Shown here: positions 1 through 64,000 of the stretch, piece after piece
Numbering within the stretch: position 1 is the stretch's first letter
Layout of the letters: the number at the start of each line of letters is the position of its first letter
Assembly: GCA_965203545.1 (NCBI GenBank)
Contig: OZ241899.1
Location: 1,358,291 to 1,422,290, forward strand
Direction of reading: 5' to 3'
Length of the DNA stretch: 64,000 nucleotides
DNA from: Tepidiformaceae bacterium
Lineage (GTDB): Bacteria > Chloroflexota > Dehalococcoidia > Tepidiformales > Tepidiformaceae
Position numbers and translations under genes: made by a program
The notes under the pieces: model-generated
What the model was told of the DNA's origin: nothing
Seen by the model: only the letters and a program-made list of their open reading frames with translations
Databases searched by the model: none

Positions 1-978
1 GGCGAGGTCGGCGGGGAGCATGCCCTCGACGCCGATGAAGTTGTGGACGCCGTGGGAGGCGGCGTTGCGCGCCGGGGAGGGCGCGTCGAAGACGGCGACG
101 GACTTGCGGGCGCGAACGAGCACGAGCGCCGCCTGCAGGCCCGCGGGCCCACCGCCGACGATGGCGACATCGACCTTTTCCTCGGCGGGCTCGACGGTCG
201 GCGGCTCCGACTGGGCGGGCTGGGGGGCGGAGACGGGCGGGGCGCCGGGAGCGCCGCCGATGGCCGCCGCCGACCCCGGCGCCACCTGGGGCGGCATCGG
301 GGAATCGGTCTGCTGGGCGTCGACGCTGAACTGGGCGAGGGCCATGGTGTTGGCCACTCCCGAAAAGCCGTGCTTCCCCGCGACGACGGTGGCGGGAAGC
401 TCGCTCAGCCCGAGTTGCTGCAGGATCTCGGGGAACGTTTCGGCCTCGATGACGGTGGCCTCGATCTTGTTCGAAAAGAGGGCAAGCTGGTAGGCGCTTG
501 CCACCGCTTGCGCCCCCGCCGGGTGACGCATCGAGCCGACCACGACGATGGAGAGGGTGTCGGTGAGGCGGTCGAGCACCTCGGCGAGGGCGGCGGGCGG
601 GGAGGGTGGCGCGGGGAAGGCGGAGATGACCTCGACCAGCACCTCGAAGAAGAGGCCCTGGGGCAGGCCGTAGTAGCGGAGGGGCGGAGCGCCGCCGCCG
701 CGCCGGAGGAGGATGGCGGGGACGCGCTCGACGTTCCAGCTCTCGACAAGCTGGGGCTCAGCGTGGAACTCGTGCGTGACGAGGCGGAGCTTCGGCGAGA
801 CGCCGACGAGGTCCTCGAGCGTCTCCTTCGTGGGGCCACAGGCGGGGCAGGGGGTGCGGGGCGCGGCGCCGGGCACGATGAGCCCGCTCTCGCCCTGGTG
901 GAAGTAGTCGATCGTGACGGGGGCGGAGAGCAGCTCGAACCGCTGCCGGAGGGCGGCGAGGACGTTCTCGGGAATCAT
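1..978 (-). CDS. FAD-dependent thioredoxin-reductase-like oxidoreductase fused to an N-terminal AhpF/PDO-like double thioredoxin-fold module (3' end lies beyond the window)
   Basis: The gene runs off the left edge, so it is absent from the ORF track. My minus-strand translation from the ATG at 978-976 reads MIPENVLAALRQRFELL...TPCPACGPTKE (Trx fold with CPAC). A second Trx-like repeat without CxxC follows, then a Pro/Ala-rich linker, then EKVDVAIVGGGPAGLQAALVLVRA (GxGxxG Rossmann motif, about 180-110). Its start forms an ATGA overlap with the upstream stop at 975-978. Confidence 0.75.
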   Translation of the reverse strand, partial: MIPENVLAALRQRFELLSAPVTIDYFHQGESGLIVPGAAPRTPCPACGPTKETLEDLVGVSPKLRLVTHEFHAEPQLVESWNVERVPAILLRRGGGAPPLRYYGLPQGLFFEVLVEVISAFPAPPSPPAALAEVLDRLTDTLSIVVVGSMRHPAGAQAVASAYQLALFSNKIEATVIEAETFPEILQQLGLSELPATVVAGKHGFSGVANTMALAQFSVDAQQTDSPMPPQVAPGSAAAIGGAPGAPPVSAPQPAQSEPPTVEPAEEKVDVAIVGGGPAGLQAALVLVRARKSVAVFDAPSPARNAASHGVHNFIGVEGMLPADLA

Positions 979-2054
979 GCGGGGCTCCCAACCGAGTCCG
1001 GGAAGGCGACGCCCGTCTCGGCGGCGAGCTCCCGGAGCTGGTCGACGACGGCGCTATCGAGGGGGATGCCGTTGGCCTCGCGGTCGGCGCGAGCTTCCGC
1101 CTCCTTGTCGCCGGGGATACGCACGCGGTCGACGCCGGGGGCGGGGACGATGGCGTGGATGCGGCCGGCGAGCTCGGCCATCTCGGCCCGGAACTCGGCG
1201 GGGTCGCGGAAGGCGTCGATGCGCCAGGCGGCGAACCACTGCCCCATGTGGGGCCGCGGCATGATCATCCCGAAACCGGCGCCGGAGAGGACCCCCGAGA
1301 GGATGTCGGAAACGAGGCCGAGGCCGTAGCCCTTGTAGGAGCTGGTTTCGAGGGAGGAGCCAAGGGGAAGGAGGGCGCCGCCCTGGCCGAGGGCGGAGGG
1401 GTCGTCGCTGCTGCGGCCCTGGTCGTCGACGGCCCAACCGGCTGGCAGGCGCTTGCCCTGGCGCCCGGCGATCTCGAGCTTGCCACCGGCGACGGCGGTC
1501 GTGGCCATGTCGAGGGAAAAAGGCTCGCGGCCCTCGATGGGCGCGGCGAACGCGAGCGGGTTCGTGCCGAACGCGCGCTCGGCGCCACCGGCGGGGACGG
1601 CGAGCACGGGCGTATTGCAGCTCGCCATGCCAATCAGGCCCCGGGCGGCGGCGCGCTCGGCGTAGTAGCCGGCGGCCCCGAAGTGGCGTCCGTTGCGGAT
1701 GGTGACCATGCCGATGCCGTTCGCCTCAGCGCGAGCGATACAGCGGTCCATGGCGTCGACGGCGACGACGACGCCCATGCCGCCATCGCCGTCGAGGGCG
1801 AGGGTGGCGGGCGTCTCGCGCAGGATGCGGACGGTGGGCGTCGCATTCACGCGGCCGTCGCGCAGGCCGGGCACGTAGCCGCCGTGCCAGGTGAGGTGGG
1901 CAATGCCGTGGGACTCGATGCCCTTCAGGTCGGCGTCGATGAGCACCTCGGCGGCGGTGGTGGCATCAGCCGCGGGCATGCCGAAATGCTCGAGGGTGGC
2001 GGCGGTGTGGACGCGCAGGGCGGCGGCCTCGAAGCGGTCGCGGGAGTCGGGCAT
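975..2054 (-). CDS. Ldh_2 family (type-2 malate/L-lactate/ureidoglycolate dehydrogenase-like) oxidoreductase
   Basis: 359-aa ORF with family-typical segments DLKGIESHGIAHL, RHFGAAGYY and AFGTNPLAFAAP. Confidence 0.8.
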   Translation of the reverse strand: MPDSRDRFEAAALRVHTAATLEHFGMPAADATTAAEVLIDADLKGIESHGIAHLTWHGGYVPGLRDGRVNATPTVRILRETPATLALDGDGGMGVVVAVDAMDRCIARAEANGIGMVTIRNGRHFGAAGYYAERAAARGLIGMASCNTPVLAVPAGGAERAFGTNPLAFAAPIEGREPFSLDMATTAVAGGKLEIAGRQGKRLPAGWAVDDQGRSSDDPSALGQGGALLPLGSSLETSSYKGYGLGLVSDILSGVLSGAGFGMIMPRPHMGQWFAAWRIDAFRDPAEFRAEMAELAGRIHAIVPAPGVDRVRIPGDKEAEARADREANGIPLDSAVVDQLRELAAETGVAFPDSVGSPA

Positions 2055-2132
2055 CCGCGTGATTGTCGGGGACGGGGGCCTGGAACGCGAGCGGGAGCGG
2101 CTGCGTAGACTTGCCGCCGAGCAGGAGGCCGC

Positions 2133-3134
2133 ATGAGGCAGGAGCCGATCCCGGTGGTGGTGTCCTTCCCGCTGACGGAGCGGACACGGGCGACGATCGA
2201 GGGCGCATCGCCGCTGGTGCGCATCCTCGACTACCCCACGGAACGCATCGCACCGGGCGCGTTCCGCCCTCCGCCGACGGACGAGCAGGCGGCGATCCTG
2301 GGCGAGGCGGAGGTGCTGTTCGGGTCACATCTCGACCCGATCGCGGTGCACGAGACCGCCCCGAACCTGAGGTGGTTCCAGGTGCTGACGGCAGGGCTCG
2401 ATGAACTGATCGCGCAGGGCATCCTCGAAAAGGACTTTGTCATCACGACGATGAGCGGCGTCGGGGCGGTGCCGATCGCGGAGTACTGCATGGGCGTGAT
2501 GGTGATGCTGGAGAAGGACCTGCACGAAACGATGCGGGACCAGGTTGAGCATCGCTGGAACTTCCACTTTGCCGGGCAGCTGAAGGGGAAGACGTGCGGG
2601 ATCGTGGGGCTGGGGGCGATCGGGCGGGAGCTGGCGCGGCGGGCGCGGGCGTTTGGGATGCGCGTCGTGGCGACGCGCCGCAGCGCCCAACCCGGCGACA
2701 CCGACCCGGACGTGGACGTGCTGCTGCCGTCGAGCGAGTTGCCGCAGCTGCTGGCGGAGTCAGATTACGTCAATCTGTGCGTCCCGCTGACGCCGGATAC
2801 GGACGGGATGATCGGGGCGGATGAGCTGGCGCTGATGAAGCCCGAGGCCTCGATCGTGAACATCGCTCGGGCGACGGTGATCGACACGGACGCACTGCTC
2901 GAAGCACTGCGAGAGGGACGGATCGCGGGGGCGGCGCTCGACGTACACGACCCTGAACCGTTGCCGGAGGACAGCCCCTTCTGGGATATGCCGAACGTGA
3001 TCGTGACGCCTCACCGCTCGGGTTCGATCCACGGCTACTTCGACCGGGCGGCGGAGTTCTTCGCCGAGAACCTGCAGCGGTATGTTCGCGACGAACCGCT
3101 CGCGAACGTGGTCGGGCGCGAGCGGGGGTACTAG
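2133..3134 (+). CDS. D-isomer-specific 2-hydroxyacid dehydrogenase family protein
   Basis: 333-aa ORF with the NAD loop GIVGLGAIGRELARRARAFGMRV, then IVNIARA and a catalytic-His region VTPHRSG. GGAGG lies 7 nt upstream of the ATG. Confidence 0.85.
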   Translation: MRQEPIPVVVSFPLTERTRATIEGASPLVRILDYPTERIAPGAFRPPPTDEQAAILGEAEVLFGSHLDPIAVHETAPNLRWFQVLTAGLDELIAQGILEKDFVITTMSGVGAVPIAEYCMGVMVMLEKDLHETMRDQVEHRWNFHFAGQLKGKTCGIVGLGAIGRELARRARAFGMRVVATRRSAQPGDTDPDVDVLLPSSELPQLLAESDYVNLCVPLTPDTDGMIGADELALMKPEASIVNIARATVIDTDALLEALREGRIAGAALDVHDPEPLPEDSPFWDMPNVIVTPHRSGSIHGYFDRAAEFFAENLQRYVRDEPLANVVGRERGY

Positions 3135-3164
3135 CTCCCGGGCACGGCTAGCTCCCGGGCACGG
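3131..3164. repeat. Perfect 17-bp tandem duplication (ctagctcccgggcacgg x2) spanning the stops of two convergent genes
   Basis: Read directly: 3131-3147 is identical to 3148-3164. Copy 1 contains the TAG stop of the + gene (3132-3134). Copy 2 contains CTA, the stop of the - gene (3148-3150). Confidence 0.95.
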
Positions 3165-3975
3165 CGGCGGCGTTCCGCTCGCGCGCCCAGGCGTGCGCCT
3201 CCTCGGAGGCGACCCACTGGATCGCATTCGAGAGCAGCCTGCGGTAGTTCGGGTTGTTGTAGGACGTGGGCACGTCGCCGGGCTGGATGTAGACGATCGG
3301 GCTGTTGTAGTGGTTCTTGGCCCACGAGACCATGTTGCTGGTCGGCGGGTGGGTCCAGTCGCCGCGTTCGTACATGCGCCGCTCGTGGACGACGAGGGCG
3401 GGCGAGAAGAAGTTCTTGTAGGTGAACTCGAAGTCGCTACGGAGGAGCGGGACGACGTTGTCCTCGAAGTAGGGCGCGAGGTAGAGCTCGTCCTGCAGCT
3501 CGAACTGGGGATCGAGGCCTTCGACGACGGGGTGCTCGGGCTTGACGACGGTAACGTTGTGATTCACCGCGAGCAGGTACCCGGAGTCGGGCCACTGCTG
3601 CCCGCGAAGCTCTCCGGGGTCGTAGAAGAAGCGGCCACCGACCATCTCGGCGTACTCCTCCCAGGCGGGCCAGGAGCAGATGTTGTGATGGATCGTGACC
3701 ATGCCCTTGCCCTCGGTGAGGAGGGCGCGGTAGCCGTCCTTGAGGGACTGGGGCGGGTCGGCATCGCCGATCCCGCGCCCGGGCATGCTGTAGTCGACGA
3801 TGACGTCGTAGGGCGCGGCCGCATCGGCGTTGAAGAACGCCTGCGCGGCGGGTTGCTCGACATGGGTCCAGGCGGAGATAGCGCCGTCGGCCTGGAACGA
3901 GTCGAACATGGAGAAGAAGGGTTCGCGCTGGAACGGGTGGCCCTTCGTGGCGAGGAGGACGTTGGGGGAAGTCAT
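3148..3975 (-). CDS. ThuA-domain (trehalose-utilisation-like, class-I amidotransferase fold) protein
   Basis: I use the internal start MTSPNVLLATKGHPF (ATG at 3975) of the 385-aa track ORF. The upstream part of that ORF is Arg/Pro-rich shadow. The overall pattern (LLxTKGHP..., MVTIHHN, NPNYRRLLSNAIQW) resembles ThuA-family proteins. Confidence 0.65.
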   Translation of the reverse strand: MTSPNVLLATKGHPFQREPFFSMFDSFQADGAISAWTHVEQPAAQAFFNADAAAPYDVIVDYSMPGRGIGDADPPQSLKDGYRALLTEGKGMVTIHHNICSWPAWEEYAEMVGGRFFYDPGELRGQQWPDSGYLLAVNHNVTVVKPEHPVVEGLDPQFELQDELYLAPYFEDNVVPLLRSDFEFTYKNFFSPALVVHERRMYERGDWTHPPTSNMVSWAKNHYNSPIVYIQPGDVPTSYNNPNYRRLLSNAIQWVASEEAHAWARERNAAAVPGS

Positions 3976-4095
3976 GGGAGCCTCCTGCTGATAACGGGGC
4001 CAGTGTGCTCCCACGGAAGAGGCATCGCAACGGGGGCGCGAGGGCTCGGTATCCTGTGCGCCGCGGCGCCCTGACGCGCCATCGGAGGTAGCGGC

Positions 4096-5208
4096 ATGGC
4101 GAAGCGGGTGCTGATCGCGGGAGCGTCGGGGCTGGTGGGGTATGCGGCGGTGCGGCACTTCGCGACGCTGCCGGGCTGGGAGGCGGTCGGGGTCTCGCGA
4201 CGGGTGCCGGCGGGACTGCCGGAGGAGTCGGAGTTGCTCTCGGTCGACCTGCTCGACGCGGAGGCGTGCGAGCGCGTCTTCGGGGCGATGTCGAACGTGA
4301 CGCACCTCGTGTACGCGGCGCTCCAGGAGGTGCCGGGGCTGATGCCGGGCTGGGTCGACCCGGAGGTGATCGAGCGGAACGCCAGCATGCTGCGGAACCT
4401 GTTCGAGCCGCTGTCGCGGGCAGCCTCAGGGCTCGAGCATGTGTCGCTGCTGCACGGCACGAAGGCGTACGGGCTGCACCACCCGAGCATCGGGGCGGAG
4501 GGCGTGAAGGTGCCGCTGCGGGAGCGAGAGCCGCGCAGGGAGCACCCGAACTTCTACTTCGAGCAGGAGGACTACCTGCGGGCGCGGCAGGCGGAGGGAG
4601 GCTGGGAACTGACAACGTGGCGGCCGACGGTGATCTACGGCGATGCGCCCGGGAACAACATGAACCCGATCCCGGTGATCGGAGCCTACGCGGCGCTGCT
4701 GCGGGAGGAAGGGAAGCCGCTGGACTTTCCGGGGAAGCCGGGAGCGCCGACGCTGCGGGAGGCGGTGGACGCGGACCTCGTGGCGCATGCGCTCTCGTGG
4801 GCGACGGAGGAGCCGGCGGCGTGGGGCGGGACGTTCAACCTGACGAACGGCGACGTGTTCATGTGGGAGAACGTCTGGCCGGCGATCGCGGAGACGCTGG
4901 GGATGGAGGCGGGGGAACCGCGCCAGATCTCGCTGGTGGAGGAGATGCCGAAGCGGGAAGCGGAGTGGGCGGCCCTGGTCGAGCGGTACGGGTTGACCTC
5001 GCCTGCCGACCTCGTGGAGTACTGCGGCTACAACTCGCTCATCTACGCCGACACGGTGCTGGGCGCGCCGAACCGGCCGCCGTTGCCCATCCTGAACAGC
5101 ACGATCGCGGTGCGGCAGGCGGGGTTCACCGAGTGCATGGACACAGAGGACATGTTCCGCAAGTGGTTCGCGCGCCTGCAGGAGGCAGGCGCGATTCCAC
5201 CGGGGTAG
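4096..5208 (+). CDS. Extended SDR / NAD-dependent epimerase-dehydratase family protein (progesterone-5beta-reductase-like)
   Basis: 370-aa ORF. The N-terminus VLIAGASGLVGYAAVRHF has a glycine-rich NAD motif, and WRPTVIYG is typical of this subgroup. GGAGG lies upstream. Confidence 0.7.
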   Translation: MAKRVLIAGASGLVGYAAVRHFATLPGWEAVGVSRRVPAGLPEESELLSVDLLDAEACERVFGAMSNVTHLVYAALQEVPGLMPGWVDPEVIERNASMLRNLFEPLSRAASGLEHVSLLHGTKAYGLHHPSIGAEGVKVPLREREPRREHPNFYFEQEDYLRARQAEGGWELTTWRPTVIYGDAPGNNMNPIPVIGAYAALLREEGKPLDFPGKPGAPTLREAVDADLVAHALSWATEEPAAWGGTFNLTNGDVFMWENVWPAIAETLGMEAGEPRQISLVEEMPKREAEWAALVERYGLTSPADLVEYCGYNSLIYADTVLGAPNRPPLPILNSTIAVRQAGFTECMDTEDMFRKWFARLQEAGAIPPG

Positions 5209-5229
5209 GGGAGCGGTTGGGGCGAGCGC

Positions 5230-5448
5230 CTACTTGAAGCGGTAGGTGATGCGGCCCTTGGAGAGGTCGTAGGGCGAGAGCTCGACGAGCACGCGGTCGC
5301 CGAGGAGCACCTTGATGCGGTAGCGGCGTACGCGACCGCTCACGTGGGCGAGCACCTCGTGTCCGTTGGCCAGCTCGACGCGGAAGACGGCGTTCGGTAG
5401 CGCCTGGGTGACGAGCCCTTCGACTTCGATGGATTCCTGTTTTGCCAC
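5230..5448 (-). CDS. infA: Translation initiation factor IF-1
   Basis: [71 protein letters not shown] is a canonical 72-aa IF-1. I start at the GTG at 5448 rather than the longer track start. Confidence 0.95.
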
Positions 5449-5496
5449 GGGCCAACCGTACCAGACAGCGCGCACTGGCGCTCGGCGGAACGCGCG

Positions 5497-6534
5497 TTAG
5501 ACGGGAATCCAGTGGAGCTTGCCGTCGCGCTTCACCTTGGAGAGCCGGCCCTCCTCGAAGAGGTGCTCCAGGTGCGAGAGGGTCTCGCCGACGGCGGCGC
5601 GCTGCATGAACGGCTCGAAGTCGTCGAGGGTGCCGGTGGCCCACTTGACTCGGCCGGCCACGTCCCAGGCGGTGGCGCCGGCATCCACGCAGCGCATCAT
5701 CTCGTCGAGGCGCTCGCGGTGGTGGTCGTGGATCTCGTTCACGCGGCGCTTCAGCTCCTTGATGTCGAACTCGTGCGCGGGAAGCACGTGGTCCACGTCG
5801 AGCTTGGCAACGATGTCGAGGGAGCGGATGTAATCGCCAAGAGGGTCGCCGGCGCTCTGGGAGTGCATCGAGACGTTGGGGGTGATCGTGGGGAGGATGT
5901 GGTCGCCGCTGAAGAGGAGCTTGCGGTTGGGCTCGTAGAGGCAGATGTGGCCGGGGGCGTGACCCGGCGTCCAGATGATCTCGAAGTGGAAGTCACCGGC
6001 GCTCAGGGTCTCGCCGCCGTGGACCTTGTAGTCGGGGGCGGCAGGCTGGACCTTGTCGAGCATGTCCATGGAGCCGCGGGACATCTCGGGCGCCTTCATC
6101 TCGGGCACGCCGTGCTGGCCCATGTACTTCTGCATCTCGTCGGTGAGGCCGCGGGGCGCGTAGTAGCGGGAGGCGATGAAGTCGGCCTCGCGCTCGTGCA
6201 TGATGACCTCGCAGTCTGAGACCTGCTTGAGGCGGCCCGACATGCCGTAGTGGTCGGGGTGGACGTGCGTGATGACGAGTTGCGTGATCTCGGAGGGGTG
6301 GCTGCCGAACTCGCCCATGCCCTCCTCAAGGGCGGCGTAGGCGACATCGGTGTTCCAGCCGCAGTCGACGAGCATCGTGTCCGACCCATGCTTGATCAGG
6401 TAGGGCATGACGTAGGGCAGGCCCTTGGTCACACGGGGGGCCTTCTCCAGCTCGACGCGGAGCTTCTTCGCCTCCTCGTACTTGTACTGGGGGAAGGGCG
6501 TAAGAAGCTGGTAGACGCCGTCGAGAATCTTCAT
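5497..6534 (-). CDS. MBL-fold metallo-hydrolase
   Basis: HVHPDHYG (HxHxDH) motif, with downstream GHAPGH. The start ATG at 6534 is preceded by AGGAG. The track start at 6549 is a TTG. Confidence 0.85.
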   Translation of the reverse strand: MKILDGVYQLLTPFPQYKYEEAKKLRVELEKAPRVTKGLPYVMPYLIKHGSDTMLVDCGWNTDVAYAALEEGMGEFGSHPSEITQLVITHVHPDHYGMSGRLKQVSDCEVIMHEREADFIASRYYAPRGLTDEMQKYMGQHGVPEMKAPEMSRGSMDMLDKVQPAAPDYKVHGGETLSAGDFHFEIIWTPGHAPGHICLYEPNRKLLFSGDHILPTITPNVSMHSQSAGDPLGDYIRSLDIVAKLDVDHVLPAHEFDIKELKRRVNEIHDHHRERLDEMMRCVDAGATAWDVAGRVKWATGTLDDFEPFMQRAAVGETLSHLEHLFEEGRLSKVKRDGKLHWIPV

Positions 6535-6675
6535 GGGGGCTCCTGGCAAGGCTGGGACAAGCGGGGTGTTACGCGTTCGCGGGAGTCAAAATCGTACGGG
6601 CCCGGTCGCGCACACGCCACGCCGGGCGACTTCGGCGGGTAAGCTGAGCGGCCAGCAATCCCGGGAGCGCCCGCA

Positions 6676-7860
6676 GTGTCCCTCACGATTCCTGAACGCC
6701 TCGACGACCTCACGCCCGAGTGGCTGACCGCAGCGCTGCGCGAGTCGGGAGAGCTGGCGCCGGCCGCCAGCGTGACGTCGTCCGACCAGGAGATCCTCGG
6801 CGAGGGGGAGGGATTCCTGGGCGACATCGTGCGGCTGACGCTGGGTTACGAGGGCGGGGCCGGACCGGCGACGGTTATCGCGAAGATGCCGAAGCTTGCC
6901 AACCGCGCGATGGGAGAGCTGCTCGGCGCCTACGAGCGGGAGAGCTGCTTTTACGACGAGATGGCGGCCGACCTCCCCCTGACGACCCCGCGGATGTATT
7001 ACGGCGACTTCGATCGGGATGTGGCATCGGAACGGCAGGAGGCCGCACTGAAGCTGGCCGACCGGACGCCTCGCCTGCTGACGGGGCTCATGACCCGGCT
7101 GGGGATGTGGGTCTCGGGGCGGAAGAAGCGGCGCTACATCCTCCTCCTGGAGGACATCGGAGACGCGGAGCCCGGGGATCAGCTGACGGGCGTCTCGCCG
7201 CAGCGCTGCGCCACCGTGCTGGTGGCGCTCGCGCGGATGCATGCCGCCTACTGGGAGAGCGAGACGCTCCAGAACCGCTTCTGGCTGGTCCCCCTGAGCA
7301 TCGACGCGCGCATCCGCAACGGGCTGTTCAGGGATTCGCAGCCGACTTTCCGGGAGCGGTTCGCCCACCTGGTCGACGACCGGTTCGACCGGGCGATGGC
7401 GTGGACGCTGGAGCACGGCGAGGCGGCGGCGCGGAGCCTCGATCGCGGAGCGCCGGCGACGCTGGTGCATTGCGACCCGCGGCTGGACAACGTGGCCTTC
7501 CGCGACGGCGAGCCGATCGTGTTCGACTGGCAGCTCGTACGGCGCGGACCGGCGGCCTACGACGTGGCCTACTTCCTCTCGGGGGCGTGTGCGGACCTGA
7601 CCCGCGAGGACGAGGCGGAGCTGCTCCAGGGCTACGCGGCGGCGCTGGCTGCGGCGGGAGTGGAGGGCTACTCGTACGAGGCGCTGGAGCGGGACTACCA
7701 CCTCGGGCTGCTGACAGCGATGCAGACCCTCACCGCCACGGACATGATGGACATGGGCGAAGGGCGAGGGCTGCAACTGATGGCGGCCTGGTACGAGCGG
7801 CTTGCCGCGCGCGTATCGGCCATCAACCTGGACCGCTTGAACGCGACACTGAGGGCGTAA
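6676..7860 (+). CDS. APH-fold phosphotransferase, ecdysteroid-kinase-like (EcKL/CHK) family, paralog 1
   Basis: 394 aa. Glycine-rich loop region LGEGEGFLGDI and catalytic loop LVHCDPRLDNVAF (HxDxxxxN). GTG start with GGGAG 8 nt upstream. Confidence 0.75.
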   Translation: MSLTIPERLDDLTPEWLTAALRESGELAPAASVTSSDQEILGEGEGFLGDIVRLTLGYEGGAGPATVIAKMPKLANRAMGELLGAYERESCFYDEMAADLPLTTPRMYYGDFDRDVASERQEAALKLADRTPRLLTGLMTRLGMWVSGRKKRRYILLLEDIGDAEPGDQLTGVSPQRCATVLVALARMHAAYWESETLQNRFWLVPLSIDARIRNGLFRDSQPTFRERFAHLVDDRFDRAMAWTLEHGEAAARSLDRGAPATLVHCDPRLDNVAFRDGEPIVFDWQLVRRGPAAYDVAYFLSGACADLTREDEAELLQGYAAALAAAGVEGYSYEALERDYHLGLLTAMQTLTATDMMDMGEGRGLQLMAAWYERLAARVSAINLDRLNATLRA

Positions 7861-9041
7861 TGGACCGCTTCATCCCCGAACGGCTCGAGGACATGACGCC
7901 GCAGTGGCTCACCGGCATCCTTCGGGAACAGGGCCACCTGGCTGAGGGGGGCGCGGTGGTGGCGGTGGAGCAGGAGCTCCTCGGGGAGGGAGAGGGCTTC
8001 ATGGGGACTATCGCCCGGCTACGGCTGTCCTACGAAGGCGGCGAGGGACCGGCAAGCATCGTGGCGAAGATGCCGCGGCTGGAGAACCGGGCGTTCGGGG
8101 AACTGGTGGGTGTGTACGAGCGAGAGAGCTGCTTTTACGAGGAGTTCGGCGACAGCGTGCCGGTCTCGCTCCCCCGGCTGTACTTCAGCGACTTCGACCG
8201 CACGGCGGCCTCAGACCGGCAGAAGGGGACGCTCTCGCTGGCCAACCGCATCCCGGGACGGCTCATGCCGCGCGTGATACGGGTCGCGCTCTGGTCGGCG
8301 GGGCGGAGGAAGCGACGCTACCTCCTGCTGATGGAGGACCTGGGCGACGCGGTACCGGGCGATCAGCTCGCCGGCGTGGATGCGGCTACCTGTGGGGTCG
8401 TCCTCACGTCGATCGCGAAACTGCACGCCGCCTACTGGCGCAGCCCCGCGCTTGAGGACCGCTACTGGCTCGTACCCTTCGCCGGCGACTCCCGCGTCCG
8501 TCACAGCATGTTCCTGGAGATGCGCTCCGTGTTCCGGGAGCGACACCCGGAACTCTTCGACGATGAGTTCGAGCGGGTGGTGGCGTGGGTGAGCGAGCAC
8601 GGCGTGGAGACGATCGAGCGGATCCAGGGGGAGGCGCCGGAGACCCTGGTCCACGGCGACCTGCGACTCGACAACCTCGCGTTTCGCGACGGCAACCCGG
8701 TGTTCTTCGATTGGCAGGCCATCCGCAGGGGGCCGGCGGCATTCGACATCGCCTGGTTCCTCTCGGGGGCGAGCGACACCCTGACTTCCGGGGACGAGAC
8801 CGAGTTGCTGCGGACCTACCACGCCGCGCTCGAGGAGAACGGCGTGAGCGGCTACGCGTTCGAAGCATTCGAGCGCCACTACCGCATGGGGCTGCTCACC
8901 ACCGTGCAGACGCTCGGCCTGCTGGGAATCCTCGACCTCGGGGAGGGCGAGGCCCGAGGGGCGGAGATGGCCGGCGTGTGGGTCAGACGCCTGCGTGAGC
9001 GCCTGGCCACGTTCGACTTCGACCGAGTACTCGACCCCTAG
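7860..9041 (+). CDS. APH-fold phosphotransferase, EcKL/CHK family, paralog 2
   Basis: Starts MDRFIPERLEDMTPQWL inside the 773-aa track ORF, whose first 380 codons are an out-of-frame shadow of paralog 1. Motifs are LGEGEGFMGTI and LVHGDLRLDNLAF. The junction with the upstream gene is TAATG. Confidence 0.75.
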   Translation: MDRFIPERLEDMTPQWLTGILREQGHLAEGGAVVAVEQELLGEGEGFMGTIARLRLSYEGGEGPASIVAKMPRLENRAFGELVGVYERESCFYEEFGDSVPVSLPRLYFSDFDRTAASDRQKGTLSLANRIPGRLMPRVIRVALWSAGRRKRRYLLLMEDLGDAVPGDQLAGVDAATCGVVLTSIAKLHAAYWRSPALEDRYWLVPFAGDSRVRHSMFLEMRSVFRERHPELFDDEFERVVAWVSEHGVETIERIQGEAPETLVHGDLRLDNLAFRDGNPVFFDWQAIRRGPAAFDIAWFLSGASDTLTSGDETELLRTYHAALEENGVSGYAFEAFERHYRMGLLTTVQTLGLLGILDLGEGEARGAEMAGVWVRRLRERLATFDFDRVLDP

Positions 9042-9051
9042 CGAGTCCTGA

Positions 9052-9513
9052 CTATAGCGGCCAGCGCTGGCTCGCCTCGTAGGCGTGGTGGATGGGGTGG
9101 TGGATCCAGATCTGGGCGACGAGCTCGGCCTTGGGCATGCGGTAGTCGCCGAGGGTGACCACCGTGGCGAGGTCGTCCTCGTCGAGCGTCTCGGCGAAGG
9201 CGGCTGAGGTCTCCGAGCCTTCGAGAATCATGGTCCCGAGCTCCTCGCGGGAGACCTCGGCCATGCGCTCGATCGTTCGGGCATTCCCGGCGGCGGCATC
9301 GTCGTTGCTGAACGATTCGAATGCGCCCGTGCTCAGGCCCCCGTAGAAGCCCTCGAGCGCGCCCGCGCCGGCGGCGATGTGGCGGAAGGCGTCGGCGGTC
9401 GTCCACTCCTGGGCGAGCTGCCGGTCGAAGTCGGGGACGTGCTCAAGGGCGGCGGCGGCGCGGCGTCCGGCGAAACGGATGCCCTCGACGAGTTCCTGCT
9501 TGCTGATGGTCAT
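9052..9513 (-). CDS. DinB/MDMPI-like four-helix-bundle protein (putative)
   Basis: 153-aa ORF with good GC3. The size and His pattern (WIHHPIHHAYE near the C-terminus) are reminiscent of the DinB superfamily. This is a weak assignment. Confidence 0.45.
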   Translation of the reverse strand: MTISKQELVEGIRFAGRRAAAALEHVPDFDRQLAQEWTTADAFRHIAAGAGALEGFYGGLSTGAFESFSNDDAAAGNARTIERMAEVSREELGTMILEGSETSAAFAETLDEDDLATVVTLGDYRMPKAELVAQIWIHHPIHHAYEASQRWPL

Positions 9514-9542
9514 GGTGATTCCTCCTGCGTGGTGCTGTTCTG

Positions 9543-10343
9543 CTATTCGCCCCGGTGGACGACGGCGATGGAGCCGGGCACATGCCCGCCGTTGATGGCG
9601 ATGGTCTGGCCGGTTATCCAGGAGCCGGCCTCGGAGGCAAGGTAGACGACGCCGGCGCCGATGTCGCTGGGCCGGCCCATGCGGCCGGTCGGGAGCCGGT
9701 TGCCGTAAGCCTCCTGCTCCTCCTCGGTCATGGGGAACATGGCCGCGAACTGCTCGGTGAAGATGGGACCCGGGGCGATGCCGTTGACGCGGATGCGTCG
9801 CTCAGCGAGCTCGCGGGAGAGGGTCATGGTCATGTTCACGACGCCGGCCTTGGCCGCGCCGTACACGCCAGTGTGAGGGGCGGCGTTGAGGGCGGCCCCG
9901 GAGACGATGTTGACGATGCTCGACCCGTCGGGCATGTGGGGAAGGGCGGCGCGGATACCGAGGAATGCGGAGGTGAGGTTGAACTCGATCATCTCGTCCC
10001 AGTACTCGTCGGGGGTCTCGGCAAGGTCGCGGACGGCGCTGTCCTGGCTGCCGCCGGCGTTGTTCACCCAGACGGTGATCTTGCCGAACGCCTCGACGGT
10101 AGCGGCGACAAGGCGCTCGATGGCGGCCCGGTCGAGCACGTCGGTGGGGACGGCGAGGCCGCGGCCACCACGCGCCTCAACGCCCTCGACGACGCGCGCG
10201 AGGTCGTTCTCGCGGCGAGCGGCTACGACCACATCGGCGCCGGCATCGGCCATGGCCCAGGCGATGCCCTCGCCGATGCCCCGTCCTCCGCCGGTGATCA
10301 CGCCAACGTGGCCGTCCAGCCGGAAGTCATCCAACACGCTCAT
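9543..10343 (-). CDS. Classical SDR oxidoreductase
   Basis: Internal start MSVLDDFRLDGHVGVITGGGRGIGEGIA (TGxxxGIG). Also has NNAG and YGAAKAG (YxxxK). Confidence 0.9.
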   Translation of the reverse strand: MSVLDDFRLDGHVGVITGGGRGIGEGIAWAMADAGADVVVAARRENDLARVVEGVEARGGRGLAVPTDVLDRAAIERLVAATVEAFGKITVWVNNAGGSQDSAVRDLAETPDEYWDEMIEFNLTSAFLGIRAALPHMPDGSSIVNIVSGAALNAAPHTGVYGAAKAGVVNMTMTLSRELAERRIRVNGIAPGPIFTEQFAAMFPMTEEEQEAYGNRLPTGRMGRPSDIGAGVVYLASEAGSWITGQTIAINGGHVPGSIAVVHRGE

Positions 10344-10398
10344 ATCGCACCTCCGCGCGCAGGGTACGGGGCGGGAGCGGGAAGCGCGATTCGACGGG

Positions 10399-10932
10399 CT
10401 AGCCGCCTCGCCCAGCAAGTCGTGCGCGCTGAGCCTCTTCGCGCTCGGCGAGGCCTTCGGCGCTCATCCCGAAGATGTCGGGGGGCGACCAGCTGTTCAG
10501 TCCGGCATAGGTATCGATCTGGCTGCGGTGATGGACCTCGTGCTCGACCAGCATCATGAGGACGCGCCAGCCAGCGAGACTGCCGTCGCCCTCGATCAGG
10601 GGCACGCGCCGCTGAAGCCACTCGTCGGGCGTGTCCTGGAGGCGCTCCTGGAGGGCGGCGGCGCTGTCCCCGAGGACGGGCGCCCACAGCTCCGGGGAGG
10701 AGGTGTCGGGCGCGGGGGGCATGATCCAGCCCTCGTCGTGGTAGACGCCCACGAAGAAGCCGCGCGAGCGGGCGATGTGGGCGACGAGATCGGGGATGTC
10801 CCAGGCGGCCTCGCCCTCGCCGGGGGGCGGCTTCCAGGAGGCGGCTTCGGGGGGCAGGGCGGCGAGGTCGCGCAGGGCGCGGCGGTGGACGCCATCGAAG
10901 TAGCGGAGGAAGTTCACGATAGAGTCGATCAT
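10399..10932 (-). CDS. DinB-family protein
   Basis: 177 aa. MMLVEHEVHHRSQI is the typical DinB C-terminal His motif, and there is an N-terminal His (LVAHIARS). Confidence 0.7.
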   Translation of the reverse strand: MIDSIVNFLRYFDGVHRRALRDLAALPPEAASWKPPPGEGEAAWDIPDLVAHIARSRGFFVGVYHDEGWIMPPAPDTSSPELWAPVLGDSAAALQERLQDTPDEWLQRRVPLIEGDGSLAGWRVLMMLVEHEVHHRSQIDTYAGLNSWSPPDIFGMSAEGLAEREEAQRARLAGRGG

Positions 10933-11762
10933 GGGATGCCCGCCATTGCGTCGTAGATGGTGGTGTGGCGCATGCGTGCGAGGTCACGGCCGTCGGGGCC
11001 GCGCACGAGGCAGTCGAACTCGACGAAAGGACGACCCTTGCGTTCGTAGACCGCCACGCATCGTCCGCCCGTGACGACCTCGCCCCCGGCGTACGCAGGC
11101 GCGAGGAACTCGACCTCGGTGCGGGTGTGGATGGAGCCGATGATGACGAAGTTGTGGCGCATGAGCGCTTCCGGGCGGCCGACCAGCCAGGCGGGGTGGA
11201 GACGTGGGTTGTCTCCGGCGAAAAGGGGGTCGGCGGAGCGGTGGCTGAGCTCCATGTAGGCGCGCAGGACCTCGGGCGAGGCGTCGACAGCCATGGGCGT
11301 CCAGTCGACGCCCGCGAGGGCGGGGTCGACGTGCAGCTCGGGCTGCGGGTCGGGCGCGGGGGCAGGGTCCATGCGGGTGGGGGGCTCGAAGTCCACGACA
11401 GCGGGGTTCGCGCCAGGGCCCACTTCGCCAACGACGCAATCGATGCCGGCGGGATTGGCCATGCGGAGAGCGAAGGCGCCGTCGTCCGCGGGGGTGAGGG
11501 TGATGCGTATCTCTTCGCCCGGGTAAACGGGCTGGCGGAAGCGGAAGCGCGCCCAGCCGTGATTGAGCCAGTCCTCCCCAAGGGTTTCGAGGATAGCGGG
11601 CACACTCCAGCCCCAGAGGTTGTCGCCTGCCACGAGCGCACCGGCGAATCCGAGCTCGCGGGCCAACTCAGGGCTGTGGACGGGGTCCACCATGGCGGCG
11701 GGATCATCCTCGTCGTCGAGGAAGGCGACGACGCGCCACTCGCGCGTTTCCGCTGCGGTCAT
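10929..11762 (-). CDS. Double hot-dog-fold (MaoC-like hydratase/dehydratase-like) protein
   Basis: 277 aa in two halves separated by a Pro-rich linker. The halves resemble hot-dog repeats (VHSPELARELGFAGALVAGDNLWG). Forms an ATGA overlap with the downstream DinB gene. Confidence 0.5.
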   Translation of the reverse strand: MTAAETREWRVVAFLDDEDDPAAMVDPVHSPELARELGFAGALVAGDNLWGWSVPAILETLGEDWLNHGWARFRFRQPVYPGEEIRITLTPADDGAFALRMANPAGIDCVVGEVGPGANPAVVDFEPPTRMDPAPAPDPQPELHVDPALAGVDWTPMAVDASPEVLRAYMELSHRSADPLFAGDNPRLHPAWLVGRPEALMRHNFVIIGSIHTRTEVEFLAPAYAGGEVVTGGRCVAVYERKGRPFVEFDCLVRGPDGRDLARMRHTTIYDAMAGIP

Positions 11763-11868
11763 GGGCTACCTCTTCCACGAAGGGTAGCGGAAGAAACTGC
11801 TGAGGGGGCGATCCTTAGGAGGACTCCGGGTATTCTTCGCGGTCTTGCACCGTTTGCGCCTCCTGGCC

Positions 11869-14013
11869 ATGCAACGTGGGGCGCCTGAGCCGGACGACTC
11901 GTCCGCCACTCAGGCGCCTTTCGGGCATACCGCGACCTTGCCGGATACGCCTGAACCCCCGCTTCAGCGGTACTTGCCTGGCCTGGACGGGATGCGGGCG
12001 CTGGCGGTCATCGCCGTCGTGCTCTTCCACTCCGCGCTGGGGATCGCGCCGGGCGGCTTCCTCGGCGTCGAGGTCTTCTTCGTCATCAGCGGGTACATCA
12101 TCACGCGGGCGCTGCTGGTCGAACGCCAGGACAGCGGGCGCATCGCGCTGGGCGCCTTCTGGATGCGGCGGGCGCGACGGCTGCTGCCGGCCCTGTTCCT
12201 GTTCCTGTTTGCGGTCGCGGCCTACACCGTCATCTTCGAGCAGGGTGAGGCAGCCGGGCTCCGCCGCGACATCGCCGCGGCCCTCGCCTACGTCACGAAC
12301 TGGGACCTGATCGTGGCGGGAGAGACCTACTTCGATTCGTGGGAGCGCCCTTCGCTGCTGCGCCATCTCTGGTCGCTGGCGGTGGAGGAGCAGTTCTACG
12401 TCGTGTGGCCCCTCCTGATGGCGGGCGGACTGGCGCTGCTGCGGAACCGGCTCACGCTCGCCCTGATCCTCGGCGGGGCGGCCGCCTCGGCGATCGCGAT
12501 GGCGGCGCTGTACGAGCCGGGGAGCGCGGTCACGCGCATCTACTACGGAACCGACACGCGCGCCTCCGGGCTACTCATCGGCTCGGCGCTGGCGTTCGTC
12601 TGGAGTGCAAGGCAGAGCACCGGCAGGGGCAGCATCCGGGAGGCGGCGGGGATGTCGGCGCTGACTGTCGCGGGGCTGGCGGGGCTGGGGGCGCTCGTCG
12701 GGTTCACCCTGCTGGCAGACGGGGGCACGCCGTTCCTCTACCAGGGCGGGTTCGCGCTGGTGGGGGTGGCGACGGCGGCCGTGATCGTCGCGGCAACGCA
12801 CGAGCACTCGCCGCTGGCGCGGGGGCTGGGGACACCGCTGCTGCGCTGGGTGGGGGTGCGCTCGTACGGCATCTACCTCTGGCACTGGCCGGTCATGGTG
12901 CTGACTCGCCCCGGCATCGACGTGCCGTTCGACGGCGTGGCATTGTTCGCGATGCAGGTCGCGATCACGCTGGCGCTGGCGGACGGGTCGTACCGCTGGG
13001 TGGAGAAGCCGATCCGCGAGGGCGCGCTGGGACGGCTGTGGAAGCAGCTCTGGGAAGGCGCCGCGACGCCGCAGTGGCGGCGAGGAACTCTGGCGCTGGG
13101 GGGCACGGCAACGGCGGCCGGCGTGGCCATAGTCGCGATCTTCCTGACGCTTACGCCGGCGGAGGAAGAGCCCCCCTACTTCGCCCTGGTGCGCCTACGA
13201 CTAGTGAACACCGATATTGTGGCGACGGAAGCAGCCTCGGCGGGAACAAAGGCGGACCCGTACCGGGTGGTGTCGCTGCAGGGCCCGCGGACCGCTTCGC
13301 CAACATCGCTCCTCGACTCGGCCACGTCGCAGTCGGCGGCGGCGGGCTCGGTCGCTGCGGCGGCCGCCGGAGACCCGCTGGTCCTGGCCGTGGCGGCTCA
13401 CGACTCGCCTGCGCTGGCGGCGGAGCAGGCGGCTTCGCTGGCCGCGCTCACGGATGCGTTCCATTCGAACCTGCTGGAGCCGGAGCGAACAGCGCCCAGG
13501 ATGAAGGAGGTCGAGCCGACGGGGTGGGTGGTGGCAGGAGACTCGAGCAACGTGCGCGTCACTGCGATTGGCGACTCGGTGATGCTCGGCGCCGCGCACC
13601 AGCTCGCGGAGGACATCCCGGGCATCGACCTCGACGCTTCGGTTGGGCGGCAGGTTTCGCAGGCGATCAGGATGCTGCAAGAACGGAAGGCGAACGGCCA
13701 GCTCGGGGATATCGTGCTGCTCCACATTGGCAACAACGGCACGTTCACCGCCAAACAGTTCGACCGGATCATGGAGGCCGTGGGCCCGGAGCGGCGCGTC
13801 GTGTTCCTGACGCTGCGGGTGAACCGCTCGTGGGAGGAGGGGAACAATGAGGTCATCCGCGAAGGGGTCGAGCGTCACGAGGGCGCGCACCTGATCGATT
13901 GGCGCGCCGCGCTGGAGGAGCGTCCCGAGGTGCTGTGGAAAGATGGCACGCACCTGCGGCCCGAGTGGGCGAGTTTCTACGTGGAGCTGCTGGAACCACA
14001 CCTCGGCTCGTAG
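11869..14013 (+). CDS. Membrane acyltransferase-3 (OafA/YrhL-type) fused to a C-terminal SGNH hydrolase domain
   Basis: LPGLDGMRALAVIAVVLFH followed by many TM segments. The C-terminus has VTAIGDSVMLGA (GDS block) and GNNG. ATG at 11869 is chosen; the track start is a TTG at 11845. Confidence 0.8.
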   Translation: MQRGAPEPDDSSATQAPFGHTATLPDTPEPPLQRYLPGLDGMRALAVIAVVLFHSALGIAPGGFLGVEVFFVISGYIITRALLVERQDSGRIALGAFWMRRARRLLPALFLFLFAVAAYTVIFEQGEAAGLRRDIAAALAYVTNWDLIVAGETYFDSWERPSLLRHLWSLAVEEQFYVVWPLLMAGGLALLRNRLTLALILGGAAASAIAMAALYEPGSAVTRIYYGTDTRASGLLIGSALAFVWSARQSTGRGSIREAAGMSALTVAGLAGLGALVGFTLLADGGTPFLYQGGFALVGVATAAVIVAATHEHSPLARGLGTPLLRWVGVRSYGIYLWHWPVMVLTRPGIDVPFDGVALFAMQVAITLALADGSYRWVEKPIREGALGRLWKQLWEGAATPQWRRGTLALGGTATAAGVAIVAIFLTLTPAEEEPPYFALVRLRLVNTDIVATEAASAGTKADPYRVVSLQGPRTASPTSLLDSATSQSAAAGSVAAAAAGDPLVLAVAAHDSPALAAEQAASLAALTDAFHSNLLEPERTAPRMKEVEPTGWVVAGDSSNVRVTAIGDSVMLGAAHQLAEDIPGIDLDASVGRQVSQAIRMLQERKANGQLGDIVLLHIGNNGTFTAKQFDRIMEAVGPERRVVFLTLRVNRSWEEGNNEVIREGVERHEGAHLIDWRAALEERPEVLWKDGTHLRPEWASFYVELLEPHLGS

Positions 14014-14035
14014 GCTCGAGGCAAGGAGATACACA

Positions 14036-15037
14036 ATGGAGTACCGAAGGATGGGACGCACGGGCCTGCGCGTCTCGACAATCTGCCTGGGGACGATGAC
14101 GTTCGGGTTCCAGACCGAGGAGCAGGCTGCCCTGCGCATCATGAACGCCGCCTGGGACGCGGGCGTGAACTTCCTGGACACCGCCGATGCCTACCCTATG
14201 GGCAGCGAGGAGACGGGCGCCACCGAGGCGATCGTGGGGACGTGGCTCGCGACGATGCCTCGCGACAAGGTGGTGCTGGCGACGAAGGCGTGGGGAGCGA
14301 CAGGACCGGGGCCGAACGACCGCGGGCTTTCCCGACAACACATCCTGAGCGCGGTCGACGCGAGCCTGAAGCGGCTGGGCACGGACTACATCGACCTGTA
14401 CCAGACGCACTTCCCGGACGAGAGCACACCCATCGAGGAGACGCTGAAGGCGCTCGACGACCTCGTACGCTGGGGGAAGGTGCGCTACATCGGCTGCTCG
14501 AACTACCAGGCCTGGCAGCTGGCGCGGGCGATCGGGGCGAGCGAGCGGCTCGGCATCGCGCGGTACGACTGCGACCAGCCTCGCTACAACATCCTGTTCC
14601 GGGAGATCGAGAACGAGCTGCTGCCCCTCTGCCGGACTGAGGGGGTGGGGGTCATCGCCTACAACCCGCTGGCGGGCGGCATGCTGACGGGGAAGTACGC
14701 CGGCACCGAAGACCTGCGCGAGCAGACCCGCTTCACCCTCGGGAATGCAGGGCCGCGCTACCGCGCCCGCTACTGGGACGAGGTGCAGTTCCGCGAGGTC
14801 GAGCGGCTGCGGACGTACTTCGCCGAGCGCGACACCTCGCTGACCCACGCGGCGACAGCGTGGGTGATCGCGCAGGACGGGATCACCTCGGCGATCGTCG
14901 GGGCGAGCCGGCAGGAGCAGATCGAGGACTCGGTCGGGGGCGCGGAGCTGACGCTGAGCGAGGACGACCTCGCGTTCTGCGACGACGCATGGTTCAACCT
15001 GCCGCGCAAGCGGGATGCGACGGTGGCGTTGCGCTGA
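14036..15037 (+). CDS. Aldo/keto reductase
   Basis: MEYRRMGRTGLRVSTICLGTMTFG, FLDTADAYP and VLATK. AAGGAG lies 8 nt upstream of the ATG at 14036. Confidence 0.9.
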   Translation: MEYRRMGRTGLRVSTICLGTMTFGFQTEEQAALRIMNAAWDAGVNFLDTADAYPMGSEETGATEAIVGTWLATMPRDKVVLATKAWGATGPGPNDRGLSRQHILSAVDASLKRLGTDYIDLYQTHFPDESTPIEETLKALDDLVRWGKVRYIGCSNYQAWQLARAIGASERLGIARYDCDQPRYNILFREIENELLPLCRTEGVGVIAYNPLAGGMLTGKYAGTEDLREQTRFTLGNAGPRYRARYWDEVQFREVERLRTYFAERDTSLTHAATAWVIAQDGITSAIVGASRQEQIEDSVGGAELTLSEDDLAFCDDAWFNLPRKRDATVALR

Positions 15038-15040
15038 GAC

Positions 15041-16510
15041 TCAGGCGAGCTTCGCGCGGGCGGACCGAAGACGGGCGAGGGCCTCGTCGCGCCCGAGGAG
15101 CGCCACGGAGTCGAACAGCGGAATGCCGCGCGGGGCGCCCATGATCGCCACGTAGAGCACGGAGACGAACTTCCGCAGCTTCAGGTCGAGCGTGTCCTGG
15201 AGCGAACGCAGGGCCGCTTCGACGGGTTCTGGCGCCCAGGCGTCGGGGGCGACGCGCTCGACGGCGGTGATGGCGGCGTCGAGGGTGCGCGCGGCCAGCT
15301 CGGTATCGCCCTTGATGCGCTCGGTCAGGAGCTCGGCGGGATAGTCAGGAAGGTCGCCGAAGAGGAAGCGGGAGAGCCCGGCGACCTCGTCGAGGCGGGC
15401 GACGCGCTCCTGGAGGAGGGGGGCGGCGGCGGTCACGAGGTCGGCGTCGAGGGGGCGGGGGATGTTGGCGGGGAGGCCCCGGTCGAGCCAGCCGGCCACG
15501 AGGTCGCGCCAGGCGCCGGAGTCGAGGGCGCGGATGTAGTGGCCGTTGAGCGCGTCGAGCCGCTCGACGTCGAAGAAGGCGGGGTTCGAGACGACGCGGT
15601 CGAGGGAGAAGACGCGGGCGAACTCCCCGGGGCTGATGTGGGTAGTGTGGTCGTCGAGGGACCAGCCGAGAAAGGCGAGGAAGTTGAGGGTCGCCTCGGG
15701 GAGGTAGCCGCTGTCGCGGTAATCGAGGGCGGCCACCTCTCCGGATCGCTTGGAGAGCTTGCGGCCGTCGCGGTCGACGAGCACCGGGAGGTGGGCGAAC
15801 CGGGGCGGCTGCCAGTCCATCGCCTCGTAGAGCTGGAGGTGGCGGGGACCGCTCGCGAGCCACTCCTCGCCCCGGATGACGTGCGTGATCTCCATGTCGT
15901 GGTCGTCGACGAGCATGGCGAGGTGGTAGGTGGGGAAGCCGTCGCTCTTGAGGAGGACGAAGTCGTCCTGGAGGGAGTTCTGGAAGGTGACGTCGCCGCG
16001 GATCAGGTCGGGAAAGGTCGTCGTCCCGGTCCGGTCCATGCGGAAACGCAGCACGGAGGGCTCGGTGCGGGCCCGCTCCTCGGCTTCCTCGGGGTCGAGG
16101 GCACGGCAGCGACCGTCGTACCCGGGGGCGAGGCCGTCCCTTTGCTGGTCCTTGCGCAGCTGGGCGAGCCGCTCGGCGGTGCAGAAGCAGCGATACGCGC
16201 GCCCACGCGCGCGCAGCTCGTCGGCGACGGCGTGGTATTTCTCGAGGCGTTGGGACTGGACGTAGGGGCCGTGCGGGCCGCCGACGTCGGGGCCCTCGTC
16301 CCACTCGATGCCAAGCCAGCGGAGGCCCTCATAGATGTTCTCGACGGAGCCCTCGACGTAGCGGCTCTGGTCCGTGTCCTCGATGCGGAGGATGAACTGC
16401 CCGCCATTCGCCTGGACGAACGCCCACCCGAAGAGCGCCGTGCGCAGGCCGCCGATGTGCAGCTCGCCGGTGGGGCTGGGGGCGAAGCGGGTGCGGACGG
16501 GGCCGGTCAT
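15041..16510 (-). CDS. gltX: Glutamate--tRNA ligase
   Basis: RTRFAPSPTGELHIGGLRTALF (HIGH region), KLSKRSG (KMSKS), 489 aa. Confidence 0.95.
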   Translation of the reverse strand: MTGPVRTRFAPSPTGELHIGGLRTALFGWAFVQANGGQFILRIEDTDQSRYVEGSVENIYEGLRWLGIEWDEGPDVGGPHGPYVQSQRLEKYHAVADELRARGRAYRCFCTAERLAQLRKDQQRDGLAPGYDGRCRALDPEEAEERARTEPSVLRFRMDRTGTTTFPDLIRGDVTFQNSLQDDFVLLKSDGFPTYHLAMLVDDHDMEITHVIRGEEWLASGPRHLQLYEAMDWQPPRFAHLPVLVDRDGRKLSKRSGEVAALDYRDSGYLPEATLNFLAFLGWSLDDHTTHISPGEFARVFSLDRVVSNPAFFDVERLDALNGHYIRALDSGAWRDLVAGWLDRGLPANIPRPLDADLVTAAAPLLQERVARLDEVAGLSRFLFGDLPDYPAELLTERIKGDTELAARTLDAAITAVERVAPDAWAPEPVEAALRSLQDTLDLKLRKFVSVLYVAIMGAPRGIPLFDSVALLGRDEALARLRSARAKLA

Positions 16511-17430
16511 GCTGACTCCTCCGTGCGCGTGGGGGCGGCAGGTTCGGCGTAGGGCGCAGCCTGGGCGACGAAGCCGGCATCGTCGATGGCGGCGAGCATG
16601 TCGCGGGGGAGGGGCGCGGTCACGGTGAGCTCGCCGCCGGCGGGGTGAGGGACGGTGAGTCGCCAGGCGTGGAGGAGGTGGCGGGGGCCGGGGCCGCGCC
16701 CGTACAGCTCGTCGCCGGCGACAGGCGCGCCGATGGCGGCGAGGTGGACGCGGATCTGGTGGGTGCGTCCGGTAAGGGGCTTCGCGAGGACCAGCGAGCG
16801 TTCGCGAGCGGCGGCAAGGACCTCGTACTCGGTCTGGGCGCTGCGGCCGTCGGACGCGACGGCCATGCGGCGGCGGTCGGCGTGGCTGCGGGCGATGTCG
16901 GCGTCGATGACGGCGCGGTCGCGCTGGGGGATACCGTCGCAGAGGGCGAGGTACTGCTTGTGTGTCTCGCGGGCCTCGAAGGCGGCGCTGAGGGCTCCCT
17001 GGACGGCGGGAGTCTTCGCAAGCAGGAGGACGCCGCTGGTGTGCTTGTCGAGGCGGTGGACGATACCGGGGCGCTCGACGTCGAAGGCGGCAGCCTCGCG
17101 CGGGCAGTGCTCGACGAACCAGGCGGCGACGCTGGGGGCGCAGGGCTCGGCGGGGGCGTCGTGGACGAGCAGTCCGGCGGGCTTGTCGATGGCGAGGACG
17201 TGGTCGTCCTCGTAGAGGACGGGAAGGGAGAGGCCGCTGGGGGCGACGTCGCGGGTCGTCTCGGGGAGGGTGACCGCGACTTCGGCGCCCTCGTGGACGT
17301 ACGTCGACTTGCGGGCGGGAGCGCCGTCGACGAGGACGTGCTCGTTGGCGATGAGGCGCTGCACACGGGCACGGCTGAGGTCGGGGTAGGCGGCGGCGAG
17401 CACGGCGTCGAGGCGGCCCTCCTCGGTCAC
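16507..17430 (-). CDS. rluD: RluA-family 23S rRNA pseudouridine synthase (RluD-like)
   Basis: S4-like N-terminus, then DKPAGLLVH, HRLDKHTSGVLLLAK and RTHQIRVH. The GTG start at 17430 forms a GTGA overlap with the lspA stop. The rest of the 567-aa track ORF is shadow. Confidence 0.9.
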   Translation of the reverse strand: MTEEGRLDAVLAAAYPDLSRARVQRLIANEHVLVDGAPARKSTYVHEGAEVAVTLPETTRDVAPSGLSLPVLYEDDHVLAIDKPAGLLVHDAPAEPCAPSVAAWFVEHCPREAAAFDVERPGIVHRLDKHTSGVLLLAKTPAVQGALSAAFEARETHKQYLALCDGIPQRDRAVIDADIARSHADRRRMAVASDGRSAQTEYEVLAAARERSLVLAKPLTGRTHQIRVHLAAIGAPVAGDELYGRGPGPRHLLHAWRLTVPHPAGGELTVTAPLPRDMLAAIDDAGFVAQAAPYAEPAAPTRTEESA

Positions 17431-17939
17431 GAGGAGCTGTCGCCGTCTTCCTGGCCCGTCTGCGCCTGAATCACGAACGCCCATACGAGGATGATGGCAC
17501 CGATCGTAATGGCGGAGTCGGCGACGTTGAAGGCGGGCCACTCGGGGAACTTGATGAAATCGGTGACTTTGCCGTCGCCGGCGCGGTCGATAAGGTTGCC
17601 GATGGCGCCGCCGAGCATGAGCGCGAGTCCGGCCCGGACGAGGGGGCTCGCCATGCCGGGGTTGAAGAGGTAGACGAGGATGAGCGCGACCCCGACGACG
17701 CTCGCGACGATCAGCAGCGCTCCCGCCCCCTCCAGGATGCCGAAGGCGGCGCCGGTGTTGGTGAAGTGCACGATGCGGACGTTCCAGTCCGGGTCGGGCC
17801 AGGCGTCCCCGCGGTCGAGCCGGGCGCGGATGATCCACTTCGTGACCAGGTCCCCGACGATGATGGCAGCGGCGAGGGCGAGAAAGCCGAAGTCGGCGCG
17901 GCCCAGGCGGGGAAGGGGGAGGCGGGGCATCGTTGTCAT
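17427..17939 (-). CDS. lspA: Lipoprotein signal peptidase II
   Basis: FTNTGAAFG, GGAIGNLIDR and VTDFI...FNVADSAI. About 170 aa with 4 TM segments. Confidence 0.9.
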   Translation of the reverse strand: MTTMPRLPLPRLGRADFGFLALAAAIIVGDLVTKWIIRARLDRGDAWPDPDWNVRIVHFTNTGAAFGILEGAGALLIVASVVGVALILVYLFNPGMASPLVRAGLALMLGGAIGNLIDRAGDGKVTDFIKFPEWPAFNVADSAITIGAIILVWAFVIQAQTGQEDGDSSS

Positions 17940-17980
17940 GATAGGGGGCGGGTGCGCACCGCTCCCGTAGGATTCGGGCG

Positions 17981-18370
17981 ATGCCACCGACCAAGCCCCT
18001 GGCGGAACGCATGCATCTGCGAGCAGGCGAGCGCCTGCTGCTCGTGGGCGCCCCAGACGGCTTCGCCGCCACACTTGAGGCTCCTGACAGCGTGGAGGTG
18101 GCGAACACGCCGCAGGGCACGTTCGACGTCATCCAGGTGTTCGTCACGACCCGCACCGCGCTGGAAGCGGAGGCGCCCCGGCTGAAGGCGCTGCTGAAAC
18201 CGGACGGCAAGCTCTGGATCGCCTATCCCAAGGGCACATCGAGACACCTGAGCGCCGACATCAACCGGGACGACATCCGCCGCTACGCGCTGACGGTGGG
18301 GTTGCAGACCGTGGCGCAGGTGGCGGTGGACGACGACTGGTCGGCGATTCGCTGCAAAGTGGTCGCGTAG
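17981..18370 (+). CDS. DUF3052-like conserved hypothetical protein
   Basis: 129 aa. The pattern LLLVGAPDGF...VIQVFV...LKPDGKLWIAYPKG...DDDWSAIRCKVV matches my memory of the DUF3052 family. Confidence 0.55.
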   Translation: MPPTKPLAERMHLRAGERLLLVGAPDGFAATLEAPDSVEVANTPQGTFDVIQVFVTTRTALEAEAPRLKALLKPDGKLWIAYPKGTSRHLSADINRDDIRRYALTVGLQTVAQVAVDDDWSAIRCKVVA

Positions 18371-18389
18371 TCCCAGCCAACCCCTTGCG

Positions 18390-18418
18390 TTGACGCGCCT
18401 TCCCGGCCCACCTAGGCT
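18390..18418 (+). promoter_or_regulatory. Candidate sigma-70-type promoter (TTGACG-N17-TAGGCT) giving a near-leaderless SDR transcript
   Basis: Hexamers at 18390-18395 and 18413-18418. The ATG is at 18428, only 9 nt after the -10 element, and there is no SD sequence. Confidence 0.3.
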
Positions 18419-18427
18419 GCGCGCGCT

Positions 18428-19339
18428 ATGGCGAAGCACCTGGAAGGCAAAACGGCAATCGTGACGGGCGGGGCCGGGGGCATGGGCTCCTGGATCTGCC
18501 GGATATTCGCGGAGCAGGGCGCAAAGGTCATCGTGGCCGACACGGGGGCCGACGTGGAAGGGCGGATGGGCGTGGACCCGAGCCGCGTCAACGCCGTCGT
18601 CGACGAGATCACGGCGGCGGGCGGCGAGGCCATCGCGGCCATCGGCGACGTCTCGGAGATGGACGTGGCGGAGGGGCTCGTGCGCACGGCGCTGGAGCGC
18701 TGGGGCAAGCTCGACATCCTCGTCTGCGCGCACGGCATCCTGCGCGAGCGAATGATCTTCAACATGACCGAGGAGGAGTGGGACGACTCGGTGAAGTCAC
18801 ACCTGAAGGGGTGTTTCGCGCCGACCAAGTTCGCTTCCATCCACTGGCGGCAGGAGCGGCAGGGCGGACGCATCATCTACTTCACCTCGGGGGCGGGCCA
18901 GCGCGGGGAGGCGGGCCAGCCGAACTACTCGGCGGCGCAGCAGGGGAAGGTCGGCCTGATGCTCTCGTGCGCGCAGGCGCTGAGCCGCTACGGCGTGACG
19001 GCGAACTGCATCGCGCCCGCGGCCTCGACGCGCATGACCGACCGCGGCCGGAGCGTCGACCGCGAGGGGCCGGCGCCGAGCCTCTCGGCGGCGGGCACGA
19101 AGATGGACCCGAAGAACGTCGTGCCGGCGATCGTCTACCTGGCATCGGACGAGGGCGGGAGCGTGACGGGCCGCGTGGTCGGCACCACCGGGCACGAGTT
19201 CACGATCTGGCGTGAGCCGTTCCGGGACCAGTCGATCTTCTCGCAGTCACCGCTCTGGGACATCGACGATCTGTTCGAGCAGATGCCGCGCACGCTGGCG
19301 GTTCACGACCTGAAGCCGCCCGAGCCGGCGTTCCCGTAG
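18428..19339 (+). CDS. SDR, MFE-2/Hsd4-type (3-hydroxyacyl-CoA dehydrogenase-like), tandem paralog A
   Basis: GKTAIVTGGAGGMG, a long insert before DILVCAHGILRE, and YSAAQQG (YxxxK-like). 303 aa. Confidence 0.85.
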   Translation: MAKHLEGKTAIVTGGAGGMGSWICRIFAEQGAKVIVADTGADVEGRMGVDPSRVNAVVDEITAAGGEAIAAIGDVSEMDVAEGLVRTALERWGKLDILVCAHGILRERMIFNMTEEEWDDSVKSHLKGCFAPTKFASIHWRQERQGGRIIYFTSGAGQRGEAGQPNYSAAQQGKVGLMLSCAQALSRYGVTANCIAPAASTRMTDRGRSVDREGPAPSLSAAGTKMDPKNVVPAIVYLASDEGGSVTGRVVGTTGHEFTIWREPFRDQSIFSQSPLWDIDDLFEQMPRTLAVHDLKPPEPAFP

Positions 19340-19350
19340 GAGGCGAAGCG

Positions 19351-20259
19351 ATGGCGAAGCACCTGGAAGGCAAGACCGCGATCGTGACGGGCGGGGCCGG
19401 CGGCATCGGCAGCTGGGTCTCGAAGCTGTACGCGGAGAACGGTGCGAAGGTCATCGTGGCTGACACCGGGGCGGACGTTGAGGGGCGGATGGGCATGGAC
19501 CCGAGCCGCGTCAACGCCGTCGTCGACGAGATCACGGCGGCGGGCGGCGAGGCGGTCGCGGCGGTCGGGGACGTGTCGGAGATGGACGTGGCGGAGGGGC
19601 TCGTGCGGACCGCGCTGGAGCGCTGGGGGAAGCTCGACATCCTCTGCTGCGCCCACGGCATCCTGCGCGAGCGGATGATCTTCAACATGACCGAGGACGA
19701 GTGGGACGGGTCGATCAAGTCGCACCTGAAAGGGTGCTTCGCGCCAACGAAGTTCGCCGCGATCCACTGGCGCCAGGAGCGGCAGGGCGGACGCATCATC
19801 TACTTCACGTCCGACGCGGGGATCCGCGGCAGCAGCGGGCAGCCGAACTACTCGGCGGCGCACGCGGGCAAGCTCGGCCTGATGCGCTCGAACGCGCGTG
19901 GGCTGAGCCGCTACGGCGTGACGAGCAACTGCATCGCGCCAGGGGCCTCGACACGCATGACCGACCGGGGTCTGGGACGGCAGGGCGAGGGCCCGCCGCC
20001 CAGCGCTTCCGCAGCGGGAACGGCCGGCGACCCCAAGAACGTGGCGCCGATCGCGGTGTGGCTGGCCTCGGATGCGGGCGCTGCGGCGAACGGGCAAACC
20101 TTCGGGGCGCGTGGGCACGTCATCACGCTCTACAGCGAGCCCGAGCGGGAGCGCCTGCTCCGCTTCGACGACCCGTTCATCGACATCGACGAGCTGTTCG
20201 AGCTCTGGCCGGAGACGCTCGGTTCGGAGCCACTCGAGAGGACGCAGGCTTGGACCTGA
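19351..20259 (+). CDS. SDR, MFE-2/Hsd4-type, tandem paralog B
   Basis: 302 aa, collinear with paralog A. It shares a 58-nt perfectly identical run (19496-19553 = 18573-18630). Confidence 0.85.
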   Translation: MAKHLEGKTAIVTGGAGGIGSWVSKLYAENGAKVIVADTGADVEGRMGMDPSRVNAVVDEITAAGGEAVAAVGDVSEMDVAEGLVRTALERWGKLDILCCAHGILRERMIFNMTEDEWDGSIKSHLKGCFAPTKFAAIHWRQERQGGRIIYFTSDAGIRGSSGQPNYSAAHAGKLGLMRSNARGLSRYGVTSNCIAPGASTRMTDRGLGRQGEGPPPSASAAGTAGDPKNVAPIAVWLASDAGAAANGQTFGARGHVITLYSEPERERLLRFDDPFIDIDELFELWPETLGSEPLERTQAWT

Positions 20260-20666
20260 CCGCCGAGCAGCTCGCCGACCGGCAGGCGATCGTCGCGGTG
20301 ATCGACCGGTATGCGACGTCGCTGGACGCAAAGGACTACGCGCGCTTCCGCACGTGCTTCAGCGACGACGCCATCGTGCACTACGGCGAGGCGCTGACGC
20401 CCGACGAGGCGGCGGCGTACGCGGAGGGGGTGCTCTCGCGGTACGCACACACGCAACACCTGCTGGGGAACTACGACATCACGCTCGACGGCGACCGGGC
20501 CTCCGCGCGCACCTACGTGCAGGCGAGCCACGTCTCCGACGAGGGCACCATCTGGGTCATGGGCGGGACGTACATCGACCGCTTCGAGCGACGCGAGGGC
20601 GAGTGGAAGATCGTCGAGCTCACGCTCGAGGGGAAGTGGTCGGAGGTTCGCACCATCTCGGCGTAG
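20250..20666 (+). CDS. SnoaL-like / NTF2-fold protein
   Basis: AIVAVIDRYATSLDAKDYARFRTCFSDDAIV...GEWKIVELTLE is typical of SnoaL_4-like proteins. The start is uncertain; the TTG at 20250 overlaps the upstream stop. Confidence 0.6.
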   Translation: MDLTAEQLADRQAIVAVIDRYATSLDAKDYARFRTCFSDDAIVHYGEALTPDEAAAYAEGVLSRYAHTQHLLGNYDITLDGDRASARTYVQASHVSDEGTIWVMGGTYIDRFERREGEWKIVELTLEGKWSEVRTISA

Positions 20667-20704
20667 CATTCCCACAACCGAACCAGAACACGAAAGGAAC
20701 GGCC

Positions 20705-21493
20705 ATGGCTAAGGAGATCGACCTTCAGGGCAAGGTGGCGCTCGTCACCGGGAGCGGACAGGGCATCGGCAAGGGCATCGCGACGGTGCTCAGCGAGTGC
20801 GGGGCGACGGTCGTCGTCTCGGACCTGAACCCCGACACGACGGCTGCGACGGCGGCGGAGCTGGGGGCGGCGGCGCTCCCGCTCGACGTGACCGACCAGG
20901 ATGCGTTCGACGCGGCCATCGACCAGATCGTGGCCGACCATGGCAGCCTCGACATCCTCGTGAATAACGCGGGCGTGTACCGCGAGTACGGCGGCGGGAT
21001 CGCCGACATCACGCCGGAGATGTGGCGCATCCTCTGGTCGGTGAACGTCGACGGCGTGTTCTACGGCTGCCAGGCGGCGGCGCGAGTGATGCTGGAGGCG
21101 GGGAACGGCGGACGCATCGTCAACATCGCCTCGACGCAGGCGGTTTCGCCGGGCGTGGGCGTGACCTACGACGGCTCCAAGGCGGCCGTGCTGCAGATCA
21201 CGCGGGCGCTGGCGCTGGAGCTGGGGCGCACGGGCATTACCGTGAACGCGGTGGCGCCGGGCGCGACCTGGGTCAACCCGGGCGATCCGCCCCCGCTCGA
21301 CCCGAACGCGACGATCCAGCTGACCGGCAACGGGCTCGCCGACGCAGTGGCGAACCGCATCGCCCGCATCCCGGCCGGACGCTGGGCGAAGCCGGAAGAG
21401 ATCGGGAACGCGGTGGCGTTCGTCTGCTCGCCGCTGGCGGACTACGTCAACGGCATCTACCTGAACGTCGACGGGGGCTGGCTTACTGAGTAG
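20705..21493 (+). CDS. Classical SDR oxidoreductase
   Basis: MAKEIDLQGKVALVTGSGQGIGKGIA, NNAG and YDGSKAA. The ATG at 20705 lies inside the long track ORF. Confidence 0.9.
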   Translation: MAKEIDLQGKVALVTGSGQGIGKGIATVLSECGATVVVSDLNPDTTAATAAELGAAALPLDVTDQDAFDAAIDQIVADHGSLDILVNNAGVYREYGGGIADITPEMWRILWSVNVDGVFYGCQAAARVMLEAGNGGRIVNIASTQAVSPGVGVTYDGSKAAVLQITRALALELGRTGITVNAVAPGATWVNPGDPPPLDPNATIQLTGNGLADAVANRIARIPAGRWAKPEEIGNAVAFVCSPLADYVNGIYLNVDGGWLTE

Positions 21494-21496
21494 AGC

Positions 21497-21627
21497 GCCG
21501 CGCTGGCGCGCGGCTGAGGGACGAGAAGAGCGCGCGGCGGGGCCGCGCTGAGGAGAGCGGCGGCTGCGCCGCCTGAGTGGGCGTTGGCGCACACGTCATG
21601 CGCTGCCGGAGACTGGCTACCACTCAG
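21497..21627. terminator. Highly structured convergent intergenic region: three GC hairpins plus a nested long-range 8-bp stem (candidate bidirectional terminators or a REP-like element)
   Basis: Hairpins are gccgcgc/gcgcggc (21497-21514), gcgcggc/gccgcgc (21532-21548) and ggcggc/gccgcc (21559-21573). Each is followed by (c)tgag. In addition, ctgagtgg (21573-21580) pairs with ccactcag (21620-21627). Confidence 0.4.
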
Positions 21628-21638
21628 CGAGCGCTCTC

Positions 21639-22424
21639 CTACGGCAGGCGGAGGAGGTGATTGCCGCCTTCGACGGGGATCACCTGGCCGGTGATGTCGC
21701 CGAAGAGGTCGCTGGCGACCGCGAGGGTGACGTCGGCGCAGTCGTCGACGGTGGTGATGCGGGCGAGAGGGGTCTGCTCAATAAAGGCCTTCGCGGAGGG
21801 CGAGTCCTCGGGCAGGTCGACGCGAGCCTCGTCGATCGGGGTGCCGCCACCGCCGTAGGCGTTCATGGCGGTGGGAACGAAGCCTGGGGCGACCGCGTTG
21901 ACGCGCACCTGGTCGGGACCAAACTCGCGGGCGGCGATCTTGGTGGCGAAGTTGATGGCGGCCTTGGCGGCGGAGTAGGGCGTGAGCCCGATGGGGATGG
22001 AGATGGCAGTGCTCGACGTGATGTTGATGAGCGAGCCGCCGCCGGTGGCGGCCAGGGCGTTGCCCATGTGCTTCATGAAGTAGATGAAGCCGAAGTACTG
22101 GATATCGGCGACCTCGTGGAGCTCCTCGGGCGTGATGTCCTTGATCAGGTTGAAGCGGACAATGCCGGCGGAGTTGACGGCGATGTCGAGGTTGCCCCAC
22201 TTGTCGATGGCGGCGTCAGCGAGGGCCTTGAGGTCGTCGTAGTCGCGGCCATCGCAGCGGATGGGGGTGGCGCCGATCTGGGAGGCCAGCTTCTCGAGGT
22301 TCTCCTGGCGGCGAGCGGCGATGATGAGCTCGGCGCCGTGCTCGGCGAAGCGCTCGGCGATGGCCCATCCAATGCCGCTCGAAGCCCCGAGGATGACCGC
22401 CTTCTTGCCGTCGAGGAGTCCCAT
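21639..22424 (-). CDS. Classical SDR oxidoreductase
   Basis: GKKAVILGASSGIGWAIA and YSAAKAA. 261 aa. Confidence 0.9.
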   Translation of the reverse strand: MGLLDGKKAVILGASSGIGWAIAERFAEHGAELIIAARRQENLEKLASQIGATPIRCDGRDYDDLKALADAAIDKWGNLDIAVNSAGIVRFNLIKDITPEELHEVADIQYFGFIYFMKHMGNALAATGGGSLINITSSTAISIPIGLTPYSAAKAAINFATKIAAREFGPDQVRVNAVAPGFVPTAMNAYGGGGTPIDEARVDLPEDSPSAKAFIEQTPLARITTVDDCADVTLAVASDLFGDITGQVIPVEGGNHLLRLP

Positions 22425-22501
22425 GCCGTTCGCTCCCTGCCCCAGTTGCGGGCTACGGCGGGGAGTGTACGGGGTCGCAATGGTAGGAGCCTCGCACGAG
22501 A

Positions 22502-22568
22502 AAGCCGCCCTCCATGCCTAAGGGGCGGCTTCTCGCAGCGGAGCTCCGGGCGAGGGGACTTCGCCCGG
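22502..22568 (-). terminator. Two GC-rich hairpins downstream of the AztD-like gene (candidate intrinsic terminator)
   Basis: ccgggcga/tcgcccgg (22546-22568) has an 8-bp stem. aagccgccc/gggcggctt (22502-22531) has a 9-bp stem and is followed on the minus strand by a short T-containing tail (tttctc). Confidence 0.35.
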
Positions 22569-22594
22569 CACTCCCCATCTAGCTCGGCCGGCGG

Positions 22595-23956
22595 CTAGTG
22601 GCCGGCCGCCCCGAGGCCAACGAAGGCGAGACTGGCGGGCGTGCCACCAACCTCCCACTCGGCGATCGTGGAGAAGGTCTCGAGGCTGACGCGCCTGACG
22701 AGCCCGTTGGCCGGATCCGTGATGACGAGGTCTTCGCCGACGAAGGTCATGGCCGGGCGTACCTCAGCGCCTGGGCCGAGGAGGGCGGCCTTCGTCACGG
22801 GCTCGCCGGTGTCGGCTTCGAAGACATGGAGGACGCCATCGGCCGTGAAGACGAAGAAGCGGTCGCCCTCGGGCCCGAAGGAGGCCGTGGCCGACTCGTC
22901 CATGACGCGGGTGAAGGCGCCGGTCGCAGGGTTGATGAACCAGAGACCGTCCTGACCCCAGCCCTCCTCGGTGCGGTAGGAGGCGGTGGCGAAGAAGGTG
23001 CCGGCCTCGTGGTGACCGTAAACGGTGCCGATGCGAGCGTTCTCCAGCATCTCCTCCGGGTTCTGGAAAAAGACGTGGCTGAAGGCGTCGCCGTCCTGCT
23101 GGAAGAGGAGGACGCCGCCGGTGCAGCCGAACAGGACGCCGGGAGCGCTGTGCGCCTCGCCGTGGAGGCCGGGGCAGGAGCGGTTGCTGGCGTCATAGAT
23201 GACGTTGTCGTTGAGATCGCGGACCTCGACGCCGACGGGGAGGGGGTCGTCGGCGTTGTCGGGGTTCTTCGTGGAGACGATGAAGCGGTCGCCTGCGAGG
23301 GCAACGGCGGAGCCGTGGTGCGGCCCGGCTTCGAGGATACGGGGTTCGTAAGCGTTACGGCCGGCGGCGAGACCCTCCTCTTCGAAGAGGAAGACGTGGC
23401 CGTGAGAATCGGCGAAGACGGCGACCCAGCCATGGACAGAGGTGTAGTGGATGGGGAGCTCGTCGGCGACGTCGAGGAGGCGGGCGACCGGGTCGATGAC
23501 GAGGTCTTCGTGGTCGCCGTGGGGGACGGTGTAGATGCCGCTGTCGAAGACGTGGATGCGGTCGTCGGCCTCGCCGGGGCCGCGGGAGAGGACGAAGGCG
23601 TAGCGTCCGTCGAGGCCGCTGTAGACGGTGGCCGAGGGGGCGGCCACCTCGAAGGCGCCGCGCGCGACGAAGCCCGTGCTGAGGTCGATCACGGACACAT
23701 AGGGCGAGTCGGCATCACTGACGATGATGCGGCCGACCTCGGCTGAGGCGACCATGTGGTCATCGTCGGCGTGGTCATCGTCGGCGTGGTCATCCTCCGC
23801 GTGGTCGTCCTCGCCGGCATGGTCGTCCTCGACGACCTCTCGGGCCGCGGCGGGGGCTTCGGTGGCAGGGGGCGGCTCGGAGCTGGAGTCGTCACCACAG
23901 GCGACGACAAGGAGGGCGGCGGCCAGAACGGCCACCAGGGCAATCGGGAACTTCAC
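22595..23956 (-). CDS. Lipoprotein with a His/Asp-rich N-terminal linker and a beta-propeller-like body, AztD-like putative metallochaperone
   Basis: Signal peptide plus lipobox (LLVVAC-GDD). Acidic His repeat DDHAGEDDHAEDDHADDDHADDDH. PHGDHEDL and many conserved-looking His/Asp residues. GTG start with GGAGGA 9 nt upstream. Confidence 0.55.
   Translation of the reverse strand: MKFPIALVAVLAAALLVVACGDDSSSEPPPATEAPAAAREVVEDDHAGEDDHAEDDHADDDHADDDHMVASAEVGRIIVSDADSPYVSVIDLSTGFVARGAFEVAAPSATVYSGLDGRYAFVLSRGPGEADDRIHVFDSGIYTVPHGDHEDLVIDPVARLLDVADELPIHYTSVHGWVAVFADSHGHVFLFEEEGLAAGRNAYEPRILEAGPHHGSAVALAGDRFIVSTKNPDNADDPLPVGVEVRDLNDNVIYDASNRSCPGLHGEAHSAPGVLFGCTGGVLLFQQDGDAFSHVFFQNPEEMLENARIGTVYGHHEAGTFFATASYRTEEGWGQDGLWFINPATGAFTRVMDESATASFGPEGDRFFVFTADGVLHVFEADTGEPVTKAALLGPGAEVRPAMTFVGEDLVITDPANGLVRRVSLETFSTIAEWEVGGTPASLAFVGLGAAGH
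23756..23830. repeat. 15-bp tandem repeat, about 5 units (gtggtcatcgtcggc-like), encoding (A-D/E-D-D-H)n
   Basis: Units at 23756, 23771 (identical to the first), 23786, 23801 and 23816. Degeneracy increases along the array. Confidence 0.9.
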
Positions 23957-24026
23957 GAAACGGGATCCTCCGGGATCAGAGCAGACTTCCGGGCACCCTC
24001 AAGCGCCCAGAACTGAGACCCTATCC

Positions 24027-24049
24027 TAAATGATACTTAGTATCAATTA
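24027..24049. promoter_or_regulatory. AT-rich 23-bp palindrome TAAATGATAC-TTA-GTATCAATTA, a candidate metalloregulator (Zur/Fur-type) operator
   Basis: The core TGATAC-N3-GTATCA is a perfect inverted repeat, and 9 of 10 arm positions are complementary. It is centred about 82 bp upstream of the AztD-like start and overlaps a TTGATA-N17-TAGGGT promoter-like pair on the minus strand. It is a striking AT island in a GC-rich genome. Confidence 0.45.
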
Positions 24050-24081
24050 GTCCGTAGTGCCCGTCTCGGTGCGGGGCGGTG

Positions 24082-24279
24082 TTAGCGGGCGCCGGGGTGG
24101 AAGATGGCCTCGATGGGGCGGCCGAAGAGGGCGGCGATGCGGAAGGCGAGGGGGAGGCTGGGGTCGTACTTGCCGGTCTCGATGGCGTTGACGGTCTGGC
24201 GACTGACGCCGAGCTCCTCGGAGAGATCGGCCTGGGTCCAGCCGCGCTCGGCGCGGAGTTCGCGCAGGGTGTTCTTCAC
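24082..24279 (-). CDS. XRE-family helix-turn-helix transcriptional regulator (65 aa)
   Basis: LRELRAERGWTQADLSEELGVSRQTVNAIETGKYDPSLPLAFRIAALF is a canonical Cro/C1 HTH. Its GTG start overlaps the upstream stop (GTGA). Confidence 0.9.
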   Translation of the reverse strand: MKNTLRELRAERGWTQADLSEELGVSRQTVNAIETGKYDPSLPLAFRIAALFGRPIEAIFHPGAR

Positions 24280-24671
24280 AGCCTGCGCCGCCTGACGATG
24301 AAGTCACAGACGAGCCAGAGGGCACCCATGACACCCCACACCCACGTCCAGCTGATTCGCGGGAGATCGACAGCTTGTTCGACAAAGCCGTAGATGAAGG
24401 TGATGACGGCGGCGCCGGCAAAGGCCAGGGCGATCGCCTCGAGGGTGATCCGCTGTTGAAGTTCGTCGATGCGCCTGTGGAAGCGCACCGCCGCCATAAC
24501 GATGAGGGAGCCGGGGATCACAGGCAGCAACGCCACCGCATAGCGCCAGCCTGCGTGCGGGTTTGCCTCAACGATGAAGTCGGCCAGGAAGAGGGCTGCC
24601 GCAAAGGCGACCATCGATCCGGAGAACTCGCGGTACCAGCGTCGACGGGCCGCATGCTGGTCGATGGGCAT
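24276..24671 (-). CDS. Small integral membrane protein (4 predicted TM), paralog 2
   Basis: Internal ATG at 24671 (MPIDQHAARRRWYREF...). Contains the hydrophobic helices and the shared motif RxxDELxQRxxLEAxAxAFAG. 131 aa. Confidence 0.7.
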   Translation of the reverse strand: MPIDQHAARRRWYREFSGSMVAFAAALFLADFIVEANPHAGWRYAVALLPVIPGSLIVMAAVRFHRRIDELQQRITLEAIALAFAGAAVITFIYGFVEQAVDLPRISWTWVWGVMGALWLVCDFIVRRRRL

Positions 24672-24682
24672 GGCTTCCCCCT

Positions 24683-25072
24683 TCACAGCCAGCGCTTCCT
24701 CGCCAGGAAACCGCCGAGGATCCAGAGCACGGCCATAACCGGCCAGACCCAGAACCAGCTGATTCGGTGGAGACCCGCCAGGTCGAGGAAGCCGTAGGTG
24801 AAGGTGAGGAGGGCGGTGCCGGCGAAGGCGAACGCGAAGGCCTCGAGGGCCATGCGCTGATGGAGCTCGTCCATGTGGCGGTAGTAGCGCACGTACGCAG
24901 CGACCGTGAAGACCCAGGGGATCATCGGCGTGATGGCCACCGGGTAGCGCCAGACCGCGTCCGGGTGCGTCTGGAGGACTGTGATGACGCCGGCAAGCAG
25001 ACCCGAGTAGACGATGAAGGCAACCCACACCCAGCGGCTGTAGATTCGCTTGGCAACGTCCTGGTCCAACAT
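24683..25072 (-). CDS. Small integral membrane protein (4 predicted TM), paralog 1
   Basis: 129 aa. About half of its positions are identical to the downstream paralog by eye. GGAGG lies 6 nt upstream of the ATG. Confidence 0.7.
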   Translation of the reverse strand: MLDQDVAKRIYSRWVWVAFIVYSGLLAGVITVLQTHPDAVWRYPVAITPMIPWVFTVAAYVRYYRHMDELHQRMALEAFAFAFAGTALLTFTYGFLDLAGLHRISWFWVWPVMAVLWILGGFLARKRWL

Positions 25073-25086
25073 GGGGCGCCTCCGAA

Positions 25087-25130
25087 GTCAAGTATCCTTG
25101 ACACGCCATCGCCTGTCAAGTTTCCTTTAC
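25087..25130 (-). promoter_or_regulatory. Promoter (TTGACA-N17-GATACT on the minus strand) overlapped by two 16-bp operator-like sites
   Basis: Site 1 is GTCAAGTATCCTTGAC (25087-25102), a perfect 6-bp inverted repeat over the -10/TSS. Site 2 is GTCAAGTTTCCTTTAC (25115-25130), over the -35. The sites are 28 bp apart. Confidence 0.45.
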
Positions 25131-25222
25131 AAACTCGCCTCTTGAACGTGATCGGCGGGGCCATCGCGGGCCGGGGAAACCCGGTAGACTGCGCGCACTT
25201 CTGACGGACGGTGATTTCGCGC

Positions 25223-26188
25223 ATGAAGATCGGACTGTGCCTGCCCCAGCTGAATCCCCACGCGGACCGCACGGCGGTCCTCGGTTTCTCCCGGAACGCC
25301 GAGGCCGCGGGCTTCGACTCGCTCTGGGTCCAGGACCACTTCATGGTCCCGGAGGACGGGCAGGTCGGGTACGCGGGCGGCCCCAAAGAGGTCAAGATGC
25401 CGGACCCGTACCGCTGCATGCTCTCGCCCATCGAGTTGCTGGCGTTCGTGGCGGCGGCGACGGAGCGGGTGCAGATCGGGACTTCGATCCTGGTGACGGC
25501 GTACTACCGGCCGCTCCTGCTGGCGAAGCGCCTGACGACGCTCGACATCCTCTCGGGCGGGCGCGTAATCGCGGGCCTGGGGCTCGGCTGGAGCAAGGAC
25601 GAGTACGACCACATGGATACGCCCTTCACCCAGCGCGGGGCGCGCATGACGGACTTCGTGCGGGCCCTGAAGGCGAGCTGGCTGCCGGACCCGGTCGAGT
25701 ACCACGGCGAGTTCTTCGACATCCCCAGGTGCGACAGCTCGCCGAAGCCGGTCCAGCGGAACGCGGCGGGCGAGCCGCAGATCGAGATCGCGATGGGCGG
25801 CGGCGGCAACCCGCAGGGTCAACGCCGCATCGCGGAGCTGGCCGACGCCTGGAACCCGGCGGGCGCGCCACCGGAGATGGTGATGCAGGGGATGGCCGGG
25901 CTGAACGCCCTCGCCGCCGAGTACGGCCGCGGGCCGCTGAAGAACTACATGCGCATCTTCGCGAACCCGACGATGCCGGGCATCGAGCCCTGGCACGGCG
26001 GCTTCTTTGGGCCGATGTCGTGGAGCGGCACGGTCGAGGACATGAAGCCGAAGGTCGAGGAGGCGAAGGAGGCGGGGATCGAGCACGTCATCATCGAGAC
26101 CGGGTTCTGGGAGCCCTGCCCGAGCCCGCAGAACTGGATCGACCAGGTCGACTTCTTCGCACCGCTCGTCGAACTGGCGCACGACTAG
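25223..26188 (+). CDS. LLM-class (luciferase-like) flavin/F420-dependent oxidoreductase
   Basis: MKIGLCLPQ..., AEAAGFDSLWVQDHF and LDILSGGRVIAGLGLGW are typical of the luciferase-like monooxygenase family. Confidence 0.85.
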   Translation: MKIGLCLPQLNPHADRTAVLGFSRNAEAAGFDSLWVQDHFMVPEDGQVGYAGGPKEVKMPDPYRCMLSPIELLAFVAAATERVQIGTSILVTAYYRPLLLAKRLTTLDILSGGRVIAGLGLGWSKDEYDHMDTPFTQRGARMTDFVRALKASWLPDPVEYHGEFFDIPRCDSSPKPVQRNAAGEPQIEIAMGGGGNPQGQRRIAELADAWNPAGAPPEMVMQGMAGLNALAAEYGRGPLKNYMRIFANPTMPGIEPWHGGFFGPMSWSGTVEDMKPKVEEAKEAGIEHVIIETGFWEPCPSPQNWIDQVDFFAPLVELAHD

Positions 26189-26218
26189 AGCGCCGGAGCG
26201 CACTGAAGGGATACCGCC

Positions 26219-27322
26219 ATGAGCCAGTACGGGCTGACGAACTTCGACGAACACCCCGTGCACCAGATCACGGAAGCGTTCGGCTCCGTCTCCGCGACGG
26301 ACAAGCATTGGAACGACGGGCACTACATCTGCCTGTGCGACATGGACGGCAATGTCCAGATGATCGGGCTGGTGCGGCTCTACACGAACAACGACGTGAT
26401 CGACGGGTTCGTGTGCATTCGGCACAAGGGCAAGCAGCACAACATCCGGCTCTCACGCCGGCTGCGGTCGGATATGAACACGATCGGGATCGGACCGCTG
26501 CGGATCGAGATCGTGGAGCCGATGCAGACGGTGCGGCTGGTGCTCGAGGAGAACGAGCACGGCATCTCCTGCGACCTCACCTGCCGGTCGACGGCGGTTC
26601 CCTATGAGGACCAGCCCTCCTACGTGCGCGAGAACGGGCGTTTCACGCGCTCGCGAGCCGTGTACGAGGTCGTGGGGACGGTCGAGGGGTCGGTGACGGT
26701 GGCGGGGGAGACGTACACGGCGACACCGGACAAGTGGTTCTTCTTCCGGAACCACTCCTGGGGCTCGATGCCGGGGAGGGGCGGTCCGCAGGAACACGGC
26801 GCGCCCTCGCAGTTCCGGCGGGAGCGGACGCAGGCGCTCCGCCAGTGGGTCCTGTTCAACATGCCGGACCACGGCGGCTTCTATCAGACCATGGACCGCA
26901 ACGACGGTGTTCGCCTTCAACAGGAGGGCGCCATCCTGCTTCCCGACTCACAGGTCGAAGTCACCGAGGTCGAACACGACCTTGAGTTCTATGCGGACGG
27001 GCCCAAGCGGGTGAAGTCCGGGAGTTTCGCCCTGACGGACGAAAACGGGACCAAGCGGGAGTACGAGCTTGAGGACCTGGGCTGGGTGTACTGCCAGGGC
27101 GGGGGCTACTTCGGTGGCTTCAACGACGGCCTGGGTCAGGGCGTCTGGCGCGGTGAGTATCATGTCGAGGGCGAGGTGTGGGACGCCTCGCACCCACAGA
27201 AGATCGTCGAGGAAGACGGCACGGAGAAAGAGTTCGACCACGCGTGGGCGGAGAGCTTCACGCTGCTGCGGAGCGGCGATGACGTGGGTCTCGCGCACTT
27301 CGAGGCGGTGGTCTTCGAGTAA
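26219..27322 (+). CDS. Conserved hypothetical protein (367 aa, no motif I can name)
   Basis: Long ORF with strong GC3 bias and a normal amino-acid composition, tightly packed between the LLM and epimerase genes. Confidence 0.6.
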   Translation: MSQYGLTNFDEHPVHQITEAFGSVSATDKHWNDGHYICLCDMDGNVQMIGLVRLYTNNDVIDGFVCIRHKGKQHNIRLSRRLRSDMNTIGIGPLRIEIVEPMQTVRLVLEENEHGISCDLTCRSTAVPYEDQPSYVRENGRFTRSRAVYEVVGTVEGSVTVAGETYTATPDKWFFFRNHSWGSMPGRGGPQEHGAPSQFRRERTQALRQWVLFNMPDHGGFYQTMDRNDGVRLQQEGAILLPDSQVEVTEVEHDLEFYADGPKRVKSGSFALTDENGTKREYELEDLGWVYCQGGGYFGGFNDGLGQGVWRGEYHVEGEVWDASHPQKIVEEDGTEKEFDHAWAESFTLLRSGDDVGLAHFEAVVFE

Positions 27323-27364
27323 CGGACGGCGGGCGTACGCAGCCAGTCGCACGGAGGGAAGGCG

Positions 27365-28399
27365 ATGAAGGCGTTGGTATTCGGCGGGTCCACGTTCGTG
27401 GGGCTGCGCACCGTGAAGGAACTGGCCGCGCGCGGTCACGAGGTGACCGTGCTGAACCGGGGCGTGACCTCGGTCGACCTGCCTCCGGGGACGGAGCGGC
27501 TGGTTGCCGACCGGACGGACAACGAGTCGATGAAGGCCGCGCTCGGCGGCCGCGAGTTCGACGCGGTGTTCGACATCTCCGGGTTTGTGATGGTGGCGGG
27601 CAAGTCGGACCTGGATTTCCTCATCGACCTGCTCGACGGGAACATCGGGCACTACGTCTACTGCAGCTCGATCATGTGCTACGAGCCGTCGGGGAACATG
27701 CCCTGGCCGGAGACGAACGCGTACACGGACCAACCCCGGGACACCTACGGGGGATTCAAGGCGTACACCGAGAAGCGGCTGTTCGAGCAGCACCGGAAGA
27801 CGGGTTTCCCGGTGACGGCCGTGCGGCCCGCGGCGATCTACGGGCCGAACAACAACATCTACGACATGGAGGCGCCGATGTTCCTTCGCCTCCTGCGGGG
27901 CCTTCCCATCCTGATCCCGCACGAGGGGTTGGTCACCTGTTCTTACGGGCACGTGGACGACCTGGTGCGGTTCCAGATAGACATCGCCGGACAGGACGTG
28001 GCCAAGGGCGAGGCGTTCAACCTGACGAACGAAGGGGTAACGACCCAGTACTACGTGGAGACGCTGGCCGACATCGTGGGGAAGCCGGCGGACATCGTGT
28101 ATATCCCCGAGGACAAGCTGCCGGACATGGGATTCAACTGGCGTCAGCCGGAGAACAAGCCGGTGTTCGGCCACCTCTTCGGGCGCATGCACCATTCCGT
28201 GCTGAGCATCCGCAAGGCGGAGACCCTGATGGGCTTCCAGAACGAGTACGACTTCCGCAGCGGGCACGCCCATACCTTCGAGTGGTTCATGGAGGAGGGC
28301 ATGGACTACATCGGAGAGAACCCGAAGGACCCGCTCTGGGGCGGAGGCTGGGACTTCGAGCGCGAGGCGGAGGCTGCTGCGGCGCTCCGCGGCAGCTAG
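27365..28399 (+). CDS. NAD-dependent epimerase/dehydratase family (extended SDR) protein
   Basis: MKALVFGGSTFVGLRTVKELAARGHEVTVLNRG, and YGGFK (YxxxK). Confidence 0.85.
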   Translation: MKALVFGGSTFVGLRTVKELAARGHEVTVLNRGVTSVDLPPGTERLVADRTDNESMKAALGGREFDAVFDISGFVMVAGKSDLDFLIDLLDGNIGHYVYCSSIMCYEPSGNMPWPETNAYTDQPRDTYGGFKAYTEKRLFEQHRKTGFPVTAVRPAAIYGPNNNIYDMEAPMFLRLLRGLPILIPHEGLVTCSYGHVDDLVRFQIDIAGQDVAKGEAFNLTNEGVTTQYYVETLADIVGKPADIVYIPEDKLPDMGFNWRQPENKPVFGHLFGRMHHSVLSIRKAETLMGFQNEYDFRSGHAHTFEWFMEEGMDYIGENPKDPLWGGGWDFEREAEAAAALRGS

Positions 28400-28410
28400 C
28401 GCGAGCGCCC

Positions 28411-28866
28411 ATGCCGGAGCCAAAACGCCCAACCGTCGACGAGGTGCTCGCGGGGGCGGTTCACACGATCGAGAACCAGCTTCTCCCCAACCTGGAGGAC
28501 ACGTGGGCGCGGGCGGCGGCAAGCCAGCTGATGGGCACGCTTGAGTATGCGCGCGGGCTGCTCGCCACCGACGAGCACGTCGACGCGCAGGTCGACGCGG
28601 TGGAGGCGGTCATCGCCGACCTGTTGCGGGACCACCCCGTCCTGGAGGCGGTGCTGGAGGGGAGCGGGGGCGAGACGCGCGGGTTCACGGTGCTGGACCA
28701 GGCGAGCCGGCTGCTGAGCCACGCCGTCGCGAACGACTCGGCGGAGGCGGACGCCATCCGGGAGCAGTTGCGCCCGCTCATCGTCCAGCAGGCGACAGAC
28801 ACCCTGAACGAGACGATGCCGATGCTGATGGCATTCGGCGGGAGGCCGCGCCGTGTTGAACGTTGA
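28411..28866 (+). CDS. Hypothetical helical protein (151 aa)
   Basis: ATG at 28411 inside a longer shadow ORF. It has coding-like GC3 and its 3' end overlaps the downstream kinase start by 14 nt. Confidence 0.5.
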   Translation: MPEPKRPTVDEVLAGAVHTIENQLLPNLEDTWARAAASQLMGTLEYARGLLATDEHVDAQVDAVEAVIADLLRDHPVLEAVLEGSGGETRGFTVLDQASRLLSHAVANDSAEADAIREQLRPLIVQQATDTLNETMPMLMAFGGRPRRVER

Positions 28867-29839
28867 GGTCGCGCGGCCCCAGATAGCGGCGTACCTGTCC
28901 GCGAAGCTGTCGTCGGACGGCGGCGTGGAGGTGGGTCCGCTGGAGCGCATCACGATCGGGCACTCGCGCGGGATGTTCCGGGTGAACGCGAGCTACCAAC
29001 AAGGCGGGGAGGCGGTGGAGCGGTCGTTCGCGCTGCGGGTGGAGCAGGCGGGGATGTTCGGGACGAACACGCTTGACGAGGTGCGCACGATGCGGTCGAT
29101 GCGGGCGGCGGGGTTCCCCGTGGCCAACATCCGCTTCGTGGAGTTCGACCCGGCGGTCATCGGGACGCCGTTCTTCGTGATGGACTGGGTGGAGGGGAGC
29201 AGCGGGCCGCCGAACGACGCGGCCCTGCGCGACTACGTGACGAAGCTGCACGAGCTCCACCAGATCGACTGGCGGAAGAAGGAGGTCCCGTTCGCGCGCA
29301 TCCCCTCGGTGCCCATCGACGCGGTCCACCAGCAGGTCGACCGCTGGATGGACGTTCATCGCTGGGGCCGGGTGCTACCGGAGCCACTGCTGGAAGAGGC
29401 GGCGACGTGGCTGAAGCGGAATGCCCCGGACGACCTGCATCTCACGCTGGTGCATGGCGACCCGGGCCCGCTGAACTTCATCCACAAGGGCGACGAGGTG
29501 CAGGCGTTCACGGACTGGGAGTTCTCGCACATCGGGGACCCGAACGAGGACTGGCTCTTCCTGGGCGGGATGCGGGGACGGGGGGTGATGGAGCCGCCAC
29601 AGTGGCGCGAGTACATCGCGGATGTGACGGGACACGTCATCACGAAGGAGACGTGGGCCTACTGGGACGTGTTCAACCAGTTCAAGGGGGCGTGCGCCAA
29701 CACGTCGGCGCTTCGCATCTTCATCACCGGGGCGAACCCGGCGCCGAACATGGCGGCCATCGGGACGGCGCTGAAGCTCTCAATGGTTCAGCACCTCTCC
29801 ACTATCATCGGCATGTCATACGCCCGGGAGGGCGAGTAA
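28853..29839 (+). CDS. APH-fold phosphotransferase (ACAD10/11-N-terminal-like kinase family)
   Basis: FALRVEQ..., FFVMDWVEG and the catalytic loop LVHGDPGPLNFI, followed by FTDWEFSHIGDPNEDW (DxE...D). Confidence 0.8.
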   Translation: MLNVEVARPQIAAYLSAKLSSDGGVEVGPLERITIGHSRGMFRVNASYQQGGEAVERSFALRVEQAGMFGTNTLDEVRTMRSMRAAGFPVANIRFVEFDPAVIGTPFFVMDWVEGSSGPPNDAALRDYVTKLHELHQIDWRKKEVPFARIPSVPIDAVHQQVDRWMDVHRWGRVLPEPLLEEAATWLKRNAPDDLHLTLVHGDPGPLNFIHKGDEVQAFTDWEFSHIGDPNEDWLFLGGMRGRGVMEPPQWREYIADVTGHVITKETWAYWDVFNQFKGACANTSALRIFITGANPAPNMAAIGTALKLSMVQHLSTIIGMSYAREGE

Positions 29840-29852
29840 GGGAGACACGAAC

Positions 29853-30269
29853 ATGGCGGGACAGCAAGAGATCGACACAGCCACCGAACTGTTCAAGGCG
29901 TGGAGCAGCGGCGACGCGGACGCGCCCGGGCCCTTCTTCGCGGAGGAGTGCATCCTGCGCGACATCGTGGCGGGCGAGGACAAGGTCGGCTGGCCGGCCA
30001 TCCGCGAGTTCTTCGCGGGGGGCCTGGAGGGCGCGCCCGACCTGGCGCTCATCCCGGAGAAGTTCTGGACGGCCGACGACGGCGTGGCCTTCACGTGGCG
30101 CATGAGCGCGACCGTCACGCACGAGGCGTTCGGAGCGGAGCACAAGGGCAAGAAGTGGTATTCCGACGGGATGACCTACCTGGAGTTCGACGACGCGGGC
30201 AAGGTCACGCTCGAAGTGGACTACCACCACGGCGGCGCGATGCTGCGCTCGCTGGAGAGCCAGTCCTAG
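29853..30269 (+). CDS. SnoaL-like / NTF2-fold protein
   Basis: 138 aa. ELFKAWSSGDADA...FAEECILRD...TYLEFDDAGKVTLEVDY is a typical SnoaL_2 pattern. Confidence 0.7.
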   Translation: MAGQQEIDTATELFKAWSSGDADAPGPFFAEECILRDIVAGEDKVGWPAIREFFAGGLEGAPDLALIPEKFWTADDGVAFTWRMSATVTHEAFGAEHKGKKWYSDGMTYLEFDDAGKVTLEVDYHHGGAMLRSLESQS

Positions 30270-30291
30270 GCGTTCGAGAGGACCCCGGTTC

Positions 30292-31209
30292 CTAGATCAG
30301 GCCCGAGCCGCGGAGGCGCGGGTCGAGGACGTCGCGGATGGAATCGCCGAAGAAGTTGAAGGCGAGGACCGCGAGGGCGAGGGCGGCGCCGGGGAAGATC
30401 ACGAGCCACCAGGCGAGCCGGAAGTAGGGGCGGTTACTGGGGCCGAGGTCCTGGGCCCAGGAAGGCGTGCCCGGCTCCAGGCCGAGGCCGAGGAAGGTGA
30501 GCCCCGCCTCCGCGAGCATTGCGGCGGGAATGGTGATGCTGGCGGCCACAATGACCAGCGGCGCGAGGTTGGGCAGGATGTGGCGGAACATGATGCGCCC
30601 ACCGGAGGCGCCGATCACCCGCGCGGCCTCCACATAGGTGACTGACCGCTCCTGGATCACGTTGCCCCGGAACAGCCGGATGGCGATGGGCGTGAAGGTG
30701 AAGGCCACCGAGAACATGAGCGTCTGCACGCTGCGATCAATGGCGGTGGTAAACATGAGGAGCCATAAGATGGCCGGTACGGCGATGATGATCTCAATTA
30801 AGCGCGAGATCACAACATCGACGATGCCCCCCAGGAAGCCAGCAGCCAGTGCGAGCACGATGGCCGCCCCCATGGTGATGGCGACCGCGCCGAAACCGAT
30901 GAGCAGCGTGGGGCGGCCCCCGTAGAGCACGCGCGACCAGACGTCTCGCCGGCTTCGGTCGGTGCCGAAGAAGTTGTCGCCGTTGGGGGCGTCGAGAGGG
31001 CCCGCTTCGCGGATGGAGGTCTTGGGGTCAACGGTGTTGAGCTGCCCCGCGAACACGGAGCCGACAATCATGACGATGATGATGATGGCGCCGACCGTGC
31101 CGAGCGGCTGCGTGCGGACAAAACGGGCGAAGGCGGTGAGCCCCCTGCGGGCGGCATTCGGTCGTGCCTCGAGGCCGAGAGAGCCGGCGACTTCTTCAGC
31201 GGTTGTCAC
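30292..31209 (-). CDS. ABC transporter permease, DppC/OppC type
   Basis: EAARVIGASGGRIMFRHILPN (EAA loop) and multiple TM segments. The GTG start at 31209 has GGAG 9 nt upstream. The longer track start would overlap the upstream gene. Confidence 0.85.
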   Translation of the reverse strand: MTTAEEVAGSLGLEARPNAARRGLTAFARFVRTQPLGTVGAIIIIVMIVGSVFAGQLNTVDPKTSIREAGPLDAPNGDNFFGTDRSRRDVWSRVLYGGRPTLLIGFGAVAITMGAAIVLALAAGFLGGIVDVVISRLIEIIIAVPAILWLLMFTTAIDRSVQTLMFSVAFTFTPIAIRLFRGNVIQERSVTYVEAARVIGASGGRIMFRHILPNLAPLVIVAASITIPAAMLAEAGLTFLGLGLEPGTPSWAQDLGPSNRPYFRLAWWLVIFPGAALALAVLAFNFFGDSIRDVLDPRLRGSGLI

Positions 31210-31223
31210 GGCGGCGGCTCCGA

Positions 31224-32173
31224 TCAGTACCGAATGCGCGGGTCGACCCACGCATAGGCGATGTCGACGAGCAGGGTGATGAGGAGGAACCAGGTGGCGA
31301 AGACGACGACCACCGCCTGGATGATCATGAAGTCGCGCTCACCAACGGCGGAGATGACCCAGAGACCCATGCCGGGGATGTTGAAGATGCTCTCTCCATG
31401 ATGACGGAGCCGCCCAGCACCAGGCTGAACTGGAGACCGATGATGGTGAAGAGCGCGATCATGGACGGACGGAAGACGTGACGCGAGACGACGGCGGACT
31501 CGCGCAGTCCCTTGGCGCGGGCGGTCCGCACCTGGTCGCTTCGCAGCACCTCGAGCATGGAGGAGCGCACGATTCGGGCGATGGTGCCACCGCCTGCGAG
31601 GGCGATGATGAACGCGGGAATGGCGAGTATCTGGAGATGCGTCCAGGGCTCTTCCCAGCCGACCCAGTCAGGCGCGACCCGCACCCCCCACCAGACGGCC
31701 GGGAAGATGACCACGAGGGTCGCAATCCAGAAGCTGGGGACGGAAAGTCCCATGACGGCGAGGAACCGCAGGACGTAGTCGGATATCTTCCCCGACCTGA
31801 CCGCGGAGACCATCCCCACGGGGATGCCGATCAGGAGGGTAAACGCGATGGAGAGCAGGCCTATCTGGGCCGTGTTCCAGATTCGCTTTCCGATCTCCTC
31901 GTTGATGTGGGCGCGCTGGGAGAGGGAGTAGCCGAAGTCACCGCGGAGGACGATGTCTCCCAGCCACTTGAAGTACTGGTTGACCTTGTTCTCGTTGAGG
32001 CCTAGCTCTTCCCGGACCACATCGAAGCACTGCTGGTCGAAGTTGCCGGCGGCTCCACATCGGACGTCGGCGGCATCGCCGGGGACCGCCCGCATGAAGA
32101 TGAACACGATGATGGAGATAACGATGAGCGTGAAGGGAACGAGCAGCAGCCGGCGAATGATGTACGCCTGCAT
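31224..32173 (-). pseudogene. ABC transporter permease, DppB/OppB type, interrupted by a frameshift at a (GA)3 repeat
   Basis: The track ORF (start MQAYIIRRLLL at 32173) ends in nonsense (...GGSVIMERASSTSPAW*). Shifting frame after atggag restores a canonical C-terminus: SIFNIPGMGLWVISAVGERDFMIIQAVVVVFATWFLLITLLVDIAYAWVDPRIRY* (stop 31226-31224). The total length of 950 nt is not divisible by 3. Confidence 0.7.
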
Positions 32174-32250
32174 GACTCCTCCTCTCCTCCGTTCCCAGAA
32201 CCTCCGGTCCCCGACCACAGAGGCCGGGGACCGGGCACTCGCTTAGCCGG

Positions 32251-34164
32251 CTAGCCGGCGATCCACATGTTCTGGGCGCGCCGGTAGCCCATCGACGCGT
32301 TGTTGGCGATGTCGGGCACGGGTGGGACGTTCTGCAGACGCGCGCCCATGGCGTAGTACTGGACGGAGGCCACGGGCAGCGGCAGGACGCAGCAGAAGTT
32401 CGTGAAGATATACCGCTGCATGTCCTGGAGGATTGCCTTGCGCTCCTCCGGATCGACGGTCGCGCCCTGGAGGTCGTAGCGCCCCTGGAGCTCGCTCCCG
32501 ATCTCGTCCGTGACCGCGATGATGTCGTCCTCATAGAACGCCGAGAGCACGTGATCGAAGGTATAGAGACCGCCGAAAATGGCGCCGTACCCGTTGGGCA
32601 CGTAGTGGGTGAGCGCGTTGTAGTCGGGAATGGTGGAGAGCGAGTTCTCGCCCGCGATGAAGTAGTGCCAGATCTTCTCGCTCGGTGGCGCCGTCGCGAT
32701 CGCCACGTAGGTGGCGAGGTCGGCGGGCTCAAGCTGGGTGGGAACGCCGAGGTTCTCCTCGATGCTCTGGGCGATGAACTCGATATGGCGAGTGCTCGTG
32801 CCGAAGGTCGCGATGACAGTCACGAACCCGTCGGGGAAGACATCGTCGCCGCCGCCCTGGGCCCAGAGCTGGCGGGCCCGCTCGGGGTCAAACTGCTGGA
32901 GCTCCCGGATCTCGTCCTGTGGAAGCACCTGCGAAAACGCCGGGCCGACGGGAGCACCGCGGATGCCCTCGCCGTCGAGGACGACATCGATGTAGCCCTC
33001 CCAGTCGATCGAGAGCGACAACGCCTCGCGGAGGAGCGGGTGCTGCGCCCACTTGAAGGCGTCAAGCTCCATGATGGCGTGGTCGTTGGCGGGGCCGGAG
33101 ATGACCTGGACGTTCTGCTCGCCTTCGAACAGCTCCGCCTGGATCTTGTCAATGCTCCCGAGGACATCGGCGTCACCCGCCAGCAGGCGCGCCTCGCGGG
33201 AGGCCTGGTCGACGATGATGGCGTCCTCCCAGCGGTCGATGTAGGGCACTTCGTCTGTGAAGCGACCGCGGGAAGTGGAGTGGCCCCGGTAGTTGGGGTT
33301 GCGTACGTACGTATTTCCCGTCTCGTCGATGTTCTCGAACATGTACGCGCCGGCGCCGGCGTTCGGGACATCGTGGAGACCACCGCCGGCGGCCTCGACC
33401 GCCTCGCGGTTGACGATGGCCATGGCGCTTGACCCGAGCGACGGGATGGCGGAGGCCCAGGGGAAGGCGAGGTTGATGGTCAGGGTCTGTGCGTCGGGGG
33501 TATCGAAGGAAGCCCCACGATCAACACCCATCCAGCCCCACTGCAGCTGGTTCACCTCGGAACCGAAGTCGGAAAGGCTGGACGGGAAGCGGCTGTAGCT
33601 GAAGGCCACGTCCTCGGAGGTCAGATCGCGACCACCGGCAGCGTTGGGGTTGAACTTCAGGCCATCCTCAAGACTGAAGACGAGCGTCGTGCCGTCGGGC
33701 TGCTCCCAGCCGTTGGCGGCATCTCCCCAGGCCTCCTCCTCGACAAGCGAGTAGCCGAGCAGGTGGTTGTAGGTGAGCGCCGTCCAGGTCGGGTCGGTGA
33801 CGGTGACCGAGGGGTCGAGCGTCGTGTTCTGGGCCGACTTCTGGTGCTGGAACGTTCCGCCCCGCTGGACCGGGTCGGCAGCCTCGGTGGCCTCAGCCTC
33901 GGCAGCCTGGGCGGCCTCGGTGGCCTCAGCCTCGGCGGCCTGGGCGGCCTCGGTCGCTTCAGCCTCGGCGGCCTGCTCAGCCGCCTCGGTCGCGCGCGCC
34001 GCCTGCGTCGCCGCAGGAGCGGCGGCATCGTCGTCATCGTCATCGTCTCCGCAGCCAACAGCTACGAGGGCGGCGGCGCCGGCGCCAACGGCCGCGCCTC
34101 CCGCAAGGACTCGCCGGCGTGAGACGCGCCGGCGCCAATACTTCCCCCAATACCCTTCAGCCAT
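32251..34164 (-). CDS. ABC transporter substrate-binding protein, family 5 (peptide/nickel type), Tat-signal lipoprotein, paralog 1
   Basis: MAEGYWGKYWRRRVSRRRVLAGG...LVAVGCGDDDDDDD (twin-Arg plus lipobox), then a low-complexity linker, then an SBP_bac_5-like body. AGGAGG lies 6 nt upstream. Confidence 0.9.
   Translation of the reverse strand: MAEGYWGKYWRRRVSRRRVLAGGAAVGAGAAALVAVGCGDDDDDDDAAAPAATQAARATEAAEQAAEAEATEAAQAAEAEATEAAQAAEAEATEAADPVQRGGTFQHQKSAQNTTLDPSVTVTDPTWTALTYNHLLGYSLVEEEAWGDAANGWEQPDGTTLVFSLEDGLKFNPNAAGGRDLTSEDVAFSYSRFPSSLSDFGSEVNQLQWGWMGVDRGASFDTPDAQTLTINLAFPWASAIPSLGSSAMAIVNREAVEAAGGGLHDVPNAGAGAYMFENIDETGNTYVRNPNYRGHSTSRGRFTDEVPYIDRWEDAIIVDQASREARLLAGDADVLGSIDKIQAELFEGEQNVQVISGPANDHAIMELDAFKWAQHPLLREALSLSIDWEGYIDVVLDGEGIRGAPVGPAFSQVLPQDEIRELQQFDPERARQLWAQGGGDDVFPDGFVTVIATFGTSTRHIEFIAQSIEENLGVPTQLEPADLATYVAIATAPPSEKIWHYFIAGENSLSTIPDYNALTHYVPNGYGAIFGGLYTFDHVLSAFYEDDIIAVTDEIGSELQGRYDLQGATVDPEERKAILQDMQRYIFTNFCCVLPLPVASVQYYAMGARLQNVPPVPDIANNASMGYRRAQNMWIAG
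33881..33979. repeat. 33-bp tandem repeat, about 3 units, in the linker of binding protein 1 (encodes AEAEATEAAQA-type repeats)
   Basis: Units 33881-33913 and 33914-33946 differ at 1 nt. The third unit (33947-33979) is degenerate. Confidence 0.9.
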
Positions 34165-34190
34165 GTCTTTCCTCCTGGCCCTTGTATTAC

Positions 34191-34204
34191 GGGCCGATCG
34201 GCCC
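34191..34204. repeat. Perfect 14-bp palindrome GGGCCGATCGGCCC between the two binding-protein genes
   Basis: Read directly. It lies about 27 nt upstream of the paralog-1 start codon and about 65 nt downstream of the paralog-2 stop. Confidence 0.9.
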
Positions 34205-34268
34205 ATTCATAACGGAAGCCCATGCGCCTTTCAATAGCGCAAATGGCCGGATTCAAACCCTCCCGCCG

Positions 34269-36173
34269 TCAGGCGTCGGAGAGCCACATGTTCTGGGCGC
34301 GCCGGTAGCCCATGGAGCCGTTATCGCGGAAGTCCGGGGGCAGCGGCGCATTCTGGACGCGGGTGCGGAGAGCGTGCTGCTCCGTGGCCTCCACGGGGAC
34401 GGGGAAGGTGCAGCAGTACTGCGTGAAGATGAGGCGCTGCAACTGGTGCAGCAGGGCGGTGCGCTGCTCGGGGTCGTGGGTCACGGACTGGGCGTTGTAG
34501 AGGTCCTGGATGGGCTTGCCGATGTCGTGCGTGATGTCGATGACCTCGGGCGGGATGAGCGGCGCCTGCGGATGCTCGTGGATGAAGAGGCCGAAGGCCC
34601 CGCCGTAGCCCAACGGCACGTAGTGGGTGAGGGCGTTGTAGTCGGGGATGGTCGAGAGGGTGTTCTCGGTGACGAGGGCGAAGTGCCAGATCTTCGAGCC
34701 CGGCGGGGCCGTGAGGCTGGAGACGTAGGTGGCGAGATCCACCGGCATCATCGTCACGCCGACGCCGAGGTTCTCCTCGATGCTCTGGGAGATGAACTCG
34801 GTTCCACGCGTGTTCGCGAAGGTGGCGAGGAGGGTGGTGAGACCGTCGGGGAAGACCTGGTCGCCGCCGCCCTGCTCCCACAGCTGGCGGGCGCGCTCGG
34901 GATCGAACTGCTGGAGCTGGCGGATCTCGTCCTGGGAGAGGACCTGGGGGAAGCGGGGGCCGACGGGCGCCCCGCGGATGCCGTCGCCGTCGTGGACGAT
35001 GTCGATGTAGCCGTCCCAGTCGATGGAAAGTGAGAGGGCTTCGCGCAGTTGCGGGAAGCGCGCCCACTTGAGGGCATCGAGGGCCATGACGAGGTGGGTG
35101 TTGGTGGGGCCGGTGATGATGTTGACGCCGTCCTGGCCGCGGAGCTCTTCGGCCTTGATGGCGTCGATGCCGCCGACGACGCCGGTGAGGATGTCCGAGT
35201 CGCCGGCGAGGAAGCGGGCCTCGGCGGTGGCGGAATCGGTGATGAGAGCGTCCTCCCAGGCATCGATGTAGGGCGGGTCCTTGGTGAAGCGCCCGCGGGC
35301 GGTGGTATGGCCGGCGTAGTTGGGGTTGCGCATGTAGGAGTTGAAGCCATCGAGCCCGCGGGACTCGAACATGTAGGCCCCGCCGCCGGCATTGACGGTG
35401 TCGGTGAGGTTGCCGCCGTTCGCCTCGACGACCTCGGGAGCGACGATGGCGAGGGAGGTGGAGGCGAGCGTGGGGATGGCGGAGACCCACGGGTAGGCCA
35501 TCTTCAGGGCGAAGGTGGAGTCGTCGGGCGTGTCGAACCCGGCCATGAAGGAGAACTGCATGGGGTTGACCTCGGAGGCGAGGTCGGTGAAGGCGGCGGG
35601 GAGGCGCGCGTAGCTGTAGGCGATGTCGCTGGACGTGATCGGGCGTCCGCCCGCGGCCTCGGGGTTGAAGCGGAGGTTGGGCTCGAGGTTGAAGACGATC
35701 GTGAAGGGGTCGGGCTGCTCCCAGCTCTGGGCCGCATCTCCCCAGGCCTCGTCCTCGATGAGGGAGTAGCCGAGGAGGTGGTTGTAGGTGACGGCCGCCC
35801 ACTGGTAGCCCGTGATGGTGATGGCGGGGTCGTAGCCCGTTTCGGCGAAGGCGCGCTGCGCCTTGAAGGTGCCACCCGACCTGGGGCCGGTAGCGGCGGC
35901 CTGCGTCGCGGCTTCGGTGGCAGCGGCCTCCGTGGCGGCGGCCGCTTCGGTCGCGGCGGCCTCAGTAGCAGCGGCCTCGTCCGGCTCGTCGGCAGCAGCC
36001 TCAGTCGCGGCGGCCGTGGCAGCGGGCGCAGGCGCCTCATCGTCGTCGTCGTCGTCGCCGCAGCCAACGGCCACGAGGCCGGCTGTTCCGGCAGCGACCG
36101 CGGCGCTTCCGGCGAGGATCCGGCGGCGCGAGATGCGCCTTCGCCAGTACTTGCCCCAATACCCTTCAGCCAT
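34269..36173 (-). CDS. ABC transporter substrate-binding protein, family 5, Tat-signal lipoprotein, paralog 2
   Basis: MAEGYWGKYWRRRISRRRILAGS...LVAVGCGDDDDDDE. Collinear with paralog 1 throughout. Confidence 0.9.
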   Translation of the reverse strand: MAEGYWGKYWRRRISRRRILAGSAAVAAGTAGLVAVGCGDDDDDDEAPAPAATAAATEAAADEPDEAAATEAAATEAAAATEAAATEAATQAAATGPRSGGTFKAQRAFAETGYDPAITITGYQWAAVTYNHLLGYSLIEDEAWGDAAQSWEQPDPFTIVFNLEPNLRFNPEAAGGRPITSSDIAYSYARLPAAFTDLASEVNPMQFSFMAGFDTPDDSTFALKMAYPWVSAIPTLASTSLAIVAPEVVEANGGNLTDTVNAGGGAYMFESRGLDGFNSYMRNPNYAGHTTARGRFTKDPPYIDAWEDALITDSATAEARFLAGDSDILTGVVGGIDAIKAEELRGQDGVNIITGPTNTHLVMALDALKWARFPQLREALSLSIDWDGYIDIVHDGDGIRGAPVGPRFPQVLSQDEIRQLQQFDPERARQLWEQGGGDQVFPDGLTTLLATFANTRGTEFISQSIEENLGVGVTMMPVDLATYVSSLTAPPGSKIWHFALVTENTLSTIPDYNALTHYVPLGYGGAFGLFIHEHPQAPLIPPEVIDITHDIGKPIQDLYNAQSVTHDPEQRTALLHQLQRLIFTQYCCTFPVPVEATEQHALRTRVQNAPLPPDFRDNGSMGYRRAQNMWLSDA

Positions 36174-36363
36174 TTTGTTCCCCTTCTCTCTATAGCTGGC
36201 CGTCATTCCGGCCACTTACTCATTTGCGTCATTCTAGGCCCGGCGTCAACAAGCCCGGGTTAGGGCGCGTGGCGGTAGGGAAGGGGTACGGCTATGCTTG
36301 ACCTTCGCTCTAGCAGACAAGGAATACCGGCGAGGCCGGCGATTCCGAGGAGAGGCCCAGGAC

Positions 36364-37533
36364 ATGGACTTTCGAGACAGCCCGGCTCAGGCCGAGTGGC
36401 GCATCCAGGTGCGGGATTTCCTGCGCGACTACTGCCCCCAGGAGATCCGGGGCAAGTTCCCGATGGGGCGGCCCGAAGAAGAAAAGCCCCTCTGGGAAGC
36501 GTGGCGCGTAGCGCTGGCGGAGCGCGGCTGGATCGCGCCGGCGTGGCCGGCGGCGTACGGCGGCGCGGGCATGAAGCCGATGGACCAGTTCATTCTCAGC
36601 CAGGAGTTCGCCGAGGCCGGCGCCCCCAGGCTGGGTGGCCTGGGCCTGATGATGCTGGGGCCGACGCTCATCGAGCACGGCACCGAGGAGCAGAAGCAGC
36701 AGCACATTCCGGGCATCCTGAGCGGCGAGGTGGAGTGGTGCCAGGGCTACAGCGAGCCCGGCTCGGGCTCGGATCTGGCCTCCCTGCAGACGCGGGCCGT
36801 GCGCGACGGGGACGACTATGTGATCAACGGCCAGAAGATCTGGACGTCGCTGGCGCATCGCGCGCACTGGATGTTCATGCTGGCGCGCACGGACCCGGAC
36901 GCTCCCAAGCACCGGGGCATCACGTACTTCCTGCTCGACATGAAGACGCCGGGCATCACCGTGCGGCCACTCGTGAACATGACGGGGGGCCACGACTTCA
37001 ACGAGGTGTTCTTCGAGGACGTGCGCGTCCCGACGCGGAACATCATGGGTGAGGTGAACCGCGGCTGGTACGTGGGCACGACGACGCTGGACTTCGAGCG
37101 TTCCTCGATTGGGACGCCGATCGGGCTGCGCCAGGCCGTCGAACGGAACCTGAGTTGGCTGCGCGAGCACAAGGACGAGATTCCGCAGACGACGTACGAG
37201 GCCAACCGCTTCGAGTGGGCGGAGCGCTTCATCGAGGTGCAGACGGCCACGATGCTGGCCTACCGCATCATCTCGATGCAGGACGCGGGCGAGATTCCGA
37301 ACGCGGAATCCTCGATCGCGAAGCTGTTCACGACGGAGCTGAGCCAGCGCATCGCGCGCACGGCCTCCCACATGGTGGGCATGTGGGGCGACATCTCGGA
37401 CGAGAGCGCGCCCTTGCGAGGCACGCCGGGCGTCGGCTACGTGAACCAGGTTCGCGAGACGATCGCGGGCGGCACAAGCGAGATCCAGCGGAACATCATC
37501 GCGACGCGCGGCCTCGGGCTGCCACGCGCCTAA
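36364..37533 (+). CDS. Acyl-CoA dehydrogenase
   Basis: MDFRDSPAQAEWR..., WCQGYSEPGSGSDLASL, TGGHDFNEVFFEDVRVP and IAGGTSEIQRNII. GAGGAGAGG lies upstream of the ATG at 36364. Confidence 0.9.
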   Translation: MDFRDSPAQAEWRIQVRDFLRDYCPQEIRGKFPMGRPEEEKPLWEAWRVALAERGWIAPAWPAAYGGAGMKPMDQFILSQEFAEAGAPRLGGLGLMMLGPTLIEHGTEEQKQQHIPGILSGEVEWCQGYSEPGSGSDLASLQTRAVRDGDDYVINGQKIWTSLAHRAHWMFMLARTDPDAPKHRGITYFLLDMKTPGITVRPLVNMTGGHDFNEVFFEDVRVPTRNIMGEVNRGWYVGTTTLDFERSSIGTPIGLRQAVERNLSWLREHKDEIPQTTYEANRFEWAERFIEVQTATMLAYRIISMQDAGEIPNAESSIAKLFTTELSQRIARTASHMVGMWGDISDESAPLRGTPGVGYVNQVRETIAGGTSEIQRNIIATRGLGLPRA

Positions 37534-37564
37534 CCCGCGCCCCAACTGCGAAGGAGCAAGGAAC

Positions 37565-38761
37565 ATGGCCACCGCAACCGAGTCGGAGACGAAAACGCTA
37601 CTGGAGCGCGCGGACGCGATCGCGCCCATCGTGGAGGAAGACCTTGACGAAGCCGAGCGCGAGCGGCGCCTGACGGACCGCGCCTTCGAGGCGATAAAGG
37701 ACGAAGGCCTGCTGGGCGTCTGGGTGCCGGAGTCGTTGGGCGGTCTCGAGTCCACGCCGCGCGAAGGCTTCGAGCTGTTCGAGAAGGTAGCGAAGATTCA
37801 CGGCTCCGCCGCCTGGAACCTCTGGATCTGGTCGACGGGAGCAGCGCTGGGGGCGTCCAGCTCCGAGGAGTCGGTCGCGGAGTCGTACGCAGACGGCCCC
37901 GTGAGCGCGGTCGGGGCGGGGGGCATCTTCCCCTTCAATCCCGCCGAGGTCGTCGAGGGCGGCTACCGCGTGACGGGACGCTGGCCGTTCTGCAGTGGGT
38001 CGAGCCATGCGAAGTGGGTCGGCGGCGGCATCATGGTCACGGAGAACGGCCGGCCGCGGATGACGCCGATGGGCATCCCCGAGATGCGCTTCGTCAGCTT
38101 CCCGCGCGAGGAAGCGGAGATCGTGGACACGTGGCACGTGGTCGGGCTGCGCGCCACGAGCAGCAACGACGTGGCCGTGGAGAACGCATTCGCGCCGGAG
38201 TACCGCACCTCGGCCTTCGGGATGGGGGCACAGCCCGGCAAGCACTTCCAGGGGCCGCTCTATCGCTTCCCCGTGATGGGCATCCTGGGAGCGCCCATCG
38301 GGATCGTCGCGATCGGCATCGCGCAGCGCGCCATCGACGAGTTCATCAAGCTCGCCAAGACGAAAACGGTTCGCACCTCGCAGGCGCGGGTCAGCGACAA
38401 CACCGTCATCCGGAGCGAGGTCGCGAAGGCGCACGCCGCGGTTCAGTCCGCGCGCTCGTGGCTCTACGAGATGGTCGACGAGACCTGGGAGACGGTCCTG
38501 CGAGGCGACGACGTGAGCCTCGATCAGCGGCGGGATCTCTCGCTGGCGGGCACGAACGCGACGCGCAGCGCCGCCTACGCCACGGACCTGATGCACACGG
38601 CGGCGGGTGGCACCTCCGTCTTCCAGACGAGCCCGATCGAGCGCTGCTTCCGGGACGTGCACGCGGCCACGCAGCACGCGGGCACCTCGCCGCGCAACTT
38701 CGAAACGCTGGGCGCGATGCTCGTTGGGGAGATGCCGGACAACCCGCTGCTGTTCGCCTGA
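37565..38761 (+). CDS. ACAD-fold flavoprotein (HsaA/DszC-like flavin-dependent monooxygenase or dehydrogenase)
   Basis: 398 aa. GRWPFCSGSSHAKW and VVGLRATSSNDVAVENAFAPE are patterns typical of this ACAD-like subgroup. Confidence 0.75.
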   Translation: MATATESETKTLLERADAIAPIVEEDLDEAERERRLTDRAFEAIKDEGLLGVWVPESLGGLESTPREGFELFEKVAKIHGSAAWNLWIWSTGAALGASSSEESVAESYADGPVSAVGAGGIFPFNPAEVVEGGYRVTGRWPFCSGSSHAKWVGGGIMVTENGRPRMTPMGIPEMRFVSFPREEAEIVDTWHVVGLRATSSNDVAVENAFAPEYRTSAFGMGAQPGKHFQGPLYRFPVMGILGAPIGIVAIGIAQRAIDEFIKLAKTKTVRTSQARVSDNTVIRSEVAKAHAAVQSARSWLYEMVDETWETVLRGDDVSLDQRRDLSLAGTNATRSAAYATDLMHTAAGGTSVFQTSPIERCFRDVHAATQHAGTSPRNFETLGAMLVGEMPDNPLLFA

Positions 38762-38776
38762 GCAGGCGCGGCGCGC

Positions 38777-39553
38777 TCAGCCGGCGGCGGCAGCCGCGCG
38801 CGTGGGCTCTTTCGCCCACTCGATGCCGCGGCGCAGGATCTCGTAGTACGTGGGCTCGGTCCACGCGCCCAGCTCGGGAACCGGCCACTCGGGCACGCTG
38901 AGTGGCGGATCCTGCATGTCGTACTTCGAGCGGCGGTGGCCGGGCGTGAAGTAGAGGACTTCGCCCTGCCCCACGGGGTGGAGATACATCACGAGGCGGG
39001 GCTCGTCGTTGGGCCAGTCGTGCTCGTAGAACCCGGCGCCGCTGTCCCCGGCGAAGCGCGTCTCCATGAGCGGGATGATGTCGCCGTGGTACTCGCACAG
39101 ATAGAGCTCGTCCTCGCACTGCCAGGGCTCGATGCCGGCCACGAGGGGGTGGTCCTTTGCGGATTCGCTCACGGTGATGGGGTAGGGCTCGATGGCGGGG
39201 TGGGCGAGGAACTGGCTGCCGAGCGTCTCCATGAGGATCGGGTAGTCGCGCGGGCAGTGGACGCCGTCGGCCTGGAAGTCCATGACGGAGTTGGTGCCGT
39301 GGAGGGCGAACCAGCGCTTGCCGCTCGCGACGAAGTCACGCACGACCTCCTGCTGCTCGACGGTGGGGTGCACGTCGCAGGTGTAGCTGATGAGGAAGTC
39401 GGCGGCGGCGATGGCCTCGGTATTGCTGTAGTCCTCGCCGACGCGAACGCGAACGTCGTCGTCCTCGTGGAGGAGCTTGAGGACCTCGAGGCGGGCGAAG
39501 TTGATGTCGTGCCACTTGCCACCCGCGATGAGGTAGGCGTCGATTCTCGGCAT
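38777..39553 (-). CDS. ThuA-domain protein
   Basis: 258 aa. YLIAGGKWHD...FVASGKRWFALHG... resembles ThuA-like amidotransferase-fold proteins. This is the second copy of the fold in the window. Confidence 0.65.
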   Translation of the reverse strand: MPRIDAYLIAGGKWHDINFARLEVLKLLHEDDDVRVRVGEDYSNTEAIAAADFLISYTCDVHPTVEQQEVVRDFVASGKRWFALHGTNSVMDFQADGVHCPRDYPILMETLGSQFLAHPAIEPYPITVSESAKDHPLVAGIEPWQCEDELYLCEYHGDIIPLMETRFAGDSGAGFYEHDWPNDEPRLVMYLHPVGQGEVLYFTPGHRRSKYDMQDPPLSVPEWPVPELGAWTEPTYYEILRRGIEWAKEPTRAAAAAG

Positions 39554-39638
39554 GGCGGCCTCCCGGCGGGGGTGCGTGGCGGAGCGCGAAGAGTCCCGCG
39601 CCGGTCTGCGCCGGCGCGGGACTCCCGCTGTACGTGAA

Positions 39639-40436
39639 CTAGAAGGCGACGCGGCGGGTGAAGCCGCCGTCGACCACGACGTTGGTGCCGGTGGTGTGGC
39701 TGGAAGCCGGGCTGGCGAGGAAGGCGGCCACGTTGGCGACTTCCTGGCCGGTGCCCATCTGGCCGGCGAGCGTGTCGGGCTTGGTCTTGCTGCGCAGGGG
39801 GATGCCGTTCGCGATCATCTCGAAGAACGGCGGCATGGCCTGCTCGATGTTGTGCCAGGGACCACCCTCGAAGTAGGTGGGGCCGGGCGAGACGACGTTG
39901 AAGCGGATGCCCGCGCCGGCGTGCTGCTGGGCGGCGAAGGCCGAGTAGTTCAGCAGCGCGGCCTTCATGGCGCCGTAGGCGCCGGCCGAGGTGGCGGGCG
40001 GCGGCGGGAAGGCCTCGACGGCGGCCGAGGTGCTGATGATGACGACACTGGGGGACTCCGACTCGGTGAGGAACGGGACAGCGGCGTCGACGCCGTTGAC
40101 CGTGCCCATCATGTCGATGGCGAAGTGCTCGTTCCAGAGCGTGCCGCCACCGCCGGCGGAGGCGTTACTGACGAAGATGTCGATGCCGCCGAGCTCAGCG
40201 GCGCTGGCCTCGACCCAGGCCTTGAGGGCGTCGCCGTCGCCGACGTCGCAGGCGGCGCCGCAGACGTTGGTGCCGTGGGCCTTGAGGCCTTCGACGGCGG
40301 ATGCGACGCGGTCGGCAGTGCGGGCGCAGATGGCGACATCGGCGCCTTCGGCGGCGAGGGTGTTCGCGATGAAGTTGCCGATGCCCTGGCTGGCGGCCGT
40401 GACGAGGGCCTTCTTGCCTTGCAGTCCAAGATCCAT
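39639..40436 (-). CDS. Classical SDR oxidoreductase
   Basis: GKKALVTAASQGIGNFIA and YGAMKAA. 265 aa. Confidence 0.9.
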   Translation of the reverse strand: MDLGLQGKKALVTAASQGIGNFIANTLAAEGADVAICARTADRVASAVEGLKAHGTNVCGAACDVGDGDALKAWVEASAAELGGIDIFVSNASAGGGGTLWNEHFAIDMMGTVNGVDAAVPFLTESESPSVVIISTSAAVEAFPPPPATSAGAYGAMKAALLNYSAFAAQQHAGAGIRFNVVSPGPTYFEGGPWHNIEQAMPPFFEMIANGIPLRSKTKPDTLAGQMGTGQEVANVAAFLASPASSHTTGTNVVVDGGFTRRVAF

Positions 40437-40503
40437 GGTGTGGGAACCTCCCTAGTTATTGGGTGCGACCGGGCGGATCCAGAGCCGCGGCCGCCTCGTT
40501 GGC

Positions 40504-40531
40504 AGGGCGCGATTCTAGAGAGTCGCGCCCT
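40504..40531. repeat. 9-bp perfect inverted repeat AGGGCGCGA-N10-TCGCGCCCT in a divergent promoter region
   Basis: Arms at 40504-40512 and 40523-40531. It lies between the SDR start (40436, -) and the E1alpha start (40675, +). Confidence 0.85.
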
Positions 40532-40674
40532 ACACGGAAAGTGCGGGCGGGACGGGGCGGCGCGCCTTTGTCCAGTGGGAGCGGTCCTGTACCATGCTCG
40601 GGCGCTCGGGCGCCTCCGAAGGCGTCCCCATCCCACTGTGCGCGGAGGCGGCCGTGGCCAACAGCAGCCAGGCA

Positions 40675-41673
40675 ATGGAACCAAGCGAAGAGGTCCTGAA
40701 GGACCTGCATCTCCGGATGGTGCGAATTCGCCACTTCGAGGAAGAGGCGGGCAAGCTGATGGAGCAGGGCAAGTCCCCCGGGGCGCTGCACCTGTACATC
40801 GGCGAGGAAGCCGTTGCTTCGGGTGTGATGGTGCACCTCAGCGACGAGGACCAGATCACGAGCACGCATCGCGGCCACGGGCACCTGGTGGCCAAGGGCG
40901 GCGAGTTCAAGAAGATGTACGCGGAGCTGTACGGCCGGGAGACCGGCTACAACAAGGGCCGCGGCGGCAGCATGCACATCTCGAACGTGGATGCGGGCAT
41001 GCTCGGCGCGAACGGCATCGTGGCGGCGGGGCCGCCGATCGCCGTCGGCGCGGCCTTCTCGAACAAGTACCTCGCCCGGATGGAAGGTCGCGACTCAATG
41101 AACGTGGCCGTCCCCTTCTTCGGCGACGGCGCAACGAACGAGGGCGCGTTCCACGAGGCGGCGAACATGGCCGCCATCTGGAAGCTGCCAGTGGTGTTCG
41201 TCTGCGAGAACAACGGGTACGGCGAGTTCACCCCACAGGCGGAGCACCAGGCGATCAGTGATGTCGCCGACCGCGCCGCCGGGTACGGCATGCCGGGCGT
41301 CATCTGCGACGGCATGGACGCGGTTGCGGTCTGGGAAGCTGCCGGCGAGGCGATTGAACGCGCCCGCTCAGGCGGCGGCCCCACGCTGGTGGAGTGCAAG
41401 ACCTACCGCTTCGTCGACCACGTCGGCCTCCGCGGCATCGGTCTGCACTACCGCACGGACGAGGAGCTCGAAGAGTGGCGCGCCCGTGACCCGATCCCGC
41501 AGCACGAGCAGCGCATGATCGAGATGGGCGTAATGACCGCGGAGGAGATCCAGGCCGTACACGACGCAGTCATGGCCGACATCACCGAGTCGATCGAGTT
41601 CGCGGAGAACAGCCCGCTGCCGGATCCGGCGAACCTGCTCAACGACGTCTACACGCCCACGGCGGCGAGTTAG
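40675..41673 (+). CDS. Thiamine-diphosphate-dependent 2-oxoacid (pyruvate/acetoin) dehydrogenase E1 alpha subunit
   Basis: HLYIGEEAVASG, THRGHGH, GRGGSMH and FFGDGATNEG (TPP-binding motif). Confidence 0.9.
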   Translation: MEPSEEVLKDLHLRMVRIRHFEEEAGKLMEQGKSPGALHLYIGEEAVASGVMVHLSDEDQITSTHRGHGHLVAKGGEFKKMYAELYGRETGYNKGRGGSMHISNVDAGMLGANGIVAAGPPIAVGAAFSNKYLARMEGRDSMNVAVPFFGDGATNEGAFHEAANMAAIWKLPVVFVCENNGYGEFTPQAEHQAISDVADRAAGYGMPGVICDGMDAVAVWEAAGEAIERARSGGGPTLVECKTYRFVDHVGLRGIGLHYRTDEELEEWRARDPIPQHEQRMIEMGVMTAEEIQAVHDAVMADITESIEFAENSPLPDPANLLNDVYTPTAAS

Positions 41674-41683
41674 GAGCGAATCA

Positions 41684-42688
41684 ATGACCGCAGCAGAAGC
41701 GCCCGCCGGGCGGCAACTCGTTTACACCCTCGCGATCACGGAGGGCGTCCGCCAGGCGCTCCAGGAAGAACCGCTGGCGTTCATGGCCGGCGAGGACGTC
41801 GCCGGCGCCGGCAGCGTGTTCGGCATCTACCGCGGCCTGCTCGACGAGTTCGGGCCGGACCGCGTCATCGACACGCCCATCAGCGAGTCCGGCATCATCG
41901 GGCTGGCGGTGGGCGCCGGGGCCACGGGCCTCAAGCCGATCGTCGACATCATGTTCATGGACTTCATCGGCGAGTGCATGGACGAGATCGTCAACCAGCT
42001 CGCGAAGATGCGGTACATGTTCGGCGGCAAGGCGACGCTGCCGGTAACCGTCCTGACGATGTCGGGCGCGGGCATGAACCTCGCGGCGCAGCACTCCCAG
42101 AGCCTGGAGGCGTGGCTCTGCCACACGCCGGGCCTGAAGGTGGTGATGCCGGCGACGGCGTACGACGTAAAGGGCGCGATCATCACCGCCGCGCGCGAGC
42201 CGAACCCGGTGTTCGTCGTGATGTGCAAGGGCCTGATGGCGCTTCCGGGCGAGGTACCGGAGGAGCCGTACACGCTGCCCATCGGCAAGGCGAACGTGCT
42301 GCGCGAAGGCGACAGCCTCACGATCGTGGCCCACGGACGGATGATCCACGAAGCCACGAAGGCCGCCGAGGTCCTCGAGGGCGAAGGCGTGAGCGCCGAG
42401 GTGATCGACCCGCTGTGGCTGCAGCCGCTCGACACGGACACGATCATCAACTCGGTCTCGAAGACGCACAACGCGCTCGTCGTGCACGAGGCCGTCCGCT
42501 TCGGCGGGGTCGGTGCGGAGATCGCGGCGCAGATCGCGGAGCTGGCGTTCGACTACCTCGATGCGCCGGTGGGCCGCGTGGCGGCGCCGTTCTCGCCCGT
42601 GCCGTTCAGCCCGGTGCTGGAGCAGACGTACGTGCCGAACGCCGAGCGCATCGCGGCCGAGGCGCGACGCATCCTCGGGACGGGGTAG
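41684..42688 (+). CDS. 2-oxoacid dehydrogenase E1 beta subunit
   Basis: DTPISESGIIGLAVGAG, a transketolase-like pyrimidine-binding domain and its C-terminal domain. 334 aa. Confidence 0.9.
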   Translation: MTAAEAPAGRQLVYTLAITEGVRQALQEEPLAFMAGEDVAGAGSVFGIYRGLLDEFGPDRVIDTPISESGIIGLAVGAGATGLKPIVDIMFMDFIGECMDEIVNQLAKMRYMFGGKATLPVTVLTMSGAGMNLAAQHSQSLEAWLCHTPGLKVVMPATAYDVKGAIITAAREPNPVFVVMCKGLMALPGEVPEEPYTLPIGKANVLREGDSLTIVAHGRMIHEATKAAEVLEGEGVSAEVIDPLWLQPLDTDTIINSVSKTHNALVVHEAVRFGGVGAEIAAQIAELAFDYLDAPVGRVAAPFSPVPFSPVLEQTYVPNAERIAAEARRILGTG

Positions 42689-42690
42689 CC

Positions 42691-43737
42691 CTGACGACCT
42701 CGCGCCCGCTCGGGATCGCCGCCAACCCCGCTTCGGGGAAGGACATCCGCCGCCTCGTTGCGCGCGCGTCGGTCTTCGACAACCAGGAGAAACGCGCGAT
42801 CGTGCGGCGCGCCATCGTTGGCGCGCTGGCGAGCGGTGTGCGCGACTTCCGCTACATGCCCGACACGCACGGCATCACGGCGGCGGCGGCCGAGGAGTTC
42901 GGCTCCGAGGCCACCTTCGTCGCCGTTGAAGCGACACACACCGCAAGCACGCTCGACACGATCCGCGCAGCGGAGTCGCTGCGGGCGGAGGGCTGCGGGG
43001 CCGTCATCACGCTCGGGGGCGACGGCACGAACCGCGCCTTCGCGCTCGGCTGGCGAGACGCGCCCATCGTTCCCGTCTCGACGGGCACGAACAACGTCTT
43101 CCCGACGATGGTGGAGGCGACGGTGGCGGGCTCGGCGGCGGGGCTCGTAGCCAGCGGCCAGGTGCCGTTGGAACGGGTCGCGAGGCAGGTGAAAGCCGTA
43201 CACGTCGAGATCGAGGGTGAGCGCGACGACATCGCCCTCGTGGACGCCGTGTTGGCGGCGGACCGCTTCGTGGGATCGCGTGCGATCTGGGGCGGAGCGC
43301 GCCTGCGGGAGGCGGTCGTGACGACGGCGGAGCCGTCGGCGGTCGGGATCACCTCCATCGGGGGCCTGCTGGCGCCGTTGGCGCCGGACGAGGACGAGGC
43401 GTTGCACCTGCGTCTGGGGCCGGGCGAGGGGGGCGTCTCCCTGCTCGCGCCAATCGCGCCGGGGCTGTACGAGCCGATAGCCGTGCGTTCGCACACGCGG
43501 CTCGCGCTCGGGGAGCCGGTCACCGTAACGGGACCGGGGGTGCTCGCGTTCGACGGCGAACGCGAGCGTGTGTTGAAACCGGGGCAAGCGGCTACACTCC
43601 GGGTAGCCCGGGACGGTCCCTGGGTCATCGACGTCCACGCGACGCTGGAGTACGCAGCGTGCGTGGGTTTGTATCGCAACGACGAGGCGGCCGGCGGCTC
43701 GCCAGAGAAACAGAGACTCCAACAGGACGGGGGATGA
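42691..43737 (+). CDS. NAD-kinase/DAG-kinase-fold protein (AcoX-like)
   Basis: VITLGGDGTNRAF (GGDGT motif), with an N-terminus LGIAANPASGKD. There is no ATG/GTG/TTG before 42802. I provisionally start at the CTG at 42691, 2 nt after the E1beta stop. Confidence 0.6.
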   Translation: MTTSRPLGIAANPASGKDIRRLVARASVFDNQEKRAIVRRAIVGALASGVRDFRYMPDTHGITAAAAEEFGSEATFVAVEATHTASTLDTIRAAESLRAEGCGAVITLGGDGTNRAFALGWRDAPIVPVSTGTNNVFPTMVEATVAGSAAGLVASGQVPLERVARQVKAVHVEIEGERDDIALVDAVLAADRFVGSRAIWGGARLREAVVTTAEPSAVGITSIGGLLAPLAPDEDEALHLRLGPGEGGVSLLAPIAPGLYEPIAVRSHTRLALGEPVTVTGPGVLAFDGERERVLKPGQAATLRVARDGPWVIDVHATLEYAACVGLYRNDEAAGGSPEKQRLQQDGG

Positions 43738-43738
43738 G

Positions 43739-45127
43739 ATGCCAACCGAGATTTACATGATGAAGCTCGGCATGACGATGACGGAGGGAACCGTAGCCGA
43801 GTGGCACATCCCCGACGGCGGCGAGGTGAAGCTGGGCGAGGATCTCTACCGGCTCGAGACGGAGAAGGTCGAGATGGAGGTCGAGGCGGAAGCTGCGGGC
43901 ATCGTGCGGCACCTCGTGCCGGCCGAGTCGACCGTTGACCCCGGTGCCGTGGTCGGCTGGATTTACGCCGCCGACGAAGAGATTCCGGACGTGCTGCCGG
44001 GAGCGGGAGCGCCGGCGGCGTCCGCCGCTCCCGTCGAGGCAGAGCCGGCGCCTGCCGCAGCCGCCGAAGCTCCCGCCACCCCGGCGCGAGCCGAGGGCGA
44101 GCGCGTGCCGGCCTCGCCGGCGGCGCGACGGCTTGCGAAGGAGCTCGGCGTGGACCTGGCCACGGTTACGGCGACCGGTCCGCGCGGGCGTGTGACCGAA
44201 GACGACGTGCGCACCGCACACGAGGCGGCGGCAGCCGCGCCCGCGGCTGCTCCGGCGGGCGCACCGGCGCCGGCCTCGCCGCTCGCGCGGAAGCGGGCGG
44301 AGGCGCTGGGCGTGGACCTGTCGACGGTGACGGGGACCGGCCCCGGCGGGCGCATCACGAAGGAAGACGTCGAGGCGGCGGCCGGCGGTGCGCCCGCGGC
44401 TGCCCCAGCAGCGGCAGCCGCTGCTCCCGCGGCGGCGCGCGAGGACGAGGTGATGGCGGTGCGCGGCATGCGCAAGGTCATCGCGGAGCGCATGTACGCG
44501 AGTCTGCAGGAGACGGCGCAGCTGACCATGGACATGGACGTGGCCATGGACGACTGCGTGAAGCTGCGCAGCCAGCTCATCGAGGAGTGGGCAGGCGACA
44601 GCGTGCGCCCCTCCTACACGGACATCGTGATGAAGGCGGCGGCCAAGGCCCTGCTCGATCACCCGCGCATGAACGCCCAGTTCCTCGGCACGGAGATGAA
44701 CCTGCGGGGCGAGGTCCACGTAGGCATGGCGGTGGCGCTCGACGAGGGCCTGGTCGTGCCGGTGGTGCGGCACGTCGACCAGCTCGGGCTGAAGGAGATC
44801 GCGCAGGAGTCCTCCCGACTGGCTGGGCTGGCGCGCGAAGGGAAACTCGGACTCGACGACATGGCGGGTGGCACGTTTACCGTGTCGACGCTGGGCATGT
44901 TCGGGGTGGACTCGTTCACGCCCATCCTTAACCCGCCCGAGGTTGGCATCCTCGGCGTGAACCGGCTTCGCGACGACGTGCGCTGGGAGGGTGAGCGTCC
45001 CGTACGGCAGAAGGCGATGACCCTGAGCCTGACATGGGACCACCGCGCGCTCGACGGGGCGCCGGCGGCGCAATTCCTGGCATCGGTGCGCGACTACCTC
45101 GAAGCGCCGTTCCGGCTGCTGGTCTAG
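43739..45127 (+). CDS. Dihydrolipoamide acyltransferase (E2): one lipoyl domain, two peripheral subunit-binding domains, catalytic domain
   Basis: The lipoyl-Lys context is LETEKVEMEV. The PSBDs are ASPAARRLAKELGVDLATVTATGPRGRVTEDDV and ASPLARKRAEALGVDLSTVTGTGPGGRITKEDV. The catalytic motif is WDHRALDG. Confidence 0.9.
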   Translation: MPTEIYMMKLGMTMTEGTVAEWHIPDGGEVKLGEDLYRLETEKVEMEVEAEAAGIVRHLVPAESTVDPGAVVGWIYAADEEIPDVLPGAGAPAASAAPVEAEPAPAAAAEAPATPARAEGERVPASPAARRLAKELGVDLATVTATGPRGRVTEDDVRTAHEAAAAAPAAAPAGAPAPASPLARKRAEALGVDLSTVTGTGPGGRITKEDVEAAAGGAPAAAPAAAAAAPAAAREDEVMAVRGMRKVIAERMYASLQETAQLTMDMDVAMDDCVKLRSQLIEEWAGDSVRPSYTDIVMKAAAKALLDHPRMNAQFLGTEMNLRGEVHVGMAVALDEGLVVPVVRHVDQLGLKEIAQESSRLAGLAREGKLGLDDMAGGTFTVSTLGMFGVDSFTPILNPPEVGILGVNRLRDDVRWEGERPVRQKAMTLSLTWDHRALDGAPAAQFLASVRDYLEAPFRLLV

Positions 45128-45139
45128 GGGAGAGGCACG

Positions 45140-46537
45140 ATGGCGGAAACAACGTTCGATGTCGTAGTGGTGGGAGGCGGCCCGGGCGGCTACGTAGCCG
45201 CGATTCGCGCGTCCCAGCTCGGGTTGGAGACAGCACTCGTGGAACGCGAGCATCTGGGGGGCATCTGCCTGAACTGGGGCTGCATTCCGACAAAGACGCT
45301 CCTGCACACGGCCGACCTCTACCGCGAGATGCAGGACGCCGAGCGCTACGGCCTGACGGCGGAGGCCTCCTTCGACCTCGACAAGGTCGTCAGTCGCTCG
45401 CGATCGGTGGCGCGCCAGCTCAACAGCGGCGTCAAGTTCCTGATGCGGAAGCACAAGATCCAGGTATTCGACGGCGCGGCGCGGCTGACCGGCGGAGGCG
45501 GGATCGTCGTCGAGAAGGACGGCGAGACCGTCGCCGAACTGGGCGCCGACAACATCATCGTGGCGACGGGCGCGCGCCCGCGCTCTCTGCCCGGCCTGGA
45601 GCCCGACGGCGAGCTGATCTGGACGTACAAGGAAGCGATGGTGCCGGCGATGATGCCGGACTCGCTACTGGTTATCGGGTCGGGGGCGATCGGCGTCGAG
45701 TTCGCGAGCTTCTACCGGTCGCTGGGGGCAGAGGTGACGGTGGTGGAGGTGCTGCCCCGCATTCTCCCGGTGGAGGACGAGGAGATCTCGGCCTTCGCCC
45801 GCGAGGAGTTCGAGAAGCAGGGCATCACGATGCACACGAACGCCACGGTGGAGTCGCTCGAGAAGGGCGACAACAGCGTGACGGCGACGATCGCGACCGA
45901 GGACGGCACAGTCGAGGCGACCTTCGACCGCGCGATCCTGGCGGTGGGCGTGACCGGCAACGTCGAGGGCCTCGGCCTCGAAGCGACGGCGGCCACGGTC
46001 GACCGGGGGTCGATCGTCGTGAACGAGTGGCTGGAGACGGGCGAGCCCGGGCTGTACGCCATCGGCGACGTCGCCGGGCCGCCGTTGCTGGCCCACAAGG
46101 CGATGCACGAGGGCGTCATCTGCGTGGAGCGCATCGCGGGGCTGCCCTCGGCGCGGCCGATGGAGCGGCGGCGCATCCCCGGCTGCACCTACTGCCACCC
46201 GCAGGTCGCGAGCGTCGGCCTGACGGAAGCGGCGGCGCAGGAAGCCGGCTTCAACGTGCGCGTGGGGCGCTTCCCGCTGGTCGGGAACGGCAAGGCGATC
46301 GCCGTGGGCGACACCGGAGGCATGGTGAAGACCGTCTTCGACGCCGACACGGACGAGCTCCTCGGGGCGCACATGGTGGGCCCGGACGTGACCGAAATGA
46401 TCCAAGGGTTCGTGGTCGCGATGGGGTTGGAGACAACCGAGGCGGAGCTGATGGAAACCGTATTCCCGCACCCCACTATCTCCGAGGCGATGCATGAGTC
46501 GGTGCTCGACGCCTACGACCGGGTGCTGCACGTCTAG
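45140..46537 (+). CDS. lpdA: Dihydrolipoyl dehydrogenase (E3)
   Basis: VVVVGGGPGGYVAAIRA, the redox-active GGICLNWGCIPTK, and HPTISEA at the C-terminus. Confidence 0.95.
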   Translation: MAETTFDVVVVGGGPGGYVAAIRASQLGLETALVEREHLGGICLNWGCIPTKTLLHTADLYREMQDAERYGLTAEASFDLDKVVSRSRSVARQLNSGVKFLMRKHKIQVFDGAARLTGGGGIVVEKDGETVAELGADNIIVATGARPRSLPGLEPDGELIWTYKEAMVPAMMPDSLLVIGSGAIGVEFASFYRSLGAEVTVVEVLPRILPVEDEEISAFAREEFEKQGITMHTNATVESLEKGDNSVTATIATEDGTVEATFDRAILAVGVTGNVEGLGLEATAATVDRGSIVVNEWLETGEPGLYAIGDVAGPPLLAHKAMHEGVICVERIAGLPSARPMERRRIPGCTYCHPQVASVGLTEAAAQEAGFNVRVGRFPLVGNGKAIAVGDTGGMVKTVFDADTDELLGAHMVGPDVTEMIQGFVVAMGLETTEAELMETVFPHPTISEAMHESVLDAYDRVLHV

Positions 46538-46607
46538 CCCCTTCGGTGGCGCCGGGGGCCTTCCGGCGGCTGTACAGTAGGGGCAGGACGCGATCGCGGA
46601 GGCGGTC

Positions 46608-47126
46608 ATGGGCGCGCTGATCGACCACCTGAAGTCGCTTGCTGCGGAGGGCGCCAGCATCGAGGACGTAACCGCTGCAGCGGAGGCGGAGCTCGCGGGA
46701 GGCACGCTGCTGACGTCGGAGCTGGAGGACCCGGAGGGGGCCATCGCGGGAGCGGCCGTGGAGGCGGAGGCGCTGCACCAGGAGGTGCAGGGAGCGATCC
46801 AGCGGTTCCCGGCCAGCCAGAGCGCAGGCTTCCACCGCACCGATCTCGACCCCCGGGCGATGGCGGTGGTCGCCACGATGGCGTACGCACGCCGGGGCGG
46901 GGTCTACCTGCCGAAGGACCTCGAGGAGATGGTGGCCGAGGGGCGGGTCTCGGAGGAGTGGCACGCGCGCGAGTCGGTTCGCATCCGCGTCCTGCTGACG
47001 ATCCTGCCGATGTTCGTCGCGGCCATCGAGCGGGGCGAACTGATCCCGGCGACGTTCGCGGTTGGAATCACCGAGGTCGCGCAGCGACTGGGGCGGGTAC
47101 GAATCCCGCAGGTGGCGGCGACCTGA
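46608..47126 (+). CDS. Hypothetical protein (172 aa)
   Basis: High GC3 and a balanced amino-acid composition. It is co-directional with, and 27 nt upstream of, the CMD-family pair. Confidence 0.5.
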   Translation: MGALIDHLKSLAAEGASIEDVTAAAEAELAGGTLLTSELEDPEGAIAGAAVEAEALHQEVQGAIQRFPASQSAGFHRTDLDPRAMAVVATMAYARRGGVYLPKDLEEMVAEGRVSEEWHARESVRIRVLLTILPMFVAAIERGELIPATFAVGITEVAQRLGRVRIPQVAAT

Positions 47127-47153
47127 CCCGGGGCGGCGTTGCGGCGGTAGGGG

Positions 47154-47675
47154 TTGCGGGCTGAGAATGCGCCCGTGACTTGGCTCGAAGGGGCAGAAGG
47201 AAGCGCGCCGTTCGATGCGGCTCTGGGCCTGCGGCCCGAGCTTCGCGATCTGTACGCGGCCTTCTACGGAAAGCTCTGGGACGAGGAGTTGCTGCCCGCG
47301 AGCCTGCTTGAACTGTGCCGCCTGCGAGTGGCGCAGCTGCACGACTGCGAGGCCGAGCTGGCCGTTCGCCACGCCGACGCCGGCGTGAGCGACGCTCAGG
47401 TTGCGGCGCTTGCGGACTGGCCGGGTAGCGACCTGTTCAGCAAGCAGGAGCGAGCGGCGCTGACACTGGCCGAGAAGATGCCCTGGCAGCACCACGACCT
47501 CACCGACGAGGAGTACGCGGACCTGACCGCACACTTCGGTGAGTCGGGTGTGGTGGCGCTGACGATCGGCGTGGCGCTGTTCGATGCGAACTGCCGCCTG
47601 CGCCTGGCGCTGGGCACGGAGCCGGCGCCCGTGGATGCGCCGGCGCCGGCCTCGAGCGAGGGTCCGATCTACTGA
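47154..47675 (+). CDS. Carboxymuconolactone decarboxylase (CMD/AhpD-like) family protein, paralog 1
   Basis: LLELCRLRVAQLHDCEAELAVRH and ERAALTLAEKM are typical of the CMD fold. The start is either the TTG at 47154 or the GTG at 47175. Confidence 0.7.
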   Translation: MRAENAPVTWLEGAEGSAPFDAALGLRPELRDLYAAFYGKLWDEELLPASLLELCRLRVAQLHDCEAELAVRHADAGVSDAQVAALADWPGSDLFSKQERAALTLAEKMPWQHHDLTDEEYADLTAHFGESGVVALTIGVALFDANCRLRLALGTEPAPVDAPAPASSEGPIY

Positions 47676-47694
47676 TGTCCCGAAGGAGGATACG

Positions 47695-48213
47695 ATGTCG
47701 ACCAAGCCACGAGTGAGTTCGGCGATACCGGGCGAGGAGGCCAGCTTCGGCACGGCGCTGGCGCACCAGCCGGGGCTGGCGGGCGCCTTCGGGATGCTCT
47801 ACGGGACGTTCTGGAGCAAGGGCGCGCTCGACCACCGCACGAAGGAGGTCACGCGGATGCGAAACGCCCGCGTGACGGACTGCGGCTACTGAAAGAACGT
47901 TCGCTTCGCCGTGGCGCGTGAGCAAGGACTGACCGAAGACCAGGTAACGGAGATCGAGGACGGGTACGAAGAGTCCGACCTGTCCTCCCGGGACAAGGCG
48001 GCAATCGCCCTGACGGACGCGATCATCGGGGATCCGAGGCAGCTGACGCCGGAGGTGCAGGCGCGGCTGCGGGAGCACTTCAGCGACCCGGAGATCGTCG
48101 AGATGGCGCTGGGGGTGGGGCTCTTCATGAGCCTCTCGAAGGTGCTCATCACGCTCGGCATGGAGCCCGAGGAGATGGGCACGGAGATCGTTCCCACGCC
48201 GGGTTCGTACTAG
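47695..48213 (+). CDS. CMD/AhpD-like family protein, paralog 2, read through an in-frame TGA (47890-47892) at the second Cys of CxxC: candidate selenoprotein (or a nonsense pseudogene)
   Basis: Two track ORFs (…RNARVTDCGY* and, 18 nt later in the same frame, AREQGLTEDQV...) join into one 172-codon CMD-length protein reading ...DCGY[TGA]KNVRFAVAREQG.... GAAGGAGGA lies 5 nt upstream of the ATG at 47695. Confidence 0.6.
47903..47923 (+). promoter_or_regulatory. Hairpin 13 nt downstream of the in-frame TGA (candidate bacterial SECIS)
   Basis: GCUUCGC (47903-47909) pairs with GCG-U-GAGC (47916-47923, bulged U at 47919). The 6-nt loop is CGUGGC. The loop G and U fall at +22/+23 from the U of UGA. 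Confidence 0.35.
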
Positions 48214-48314
48214 CGCTCGAAGGGGCGAGTCGGACCCGTTTCGCGTAACATCAAGGCACCTGTCGCCAGGCGCCCGCGTCATCGGTGCGGGCGAAGAATC
48301 CAAGGAGTCTAGGC

Positions 48315-49595
48315 GTGGTTGTTGAAGCACGAGTGAAGGGCACCCCCCAGGAGAAGGCGCCGGAGCCGCTGCTGGGCACGGAGCTGATCCCGAAGGAACG
48401 CTACACCTCGGAAGAGTTCATGAAGCTCGAGTGGGAGCGCATGTGGACCAAGGTGTGGAACGTCGCCGGACGGGAGCAGGACATCCCCAACGTGGGTGAC
48501 TACTTCACCACCGAGCTTGGTCCCGAGTCGTTCCTGATCGTGCGCGAGGCGGAGGACAAGGTCCGCGCGTTCTACAACGTCTGCCCGCACCGCGGGAACC
48601 AGATCCGCAACCCGGGCATGGGTCACGCGGAGAGCTTCCAGTGCGCCTACCACTTCTTCGAGTTCAATCTCGACGGCTCGAAGAAGTTCGTCCCGGACGA
48701 GGACACCTTCACCCAGGGCGTGCCCCAGGAGACGGCGCTGGTGGAAGTGCCCTGCGACACATGGGCGGGCTGGGTCTGGTTCAACATGAACCCGGACGCA
48801 GAGCCCCTCGAGGAGTTCCTGGGCGTGCTGCCGGAGCACATCGACCCGTACCACTTCGAGAAGATGTATATCGTCCAGGACAAGACGATCGAGTGGGACA
48901 CCAACTGGAAGGCCTCGGTGGACGCCTTCAACGAGGTCTACCACGTGCAGGGCATCCACCCGCAGATCCTGGAGTCGCTGGACGACATCCATGTGCAGAT
49001 CGACCTGTACGAGCGGCACAACCGCTACCTGGTTCCCTTTGGGCTGCTGAGTCCCCGCTACCAGAACCAGGATGAGCTCACGCATGGACTGAAGCAGATG
49101 CTGCGCGGCGCCGGCATCGACCCGGATGAGTTCGATGGGACGCCGGAAGAGGTCCGCACCGCGATACAGGTGGCGGCCCGCGAGAACACGGAAGCGCGCG
49201 GGATCGACGTCTCAGAGCTCAACGACGACCAGATGACGGACGACTACCACTACTACATCTTCCCCAGCATCACGCTGAACACCCACCACACGGGCGTGAT
49301 GGTGTTCCGGCAGCGTCCGCACGCGACGGACCCGAACAAGATGTACTTCGACCTGCAGAACTACGCGCGTATCCCGGACGGGGCGGATCCCCCGCCGCGT
49401 CCGGCGCACACGACGCACAAGCACGGCGAAATCTCCATCGGTCTCGTGCTTGATCAGGACTCCTACAACCTCCCGCGCGTGCAGAAGGGGATGAACTCGC
49501 GGGCCTACAAGGGCCTGCTCATCAACTACCGCGAGCGGCGCATCCGCCACATGCACAAGACGATCGACGACTACATCTACGGGCCGGACCGCTAG
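48315..49595 (+). CDS. Rieske-type aromatic ring-hydroxylating oxygenase, alpha subunit
   Basis: CPHRGNQI...CAYHFFEF (Rieske CxH...CxxH) and NEVYHVQGIHP (mononuclear-iron His motif). The GTG at 48315 has AAGGAG 7 nt upstream. The track start is at 48285. Confidence 0.85.
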   Translation: MVVEARVKGTPQEKAPEPLLGTELIPKERYTSEEFMKLEWERMWTKVWNVAGREQDIPNVGDYFTTELGPESFLIVREAEDKVRAFYNVCPHRGNQIRNPGMGHAESFQCAYHFFEFNLDGSKKFVPDEDTFTQGVPQETALVEVPCDTWAGWVWFNMNPDAEPLEEFLGVLPEHIDPYHFEKMYIVQDKTIEWDTNWKASVDAFNEVYHVQGIHPQILESLDDIHVQIDLYERHNRYLVPFGLLSPRYQNQDELTHGLKQMLRGAGIDPDEFDGTPEEVRTAIQVAARENTEARGIDVSELNDDQMTDDYHYYIFPSITLNTHHTGVMVFRQRPHATDPNKMYFDLQNYARIPDGADPPPRPAHTTHKHGEISIGLVLDQDSYNLPRVQKGMNSRAYKGLLINYRERRIRHMHKTIDDYIYGPDR

Positions 49596-49671
49596 GACCG
49601 GCGCGGGACCAGACCGGCGAGCCGCGGCCCATGGTCGCGGCTCGCTTGCCTCACGGGAGGAGCAGGAGCGG

Positions 49672-50064
49672 ATGAGCGAGCAGACCGACAGCGAGACCCC
49701 CTTCACGCCCGTGGGGCCGGCAAACATGCTCAAGCCGGGCGAGAGCGCGATCATCGAGTTCGGGGATGAGTCGATCGTGCTCGTGCACCTGGTGGAGGGG
49801 TACTACGCCATCGAGAACCGCTGCTCGCACGACGACGGGCCGCTCGGCCAGGGCAGGCTCGTCGGGTACGAGATCGACTGCCCCCGCCACGGCGCCAAGT
49901 TCGACGTCCGCGACGGCGCGGCGAAGTCGCTGCCGGCGTTCCGGCCGGTGGCCTCCTTCCCGGTGCGCTACAACGAGGACACGGACGAGATCGAGGTCCA
50001 GTACAAGAAGCCCGAGCCGCCCTCGTACGAGGATCCGCGGGGGTTCAACTTCAACTTCACCTAG
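49672..50064 (+). CDS. Rieske [2Fe-2S] ferredoxin subunit
   Basis: CSHDDGPL...CPRHGAKF. 130 aa. Confidence 0.85.
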   Translation: MSEQTDSETPFTPVGPANMLKPGESAIIEFGDESIVLVHLVEGYYAIENRCSHDDGPLGQGRLVGYEIDCPRHGAKFDVRDGAAKSLPAFRPVASFPVRYNEDTDEIEVQYKKPEPPSYEDPRGFNFNFT

Positions 50065-50074
50065 GAGCGAGGCC

Positions 50075-51550
50075 ATGACGCAATCAGGAGACTGGCGGGA
50101 GGCCTACAAGGAACGGCTCTGCAGCATCGAGGAGGCCATGGCCCTCATCGGCGAGGGCGACCTCGTCACGATGGGCGTGCTTACGCCCGGACAGTTGGGC
50201 GCGGCGCTGGCAGACCGCGCGGAGCAGCTGAACCGCCTGGACGTGCGCGCGCTGGCGCCGACCGAGCCGCGCCTGTTTGGTCCCGGACAGAACGGCGAGC
50301 GCGAGATCGAGCTGTTCATCGGGGAGCCGCTGCGCGCAGCGCACGACGCGAAGATCGCCACGTACCTGCCGAACACGTTCATGCTCGGGATGAAGGCGCA
50401 CGACGCGGGCCGGGAGGAAGCGCGCCTGCCCGACGTGCAGATCACCTCGGTCAGCGAGCCGAACGAGCAGGGGTACGTGCAGTTCGGGGTGCACATGTGG
50501 ACGCGCAAGTCGTACACGAAGCGCTGCGCGAAGACGATCGGGATGATCGACCCCAACATCACGCCCGGCCACGGTGACCTCTGGGTCCACGTGAGCGAGT
50601 TCGCCGCGCTGATCGAGGGCGTCATCCCGCCGGTAAACGTGGATGCGGTGCGGGAGCGCGTGGAGACGCAGGCGCCGGAGGAGAACCGCGCTGAGCTGCT
50701 GGAGCTGCTCGGGATGGCCAGCCTGGACCAGATCGCCCTGGCGGAAGGCATGTACCACATGCTCCCGCCCAAGATCGTGCGGCAGGCGTTCGGGCTGGCG
50801 GAGGTCGACGACGAGGCCCAGGCGATCGCACACAACCTGGCGCCCCTGATCCGCGACGGGGACACGATCCAGGTGGGGGTTGGCACGCCGAGCGCGCTCA
50901 TGTTCAAGGCGGGCGCCTTCGACAACGCGCACCACCTGGGGGTGCACACGGAGCTTGGGTCGCCGGGACTGGCGCAGCTGTGGGCGCGCGGCAACATCGA
51001 CAACTCGCGCAAGACCATTCACAAGGATCGCTGCGTGGCGGTCGCGTGGACCGGGTGCGACGGCGTGGACCTCGGCATCATCCGCGACAACCCCGCGTTC
51101 GAGGTGTACGACCCGAACTACCTGCTGAACCCGGCCCTGATGTCGCAGAACAGCCAGATGACTTCGGTCAACAGCGCCGTGGCGGTCGACCTGCTGGGGC
51201 AGATCGCGAGCGAGGACCGCTACGGCGGCCAGATGATCAACGGGACGGGCGGGCAGCCGGACACGCACATCAGCGCGGCGCTCTGCCCGGACGGACGCGC
51301 CATCACGGTGCTGCGCTCGACCGCGCTCGAGGGCTCGCTCTCGAAGATCGTGGCGAAGCACGAGGCGGGGACGCTCGTGACGATCCCACGCTACCTGGCG
51401 GACACGATCGTGACCGAGTACGGCGTTGCGCGGCTGCTCGACAAGAACCACCGCCAGCGCGCCGCCGAGCTGATCAGCGTGGCGCATCCCGATTTCCGGG
51501 GCGAGCTGCAGAAGCAGGCGAGCGAGCTGTGGGGCGAGCTCGGCATCTAG
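50075..51550 (+). CDS. Acetyl-CoA hydrolase/transferase family (4-hydroxybutyrate CoA-transferase-like) protein
   Basis: ATG at 50075 (MTQSGDWREAYKERLCSIEEAMALIGEGDLV). Downstream NSAVAVDLLGQI...GTGGQPD is typical of the family. Confidence 0.8.
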   Translation: MTQSGDWREAYKERLCSIEEAMALIGEGDLVTMGVLTPGQLGAALADRAEQLNRLDVRALAPTEPRLFGPGQNGEREIELFIGEPLRAAHDAKIATYLPNTFMLGMKAHDAGREEARLPDVQITSVSEPNEQGYVQFGVHMWTRKSYTKRCAKTIGMIDPNITPGHGDLWVHVSEFAALIEGVIPPVNVDAVRERVETQAPEENRAELLELLGMASLDQIALAEGMYHMLPPKIVRQAFGLAEVDDEAQAIAHNLAPLIRDGDTIQVGVGTPSALMFKAGAFDNAHHLGVHTELGSPGLAQLWARGNIDNSRKTIHKDRCVAVAWTGCDGVDLGIIRDNPAFEVYDPNYLLNPALMSQNSQMTSVNSAVAVDLLGQIASEDRYGGQMINGTGGQPDTHISAALCPDGRAITVLRSTALEGSLSKIVAKHEAGTLVTIPRYLADTIVTEYGVARLLDKNHRQRAAELISVAHPDFRGELQKQASELWGELGI

Positions 51551-51563
51551 CGGAGCAGCCGGC

Positions 51564-52472
51564 CTAGGGGCGCTCGAAGGCGCCGCCAAGGGCGCGGTCA
51601 CGCACGCGCCGGGCCTCGCGCAACGCGTCCAGGCGGCGGTCGACGCGGTGCGACTGTCGCGCCTCGTAGCGGATCCAGCTCACTGCGATGGCGGCGAGGG
51701 CGACCAGGAACACCAGGCTTCCCCCGACCCAGAGCACGAGGATGGCAAGGCGCTGGTCCATCATGGGTGAGGGACCCCAGGCGGGCGTGTTTGCCGCGAA
51801 CGTCTCGTGCACGGGGGTGTTGAGGCTGAGGAACATGCCCCCGAACAGCCCCTTGTGCGTCATCTCGACGGCGACGTAGAGGACGCGCAGGGGGTGACTC
51901 ATCCGCCAGGGGACGGGATCGGCGCAGAGGGCGGGCCACCAGAAAAGCAGGGAGACGGCAAGCAGGGAGAGCTGCTGCACGTCGCGCACGAAGACGTTCT
52001 CGGCGGCCTCCTCGGTGATGCCCATGAACTGCCAGGCATAGGTGACCACGGCGAACAGGAGCCACGAGACGATAGGCATGGCCACGATGCGGGCCGTGCG
52101 CCCGCGATACAGACGACGGAGCCGGGCACGTCCGCGCGGACCGCTCACGCGGAAGGCGAGCGTGAGAGGCGAGCCGAGGAGGAGGAGGGGCGGGGCGATC
52201 ATCGTGAGGAGCAGCATCCCGGCGAAGTCGGTCCAGAGGAGCTGATTGCCGTAGTGCTCGAGGGGTGACTGGGTCGCGACGAAGATGAGGGCCAACCCCA
52301 GCATGAAGGCGACCAGCTGCCAGACACGGGGAGGGACGCGGGGGCGTTCGCTGCGCACGCGGAGCCAGGCGACGGCGTAGAAGCCCGCGGCGGCAAGGAG
52401 CAGGCCGTACCAGGGCGCATCGAAGGCGAACTGCGCGATGACCTCGCCGAAGCCCGGGGCGGCGGCGCTCAT
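51564..52472 (-). CDS. Cytochrome c oxidase assembly factor CtaG-like membrane protein (caa3_CtaG family)
   Basis: 302 aa with about 7 TM segments. SPLEHYGNQLLWTDFAGMLLL and FWWPAL resemble that family. Confidence 0.6.
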   Translation of the reverse strand: MSAAAPGFGEVIAQFAFDAPWYGLLLAAAGFYAVAWLRVRSERPRVPPRVWQLVAFMLGLALIFVATQSPLEHYGNQLLWTDFAGMLLLTMIAPPLLLLGSPLTLAFRVSGPRGRARLRRLYRGRTARIVAMPIVSWLLFAVVTYAWQFMGITEEAAENVFVRDVQQLSLLAVSLLFWWPALCADPVPWRMSHPLRVLYVAVEMTHKGLFGGMFLSLNTPVHETFAANTPAWGPSPMMDQRLAILVLWVGGSLVFLVALAAIAVSWIRYEARQSHRVDRRLDALREARRVRDRALGGAFERP

Positions 52473-52502
52473 GACAGACCCCCCACCAGCGTACGGGACC
52501 GA

Positions 52503-54239
52503 TCAATAGTCGCTGGCATCGGTCCAAGCTCCGCGGACGGGATTCTGTGCGGAGAGGCGGCTGCGTTCTTCCAGCAATTCGAGGATGGCGAGCGCCTCGC
52601 GCGTGCTCAGCACCTCGCCGGCCTCTTCCCGTAGCTGGGCAACCTCGGCGTCGATGGCTGCGAGCTGCTCCTCAAGGGCTTCGGGCGAGAGGGCTTGCTC
52701 GCCGCCCTCGCCGCCGCCGGCCTGTGCGCCGTCGGGACCGGGGGCAGGCTGGGTTTCGGGGGGTTCCTCGCCCTCACCGGAGTCTCCCTCGGGCGGCGCG
52801 GGGGCCGTCTGCTGTTCGGGCGGGGCCGGGGGGTGGAGCAGGCGCCAGACGACCTCGAAGTCACGGCGGAGGACATCGTCCTCGGGGGCAAGCAGCAGAC
52901 CCTCGGTGAACGCTTCGAGCGCCTCCTCGAGCTCCCCGAGGGCGAAGAGATGGTGCCCGAGGCTGGAATAGGCAGCAGCCGCGATCTCCGCGTCTCGGTC
53001 GTTGAGGGCGCGACGAGCGACGCGGACCGCCTCTTCGTAGCGGCCGGCCTGGTCGAGGACGGCCGCCAGGTTCAGGGCAATGCGGCCGTCCCGCGGATCC
53101 TCCGCCTGGGCTTCGTAGAGGAGCTCGATGGCGGTGTCGAGGTCGCCGTCGTCGACGGCCTCGAGGGCGCGCTCGTTGAGGTTGTAGGCGGCCGTCGCGC
53201 AGGCGGAGAGGGCCAGGGCAAGCCCAACGACAACGGCCAGCGCCGGAGCGGTCCGCCAGCGCACGAAGGCCCTCCACTCGACTGCCGTTCCCAGCAGCAG
53301 AAGCACGAACGCGGCAACGGCGAACCAGTGAAATCGCTCGATCGGAAGGGAGATGGTCGTCGCGCCGTAGGTAGCCTGGTCAAGTCCGGCGACGTGCGCA
53401 CGTACCGCTCCGGGGAGGGCCGCGAGATCTGCGCCGAGGTAGCGACCCTCCCCCGCCCGGGCGATGGCGCGGAGGCTAGGTTCGTCGAGGCGGGTGATCA
53501 CGGGCTCGCCATCATCGTTCGTGAGCGGTTCCATCTCACGCGTCACGGGATTGCGGATGGGAACAGGTCCACCGGAAGACGTGCCGACGCCTGCGACGAG
53601 TACATCGATGCCCTCGGCAGCCAGCGCCGCGGCGCTGGCTGAGGGGTCCCCGCCAAGGCTTTCGCCATCGGACACGAGCAAGACGAGGCGGCCACCGCTG
53701 GTCTCCTCATCGAAGAGCTCAAGGGCGACGTCGAGCCCGGAGGCGGCGCTCGTACCGCGTTCGAGGAGCAGCGTGCCTCCCTCGATGGTCTCGACGACGG
53801 TGGCGGCCGCCTGCAGGTCGCGCGTGAGCGGGAAGCGGAGACGGGCATCGCCGGCGAAGACGACCAGGGCGACGCGATCGCCACGGAGGCGGGCGAAGGT
53901 CTCGCCGAGAGCGGTGCGGGCGGCGGCCAGACGCGAGGGGGCGACATCGGTCGCGCCCATGCTGCGGGAGACGTCGAGGACGGCAACGAGCTGGGCCCCA
54001 CCGGTCTGGACGGTCGCGCTGCGTTCACCCCAGCGGGGCTGGGCGGCAGCCAGGGCGGCGAGCACGACCGCGAGGACGAGCACGACGGTGGCGACCCGGC
54101 GCGGCCTCGGAGGTTGGCGCGTGAGGGCGGTCGCGGCGGTGAAGGCCCGGTTCGCGACCACCCACGCGAACGGGAGGAGCACGAGCGCAGCGGGGACCAG
54201 CAGGAGCCAGAGCGGACGGCCGAAGCTGAGGTCGCTCAT
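52503..54239 (-). CDS. VWA-domain plus TPR-repeat membrane protein (BatB/BatC-like fusion)
   Basis: N-terminal TM segments, VAVLDVSRSM (MIDAS DxSxS), a central TM, TPR-like repeats, and an acidic/Pro-rich tail. Forms an ATGA overlap with the upstream gene. Confidence 0.8.
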   Translation of the reverse strand: MSDLSFGRPLWLLLVPAALVLLPFAWVVANRAFTAATALTRQPPRPRRVATVVLVLAVVLAALAAAQPRWGERSATVQTGGAQLVAVLDVSRSMGATDVAPSRLAAARTALGETFARLRGDRVALVVFAGDARLRFPLTRDLQAAATVVETIEGGTLLLERGTSAASGLDVALELFDEETSGGRLVLLVSDGESLGGDPSASAAALAAEGIDVLVAGVGTSSGGPVPIRNPVTREMEPLTNDDGEPVITRLDEPSLRAIARAGEGRYLGADLAALPGAVRAHVAGLDQATYGATTISLPIERFHWFAVAAFVLLLLGTAVEWRAFVRWRTAPALAVVVGLALALSACATAAYNLNERALEAVDDGDLDTAIELLYEAQAEDPRDGRIALNLAAVLDQAGRYEEAVRVARRALNDRDAEIAAAAYSSLGHHLFALGELEEALEAFTEGLLLAPEDDVLRRDFEVVWRLLHPPAPPEQQTAPAPPEGDSGEGEEPPETQPAPGPDGAQAGGGEGGEQALSPEALEEQLAAIDAEVAQLREEAGEVLSTREALAILELLEERSRLSAQNPVRGAWTDASDY

Positions 54240-55189
54240 GCGGGCGTCCTCCTCAGCCACGTGCGGCCGAGCCCGATCTCGCCCAGCAAGAGCACGGCGC
54301 CCGCGGCGATCAGCCAGAGGCCGAGCTCGGTGTAGCGCGCGAAGGTCTCGTCTCCGACGCGGCTCGTCTCCAGCGAGCCGATCTCGTCGTAGACCTCGGC
54401 AAGGTCCTCCGGCGTCGCCGCCTCGAAGTACCTGCCTCCGGTGTGGTCGGCGATGAACGCGAGCAGGTCCGCGTCGATGGTCGTGGGGGAGAAGCCCGAG
54501 GGACGGTCCCGGTCCTCGACGACACCGATGGTGTAGACGCGGATACGGAGGGCGGCCGCGATCTCGGCGGCTTCGTCGGGGCTGATCGAGTCGGCGTTGT
54601 GGCGCCCGTCCGTCAGGAGGATCACGATCCGGCTGGAGGCGCTGGACTCCTCCAGCATGGAGAGGGCGCTGGCTATGCCCACGCCGATGCCGGTGCCGTC
54701 GGGGAGAAGGTCGGAGCCGAGGTCGGCGACGATGGTGTCGAGGGCGTCGTAGTCGAGGGTGAGGGGAGCGAGGGGAAGCGCCTCGCGCTGGAAAGCGACG
54801 AGGCCGACGCGGTCGTTCTCGCGGGAGGCGATGAAGCCGCGAAGGACCTCCTTCACGGAGTCGAGGCGGGTGTTGTCGTTGCTGAACGGGTTCGTGGCCA
54901 TGCTGCTGGACACGTCGACGGCAAGGGCGATGTCGACGCCCTCGGCGGGGACGAGCGTCTCAGCCTCACCGATGCGGGGACGGGCGAGGCCGACGACGAG
55001 CAGCAGGATGGCGGCGATACGCAGGAGCGGCAGCAGTCGCCGGGCGCGGACGCGCCAGCCGGCGGGGGCGTCGCCGAGCCCGAGGGCGAAGGGCACAGCG
55101 ATGACCGGTGGGGTCCGGCGCCAGCGGGCGATCACGAGGGGTACGGCGACGAGCGCGAGGAACAGCAGCCAGGGGTCGGCGAAATGCAT
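54236..55189 (-). CDS. VWA-domain membrane protein (BatA-like)
   Basis: MHFADPWLLFLALVAVPL, ALAVDVSSSM (MIDAS) and LLTDGRHN. Confidence 0.8.
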   Translation of the reverse strand: MHFADPWLLFLALVAVPLVIARWRRTPPVIAVPFALGLGDAPAGWRVRARRLLPLLRIAAILLLVVGLARPRIGEAETLVPAEGVDIALAVDVSSSMATNPFSNDNTRLDSVKEVLRGFIASRENDRVGLVAFQREALPLAPLTLDYDALDTIVADLGSDLLPDGTGIGVGIASALSMLEESSASSRIVILLTDGRHNADSISPDEAAEIAAALRIRVYTIGVVEDRDRPSGFSPTTIDADLLAFIADHTGGRYFEAATPEDLAEVYDEIGSLETSRVGDETFARYTELGLWLIAAGAVLLLGEIGLGRTWLRRTPA

Positions 55190-56082
55190 CAGCCGGTCCC
55201 CCCAATGATCTCGCGGGCGATCCGGAGGTCGGCCACACGGCGCTCCACAACGGGGCGGTAACCGGCGTAGACGACGGCGTCGCACTCACGAAGCAACTCG
55301 CGCGCCATGCGCTCCTCCCAGCCGTCGACTCCCGCCTCCGCCATGCGCGTCTCCAGCTCGGCGGCGGTGAGGGACTGAGCCGGGAATTCGTACCGCTCCC
55401 CCAGGACGTTGCGGACGGCACCGGAGATGGCGCGATAGGCGCCGGCGGCGTCGGTTTCGAGCAGCGCTTCGGCGGCGGCCAGGACGTCGTCGGCTGGCGG
55501 GGGCTCGGGGGCGACGTCACCCATGTCGACGGGCCGGTTTCGCCACCAGCGGCGGGCGAGCGCGGCGGCAATGGCCGCAATCACGACCGCGACGAACCCG
55601 CCGAGGGCGATGCCGGGCCAGAGCATCACGGACTGCGCTCCATCGATGGGGACGGGCGGCGGTAGGGGGGAGAGTGCCAGCGGCTCGTCGGGAGGGAGGG
55701 TAGAGGGCACCTCCAGGGTGAGGACGGGGAGCGCGGCGGGAGTGGGGCCGGCGTCGGTGGTGACAACAACCGCAGGACGGAACGTCACCGTGCCGGGGGC
55801 GAAGGGCGCCACCAGCACTTCGATGCGGTGCTGCAATCCCGCGTCGATCGCCGTGGCGGATTGCGAGAGAACGCGGATGACGCGGACATCGCCCCATGAT
55901 TCCCCGGCAGGATCCACTTCGACGACCGCGTCGGCAGGCGCCTCGAGCGTGATCGTTACGACAACTTGCTCGCCGATCGCGGCAAAGGTCCGCGAGACGG
56001 TTGCCTCGGGATCCTGCGCGGAGGCGAGGGCGGGAACCGCCAGCACGGCGGCGAGGGCACAGAGGAGGGCGAGGCGTCTCAC
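55189..56082 (-). CDS. Secreted/TM protein with a BatD-like N-terminal part and a DUF4381-like C-terminal part
   Basis: Signal peptide (ALASAQ), a beta-rich ectodomain, a single TM (IALGGFVAVVIAAIAAAL) followed by RRWWR, then a cytoplasmic helical tail. It occupies the usual position in MoxR-Bat operons. Confidence 0.5.
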   Translation of the reverse strand: MRRLALLCALAAVLAVPALASAQDPEATVSRTFAAIGEQVVVTITLEAPADAVVEVDPAGESWGDVRVIRVLSQSATAIDAGLQHRIEVLVAPFAPGTVTFRPAVVVTTDAGPTPAALPVLTLEVPSTLPPDEPLALSPLPPPVPIDGAQSVMLWPGIALGGFVAVVIAAIAAALARRWWRNRPVDMGDVAPEPPPADDVLAAAEALLETDAAGAYRAISGAVRNVLGERYEFPAQSLTAAELETRMAEAGVDGWEERMARELLRECDAVVYAGYRPVVERRVADLRIAREIIGGTG

Positions 56083-57035
56083 GCGACGGCCCGGGCGCGG
56101 CGCCGGAAGAAGGCGAGGAGCGAACGCACGTAGTCCTCGCCCGTGACGATGGTTATCTCGTCGATCCCGAGCTCGCCGAAGAGGCGCTCCCGCTCGGCAT
56201 CGATCTCGCGGACGCGGGAGGCGTAGGCCTCGCGCACGGCCTCGTCGTCGCTGTCGACCTCGTAGGCGGGACCGCCCTCTGCATCCTCGAGCCGCACGAT
56301 TCCGGCGGCGGGAAGCTGCTCGTCGAGGGGCTCACGGATGCGAACGGCGATGATGTCGAAGCGGCGGGCGGCCGCGCGGAGGGCGCGCGCGTACCCCTCG
56401 GTGAGGAAGTCAGAGATGATGAACAGGGTGGCGCGACGGCGCTGAATGCCCGTCAGGTACTCGAGGGCGGCGCCGAGGTCGGTGCCTTTGGTCTCGGGCC
56501 GGGCTGAGAGGACCTCACGCACGAGGCGCAGCACATGGATGCTGCCGCCGGCGGGCCGCAGGTAGCGCTCGGGAGCGCTGGCGAAGAGCAGGAGCCCGGC
56601 GCGATCGTTGTTGCGGATGGCGGCGAGGGCAAAGACGGCGCAGAGCTCGGCCGCGAGGCTGGCCTTGGAGCGCTCGGCAGCGCCCGCGGTCTGCGAAGCG
56701 CTCACATCTACTGCAAAGAGCACGGTCAGGTCGCGGTCCTCGCGGTAGCGGCGGACGAGAGGCTGGCCCGTGCGGGCGTACGACTTCCAGTCGATGGAGC
56801 GCACGTCATCGCCAACGACGTAGGGGCGGAGCTCGTCGAACTCGATGCCGCGGCCGCGGAAGACCGCGTGGTACTCGCCGAGGAAGAGGTCGTCGACGAG
56901 GCGGCGGGCGCGTATCTCGATGGCGCGGACGCGACGCAGGAGCTCGGTCGCGCCATCGATCGAGGCCGCTTCGTCGGACGCGGGCCGGGAGGGGTCGCGC
57001 CGGGGGCGCCAGAGCCGCGGCCACCACGCGCGCAT
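56079..57035 (-). CDS. DUF58 domain protein
   Basis: AVFRGRGIEFDELRPYVVGDDVRSIDWK is the family signature. Confidence 0.85.
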   Translation of the reverse strand: MRAWWPRLWRPRRDPSRPASDEAASIDGATELLRRVRAIEIRARRLVDDLFLGEYHAVFRGRGIEFDELRPYVVGDDVRSIDWKSYARTGQPLVRRYREDRDLTVLFAVDVSASQTAGAAERSKASLAAELCAVFALAAIRNNDRAGLLLFASAPERYLRPAGGSIHVLRLVREVLSARPETKGTDLGAALEYLTGIQRRRATLFIISDFLTEGYARALRAAARRFDIIAVRIREPLDEQLPAAGIVRLEDAEGGPAYEVDSDDEAVREAYASRVREIDAERERLFGELGIDEITIVTGEDYVRSLLAFFRRRARAVA

Positions 57036-57043
57036 GGCCGCCC

Positions 57044-58042
<999 letters not shown>

Positions 58043-58160
58043 CGAACCATTGTAGCGACAACGACCGCGGAACCGGCCCTTCGGGCCTGCTTTGGCCGGT
58101 AGTGCACAGTCCGCCTACGGTGTCAGTACGTCAACTACACGGACGGCGGGAGCGAGCGAC

Positions 58161-59006
58161 ATGGCAGAACACCCGACGTTTGCTGACTTCATCCTGGGGT
58201 TCGAGGGGCTGGCCATCCTGCGGTCGTGGGGTCTCGACCCTGGAACAGTTCGGGAGCGGGCGAGGAGCATCGCCGAAGTCGTGGAGCGCCGGGGCGAGCC
58301 GCCGTGGTCTGCTCCGCTCGTCGAGATCGAATACGAGGTACAGACGGGATACGGCGAGTGGGCGCGGGGCTACGACCGACCGGATAACCCGGTACTGCTG
58401 GCGGAGGAGCCGGTCTTGCGGGAGATCCTGGACTCAGTCCCCATCGGAACGGCCCTGGATGCAGCCTGCGGGACGGGAAGATGGGCGCAGCACCTGGCGT
58501 CACTCGGACACGCGGTCACGGGATTCGACGCAACTCCCGAGATGCTTGAGGAGGCACGGAGGAAGGTTCCTGCGGCCCACCTAGAGCTGGCCGATCTGAC
58601 AACGATTCCCCTGCCGGCCGAAGCCTTCGACCTGGTTGTTTGCACGCTCGCCCTCACCCACTGCAACGAGCTGCCGGACGCGATTGGCGAACTCGGACGC
58701 GTGGCACGCTCGAAGGGGCGCATCGTCATTTCCGACGTTCATCCCCTCATGGCCATGCTCGGGTCTCACGCCAGATACCCCCGAGGCCAGGGAGAATTCG
58801 GCTTCGTCCAGAATCACGTCCACCAGGTGTCGGACTACCTGGCCGCGTTCCGGGATGCCGAGCTGAGCGTCACCGACTGCCGGGAACCGGTGTGGTCGGC
58901 GGACGCCATCGCGGCACTCGGCTTCGCGGACCAGCGACCAGGCCTCCTGGAGGCGGCGATCGAGGGGCTGCCAATCGTGATCGTCTGGGAGCTGGAGAAG
59001 GCCTAG
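58161..59006 (+). CDS. Class I SAM-dependent methyltransferase
   Basis: ALDAACGTGRWAQHL (motif I), and FDLVVCTLALTH. Confidence 0.85.
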   Translation: MAEHPTFADFILGFEGLAILRSWGLDPGTVRERARSIAEVVERRGEPPWSAPLVEIEYEVQTGYGEWARGYDRPDNPVLLAEEPVLREILDSVPIGTALDAACGTGRWAQHLASLGHAVTGFDATPEMLEEARRKVPAAHLELADLTTIPLPAEAFDLVVCTLALTHCNELPDAIGELGRVARSKGRIVISDVHPLMAMLGSHARYPRGQGEFGFVQNHVHQVSDYLAAFRDAELSVTDCREPVWSADAIAALGFADQRPGLLEAAIEGLPIVIVWELEKA

Positions 59007-59704
59007 TCGTCCGACCGGCCGGAGGTGGGGGTGCGGTAGGGGGCGCGAGCGTAGGCGAGGGCGTAGACGCGGCCGGCGCCGTGCTCGCGGAGGACGCGCG
59101 CGCACTCGCTCGCGGTGGCGCCGGTCGTGACGACGTCGTCGAGAACGGCGACGGTCGTTCCCTTGAGGGCAGGGCCGCGGTAACGGAAGGCTCCGGCGAC
59201 GTTCTCGCGGCGCTCCGTCGCGCTCAGGCCGACCTGGCTGGCGGTGGGGCGGATGCGGTCGAGGCGGCCGGGGGAGGGGGGCCAACCGAGACGATCGAAC
59301 AGGACCTCGGCCTGGTTGAAACCGCGCGAGCGGCGGCGGCGCGGGTGGAGGGGGATGGGGAAGATGGCGTCGGGGGAGAGTTCCCCGGTGACGGGGTAGA
59401 GGGCCTCGGCCATGTCCTCCGCGAGGTCGCGGATACCGCTGAACTTGAGGCCATGCACGACGCGACGGGCGGGGCCTGTCATCTCGAAGGCTGCACGAGC
59501 GCCGTCGAGGTCGCGCCAGCCGAGGCAGTCGGGGCAGCGGCCCTCGTCGTCGCGCCGGACCCCGCAACGACCGCAGCGGCCGGGTCCGCTCGCGGGCAGG
59601 AGCAGCGTGGAGCAGACTTCGCACAGGTTGCGGCCGAAGCCGGCGCAGCCAACACAGCGCGGCGGATAGAGCAGGTCGAGGGCGCGGGAGAGCAGGGTGG
59701 CCAC
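59003..59704 (-). CDS. comF: ComF-family phosphoribosyltransferase-fold protein
   Basis: N-terminal Cys clusters (PPRCVGC...CEVC...CGRCG...CPDC) and a C-terminal PRT motif VAVLDDVVTTGAT. Confidence 0.85.
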   Translation of the reverse strand: MATLLSRALDLLYPPRCVGCAGFGRNLCEVCSTLLLPASGPGRCGRCGVRRDDEGRCPDCLGWRDLDGARAAFEMTGPARRVVHGLKFSGIRDLAEDMAEALYPVTGELSPDAIFPIPLHPRRRRSRGFNQAEVLFDRLGWPPSPGRLDRIRPTASQVGLSATERRENVAGAFRYRGPALKGTTVAVLDDVVTTGATASECARVLREHGAGRVYALAYARAPYRTPTSGRSDD

Positions 59705-59748
59705 GGGCGGGCAGGATAACGCCGCCGGGGAGTGCGGGCGCTACACGC

Positions 59749-59754
59749 TACAAT
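59749..59754 (+). promoter_or_regulatory. TACAAT -10-like hexamer 7 nt before the moaD ATG (possible leaderless transcript)
   Basis: Read directly. There is no SD sequence and no convincing -35 element. Confidence 0.25.
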
Positions 59755-59761
59755 CCTCGGG

Positions 59762-60007
59762 ATGGCGATCACGGTGCTGTTCTTCGCCTCGCTGGCCGAT
59801 GCGGTCGGGACGCGCGAGCTGTCGCTGGCGCACGTCTCCGGGGATACGGTGGCGTCCGTGCGGGACCGGCTGGTGGCGGCGCACCCGCAGATCTCCGAGT
59901 TCACGGAGACGCTGCTCTATGCGGTCGACGAAGAGTACGCCGAAGAAGACGCGCCGGTACCGGCGGGCGCGACACTCGCACTGATTCCGCCGGTATCGGG
60001 AGGCTAA
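59762..60007 (+). CDS. moaD: Molybdopterin synthase sulfur-carrier subunit
   Basis: 81 aa, ubiquitin-like, ending in ...IPPVSGG. It sits immediately upstream of moaE. Confidence 0.85.
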   Translation: MAITVLFFASLADAVGTRELSLAHVSGDTVASVRDRLVAAHPQISEFTETLLYAVDEEYAEEDAPVPAGATLALIPPVSGG

Positions 60008-60009
60008 CG

Positions 60010-60465
60010 ATGCTGATCCGCGTGACGCCGGAACGGCTCGACCCAGAGGAAGCGATCGCAGCGGTGCGCCGCGACGAGGCCGGGGCGGTCGACGTGTTCC
60101 TGGGCGTGGTTCGCAACACCAACAAGGGCAGGGCAGTCGACCACCTCGTGTACGACGCCTATCCCTCGATGGCGGAGAAGACGATGCGGGAGCTGGCAGT
60201 GGAGGCGGTGGAGCGCTTCGACCTGACGGACAGCGCCGTGCTGCACCGCACGGGGCGGCTGGAGATCGGCGAGACGAGCCTGCTGGTGGCGGTGAGCGCG
60301 GGCCACCGGGCGGCCACGTTCGAGGCGGGACACTGGCTCGTGAATGAGGTGAAGCGACGGGTGCCCGTGTGGAAGAAGGAAGTGTGGGCGGACGGCGAGG
60401 AGTGGATCGAGGGGCCGGAGTCACTGGGAATGGAGCGCGCGCCCGCCACGATGCGCGGCTCGTGA
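60010..60465 (+). CDS. moaE: Molybdopterin synthase catalytic subunit
   Basis: GAVDVFLGVVRN, SLLVAVSAGHR and PVWKKE. Confidence 0.9.
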   Translation: MLIRVTPERLDPEEAIAAVRRDEAGAVDVFLGVVRNTNKGRAVDHLVYDAYPSMAEKTMRELAVEAVERFDLTDSAVLHRTGRLEIGETSLLVAVSAGHRAATFEAGHWLVNEVKRRVPVWKKEVWADGEEWIEGPESLGMERAPATMRGS

Positions 60466-60995
60466 CGAGCCACCCGCACGCGACCGGCCGCTTCTGCATG
60501 CAGTGCGGAAGCGGGCTGACGGAACGCGTCCCGCCGGGCGACACGATGGCGCGGCTGGTCTGCGAGGCCTGCGGGTTCGTGCACTACCTGAACCCTCGGC
60601 CGGTGGCGGGCACCATTCCGGTGCGCGAGGACGGCAGCCTGCTGCTGGTGCGGCGCGCGATCGAGCCGCGGCTGGGATCCTGGGTGTTCCCGGGCGGCTT
60701 CATGGACGTGGGGGAGACGGCGGAGGAGGCGGCCGCGCGGGAGACGCGCGAGGAGGCGAACCTGGAGGTCGACGAACTGTCGCTTCTGGGGGTGTACACG
60801 CGCACGCACGCGGGGGTCGTCGTGATCGTGTACGAGGCGCGGGCGCTGGGCGAGGGGTCGGCGGGATCGGAGACGAGCGAGATCGGGTGGTTCGCGCCGG
60901 ACGCCATCCCCTGGGACGAGCTCGCCTTCGACACGACGCACTGGGCGCTTGGGGCGTGGCTGGAGCGGCGGGGTCTGGGGCGGCTGGCGGGCTAA
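60462..60995 (+). CDS. NUDIX hydrolase with an N-terminal zinc ribbon
   Basis: FCMQCG...CEACGF, and the Nudix box GGFMDVGETAEEAAARETREEANL. The GTG at 60462 overlaps the moaE stop (GTGA). Confidence 0.85.
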   Translation: MTSHPHATGRFCMQCGSGLTERVPPGDTMARLVCEACGFVHYLNPRPVAGTIPVREDGSLLLVRRAIEPRLGSWVFPGGFMDVGETAEEAAARETREEANLEVDELSLLGVYTRTHAGVVVIVYEARALGEGSAGSETSEIGWFAPDAIPWDELAFDTTHWALGAWLERRGLGRLAG

Positions 60996-62347
60996 CGGCG
61001 GCGGCCCCCGCCGGAGCGGGGCGGGAGGTTGTAGGGCCGGGCGAGGATGGCGACGTGCTGGCTCAGCTTCGGGTCGAGCGCGCGCACGGCGACGCGGGGG
61101 TGGGCCTCGCGCAGCTCGTCGAGGGAGAGGGCGGCTGTGATGATGGTGGGGAGGCGCGAGGAGGCGCGGTAGTTCGCAATCTGGAAGAGCTTCTCGACCG
61201 CCCAGGACGAGCTGGTGTGGGGGCCGAGGTCGTCGAGGATGAGGAGTCCGGCGTTGCGGATGCTCTCGAACAGCTCGTCATAGCCGGGGTCTCCGCGGTT
61301 CGGGGCGAAGGAAGCTCGGAGGTGGTCGAGGAGGTCAGGGACGACGGCGAAAAAGGCGTCGCCGCCGTTACGGAGGACGGCATTCGCGACGGCCGCAGCG
61401 AGGTGCGTCTTGCCGCAGCCGCTCTCGCCGAGGATGAGCATCCAGCCCTCGGGGGCATCGGCGAAACGGTGGGCGCTCTCCCAGGCGGTTTGGAGGGACT
61501 CGTTCTCCTGGGAGGCGTAGTTGGGGAAGCGGGTGTGGAAGTTGTGGAAGCCGAAGTCCTCGAGGCGCTCGCGCGTCATGCCGCCGACCTGGCGGTAGCG
61601 GGCAAGGGGAGCGCCTCCTTCGAGGTCGAGGACGGCGCCGGAGGCGAGCCGCCGGGAGAGACGTTCCTCGAGGGAGTCGGTGAGGGAGTGGCAGGTGCAG
61701 ACGGTGGGGAGGGCGGCGTTGTAGCGCGCGTTCACGAGCTGGAAGAGCTTCTCGCGCGCCCACTCGCTGGAGGCGGCGGCGTCGATGTCGTCGAGGATGA
61801 GGAGCGGGGCGCTGCGGACCTGCTCGAAGAGCGTGTCGAAGCCGGGCTCGCCCTCGGTGGGCTCGTAGGAAGCGCGAAGGCCGTCCAGGAGATCGGGTGT
61901 GAACATGAAGAGGACGGGCTCGCCGCGGGCGATGCGTTCGTTGGCGATGGCGGCAGCGAGGTGGGTCTTGCCGGACCCACTGGGGCCCTTCAGGACAAGC
62001 CAGCCGTCGGGCGCGTCGGCGTAGGCGCGGACCTGGGCGGCGGCGGGAGTGGCCTCGCCGCGGAGGGCTTCGAAGGTGAAGCGGGTGAGGGCGCCGAGGT
62101 TGCTGATGCGTTCGAGCCGGGAGCGGCGCACCTCGCCGGTCTCGTCGAGGATGCAGGTACAGGGTTCCGCGCGGCCGAAGCGCGGATCTTCAAGCTCGCG
62201 CGAGCGGCGGACGAAGCCGGCCCCGCCGCAGCGGGGACATGCGTCCTCGTCCGGCTCGTCAGCTGGGGCGGGAGGCGGATCCTGCGGCTCCGTCACCGGC
62301 GTATCGGCGGCGGCGGAGCTCGACAGAATCTCGTCCAGTCGCTTCAT
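60992..62347 (-). CDS. DnaC/DnaI-like helicase-loader protein with an N-terminal Cys4 module and two tandem AAA+ modules
   Basis: Start MKRLDEIL (ATG at 62347). Zinc motif CPRCGG...CTC. Module 1 has GPSGSGKTHLAAAIAN (about 61987-61964) and LLILDDID. Module 2 has GESGCGKTHLAAAVAN (about 61429-61406) and LLILDDLG. Confidence 0.75.
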   Translation of the reverse strand: MKRLDEILSSSAAADTPVTEPQDPPPAPADEPDEDACPRCGGAGFVRRSRELEDPRFGRAEPCTCILDETGEVRRSRLERISNLGALTRFTFEALRGEATPAAAQVRAYADAPDGWLVLKGPSGSGKTHLAAAIANERIARGEPVLFMFTPDLLDGLRASYEPTEGEPGFDTLFEQVRSAPLLILDDIDAAASSEWAREKLFQLVNARYNAALPTVCTCHSLTDSLEERLSRRLASGAVLDLEGGAPLARYRQVGGMTRERLEDFGFHNFHTRFPNYASQENESLQTAWESAHRFADAPEGWMLILGESGCGKTHLAAAVANAVLRNGGDAFFAVVPDLLDHLRASFAPNRGDPGYDELFESIRNAGLLILDDLGPHTSSSWAVEKLFQIANYRASSRLPTIITAALSLDELREAHPRVAVRALDPKLSQHVAILARPYNLPPRSGGGRRR

Positions 62348-62978
62348 GGTGCTGGTTCCCCTCGGACCAGTTTTGGAGCATGCGCTCGATGTATTTCCAG
62401 TTGCGGACGTTGCGCTCGGCCGCCTCGCGGAAGGCGGACTCGACCAGGTGCTGCGGGTACTGCTCGGCGGCGACGAGGAGGCGTTCGGCGACCAGCGGTG
62501 TAATCGTGCCGACGTGCTCCTCGTACAGGTGGAAGATGTTGGGCCGTCGGGCAGGCTGGGGCTCGTAGGCGATGGCGCCGGGGCGAAGTTCGAGGTCGCC
62601 GCCCCGGGCGCGGGCCACGGCACGGCGGGAGGCGGGGTTGTTCACGAAGTAGACGGTCTCCTGGCGGCCGCTGCCGGCGAGGTCGAGGGCGAGCAGGGCG
62701 CCCAGCTCGACGCAGGCTGCGAGCCCTCGTTCGAGGGATTCGCGGCCGTCGGAGAGCGCTTCGAAGGTCGAGGCGGCATCGGGCAAGGCCCAGACCTGGT
62801 CGGCGGTGACGAAGCGGGCATCGCCCTGTTGCTCCTGGACGAGGCGGGCAACCCAGAGGAAGGCGAGCAGGTCGCCGGGTTCGCGCATGGCAGGCAACAC
62901 CGCCGAGAAGAAGGTGTTCGGGACGGCGGTGGCCTTGCCGATACCTGGAAAGCCCTCGAAGGAGGCGCCATCGCTCAC
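62259..62978 (-). CDS. DnaD-domain (replication initiation/helicase-loading accessory) protein
   Basis: The C-terminal NVRNWKYIERMLQNW is typical of the DnaD/DnaB_2 domain. Its GTG start overlaps the dnaB stop (GTGA), and its 3' end overlaps the loader gene by 89 nt. Confidence 0.6.
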   Translation of the reverse strand: MSDGASFEGFPGIGKATAVPNTFFSAVLPAMREPGDLLAFLWVARLVQEQQGDARFVTADQVWALPDAASTFEALSDGRESLERGLAACVELGALLALDLAGSGRQETVYFVNNPASRRAVARARGGDLELRPGAIAYEPQPARRPNIFHLYEEHVGTITPLVAERLLVAAEQYPQHLVESAFREAAERNVRNWKYIERMLQNWSEGNQHHEATGRDSVELRRRRYAGDGAAGSASRPS

Positions 62979-64000
62979 TGGTCGATCCCTTCGGGCGGGA
63001 GGTCCTCATCCTCCGACTGGAGGACCCAGTCCTCGAACTTGGCGAGTCGCTGGCGGAAGCGAAGGTCGACCGTTCCGGTGGGGCCGTTGCGGTGCTTGGC
63101 GACGATCACCTGGGCGACGCCCTGGGGGTAGGCGGTCTCGGGCATCTCCGGGTGCTCCGCCATCCACTGCTCGCGGGTGGTGTAGAGCTCCTCGCGGCTG
63201 AGGAAGATGACCACGTCGGCATCCTGCTCGATGGAGCCCGAGTCGCGGAGGTCGGAGAGCATGGGGATGCGGGGATGGCGCTGCTCGATGGCGCGCGAGA
63301 GCTGGGCGAGGGCGATCACGGGGACGTTCAGCTCGCGGGCGAGGCCCTTGAGGGTACGCGAGATGTAGCTGATCTCCTGGACGCGGTTCTCGCGGCCGTT
63401 CCAGCTCGCGTCGGACTGCATGAGCTGGAGGTAGTCGACGACGACGAGGTCGACACCGTGAGAGCTGGCGAGGCGACGAACCTTGGAGCGCAACTCGGCG
63501 ACGGTGAGGGTCGGGGAGTCGTCGAACCAGATGTTGGCGCCGGCGAGCTCGCCGGTGGCGCGGATGATGCGGCGCTCCTCCAGCTCGGTCTGGCCGCCGA
63601 GGCGGAGGCGCGTGCTGTCGACGCCTGACTCGGCCGCGAGGAGACGAACGGCGAGCTGCTCAGCCGACATCTCGAGGGAGAAGAAAGCGACGTTGGCGCC
63701 CTGGTTGATGGCGGCGTTACGGGCGATTCCGAGGGCGAAGGACGACTTTCCGACGCTGGGGCGGGCTCCCACGATGACGAGGTCCTCGCGCTTGAGGCCG
63801 CCGAGCAGGTGGTCGAGGTCGCTGAAACCAGCCTCGACGGCGGCGAGCTCGCGGCGTTCGGCGGCCTCGACGTCCTCGTCGAGGTAGGCCTGGAGGATCT
63901 GGCCGATGTGGACAAAGTCGCGGAAGTTCTCGCCGCCGCGCAGGCGCTGAAGCAGCTCCTCGGAGCGGGAGAAGACGGACTCGATGTCGGCGGGCGCCTC
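62975..64000 (-). CDS. dnaB: Replicative DNA helicase DnaB (C-terminal RecA-like domain; 5' part lies beyond the window)
   Basis: GFSDLDHLLGGLKREDLVIVGARPSVGKSSFAL (Walker A), VVVDYLQLM, ALAQLSR, SDLRDSGSIEQDADVV and AKHRNGPTG. The frame stays open to the right edge. Confidence 0.9.
   Translation of the reverse strand, partial: EAPADIESVFSRSEELLQRLRGGENFRDFVHIGQILQAYLDEDVEAAERRELAAVEAGFSDLDHLLGGLKREDLVIVGARPSVGKSSFALGIARNAAINQGANVAFFSLEMSAEQLAVRLLAAESGVDSTRLRLGGQTELEERRIIRATGELAGANIWFDDSPTLTVAELRSKVRRLASSHGVDLVVVDYLQLMQSDASWNGRENRVQEISYISRTLKGLARELNVPVIALAQLSRAIEQRHPRIPMLSDLRDSGSIEQDADVVIFLSREELYTTREQWMAEHPEMPETAYPQGVAQVIVAKHRNGPTGTVDLRFRQRLAKFEDWVLQSEDEDLPPEGIDQ

Follow-up and report, generated by a model that had tools for sequence, protein, structure and literature searches.

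The window, by which we mean the whole 64-kb stretch of a Tepidiformaceae (Dehalococcoidia, Chloroflexota) genome that was analysed, contains two adjacent CMD-fold genes on the forward strand, the second of which is interrupted by an in-frame TGA (Table 1). Translation from the ATG of this second gene gave a single frame ending in TAG at 48211–48213, and the TGA was its sole interruption. The sequence at 47878–47904 reads GAC TGC GGC TAC TGA AAG AAC GTT CGC, with both the TGC and the TGA in frame with the ATG. The first-pass annotation had described the locus in these terms, as a TGA at the second cysteine position of a CxxC motif in an AhpD/CMD-fold gene, and had remarked that the joined fragments equal the upstream paralog in length. 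The frame bears out both points, as the read-through product would have 172 aa compared with 173 aa for the paralog.

Table 1. Positions of the genes and sequence features in the window, with the basis for each
Feature	Position	Strand	Basis and remarks
E2 gene	43739–45127		Just upstream of the CMD-fold pair
E3 gene	45140–46537		Just upstream of the CMD-fold pair
Upstream CMD-fold paralog	47154–47675	+	173 aa; motif HDCEAE, single Cys; Pfam CMD match; ends 19 nt before the start of the predicted selenoprotein gene
Shine-Dalgarno-like GAAGGAGG	47682–47689	+	5 nt ahead of ATG 47695; read straight from the sequence
Predicted complete AhpD-like (CMD-fold) selenoprotein gene	47695–48213	+	172 codons, UGA as codon 66, TAG end; Pfam, Cys homologs, dN/dS
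C-G-Y-U redox motif	47881–47892	+	Cys63 (TGC 47881–47883) and predicted Sec66 (TGA 47890–47892); aligns to PA0269 CAYC and to CG[YF]C
In-frame UGA, predicted selenocysteine codon	47890–47892	+	TGA in 67/67 Sec-type genes vs TGC in 14 Cys-type genes
SECIS-like hairpin	47903–47923	+	5' arm 47903–47909; loop CGUGGC 47910–47915; 3' arm 47916–47923 with U47919 bulged

The Pfam model CMD (PF02627) matched the joined product at 37.8 bits (cut-off 23, with U replaced by C for scoring), and the match ran across the TGA from residue 33 to residue 107, such that neither fragment is a full domain. The redox motif aligned to the CAYC motif (Cys48/Cys51) of PA0269, placing the TGA opposite Cys51 (E = 2e-11). 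Reading the sequence directly, we saw no purine-rich Shine-Dalgarno sequence ahead of GTG 47911, the codon at which a separate downstream product would start. TGA also terminates approximately 20 of the window's 63 candidate ORFs, among them the Pfam-verified upstream paralog, and UGA is therefore not reassigned. The annotation had made the same three assertions, namely that the fragments are incomplete domains, that the downstream one has no ribosome-binding site, and that TGA serves as an ordinary stop in this DNA; all of them held. A frame-composition scan for coding signal on both sides of in-frame TGA codons left the TGA at 47890 as the only credible selenoprotein candidate in the window.

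Codon 66 among related genes

We compared the gene with 80 related loci from other genomes, giving a set of 81 genes in which 67 were Sec-type (66 fetched loci and the window) and 14 were Cys-type. Codon 66 was TGA in every Sec-type gene (67/67), and never TAA or TAG, whereas the remaining 14 genes carried TGC. The Sec-type genes came from four phyla (Dehalococcoidia/Tepidiformaceae, Gammaproteobacteria, Acidimicrobiales and Limisphaerales), and the TGA was kept in relatives with as little as about 50% protein identity. In contrast, the terminal stop codon of the same 67 genes drifts (TAG in 30, TGA in 23 and TAA in 14). More distant full-length homologs of 170–180 aa have Cys exactly at the codon-66 position, as CG[YF]C. 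The first-pass annotation had proposed an alignment of homologs as a check on its interpretation, and the outcome of that alignment was in its favor.

An ordinary CxxC gene could show such a codon through a recent nonsense mutation (that is, as a pseudogene) or through an assembly or sequencing error; TGA is one base from TGC, and Cys forms occur in related lineages such as Tepidiforma, the Tepidiforma flava genome CP115149 being one with the Cys form. However, the same TGA was present in 66 independently assembled genomes. Purifying selection was as strong downstream of the codon as upstream, with pN/pS well below 1 for codons 1–65 and for codons 67–172, and no frameshifts or further stops were found. 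Judged by this conservation and selection, mutation or error has almost no probability left, and we regard it as effectively refuted. Two MAGs, OZ242314.1 and OZ244910.1, are 98–99% identical, and OZ242321.1 and OZ220739.1 also rank as near-identical; for the 100-aa fragment of the window, no identical sequence was on record.

A different possibility is that the TGA is a true stop within a split gene, in which a 65-aa N-terminal peptide and a 100-aa protein started at GTG 47911 would assemble non-covalently. The 100-aa fragment is indeed annotated in dozens of assemblies, and GTG stands at codon 73 in 29 of 35 Dehalococcoidia genes. But this restart codon is conserved only in the Dehalococcoidia clade; elsewhere among the Sec clades, the earliest in-frame start falls anywhere from codon 69 to codon 142, and GTG 47911 itself has no Shine-Dalgarno sequence. 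A stop at this point would moreover sever both the active-site helix and the Pfam domain just past Cys63. Nor would a split gene account for a codon that is always TGA while the terminal stop varies, for the Cys found there in uninterrupted homologs, or for the co-occurrence of the TGA with the hairpin described below. We consider a split gene very improbable.

The hairpin downstream of the TGA

In the hairpin that follows the TGA, the arms GCUUCGC and GCG(U)GAGC pair to form a stem of 7 bp. This was the minimum-free-energy fold of the isolated segment 47902–47924, in agreement with the bulged 7-bp hairpin and CGUGGC loop drawn in the first-pass annotation. Taking the U of UGA as +1, the G-U of the loop falls at +22/+23, again as had been claimed. 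The annotation also placed the hairpin thirteen nt after the TGA, which is correct if counted from the U but not from the A of UGA, since the spacer between that A and the stem is 10 nt. The SECIS element of E. coli fdhF is a hairpin about 11 nt after the UGA, with G23/U24 in the loop and a bulged U17. The window hairpin is similar in its distance from the UGA, in its apical-loop G-U and in having one bulged U; it differs in that the bulged U lies on the 3' arm and in that the stem comprises just 7 bp (−7.5 kcal/mol).

The stability of the window hairpin was no better than that of shuffled sequence (z = 0.02 for the 23 nt, z = +1.06 for a 61-nt stretch), and two relatives (L028 and L048) gave z values of about −2.3. 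Because the hairpin is unremarkable in energy, its significance rests on the comparison with relatives and not on stability. Searching the whole window against Rfam gave no match at gathering thresholds, and only noise at E ≤ 10 near the site. The longer segment 47890–47950 had a different minimum-free-energy fold, consisting of a stem of positions 10–15 with 29–34 and a 3-bp top. We rejected this alternative: its position 12 varies freely without compensation and is unpaired in 10 of 28 sequences, and relatives whose codon 69 is GUA, GUC or GUG adopt the 7-bp hairpin instead. Such unconstrained variation at position 12 disrupts the alternative and favors the fold first proposed.

The complete clade-specific hairpin was present in 66 of the 67 TGA genes, compared with only 1 of the 14 Cys genes. 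Among 28 distinct Dehalococcoidia sequences it was 94.9% paired, the RNAalifold consensus retained the uppermost 3 bp together with the 6-nt loop, and five relatives had a perfect 8-bp version. We found no compensatory change in the hairpin within the window's own clade because the 5' arm is invariant there; support in this clade thus comes from conservation and not from covariation. Synonymous sites in the clade were frozen, with codons 70, 71, 72 and 74 (CGC, TTC, GCC and GCG) each identical in 35/35 genes, whereas comparable codons elsewhere use 4–5 synonyms. The gamma-type clade did covary. Its pair 24–36 was CG in 22 sequences, UA in 8 and GC in 1, and its pair 27–33 was UA in 16 and CG in 14. 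Compensatory changes affected 2 of 5 core pairs, and none of 500 shuffles reached the observed covariation score. The register of the loop also differed by clade, lying at +21 to +26 in Dehalococcoidia versus +28 to +32 in Gammaproteobacteria, Acidimicrobiales and Limisphaerales, where the gamma-type loop CGUGN is 7 nt further downstream. The co-occurrence with TGA, the compensatory changes in the gamma-type clade and the frozen synonymous sites together answer the question of hairpin conservation raised by the first-pass annotation, and do so positively.

Downstream structures can stimulate read-through in general, and the UGA might accordingly be read through without Sec, either by near-cognate insertion of Trp, Cys or Arg stimulated by the hairpin or by local or global reassignment of UGA. 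We found no selA, selB or selD in the window (Pfam scans, 20 window proteins) or at the 80 flanking loci, and ARAGORN detected no tRNA-Sec in the window or in the loci (1.35 Mb). The absence of sel genes carries no information, since the window covers only about 2% of a genome. When E. coli SelA, SelB and SelD were used as tblastn queries, the only matches at the loci were SelB-GTPase-like, and these proved to be CysN/CysC beside CysD. Against read-through without Sec stand the use of TGA as the stop of many window ORFs, including the paralog that ends just ahead of this gene, and the catalytic Cys at the same position in homologs, which makes a classic Sec/Cys pair. In addition, earlier work on organisms chosen for their Sec trait already counts this family among the selenoproteins (PMC2398784, PMC13326102). 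Insertion of an amino acid other than Sec has, in our estimate, only a slim chance of being correct.

Fold, family and predicted chemistry

We obtained structural evidence from an AF2 model of a natural Cys homolog, P0001, that is 70% identical to the window protein (pLDDT 93.5). The model was all-helical, with its CGFC (residues 63–66) straddling the start of helix 64–68, and its best PDB matches by Foldseek were the AhpD-like structures 2gmy, 2ijc, 3c1l and 6k40 (target TM up to 0.8, E ~1e-6 to 1e-5). Judged from this homolog, the window protein shares the fold of PA0269 (PDB 2ijc, 2o4d, 7xw1) and Agrobacterium Atu0492 (2gmy), two AhpD-like proteins that consist of a single domain and are weakly active as peroxidases (PMC3141380). 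Glu36, Cys48, Tyr50 and Cys51 of PA0269 correspond to E51, C63, Y65 and U66, so that the relay residues Glu51, Cys63 and Sec66 are present. The two proteins differ in having Cys versus Sec at the last of these positions and in that Arg70 occupies the relay His position (His55 in PA0269). The window protein further has about 25 extra N-terminal residues relative to PA0269 and Atu0492, and a conserved C-terminal ...VPTPG tail, which in the P0001 model packs against the VRF strand. Arg70 was invariant in 50 family members, Sec and Cys alike; the relay His has been reported as invariant in AhpD-like proteins (PMC3141380).

The first-pass annotation had counted AhpD-like proteins among those that appear in bacterial selenoproteome surveys, which is correct. 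'AhpD-like 1' selenoproteins (COG2128, CxxU) were described from the Sargasso Sea by Zhang, Fomenko & Gladyshev in 2005 (PMC1088965) and from the GOS dataset by Zhang & Gladyshev in 2008 (PMC2398784). An 'AhpD-like protein' is likewise listed in a 2026 review (PMC13188914) and in BSepDB (PMC13326102), and Dehalococcoidia MAGs with 46–49 selenoproteins are on record (PMC13326102). GOS reads labelled '#AhpD-like 1' (Dataset S1, PMC2398784), with U at the codon-66 position, matched the window protein at 52% identity (151 aa) and 63% identity (89 aa). Reads JCVI_READ_1234322, 1093017233190 and 1095337016623 contain ...RNARITDCGYU[KR]NVRF..., matching it locally, and 1093017233190 ends ...EPDEMETTIIPTP. 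The family has the CxxU motif and, as in the window gene, its UGA is followed by a stem-loop whose small apical loop contains G. Nothing essential differs between the two; the source here is a Tepidiformaceae genome as opposed to anonymous marine reads. The GOS 'AhpD-like 1' group is broad and includes unrelated-looking CxxU proteins such as ...NECEYUIRAH.... The JGI label for homologs of the window protein is 'alkylhydroperoxidase family enzyme', consistent with COG2128. Our literature search found no paper that paired Tepidiforma or Tepidiformaceae with selenium terms.

We concluded that 47695–48213 is very probably one gene, encoding a 172-aa AhpD-like CxxU thiol/selenol oxidoreductase of the 'AhpD-like 1' family, with UGA 66 decoded as Sec and 47903–47923 as its SECIS. 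The CxxU selenoprotein interpretation of the first-pass annotation is supported by the conservation of the TGA, the Cys homologs, the selection on both sides, the hairpin and the literature. Under this interpretation, the stem-loop would bring SelB-GTP-Sec-tRNA(Sec) to the ribosome, where it would compete with RF2, and codon 66 would be read as selenocysteine. Sec66 would take the place of the second Cys of the AhpD CxxC center, and the protein might then cycle through a Sec66–Cys63 selenenylsulfide as it reduces its substrate, be that a peroxide, a peroxiredoxin or another disulfide.

The finding is correct but ordinary, because ocean metagenomes had already yielded the AhpD-like selenoprotein family in 2005–2008, and AhpD-like CxxU proteins have since counted among the most abundant marine selenoprotein families. 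To the biology nothing fundamental is added; the modest extras are the conserved upstream paralog, Arg in place of the relay His, and the clade-dependent positions of the hairpin. The value lies mainly in annotation. NCBIfam AhpD-type (seleno)protein models showed weak homology (E 2e-11 to 1e-4) centered on the CxxC/U helix, with scores far below the cut-offs: 43.7 vs 310 for NF053654 (YciW-related), 41.7 vs 81.8 for TIGR01926 (peroxidase-related enzyme), 25.6 vs 110 for NF041047 (GSU3128 family) and 21.1 vs 175 for NF041238 (AhpD_rel_CFYUT). The subfamily is thus uncaptured, which explains why, in dozens of public MAGs as well as in the source genome, gene callers truncate the gene to a 'hypothetical protein' of about 100 aa; the first-pass annotation had anticipated that standard callers would split or truncate it. 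Given the truncated calls and the lack of an NCBIfam model at cut-off, selenoproteins are undercounted in Tepidiformaceae/Dehalococcoidia and in marine Gammaproteobacteria. The comparative set, with its 67 Sec orthologs, 14 Cys orthologs, two types of hairpin and the conserved partner paralog, could seed a dedicated family model.

The upstream paralog and its neighborhood

A homolog of the upstream paralog lay directly upstream in 73 of the 81 loci, in all phyla with the Sec form, at a gap that was mostly between −11 and about +50 nt and at most 204 nt. By gene order, then, the paralog is a conserved operon partner, and the selenoprotein probably acts together with its product. In Tepidiformaceae the gene is located directly downstream of E1a-E1b-(AcoX-like)-E2-E3 genes. 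This neighborhood was seen in Tepidiformaceae alone, and we rejected E2/E3 linkage as a general rule.

M. tuberculosis AhpD reportedly depends for its recycling on lipoamide carried by DlaT/SucB (E2) and on Lpd (E3), a result ascribed to Bryk et al. in 2002. Relative to the mycobacterial AhpC/AhpD/DlaT/Lpd system, E2 and E3 are nearby in Tepidiformaceae, whereas an AhpC-type peroxiredoxin was absent from the ten neighboring genes scanned. The mycobacterial AhpD (PDB 1gu9), whose catalytic residues are described in PMC3141380, has in common with the window protein a CxxC-type redox center on a CMD fold, and its structural similarity to the model of the 70%-identical homolog was weak (Foldseek E ~0.7). 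We can envisage, as a speculative and rather unlikely extension, that the CxxU protein forms an obligate two-subunit module with the upstream paralog, which has often lost its Cys, and provides the catalytic half. In Tepidiformaceae the module would perhaps be reduced by the adjacent 2-oxoacid/acetoin-dehydrogenase E2-lipoyl/E3 pair, and Arg might replace the relay His because a selenol needs no activation. If true, the E2/E3-coupled module would amount to a selenium-based counterpart of the mycobacterial Lpd–DlaT–AhpD relay. A separate side aspect is that the SECIS may have been rebuilt at two registers within one conserved coding stretch.

In-frame TGA and its conservation

The gene under study ran from ATG to TAG with a single interruption, a TGA at codon 66. 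The codons around it (GAC TGC GGC TAC TGA AAG AAC GTT CGC; D C G Y * K N V R) agreed with the first-pass annotation, which had described an in-frame TGA in a CxxC-type motif of an AhpD/CMD gene. Both sides of the TGA lay in one frame, and the read-through product (172 aa) had nearly the length of the upstream paralog (173 aa). In line with the statement that neither half is a complete domain, the single Pfam CMD match (PF02627, residues 33–107; 37.8 bits versus a gathering score of 23) spanned the TGA. In this window of ~69% G+C, TGA closed ~20 of the 63 candidate ORFs, among them the paralog, which ends 19 nt upstream of the gene; thus, TGA is an ordinary stop in this organism and has not been reassigned, as had also been proposed.

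Features of the candidate selenoprotein locus and its surroundings (window numbering)
Feature	Coordinates	Strand	Remarks
E1 alpha	40594–41673	+	2-oxoacid/acetoin-dehydrogenase type
E1 beta	41684–42688	+	
AcoX/NAD-kinase-like ORF	42688–43739	+	in apparent gap
E2	43739–45127	+	with lipoyl domain
E3 dihydrolipoyl dehydrogenase	45140–46537	+	
172-aa ORF	46608–47126	+	between E3 and CMD pair; no Pfam match
CMD-fold paralog, 173 aa	47154–47675	+	directly upstream of selenoprotein gene
Element GAAGGAGG	47682–47689	+	precedes ATG 47695; read from sequence
AhpD-like selenoprotein gene (candidate)	47695–48213	+	ATG 47695 to TAG 48211–48213; sole interruption TGA 47890–47892 (codon 66)
SECIS-like hairpin	47902–47924 (folded stretch)	+	7 bp GCUUCGC / GCG-U-GAGC, loop CGUGGC, bulged U47919
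Rieske-type ring-hydroxylating oxygenase alpha, Rieske ferredoxin, acetyl-CoA hydrolase/transferase-family protein	48285–51550	+	directly downstream

Protein searches returned two types of match. The first were full-length proteins of 170–180 aa, 45–70% identical, with the motif ...RNAR[VI]TDCG[YF]CK[RN]VRF.... The second were dozens of ~100-aa fragments, 66–96% identical, that began directly past the TGA position (MAREQGL or MRFAVAREQGL), several of them named 'hypothetical protein' in Dehalococcoidia MAGs; gene callers do truncate these genes, as had been anticipated.

Scanning GTDB with one genome for each species yielded 80 loci, the nearest being Tepidiformaceae/Dehalococcoidia MAGs at 83–99% identity, which assigns the window to a Tepidiformaceae bacterium (Chloroflexota). 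Aligned at the TGA column, codon 66 was TGA in 67/67 Sec-type genes, namely the window and 66 loci: 34 in Dehalococcoidia, 29 labelled Gammaproteobacteria/Pseudomonadota (including two doubtfully labelled bins), two in Acidimicrobiales and one in Limisphaerales. The remaining 14 loci carried TGC (Tepidiforma, Erythrobacter/Porphyrobacter/Qipengyuania/Novosphingobium, two Gammaproteobacteria and one Acidimicrobiales). The true stops at the end of these 67 genes served as an internal control: 30 were TAG, 23 TGA and 14 TAA; a plain stop at codon 66 would be expected to drift likewise. Nei-Gojobori pN/pS for the window versus locus L022 was 0.061/0.397 upstream of the TGA and 0.107/0.436 downstream, and for loci L036 versus L055 it was 0.211/0.670 and 0.284/0.716, indicating that both halves of the gene are under purifying selection. 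Beside a TGA so uniform and selection on both halves, a pseudogene or a sequence error is unlikely. It is similarly improbable that the gene is naturally split and restarts after the TGA: the first in-frame ATG/GTG/TTG lay at codon 73 in most Dehalococcoidia, but elsewhere at codons scattered from 69 to 142, which leaves a conserved restart unsupported.

The Sec forms fell into three clades of a neighbour-joining tree, with Cys forms scattered among them; Sec and Cys were therefore exchanged several times. Two MAG contigs, L058 ('Candidatus Fonsibacter ubiquis') and L059 ('Klebsiella pneumoniae'), carried gamma-type Sec genes clustering with marine Pseudomonadales; these bins are probably mis-assigned.

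Hairpin downstream of the TGA

Folded in isolation, 47902–47924 formed exactly the hairpin drawn in the first-pass annotation, seven base pairs with a bulged U and a CGUGGC loop, placing G-U at +22/+23 (U of UGA as +1). Its stability (−7.5 kcal/mol) was no better than that of shuffled sequence (z = 0.02; z = +1.06 for a 61-nt stretch), and its credibility therefore rests on comparison with relatives. Across 28 distinct sequences of the window's clade this structure was 94.9% paired, and RNAalifold retained its upper three pairs together with the 6-nt loop. A longer alternative MFE stem was rejected, being disrupted in 10 of the 28, with position 12 varying freely. In five loci (L028, L030, L031, L032, L034) the protein changes from A-R-E-Q to A-R-S-E and the 3' arm becomes GCGAAGCG, which gives a perfect 8-bp stem (−13.8 kcal/mol, z = −2.3); Dehalococcoidia thus hold two stem variants, one of 7 bp with a bulged U and one of 8 bp obtained through the REQ-to-RSE change. 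Rfam held no family matching the hairpin region.

The check suggested earlier, whether the hairpin co-varies across homologs, was positive for the gamma-type clade (Gammaproteobacteria, Acidimicrobiales and Limisphaerales genes) but not for the window's own, where compensatory changes were absent because the 5' arm is invariant. That invariance is itself telling: codons 70–72 and 74 (CGC, TTC, GCC, GCG) showed zero synonymous variation in 35/35 genes of the clade, whereas comparison codons R56, A58, T61, L79 and V84 used four or five synonyms each. Clade alignments over +13 to +39 revealed that the gamma-type hairpin lies 7 nt further downstream (stem 23–27/33–37), so that the register differs within one orthologous family, with the loop at +21 to +26 in Dehalococcoidia versus +28 to +32 (CGUGN) in the gamma type. 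Gamma-type pairs covaried in classic fashion at third-codon positions (24–36: CG 22, UA 8, GC 1; 27–33: UA 16, CG 14), with a score reached by 0/500 shuffles. For the loop Arg, all 32 genes used CGT, against six synonyms at other Arg positions.

The complete clade-specific hairpin occurred in 66/67 TGA genes versus 1/14 TGC genes, counts that are phylogenetically non-independent. A gammaproteobacterial TGC form, L035 (1527–1580), still fits all seven pairings of the Dehalococcoidia-type model and has a different MFE fold of its own; a leftover from a recent change of Sec to Cys, or chance, could account for this. Reading of the UGA without Sec is also unlikely. The invariant TGA, the Cys in homologs, the selection on both halves and the hairpin together uphold the CxxU selenoprotein interpretation, and we consider it very probable that TGA 47890–47892 truly encodes Sec and that the hairpin is its SECIS.

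Published family, Sec machinery and active site

The phenomenon and the family are already published, and novelty is low. AhpD-like selenoproteins with a CxxU motif were first described in a 2005 study of the Sargasso Sea (27 sequences; PMC1088965), and 'AhpD-like 1' (COG2128, CxxU; 299 sequences) was the fourth most abundant GOS family (PMC2398784). Dataset S1 of that survey, section '#AhpD-like 1', annotates U in exactly the window's motif, as in JCVI_READ_1234322 (...RIRNARITDCGYUKNVRFDAAREAGL...), JCVI_READ_1093017233190 and JCVI_READ_1095337016623 (PMC2398784). Compared with two of these reads, the window protein showed 52% identity across 151 aa and 63% across 89 aa. An AhpD-like selenoprotein family also appears in a 2026 review (PMC13188914) and in BSepDB (PMC13326102). 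The window protein fell below every cut-off of the NCBIfam AhpD-type '(seleno)protein' models, which fits widespread truncated annotation. Modestly new are the occurrence in Tepidiformaceae, the conservation of a partner paralog, an Arg for the relay His, two hairpin registers in one coding stretch and, in practice, a gene overlooked by present gene callers and by NCBI's family models.

Dehalococcoidia MAGs with 46–49 selenoprotein genes are on record (BSepDB, PMC13326102), documenting the Sec trait in the class. No tRNA-Sec was found in the 64-kb window, a sample of a ~3-Mb genome, or in 1.35 Mb of loci, nor SelA, SelB or SelD among 20 proteins scanned from these 64 kb. Using E. coli SelA/SelB/SelD queries, tblastn against the loci gave GTPase-domain matches only, which were rejected as SelB, being CysN/CysC adjoining CysD.

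The closest solved structures by sequence were P. aeruginosa PA0269 (2ijc/2o4d/7xw1, E ~2e-11) and Atu0492. Cys51 of PA0269, the second Cys of CAYC, aligned with the TGA. Its relay residues include Glu36, Cys48 and Tyr50, and His55 is reported invariant (PMC3141380); the first three correspond to E51, C63 and Y65 of the window protein, whereas His55 corresponds to Arg70, an Arg also invariant in 50 Cys-type members. P0001, a natural Cys homolog 70% identical to the window protein, gave a confident AlphaFold model (pLDDT 93.5). In it the CxxC lies across the point where a short helix begins, and the conserved C-terminal ...VPTPG tail pairs with the VRF strand beside the active site. Its best PDB matches were AhpD-like proteins throughout, M. 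tuberculosis AhpD matching weakly. Through SelB-dependent decoding of codon 66 as Sec, the AhpD-like scaffold would acquire a Cys63/Sec66 selenenylsulfide redox centre; the product would reduce peroxides or disulfides, or serve as an adaptor that recycles a peroxiredoxin.

Upstream paralog and gene neighbourhoods

In 73/81 loci a CMD paralog lay directly upstream, in most of them at a distance between −11 and about +50 nt. It occurred in Chloroflexota, Gammaproteobacteria, Acidimicrobiales and Limisphaerales, and was the only gene linked so generally; alphaproteobacterial Cys forms had no adjoining paralog. Its motif is H[DEG]C-x-x-E, with the Cys lost in several lineages. Judged by this linkage, the paralog and the Sec/Cys protein may form a two-subunit (heteromeric) module.

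Beyond the paralog the neighbourhood was clade-specific. The dehydrogenase-type operon upstream (40594–46537) recalls the mycobacterial Lpd/DlaT/AhpD relay; E1-E2-E3 linkage was retained within Tepidiformaceae only, including Cys-form Tepidiforma loci (L054, L064, L066, L068). The ORF following E3 was 78–98% identical in close Tepidiformaceae and 33–49% in more distant Dehalococcoidia. The downstream Rieske oxygenase, Rieske ferredoxin and CoA-transferase are likewise a Tepidiformaceae neighbourhood, and these downstream genes point to a catabolic gene cluster surrounding the selenoprotein gene.

In one gamma subclade (L036–L049, e.g. L048 6509–10510), the CMD pair was the distal end of an ACAD-ACAD-paralog-selenoprotein operon (ACAD, acyl-CoA dehydrogenase) whose genes overlap at their stops and starts, with a divergent TetR regulator upstream. 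Another (L060 10515–17080) carried gamma-glutamyltranspeptidase, rhodanese, a luciferase-like monooxygenase, CysD and a CysN/CysC fusion downstream; L052, L077 and L079 have this arrangement at an identical offset, and L062, L070, L071, L075, L078 and L080 gave similar matches at other offsets. This sulfur-assimilation setting agrees with the best, though weak, NCBIfam match, 'YciW-related (seleno)protein'.

Elsewhere in the window, two acyl-CoA dehydrogenase genes lay ~9 kb upstream of the CMD pair (36298–38761). A 543-aa protein with IstB/DnaA-like AAA ATPase domains (60992–62623, minus strand) may be related to a mobile element, and two tandem family-5 solute-binding proteins of ~650 aa were encoded at 32251–36215 (minus strand).

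Follow-up and report, generated by a model that had tools for sequence, protein, structure and literature searches.

Bacterial helicase loading is understood from DnaC and DnaI, whose chains each carry a single AAA+ module and a single helicase-binding domain. A gene in the 64,000-nucleotide stretch of Tepidiformaceae DNA analysed here (the window) raises the question of whether a loader can carry two such modules in one chain and, if so, whether the two are equivalent and how they would act on DnaB. The gene occupies 60992..62347 on the minus strand, with its ATG at 62347 and a TAG stop at 60994-60992, and translation of the open reading frame gives 451 amino acids plus stop, with a Cys4 zinc ribbon in the N-terminal part and two DnaC/DnaI-type AAA+ modules behind it. 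An earlier sequence-only reading had the coordinates right, and the strand is here corrected to minus; on the plus strand the same interval is stop-free but Gly/Ala/Glu-rich and without any of the motifs quoted in that reading. All of these motifs are found in the minus-strand translation, both in the N-terminal part and module 1 (CPRCGG, CTC, TRFTFEAL, GPSGSGKTHLAAAIAN, DLLDGLRAS, LLILDDID and EKLFQLVNARY) and in module 2 (FGFHNF, GESGCGKTHLAAAVAN, DLLDHLRAS, LLILDDLG and EKLFQIANYR), except that CPRCGG and CTC are separated by 20 residues and not by the 18 claimed. In a BLASTP self-alignment, residues 70-228 match residues 254-414 with 46% identity (E 2e-39), an internal repeat far above chance level. 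Pfam IstB_IS21 (PF01695) and Bac_DnaA each match the protein twice, and by sequence the PDB entries that match it best are those of DnaC and DnaI; the proposed helicase-loader homologue with two DnaC/DnaI-type modules in one chain is genuine. An Arg-rich tail, RSGGGRRR (60995..61018, minus strand), ends the chain, and tandem, single-module and four-module relatives likewise have a basic tail after their last module, while no such tail is present after module 1. Met257 is conserved, but its use as an internal start to yield a free module 2 is not supported, as the GGM junction is kept only in Dehalococcoidia-type and not in Anaerolineae-type proteins. Searches of the window against Rfam and for tRNA genes gave no matches, and the assembly index contained no exact match to the loader protein.

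Module 1 extends over aa 70-254 (61586..62140) and module 2 over aa 257-443 (61019..61579), both on the minus strand, as do all features described below; the boundaries come from the self-alignment, the AF2 model has pLDDT values of ~80-93 and ~85-96 over the two modules, and dN/dS values of 0.15 and 0.12, respectively, indicate that both are under purifying selection. Walker A reads GPSGSGKT in module 1 (K127; 61964..61987) and GESGCGKT in module 2 (K313; 61406..61429), and Walker B reads LLILDD in both (D186 and D187 at 61787..61804; D372 and D373 at 61229..61246). Among 76 orthologues, the module 1 lysine is kept in 72 and the threonine in 76, while the lysine and threonine of module 2, both module 1 aspartates and D372 are present in all 76 and D373 in 75; K127 is also found in 110/110 closer relatives. 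The AAA+ core (K127/T128 with D186/D187, and K313/T314 with D372/D373) is therefore invariant or nearly so in both sets, and the earlier impression that the Walker A and Walker B motifs of the two modules are intact holds on alignment. Box VII, with an arginine finger and a coupler four residues upstream of it, is also kept in both modules, as RLSRR in module 1 (R229 coupler in 69/76, R233 finger in 76/76; 61649..61663) and RVAVR in module 2 (R418 coupler in 69/76, R422 finger in 71/76; 61082..61096), with R418 and R422 present in 109/110 and 110/110 of the closer relatives. The register of module 2 was set by an HMM alignment of ‘privari’ to ‘ERVMDRM’ of Escherichia coli DnaC (6qel), used in place of a MAFFT placement that was off by four residues against E. 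coli DnaC, and that of module 1 by analogy to this alignment with DnaC R216/R220. With E. coli DnaC K143, F146, S177 and Y179, which lie in the two-helix insert after beta2, as the reference for the ssDNA-binding tetrad, both modules carry R, Y or F, S or T, and W, of which the R and W are invariant or nearly so. The helices of this initiator-specific insert are predicted at 150-159 and 170-178 in module 1 and at 336-347 and 358-364 in module 2.

The two modules were also said to be complete, and this is where the picture divides: neither module has lost its Walker motifs or its box VII arginines, but the sensor I Asn is in neither and the sensor II Arg is in module 1 only. At the position of E. 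coli DnaC N203, module 1 has His220 (61688..61690) and module 2 has Ala406 (61130..61132; HMM alignment to 6qel), and at the position of DnaC R237, module 1 has Arg252 (61592..61594; R in 73/76) and module 2 has Asn440 (61028..61030), so that sensor I Asn and sensor II Arg are not combined in either (H220/R252 and A406/N440). Within the clade of the window (25 proteins), sensor I of module 1 is H in 17, Y in 5 and another non-Asn residue in 3, and module 2 has A at sensor I in 22 and N at sensor II in 23. Among the 44 Anaerolineae-type proteins, sensor I of module 1 is N in all 44 and sensor II of module 2 is R in 24, and only module 1 combines N and R at the sensors. The ATPase of E. coli DnaC is abolished by N203A and likewise by R237D (PMC8213410). 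In their residues, the modules of the loader are not equivalent, and the functional asymmetry guessed at in the earlier reading is consistent with the sequence, in that module 2 has neither a polar sensor I nor the sensor II Arg and still has its Arg finger and is under purifying selection. Since module 1 keeps a polar sensor I (His) together with the sensor II Arg, it is likely to be the hydrolytic site; module 2, with Ala and Asn at the sensors, probably binds ATP and hydrolyses it poorly, and may be a structural or regulatory site. The degenerate module is, however, a different one in different lineages, and single-module orthologues have Y or C at sensor I. As the sensors are labile in the family, even in single-module proteins, their loss may not mean lost function.

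Module number varies as well: in other Chloroflexota, this place in the operon is taken by one-module or four-module orthologues. In the four-module protein it is module 1 that is triplicated, which is well supported (194/200). As to whether the two-module form goes back to a single ancient duplication or to repeated ones, bootstrap values are <=30% for either, internal NJ branches measure 0.003-0.03, and there are 0 module-specific signature columns against 3 lineage-specific ones.

The zinc ribbon (aa 37-65, CPRCGGAG-x18-CTC; 62153..62239) is the presumed helicase-binding element. Its C37, C40 and C63 are invariant across all 76 orthologues, C65 is kept in 71 of them, and a dN/dS of 0.11 indicates that the Cys4 motif is under selection. 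A profile built from 22 N-termini and searched against PDB retrieved neither DnaI-N nor the DnaC N-terminal domain, and NCBIfam returned nothing; the sole PDB similarity is a weak one (E 0.04) to DnaJ-type CxxCxGxG knuckles, and AF2 confidence is low over the ribbon. The comparison with the N-terminal zinc-binding domain of DnaI, drawn in the earlier reading, finds no detectable sequence homology in this search, so the link between the two is analogy only.

The loader gene is the last of an operon in the order rplI-dnaB-DnaD-domain-loader. The middle position is taken by the gene of a 239-aa DnaD-domain protein (62259..62978; PF07261 9.2e-9, TIGR01446 2.8e-10), whose reading frame overlaps the loader start by 89 nt, and the dnaB replicative helicase gene (62975..64000), identified from its translation, runs off the window end and contributes its C-terminal 341 codons only. 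Where dnaB ends and the DnaD-domain gene begins, the stop and start codons overlap in GTGA at 62975-62978. A full-length 471-aa DnaB orthologue at a related locus (L001) has the DnaB and DnaB_C domains with rplI directly upstream. The gene order dnaB/DnaD-domain/loader, with the DnaD-domain gene upstream of the loader, is found at 76/80 loci, so that the overlapping operon recognised from the window alone is a conserved one, and with rplI it is present in Dehalococcoidia (the class of the window), Anaerolineae and Ardenticatenia.

When compared with known systems, each module resembles DnaI (2w58, TM 0.76) and Aquifex DnaC (3ec2, TM 0.79) by Foldseek; the AF2 model has a pTM of 0.56 and does not fix the module-to-module orientation. 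The NCBIfam models for DnaI (NF006505; 113.8 bits, cutoff 228), DnaC (NF005931; 96.7 bits, cutoff 357) and IstB (NF038214; 129.9 bits, cutoff 200) all score below their cutoffs, and the PRK08116 subfamily model is the sole pass (192.8 against 189), and only when both modules are summed. DnaI of B. subtilis and Geobacillus (4M4W, 2W58), which works with DnaD and DnaB(Bsu) as co-loaders, shares with the loader the DnaC/I-type AAA+ fold (HMM E 3e-18), a Walker B of the DD type, a zinc-binding N-terminal region and a gene that adjoins a DnaD-domain (PF07261) gene, as in dnaB(Bsu)-dnaI. Unlike the loader, DnaI carries a single AAA+ module in each chain, with a helicase-binding domain for every module, its N-terminal region has no detectable sequence similarity to the CxxCxGxG...CxC ribbon, and the helicase gene is not in its operon as it is in that of the loader. 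On the helicase, DnaI chains assemble non-covalently into a trimer of dimers (PMC3791466), the arrangement that a covalent tandem would hard-wire. DnaC of E. coli and Aquifex aeolicus (6QEL/6QEM, 3EC2/3ECC) gives the best PDB sequence matches, and both loader modules have equivalents of its K112, D169, K143/F146/S177/Y179, R216 and R220, but DnaC is single-module, has a helical, non-zinc helicase-binding domain, binds as six chains per DnaB6 and has Asn203/Arg237 at the sensors where the loader has H/R and A/N. IstB, the IS21/IS5376 helper (5BQ5, 8Q3W), belongs to the same AAA+ initiator clade, and its PF01695 is the best-scoring Pfam family for both modules; it differs in being single-module, whereas the loader has no IstA partner and lies in a chromosomal operon. 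Type II AAA+ proteins (p97/Cdc48, NSF, Rix7) also have two modules per chain with unequal catalytic competence, but these are of the classic clade, with stacked closed rings, lid domains and pore loops, whereas the loader modules are DnaC-type, without a full lid, and each ends right after sensor II. Among these, p97 and Rix7 rank first by E-value in Foldseek, since their two modules align in order with those of the loader; a double-ring arrangement of their kind was rejected, with TM only 0.22-0.27 and rmsd 15-23 A. The resemblance to type II AAA+ proteins is analogy, not homology of the duplication.

Two explanations would remove the tandem loader altogether. In one, an assembly or sequencing error has fused two adjacent paralogous loader genes, which the window by itself cannot exclude, and a few metagenomic relatives do look artefactual, with near-identical repeated modules and frameshift-like tails in P0123 and P0124. 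Against this, both modules lie in one uninterrupted frame at 80/80 independent related genomic loci, among them over 15 closed chromosomes of Mb scale that come from different projects, the module junction (YR-x12-18-TFxxF) is conserved, and both modules are under purifying selection. In a representative search that returned 488 clusters at E<=1e-30, most of the best 150 cluster representatives are two-module proteins of 420-490 aa. Because the frame is open across the junction at all 80 loci, we reject mis-assembly and consider this explanation effectively refuted. The two-module form is real and conserved across Chloroflexota, where the homologue search finds it widespread beside dnaB, and it is apparently new to the literature: we found no paper describing a tandem helicase loader, in line with the earlier reading, which was aware of no characterised one. 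In the other explanation, the protein would not be the chromosomal loader at all: it would assist transposition as IstB does, or belong to a replication module of a prophage or plasmid. The Pfam assignment and an NCBIfam IstB score above those of DnaI and DnaC favour it, DnaD-like, DnaC-like and DnaB modules occur in phages, and the dna[CI] gene of Chloroflexi has been interpreted as a phage gene that became domesticated (PMC5109545). However, the IstB score stays below its curated cutoff, the inspected flanks hold housekeeping genes and no IstA transposase or phage genes, rplI-dnaB is the canonical chromosomal arrangement, with synteny across classes of the phylum, and Chloroflexi genomes carry one dna[CI] and no dciA in the PMC5109545 supplement. 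We consider such a transposition, phage or plasmid role very unlikely.

A further alternative accepts the tandem and concerns its assembly. Module 2 might pack on the oligomerisation face of module 1, giving a closed pseudo-dimer in one chain whose assembly is limited or regulated until DnaB, the DnaD-domain protein or ssDNA releases it, and which would not place three chains on a hexamer. Consistent with such self-capping, there is a single helicase-binding element per chain, the degenerate module varies between lineages, the occurrence of one-, two- and four-module versions in one slot suggests that module number is not tied to six, and blocked self-assembly of DnaI is a known control point (PMC4887207). 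The full ssDNA tetrad, finger and coupler in both modules fit working members of a spiral better, and the trimer of dimers formed by non-covalent DnaI also speaks against it; we judge self-capping unlikely, if less so than a transposition or phage role. We instead favour, as the probable reading of these sequences, a chromosomal replicative-helicase loader of the DnaC/DnaI type (COG1484, initiator clade) with its ATPase module duplicated in-chain, with non-equivalent ATP sites and with the ribbon holding it to DnaB. The loader would be co-translated with DnaB and the DnaD-domain adaptor from the overlapping operon, and its one N-terminal ribbon, presumed to bind DnaB, would serve both modules. 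Each module would bind ATP through its Walker A and B motifs and ssDNA through its tetrad, and would donate its finger and coupler to the neighbouring site; as both keep these residues, both should sit in a DnaC-like spiral on DnaB and ssDNA. With non-covalent DnaI as the precedent, a trimer of tandems, that is, three chains per DnaB hexamer, is a plausible stoichiometry by analogy. A four-module orthologue cannot evenly fill a spiral of six modules, and this speaks against a strict trimer-of-dimers rule; one-module orthologues in the same operon slot also complicate this stoichiometry. We can propose only tentatively, at a little under even likelihood, that a concatenated Chloroflexota loader, usually of two and sometimes of one or four modules behind one ribbon, has replaced six-chain loading, with asymmetric ATP sites, one hydrolytic and the other degenerate yet kept, whose polarity was swapped between lineages.

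Databases currently list proteins of this family as ‘ATP-binding protein’ or generic ‘DnaC’, an annotation that the present analysis corrects. With module numbers of one, two or four and always one presumed helicase-binding element, the family amounts to a natural titration of helicase contacts against ATPase modules, by which it becomes testable how many loader-helicase contacts are needed for ring opening or assembly, whether all ATP sites of a loader spiral must turn over, and how subunit asymmetry originates by duplication, as in clamp loaders and ORC. If the concatenated loader is true, three or fewer helicase contacts per hexamer would suffice for loading in this phylum, and the AAA+ spiral would be built of covalent blocks, a stoichiometry undescribed for any bacterial system.

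The tandem loader is encoded on the minus strand, from an ATG at 62347 to a TAG at 60994-60992 (451 aa), and all motifs quoted in the sequence-only reading were found in this translation, with the correction that the CPRCGG-to-CTC spacer is 20 residues rather than 18. The plus-strand reading of 60992-62347 is stop-free and Gly/Ala/Glu-rich, contains none of these motifs and was rejected. By self-alignment, residues 70-228 match 254-414 at 46% identity (E 2e-39), making the two halves clearly homologous in sequence. Pfam IstB_IS21 and Bac_DnaA both give two matches, and the NCBIfam PRK08116, IstB, DnaI, DnaC and DnaA models cover two stretches apiece, bearing out the idea of two DnaC/DnaI-type AAA+ modules in one chain. 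Among solved structures, the best sequence matches are to DnaC of Aquifex and E. coli and DnaI of Geobacillus/Bacillus. In an AlphaFold2 model built with 46 homologues (mean pLDDT 77.7, pTM 0.56; about 80-96 across both AAA+ modules, poor at residues 1-90), each module matches the fold of DnaI 2w58 (TM 0.76) and Aquifex DnaC 3ec2 (TM 0.79). Although p97/Rix7 ranked better by E-value, their TM was only ~0.23, so the modules are not arranged as in stacked type II AAA+ proteins.

A genomic scan in which each GTDB species was represented by one genome gave 80 loci, over 15 of them closed Mb-scale chromosomes, and in 80/80 both modules lie within one uninterrupted frame, leaving no break between modules of the kind a mis-assembly would produce. 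The closest is 96% identical, on Tepidiformaceae MAG chromosome OZ220739.1; farther tandem orthologues, at 37-49% identity, were found in MAGs that carry the labels Anaerolineae, Anaerolineales, Ardenticatenia/Ardenticatenales, 'Chloroflexia' and Chloroflexota. The best 120 matches in a word-indexed protein search, some from Tepidiforma sp., are 346-474 aa long, with query coverage too high for one module, and are annotated as 'ATP-binding protein' or 'DNA replication protein DnaC'. An exhaustive search of 50%-identity representatives gave 488 clusters at E<=1e-30, and most of the 150 best representatives listed are tandem proteins of 420-490 aa. The tandem loader is thus no artefact and is widespread, occurring in Dehalococcoidia, Anaerolineae and Ardenticatenia.

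The loader had been described as the last gene of an overlapping operon, and the order dnaB, DnaD-domain gene, loader is indeed kept in 76 of the 80 loci, the other four being truncated contigs. The dnaB stop and the start of the DnaD-domain gene (PF07261, TIGR01446) have a common GTGA, and the DnaD-domain ORF overlaps the loader start by 89 nt, an overlap that appears real because the loader N-terminus (MKRLDEIL) is conserved. This overlap (62259-62347) runs in different frames and recurs in L001, a related locus. The canonical chromosomal arrangement places rplI directly before dnaB; it does so in L001, whose full-length DnaB (471 aa) has the DnaB and DnaB_C domains, and the rplI-dnaB-DnaD-loader order likewise occurs in L082 and L083, loci from other Chloroflexota. 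In the window, the flanks of the operon hold housekeeping genes (Nudix hydrolase, MoaE, MoaD/ThiS, a ComF-like gene, a methyltransferase, MoxR, DUF58) and no transposase or phage genes. By the count of Brezellec et al. (PMC5109545), dna[CI] was domesticated once in Chloroflexi, and the entries for cultured Chloroflexi taken from their supplementary table show one dna[CI] and no dciA. Given the conserved operon, rplI-dnaB, these flanks and, for the genomes shown, those counts, an IstB or prophage module is very unlikely, and the tandem loader is most likely the chromosomal helicase loader.

The Nudix gene (60369-60995, plus strand; PF00293 with the N-terminal Nudix zinc ribbon PF14803) is convergent with the loader, has 4 nt in common with its stop codon and is a conserved neighbour only in Tepidiformaceae-like loci. 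At 56079-58042 (minus strand), a MoxR-type AAA+ gene (AAA_3 plus lid) directly precedes a DUF58/VWA gene, the usual MoxR-DUF58 pairing, followed by a 297-aa ORF with no Pfam match. Across window positions 1-64000, nothing scored above threshold for tRNA, tmRNA or any Rfam family.

To place catalytic residues we used the E. coli DnaC sequence, which agrees with the published residue numbers and the 6qel alignment. The reference residues are K112, E170, N203, the R216 coupler, the R220 finger and R237, with an ssDNA tetrad of K143/F146/S177/Y179 (PMC8213410). MAFFT misplaced box VII by four residues, and the register was taken instead from an HMM alignment to 6qel ('privari' vs 'ERVMDRM'), which equates R418 with R216, R422 with R220 and A406 with N203. 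Among 76 aligned orthologues the Walker A Lys and Thr and the Walker B Asp-Asp are invariant or nearly so in both modules. Each module has an R-x3-R box VII (R229/R233 and R418/R422), and each matches the tetrad with Arg, Tyr/Phe, Ser/Thr and Trp, of which Arg and Trp almost never vary. Of a set of 110 closer relatives, 108-110 keep each of the Walker A Lys, the Walker B Asp-Asp, the coupler and the finger in either module. Against 13 relatives, module 1 has a median dN/dS of 0.15 and module 2 one of 0.12, with 0.11 in the zinc ribbon and 0.43 across residues 1-36; purifying selection is acting on both modules in the window's clade.

The claim of two complete modules thus held for Walker A/B and the box VII arginines, including fingers R233 and R422, but not for the sensors, which are unequal (H220/R252 in module 1 vs A406/N440 in module 2). 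In the Anaerolineae-type proteins (n=44), module 1 has sensor I Asn and sensor II Arg in 44/44, and module 2 has sensor I Ala/Ser/Thr (Asn once) and sensor II Arg in 24/44. The window's clade (n=25) has His/Tyr and Arg (25/25) in module 1, and Ala (22/25) and Asn (23/25) in module 2. The other Dehalococcoidia (n=7) have a degenerate module 1, with 'ARW' replacing the R-x3-R box in several, and a module 2 that is canonical in 6/7 (TTN, DRIASRL, YR). To judge from the alignment, both sensors are labile in tandem loaders and the module polarity of this third group is reversed, so the modules are not two equal, complete copies; it looks as though one is catalytic and the other degenerate but retained, with roles that changed during evolution.

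In the N-terminal ribbon (CxxCxGxG...[H/D]PxFG...CxC, then a helix, RLxRxSNLG, and TFxxF), C37, C40 and C63 never vary, and 71/76 orthologues have C65, with CPN in the other five; those of the five that are in the N-terminal alignment have an additional Cys pair upstream. Searched as a profile, the region matched no DnaI-N or DnaC N-terminal domain in PDB or NCBIfam, only DnaJ-type zinc knuckles (E 0.04), and the ribbon is therefore a putative helicase-binding element by position and analogy only. Since the duplicated unit begins after it, there is one ribbon per two ATPase modules.

Module number varies among relatives. In other Chloroflexota, the same rplI-dnaB-DnaD-loader slot is filled by single-module loaders that share the ribbon and basic tail (P0251/P0274, 281 aa; P0266/P0290, 278 aa; L082:5001-5837, L083:2849-3694), with Cys or Tyr rather than Asn at sensor I in these two loci. 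P0121 (827 aa, L081:6001-8484), one of the representatives, has a single ribbon followed by four modules; its gene comes after those for DnaB and the DnaD-domain protein in the same operon, and the 64-kb contig also contains housekeeping genes. Its modules are only 39-65% identical to one another and therefore no assembly repeat; modules 1-3 are canonical, module 4 lacks sensor I, and modules 1-3 group together in 194/200 bootstraps, which indicates a lineage-specific amplification (triplication). The upstream DnaB (L081:3433-5259, 608 aa) carries an intein, PF14890. Two three-module-like proteins, P0124 (792 aa) and P0123 (564 aa), have nearly identical first two modules and repeated or frameshift-like C-terminal tails, and reflect either very recent duplication or misassembly of the repeat. 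In one-, two- and four-module forms the Arg/Lys-rich tail (60995-61018, minus strand, in the window) always follows the last AAA+ module, never an internal one, and may contact DNA or DnaB.

The evidence best fits a DnaC/DnaI-like loader with an AAA+ spiral that would be made of covalent two-module blocks. From their residues, both modules should be capable of binding ATP and ssDNA and of supplying an arginine finger; in the window protein module 1 (His220, Arg252) is the probable hydrolytic site and module 2 (Ala406, Asn440) probably binding-only, since E. coli DnaC loses its ATPase activity with either N203A or R237D (PMC8213410). Non-covalent DnaI on the Geobacillus helicase forms a trimer of dimers (PMC3791466), and by analogy we infer three chains per DnaB hexamer, which would reproduce that arrangement while supplying no more than three helicase-binding elements. 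As the one- and four-module orthologues demonstrate, the number of modules need not be a divisor of six; this complicates the three-chain model and is a point in favour of a second module that caps or regulates AAA+ self-assembly, an alternative we consider unlikely. A resident dna[CI] in Chloroflexi was already known (PMC5109545). No description of a multi-module loader came up when full texts were searched for tandem, two-domain or duplicated loaders and for Chloroflexi loaders, and the sequence-only reading likewise knew of no characterised tandem loader; neither 'tandem' nor 'duplicat' occurs in Brezellec et al., and database labels for these proteins are generic. The multi-module helicase loader therefore apparently represents a previously undescribed form among the known DnaC/DnaI-type loaders.
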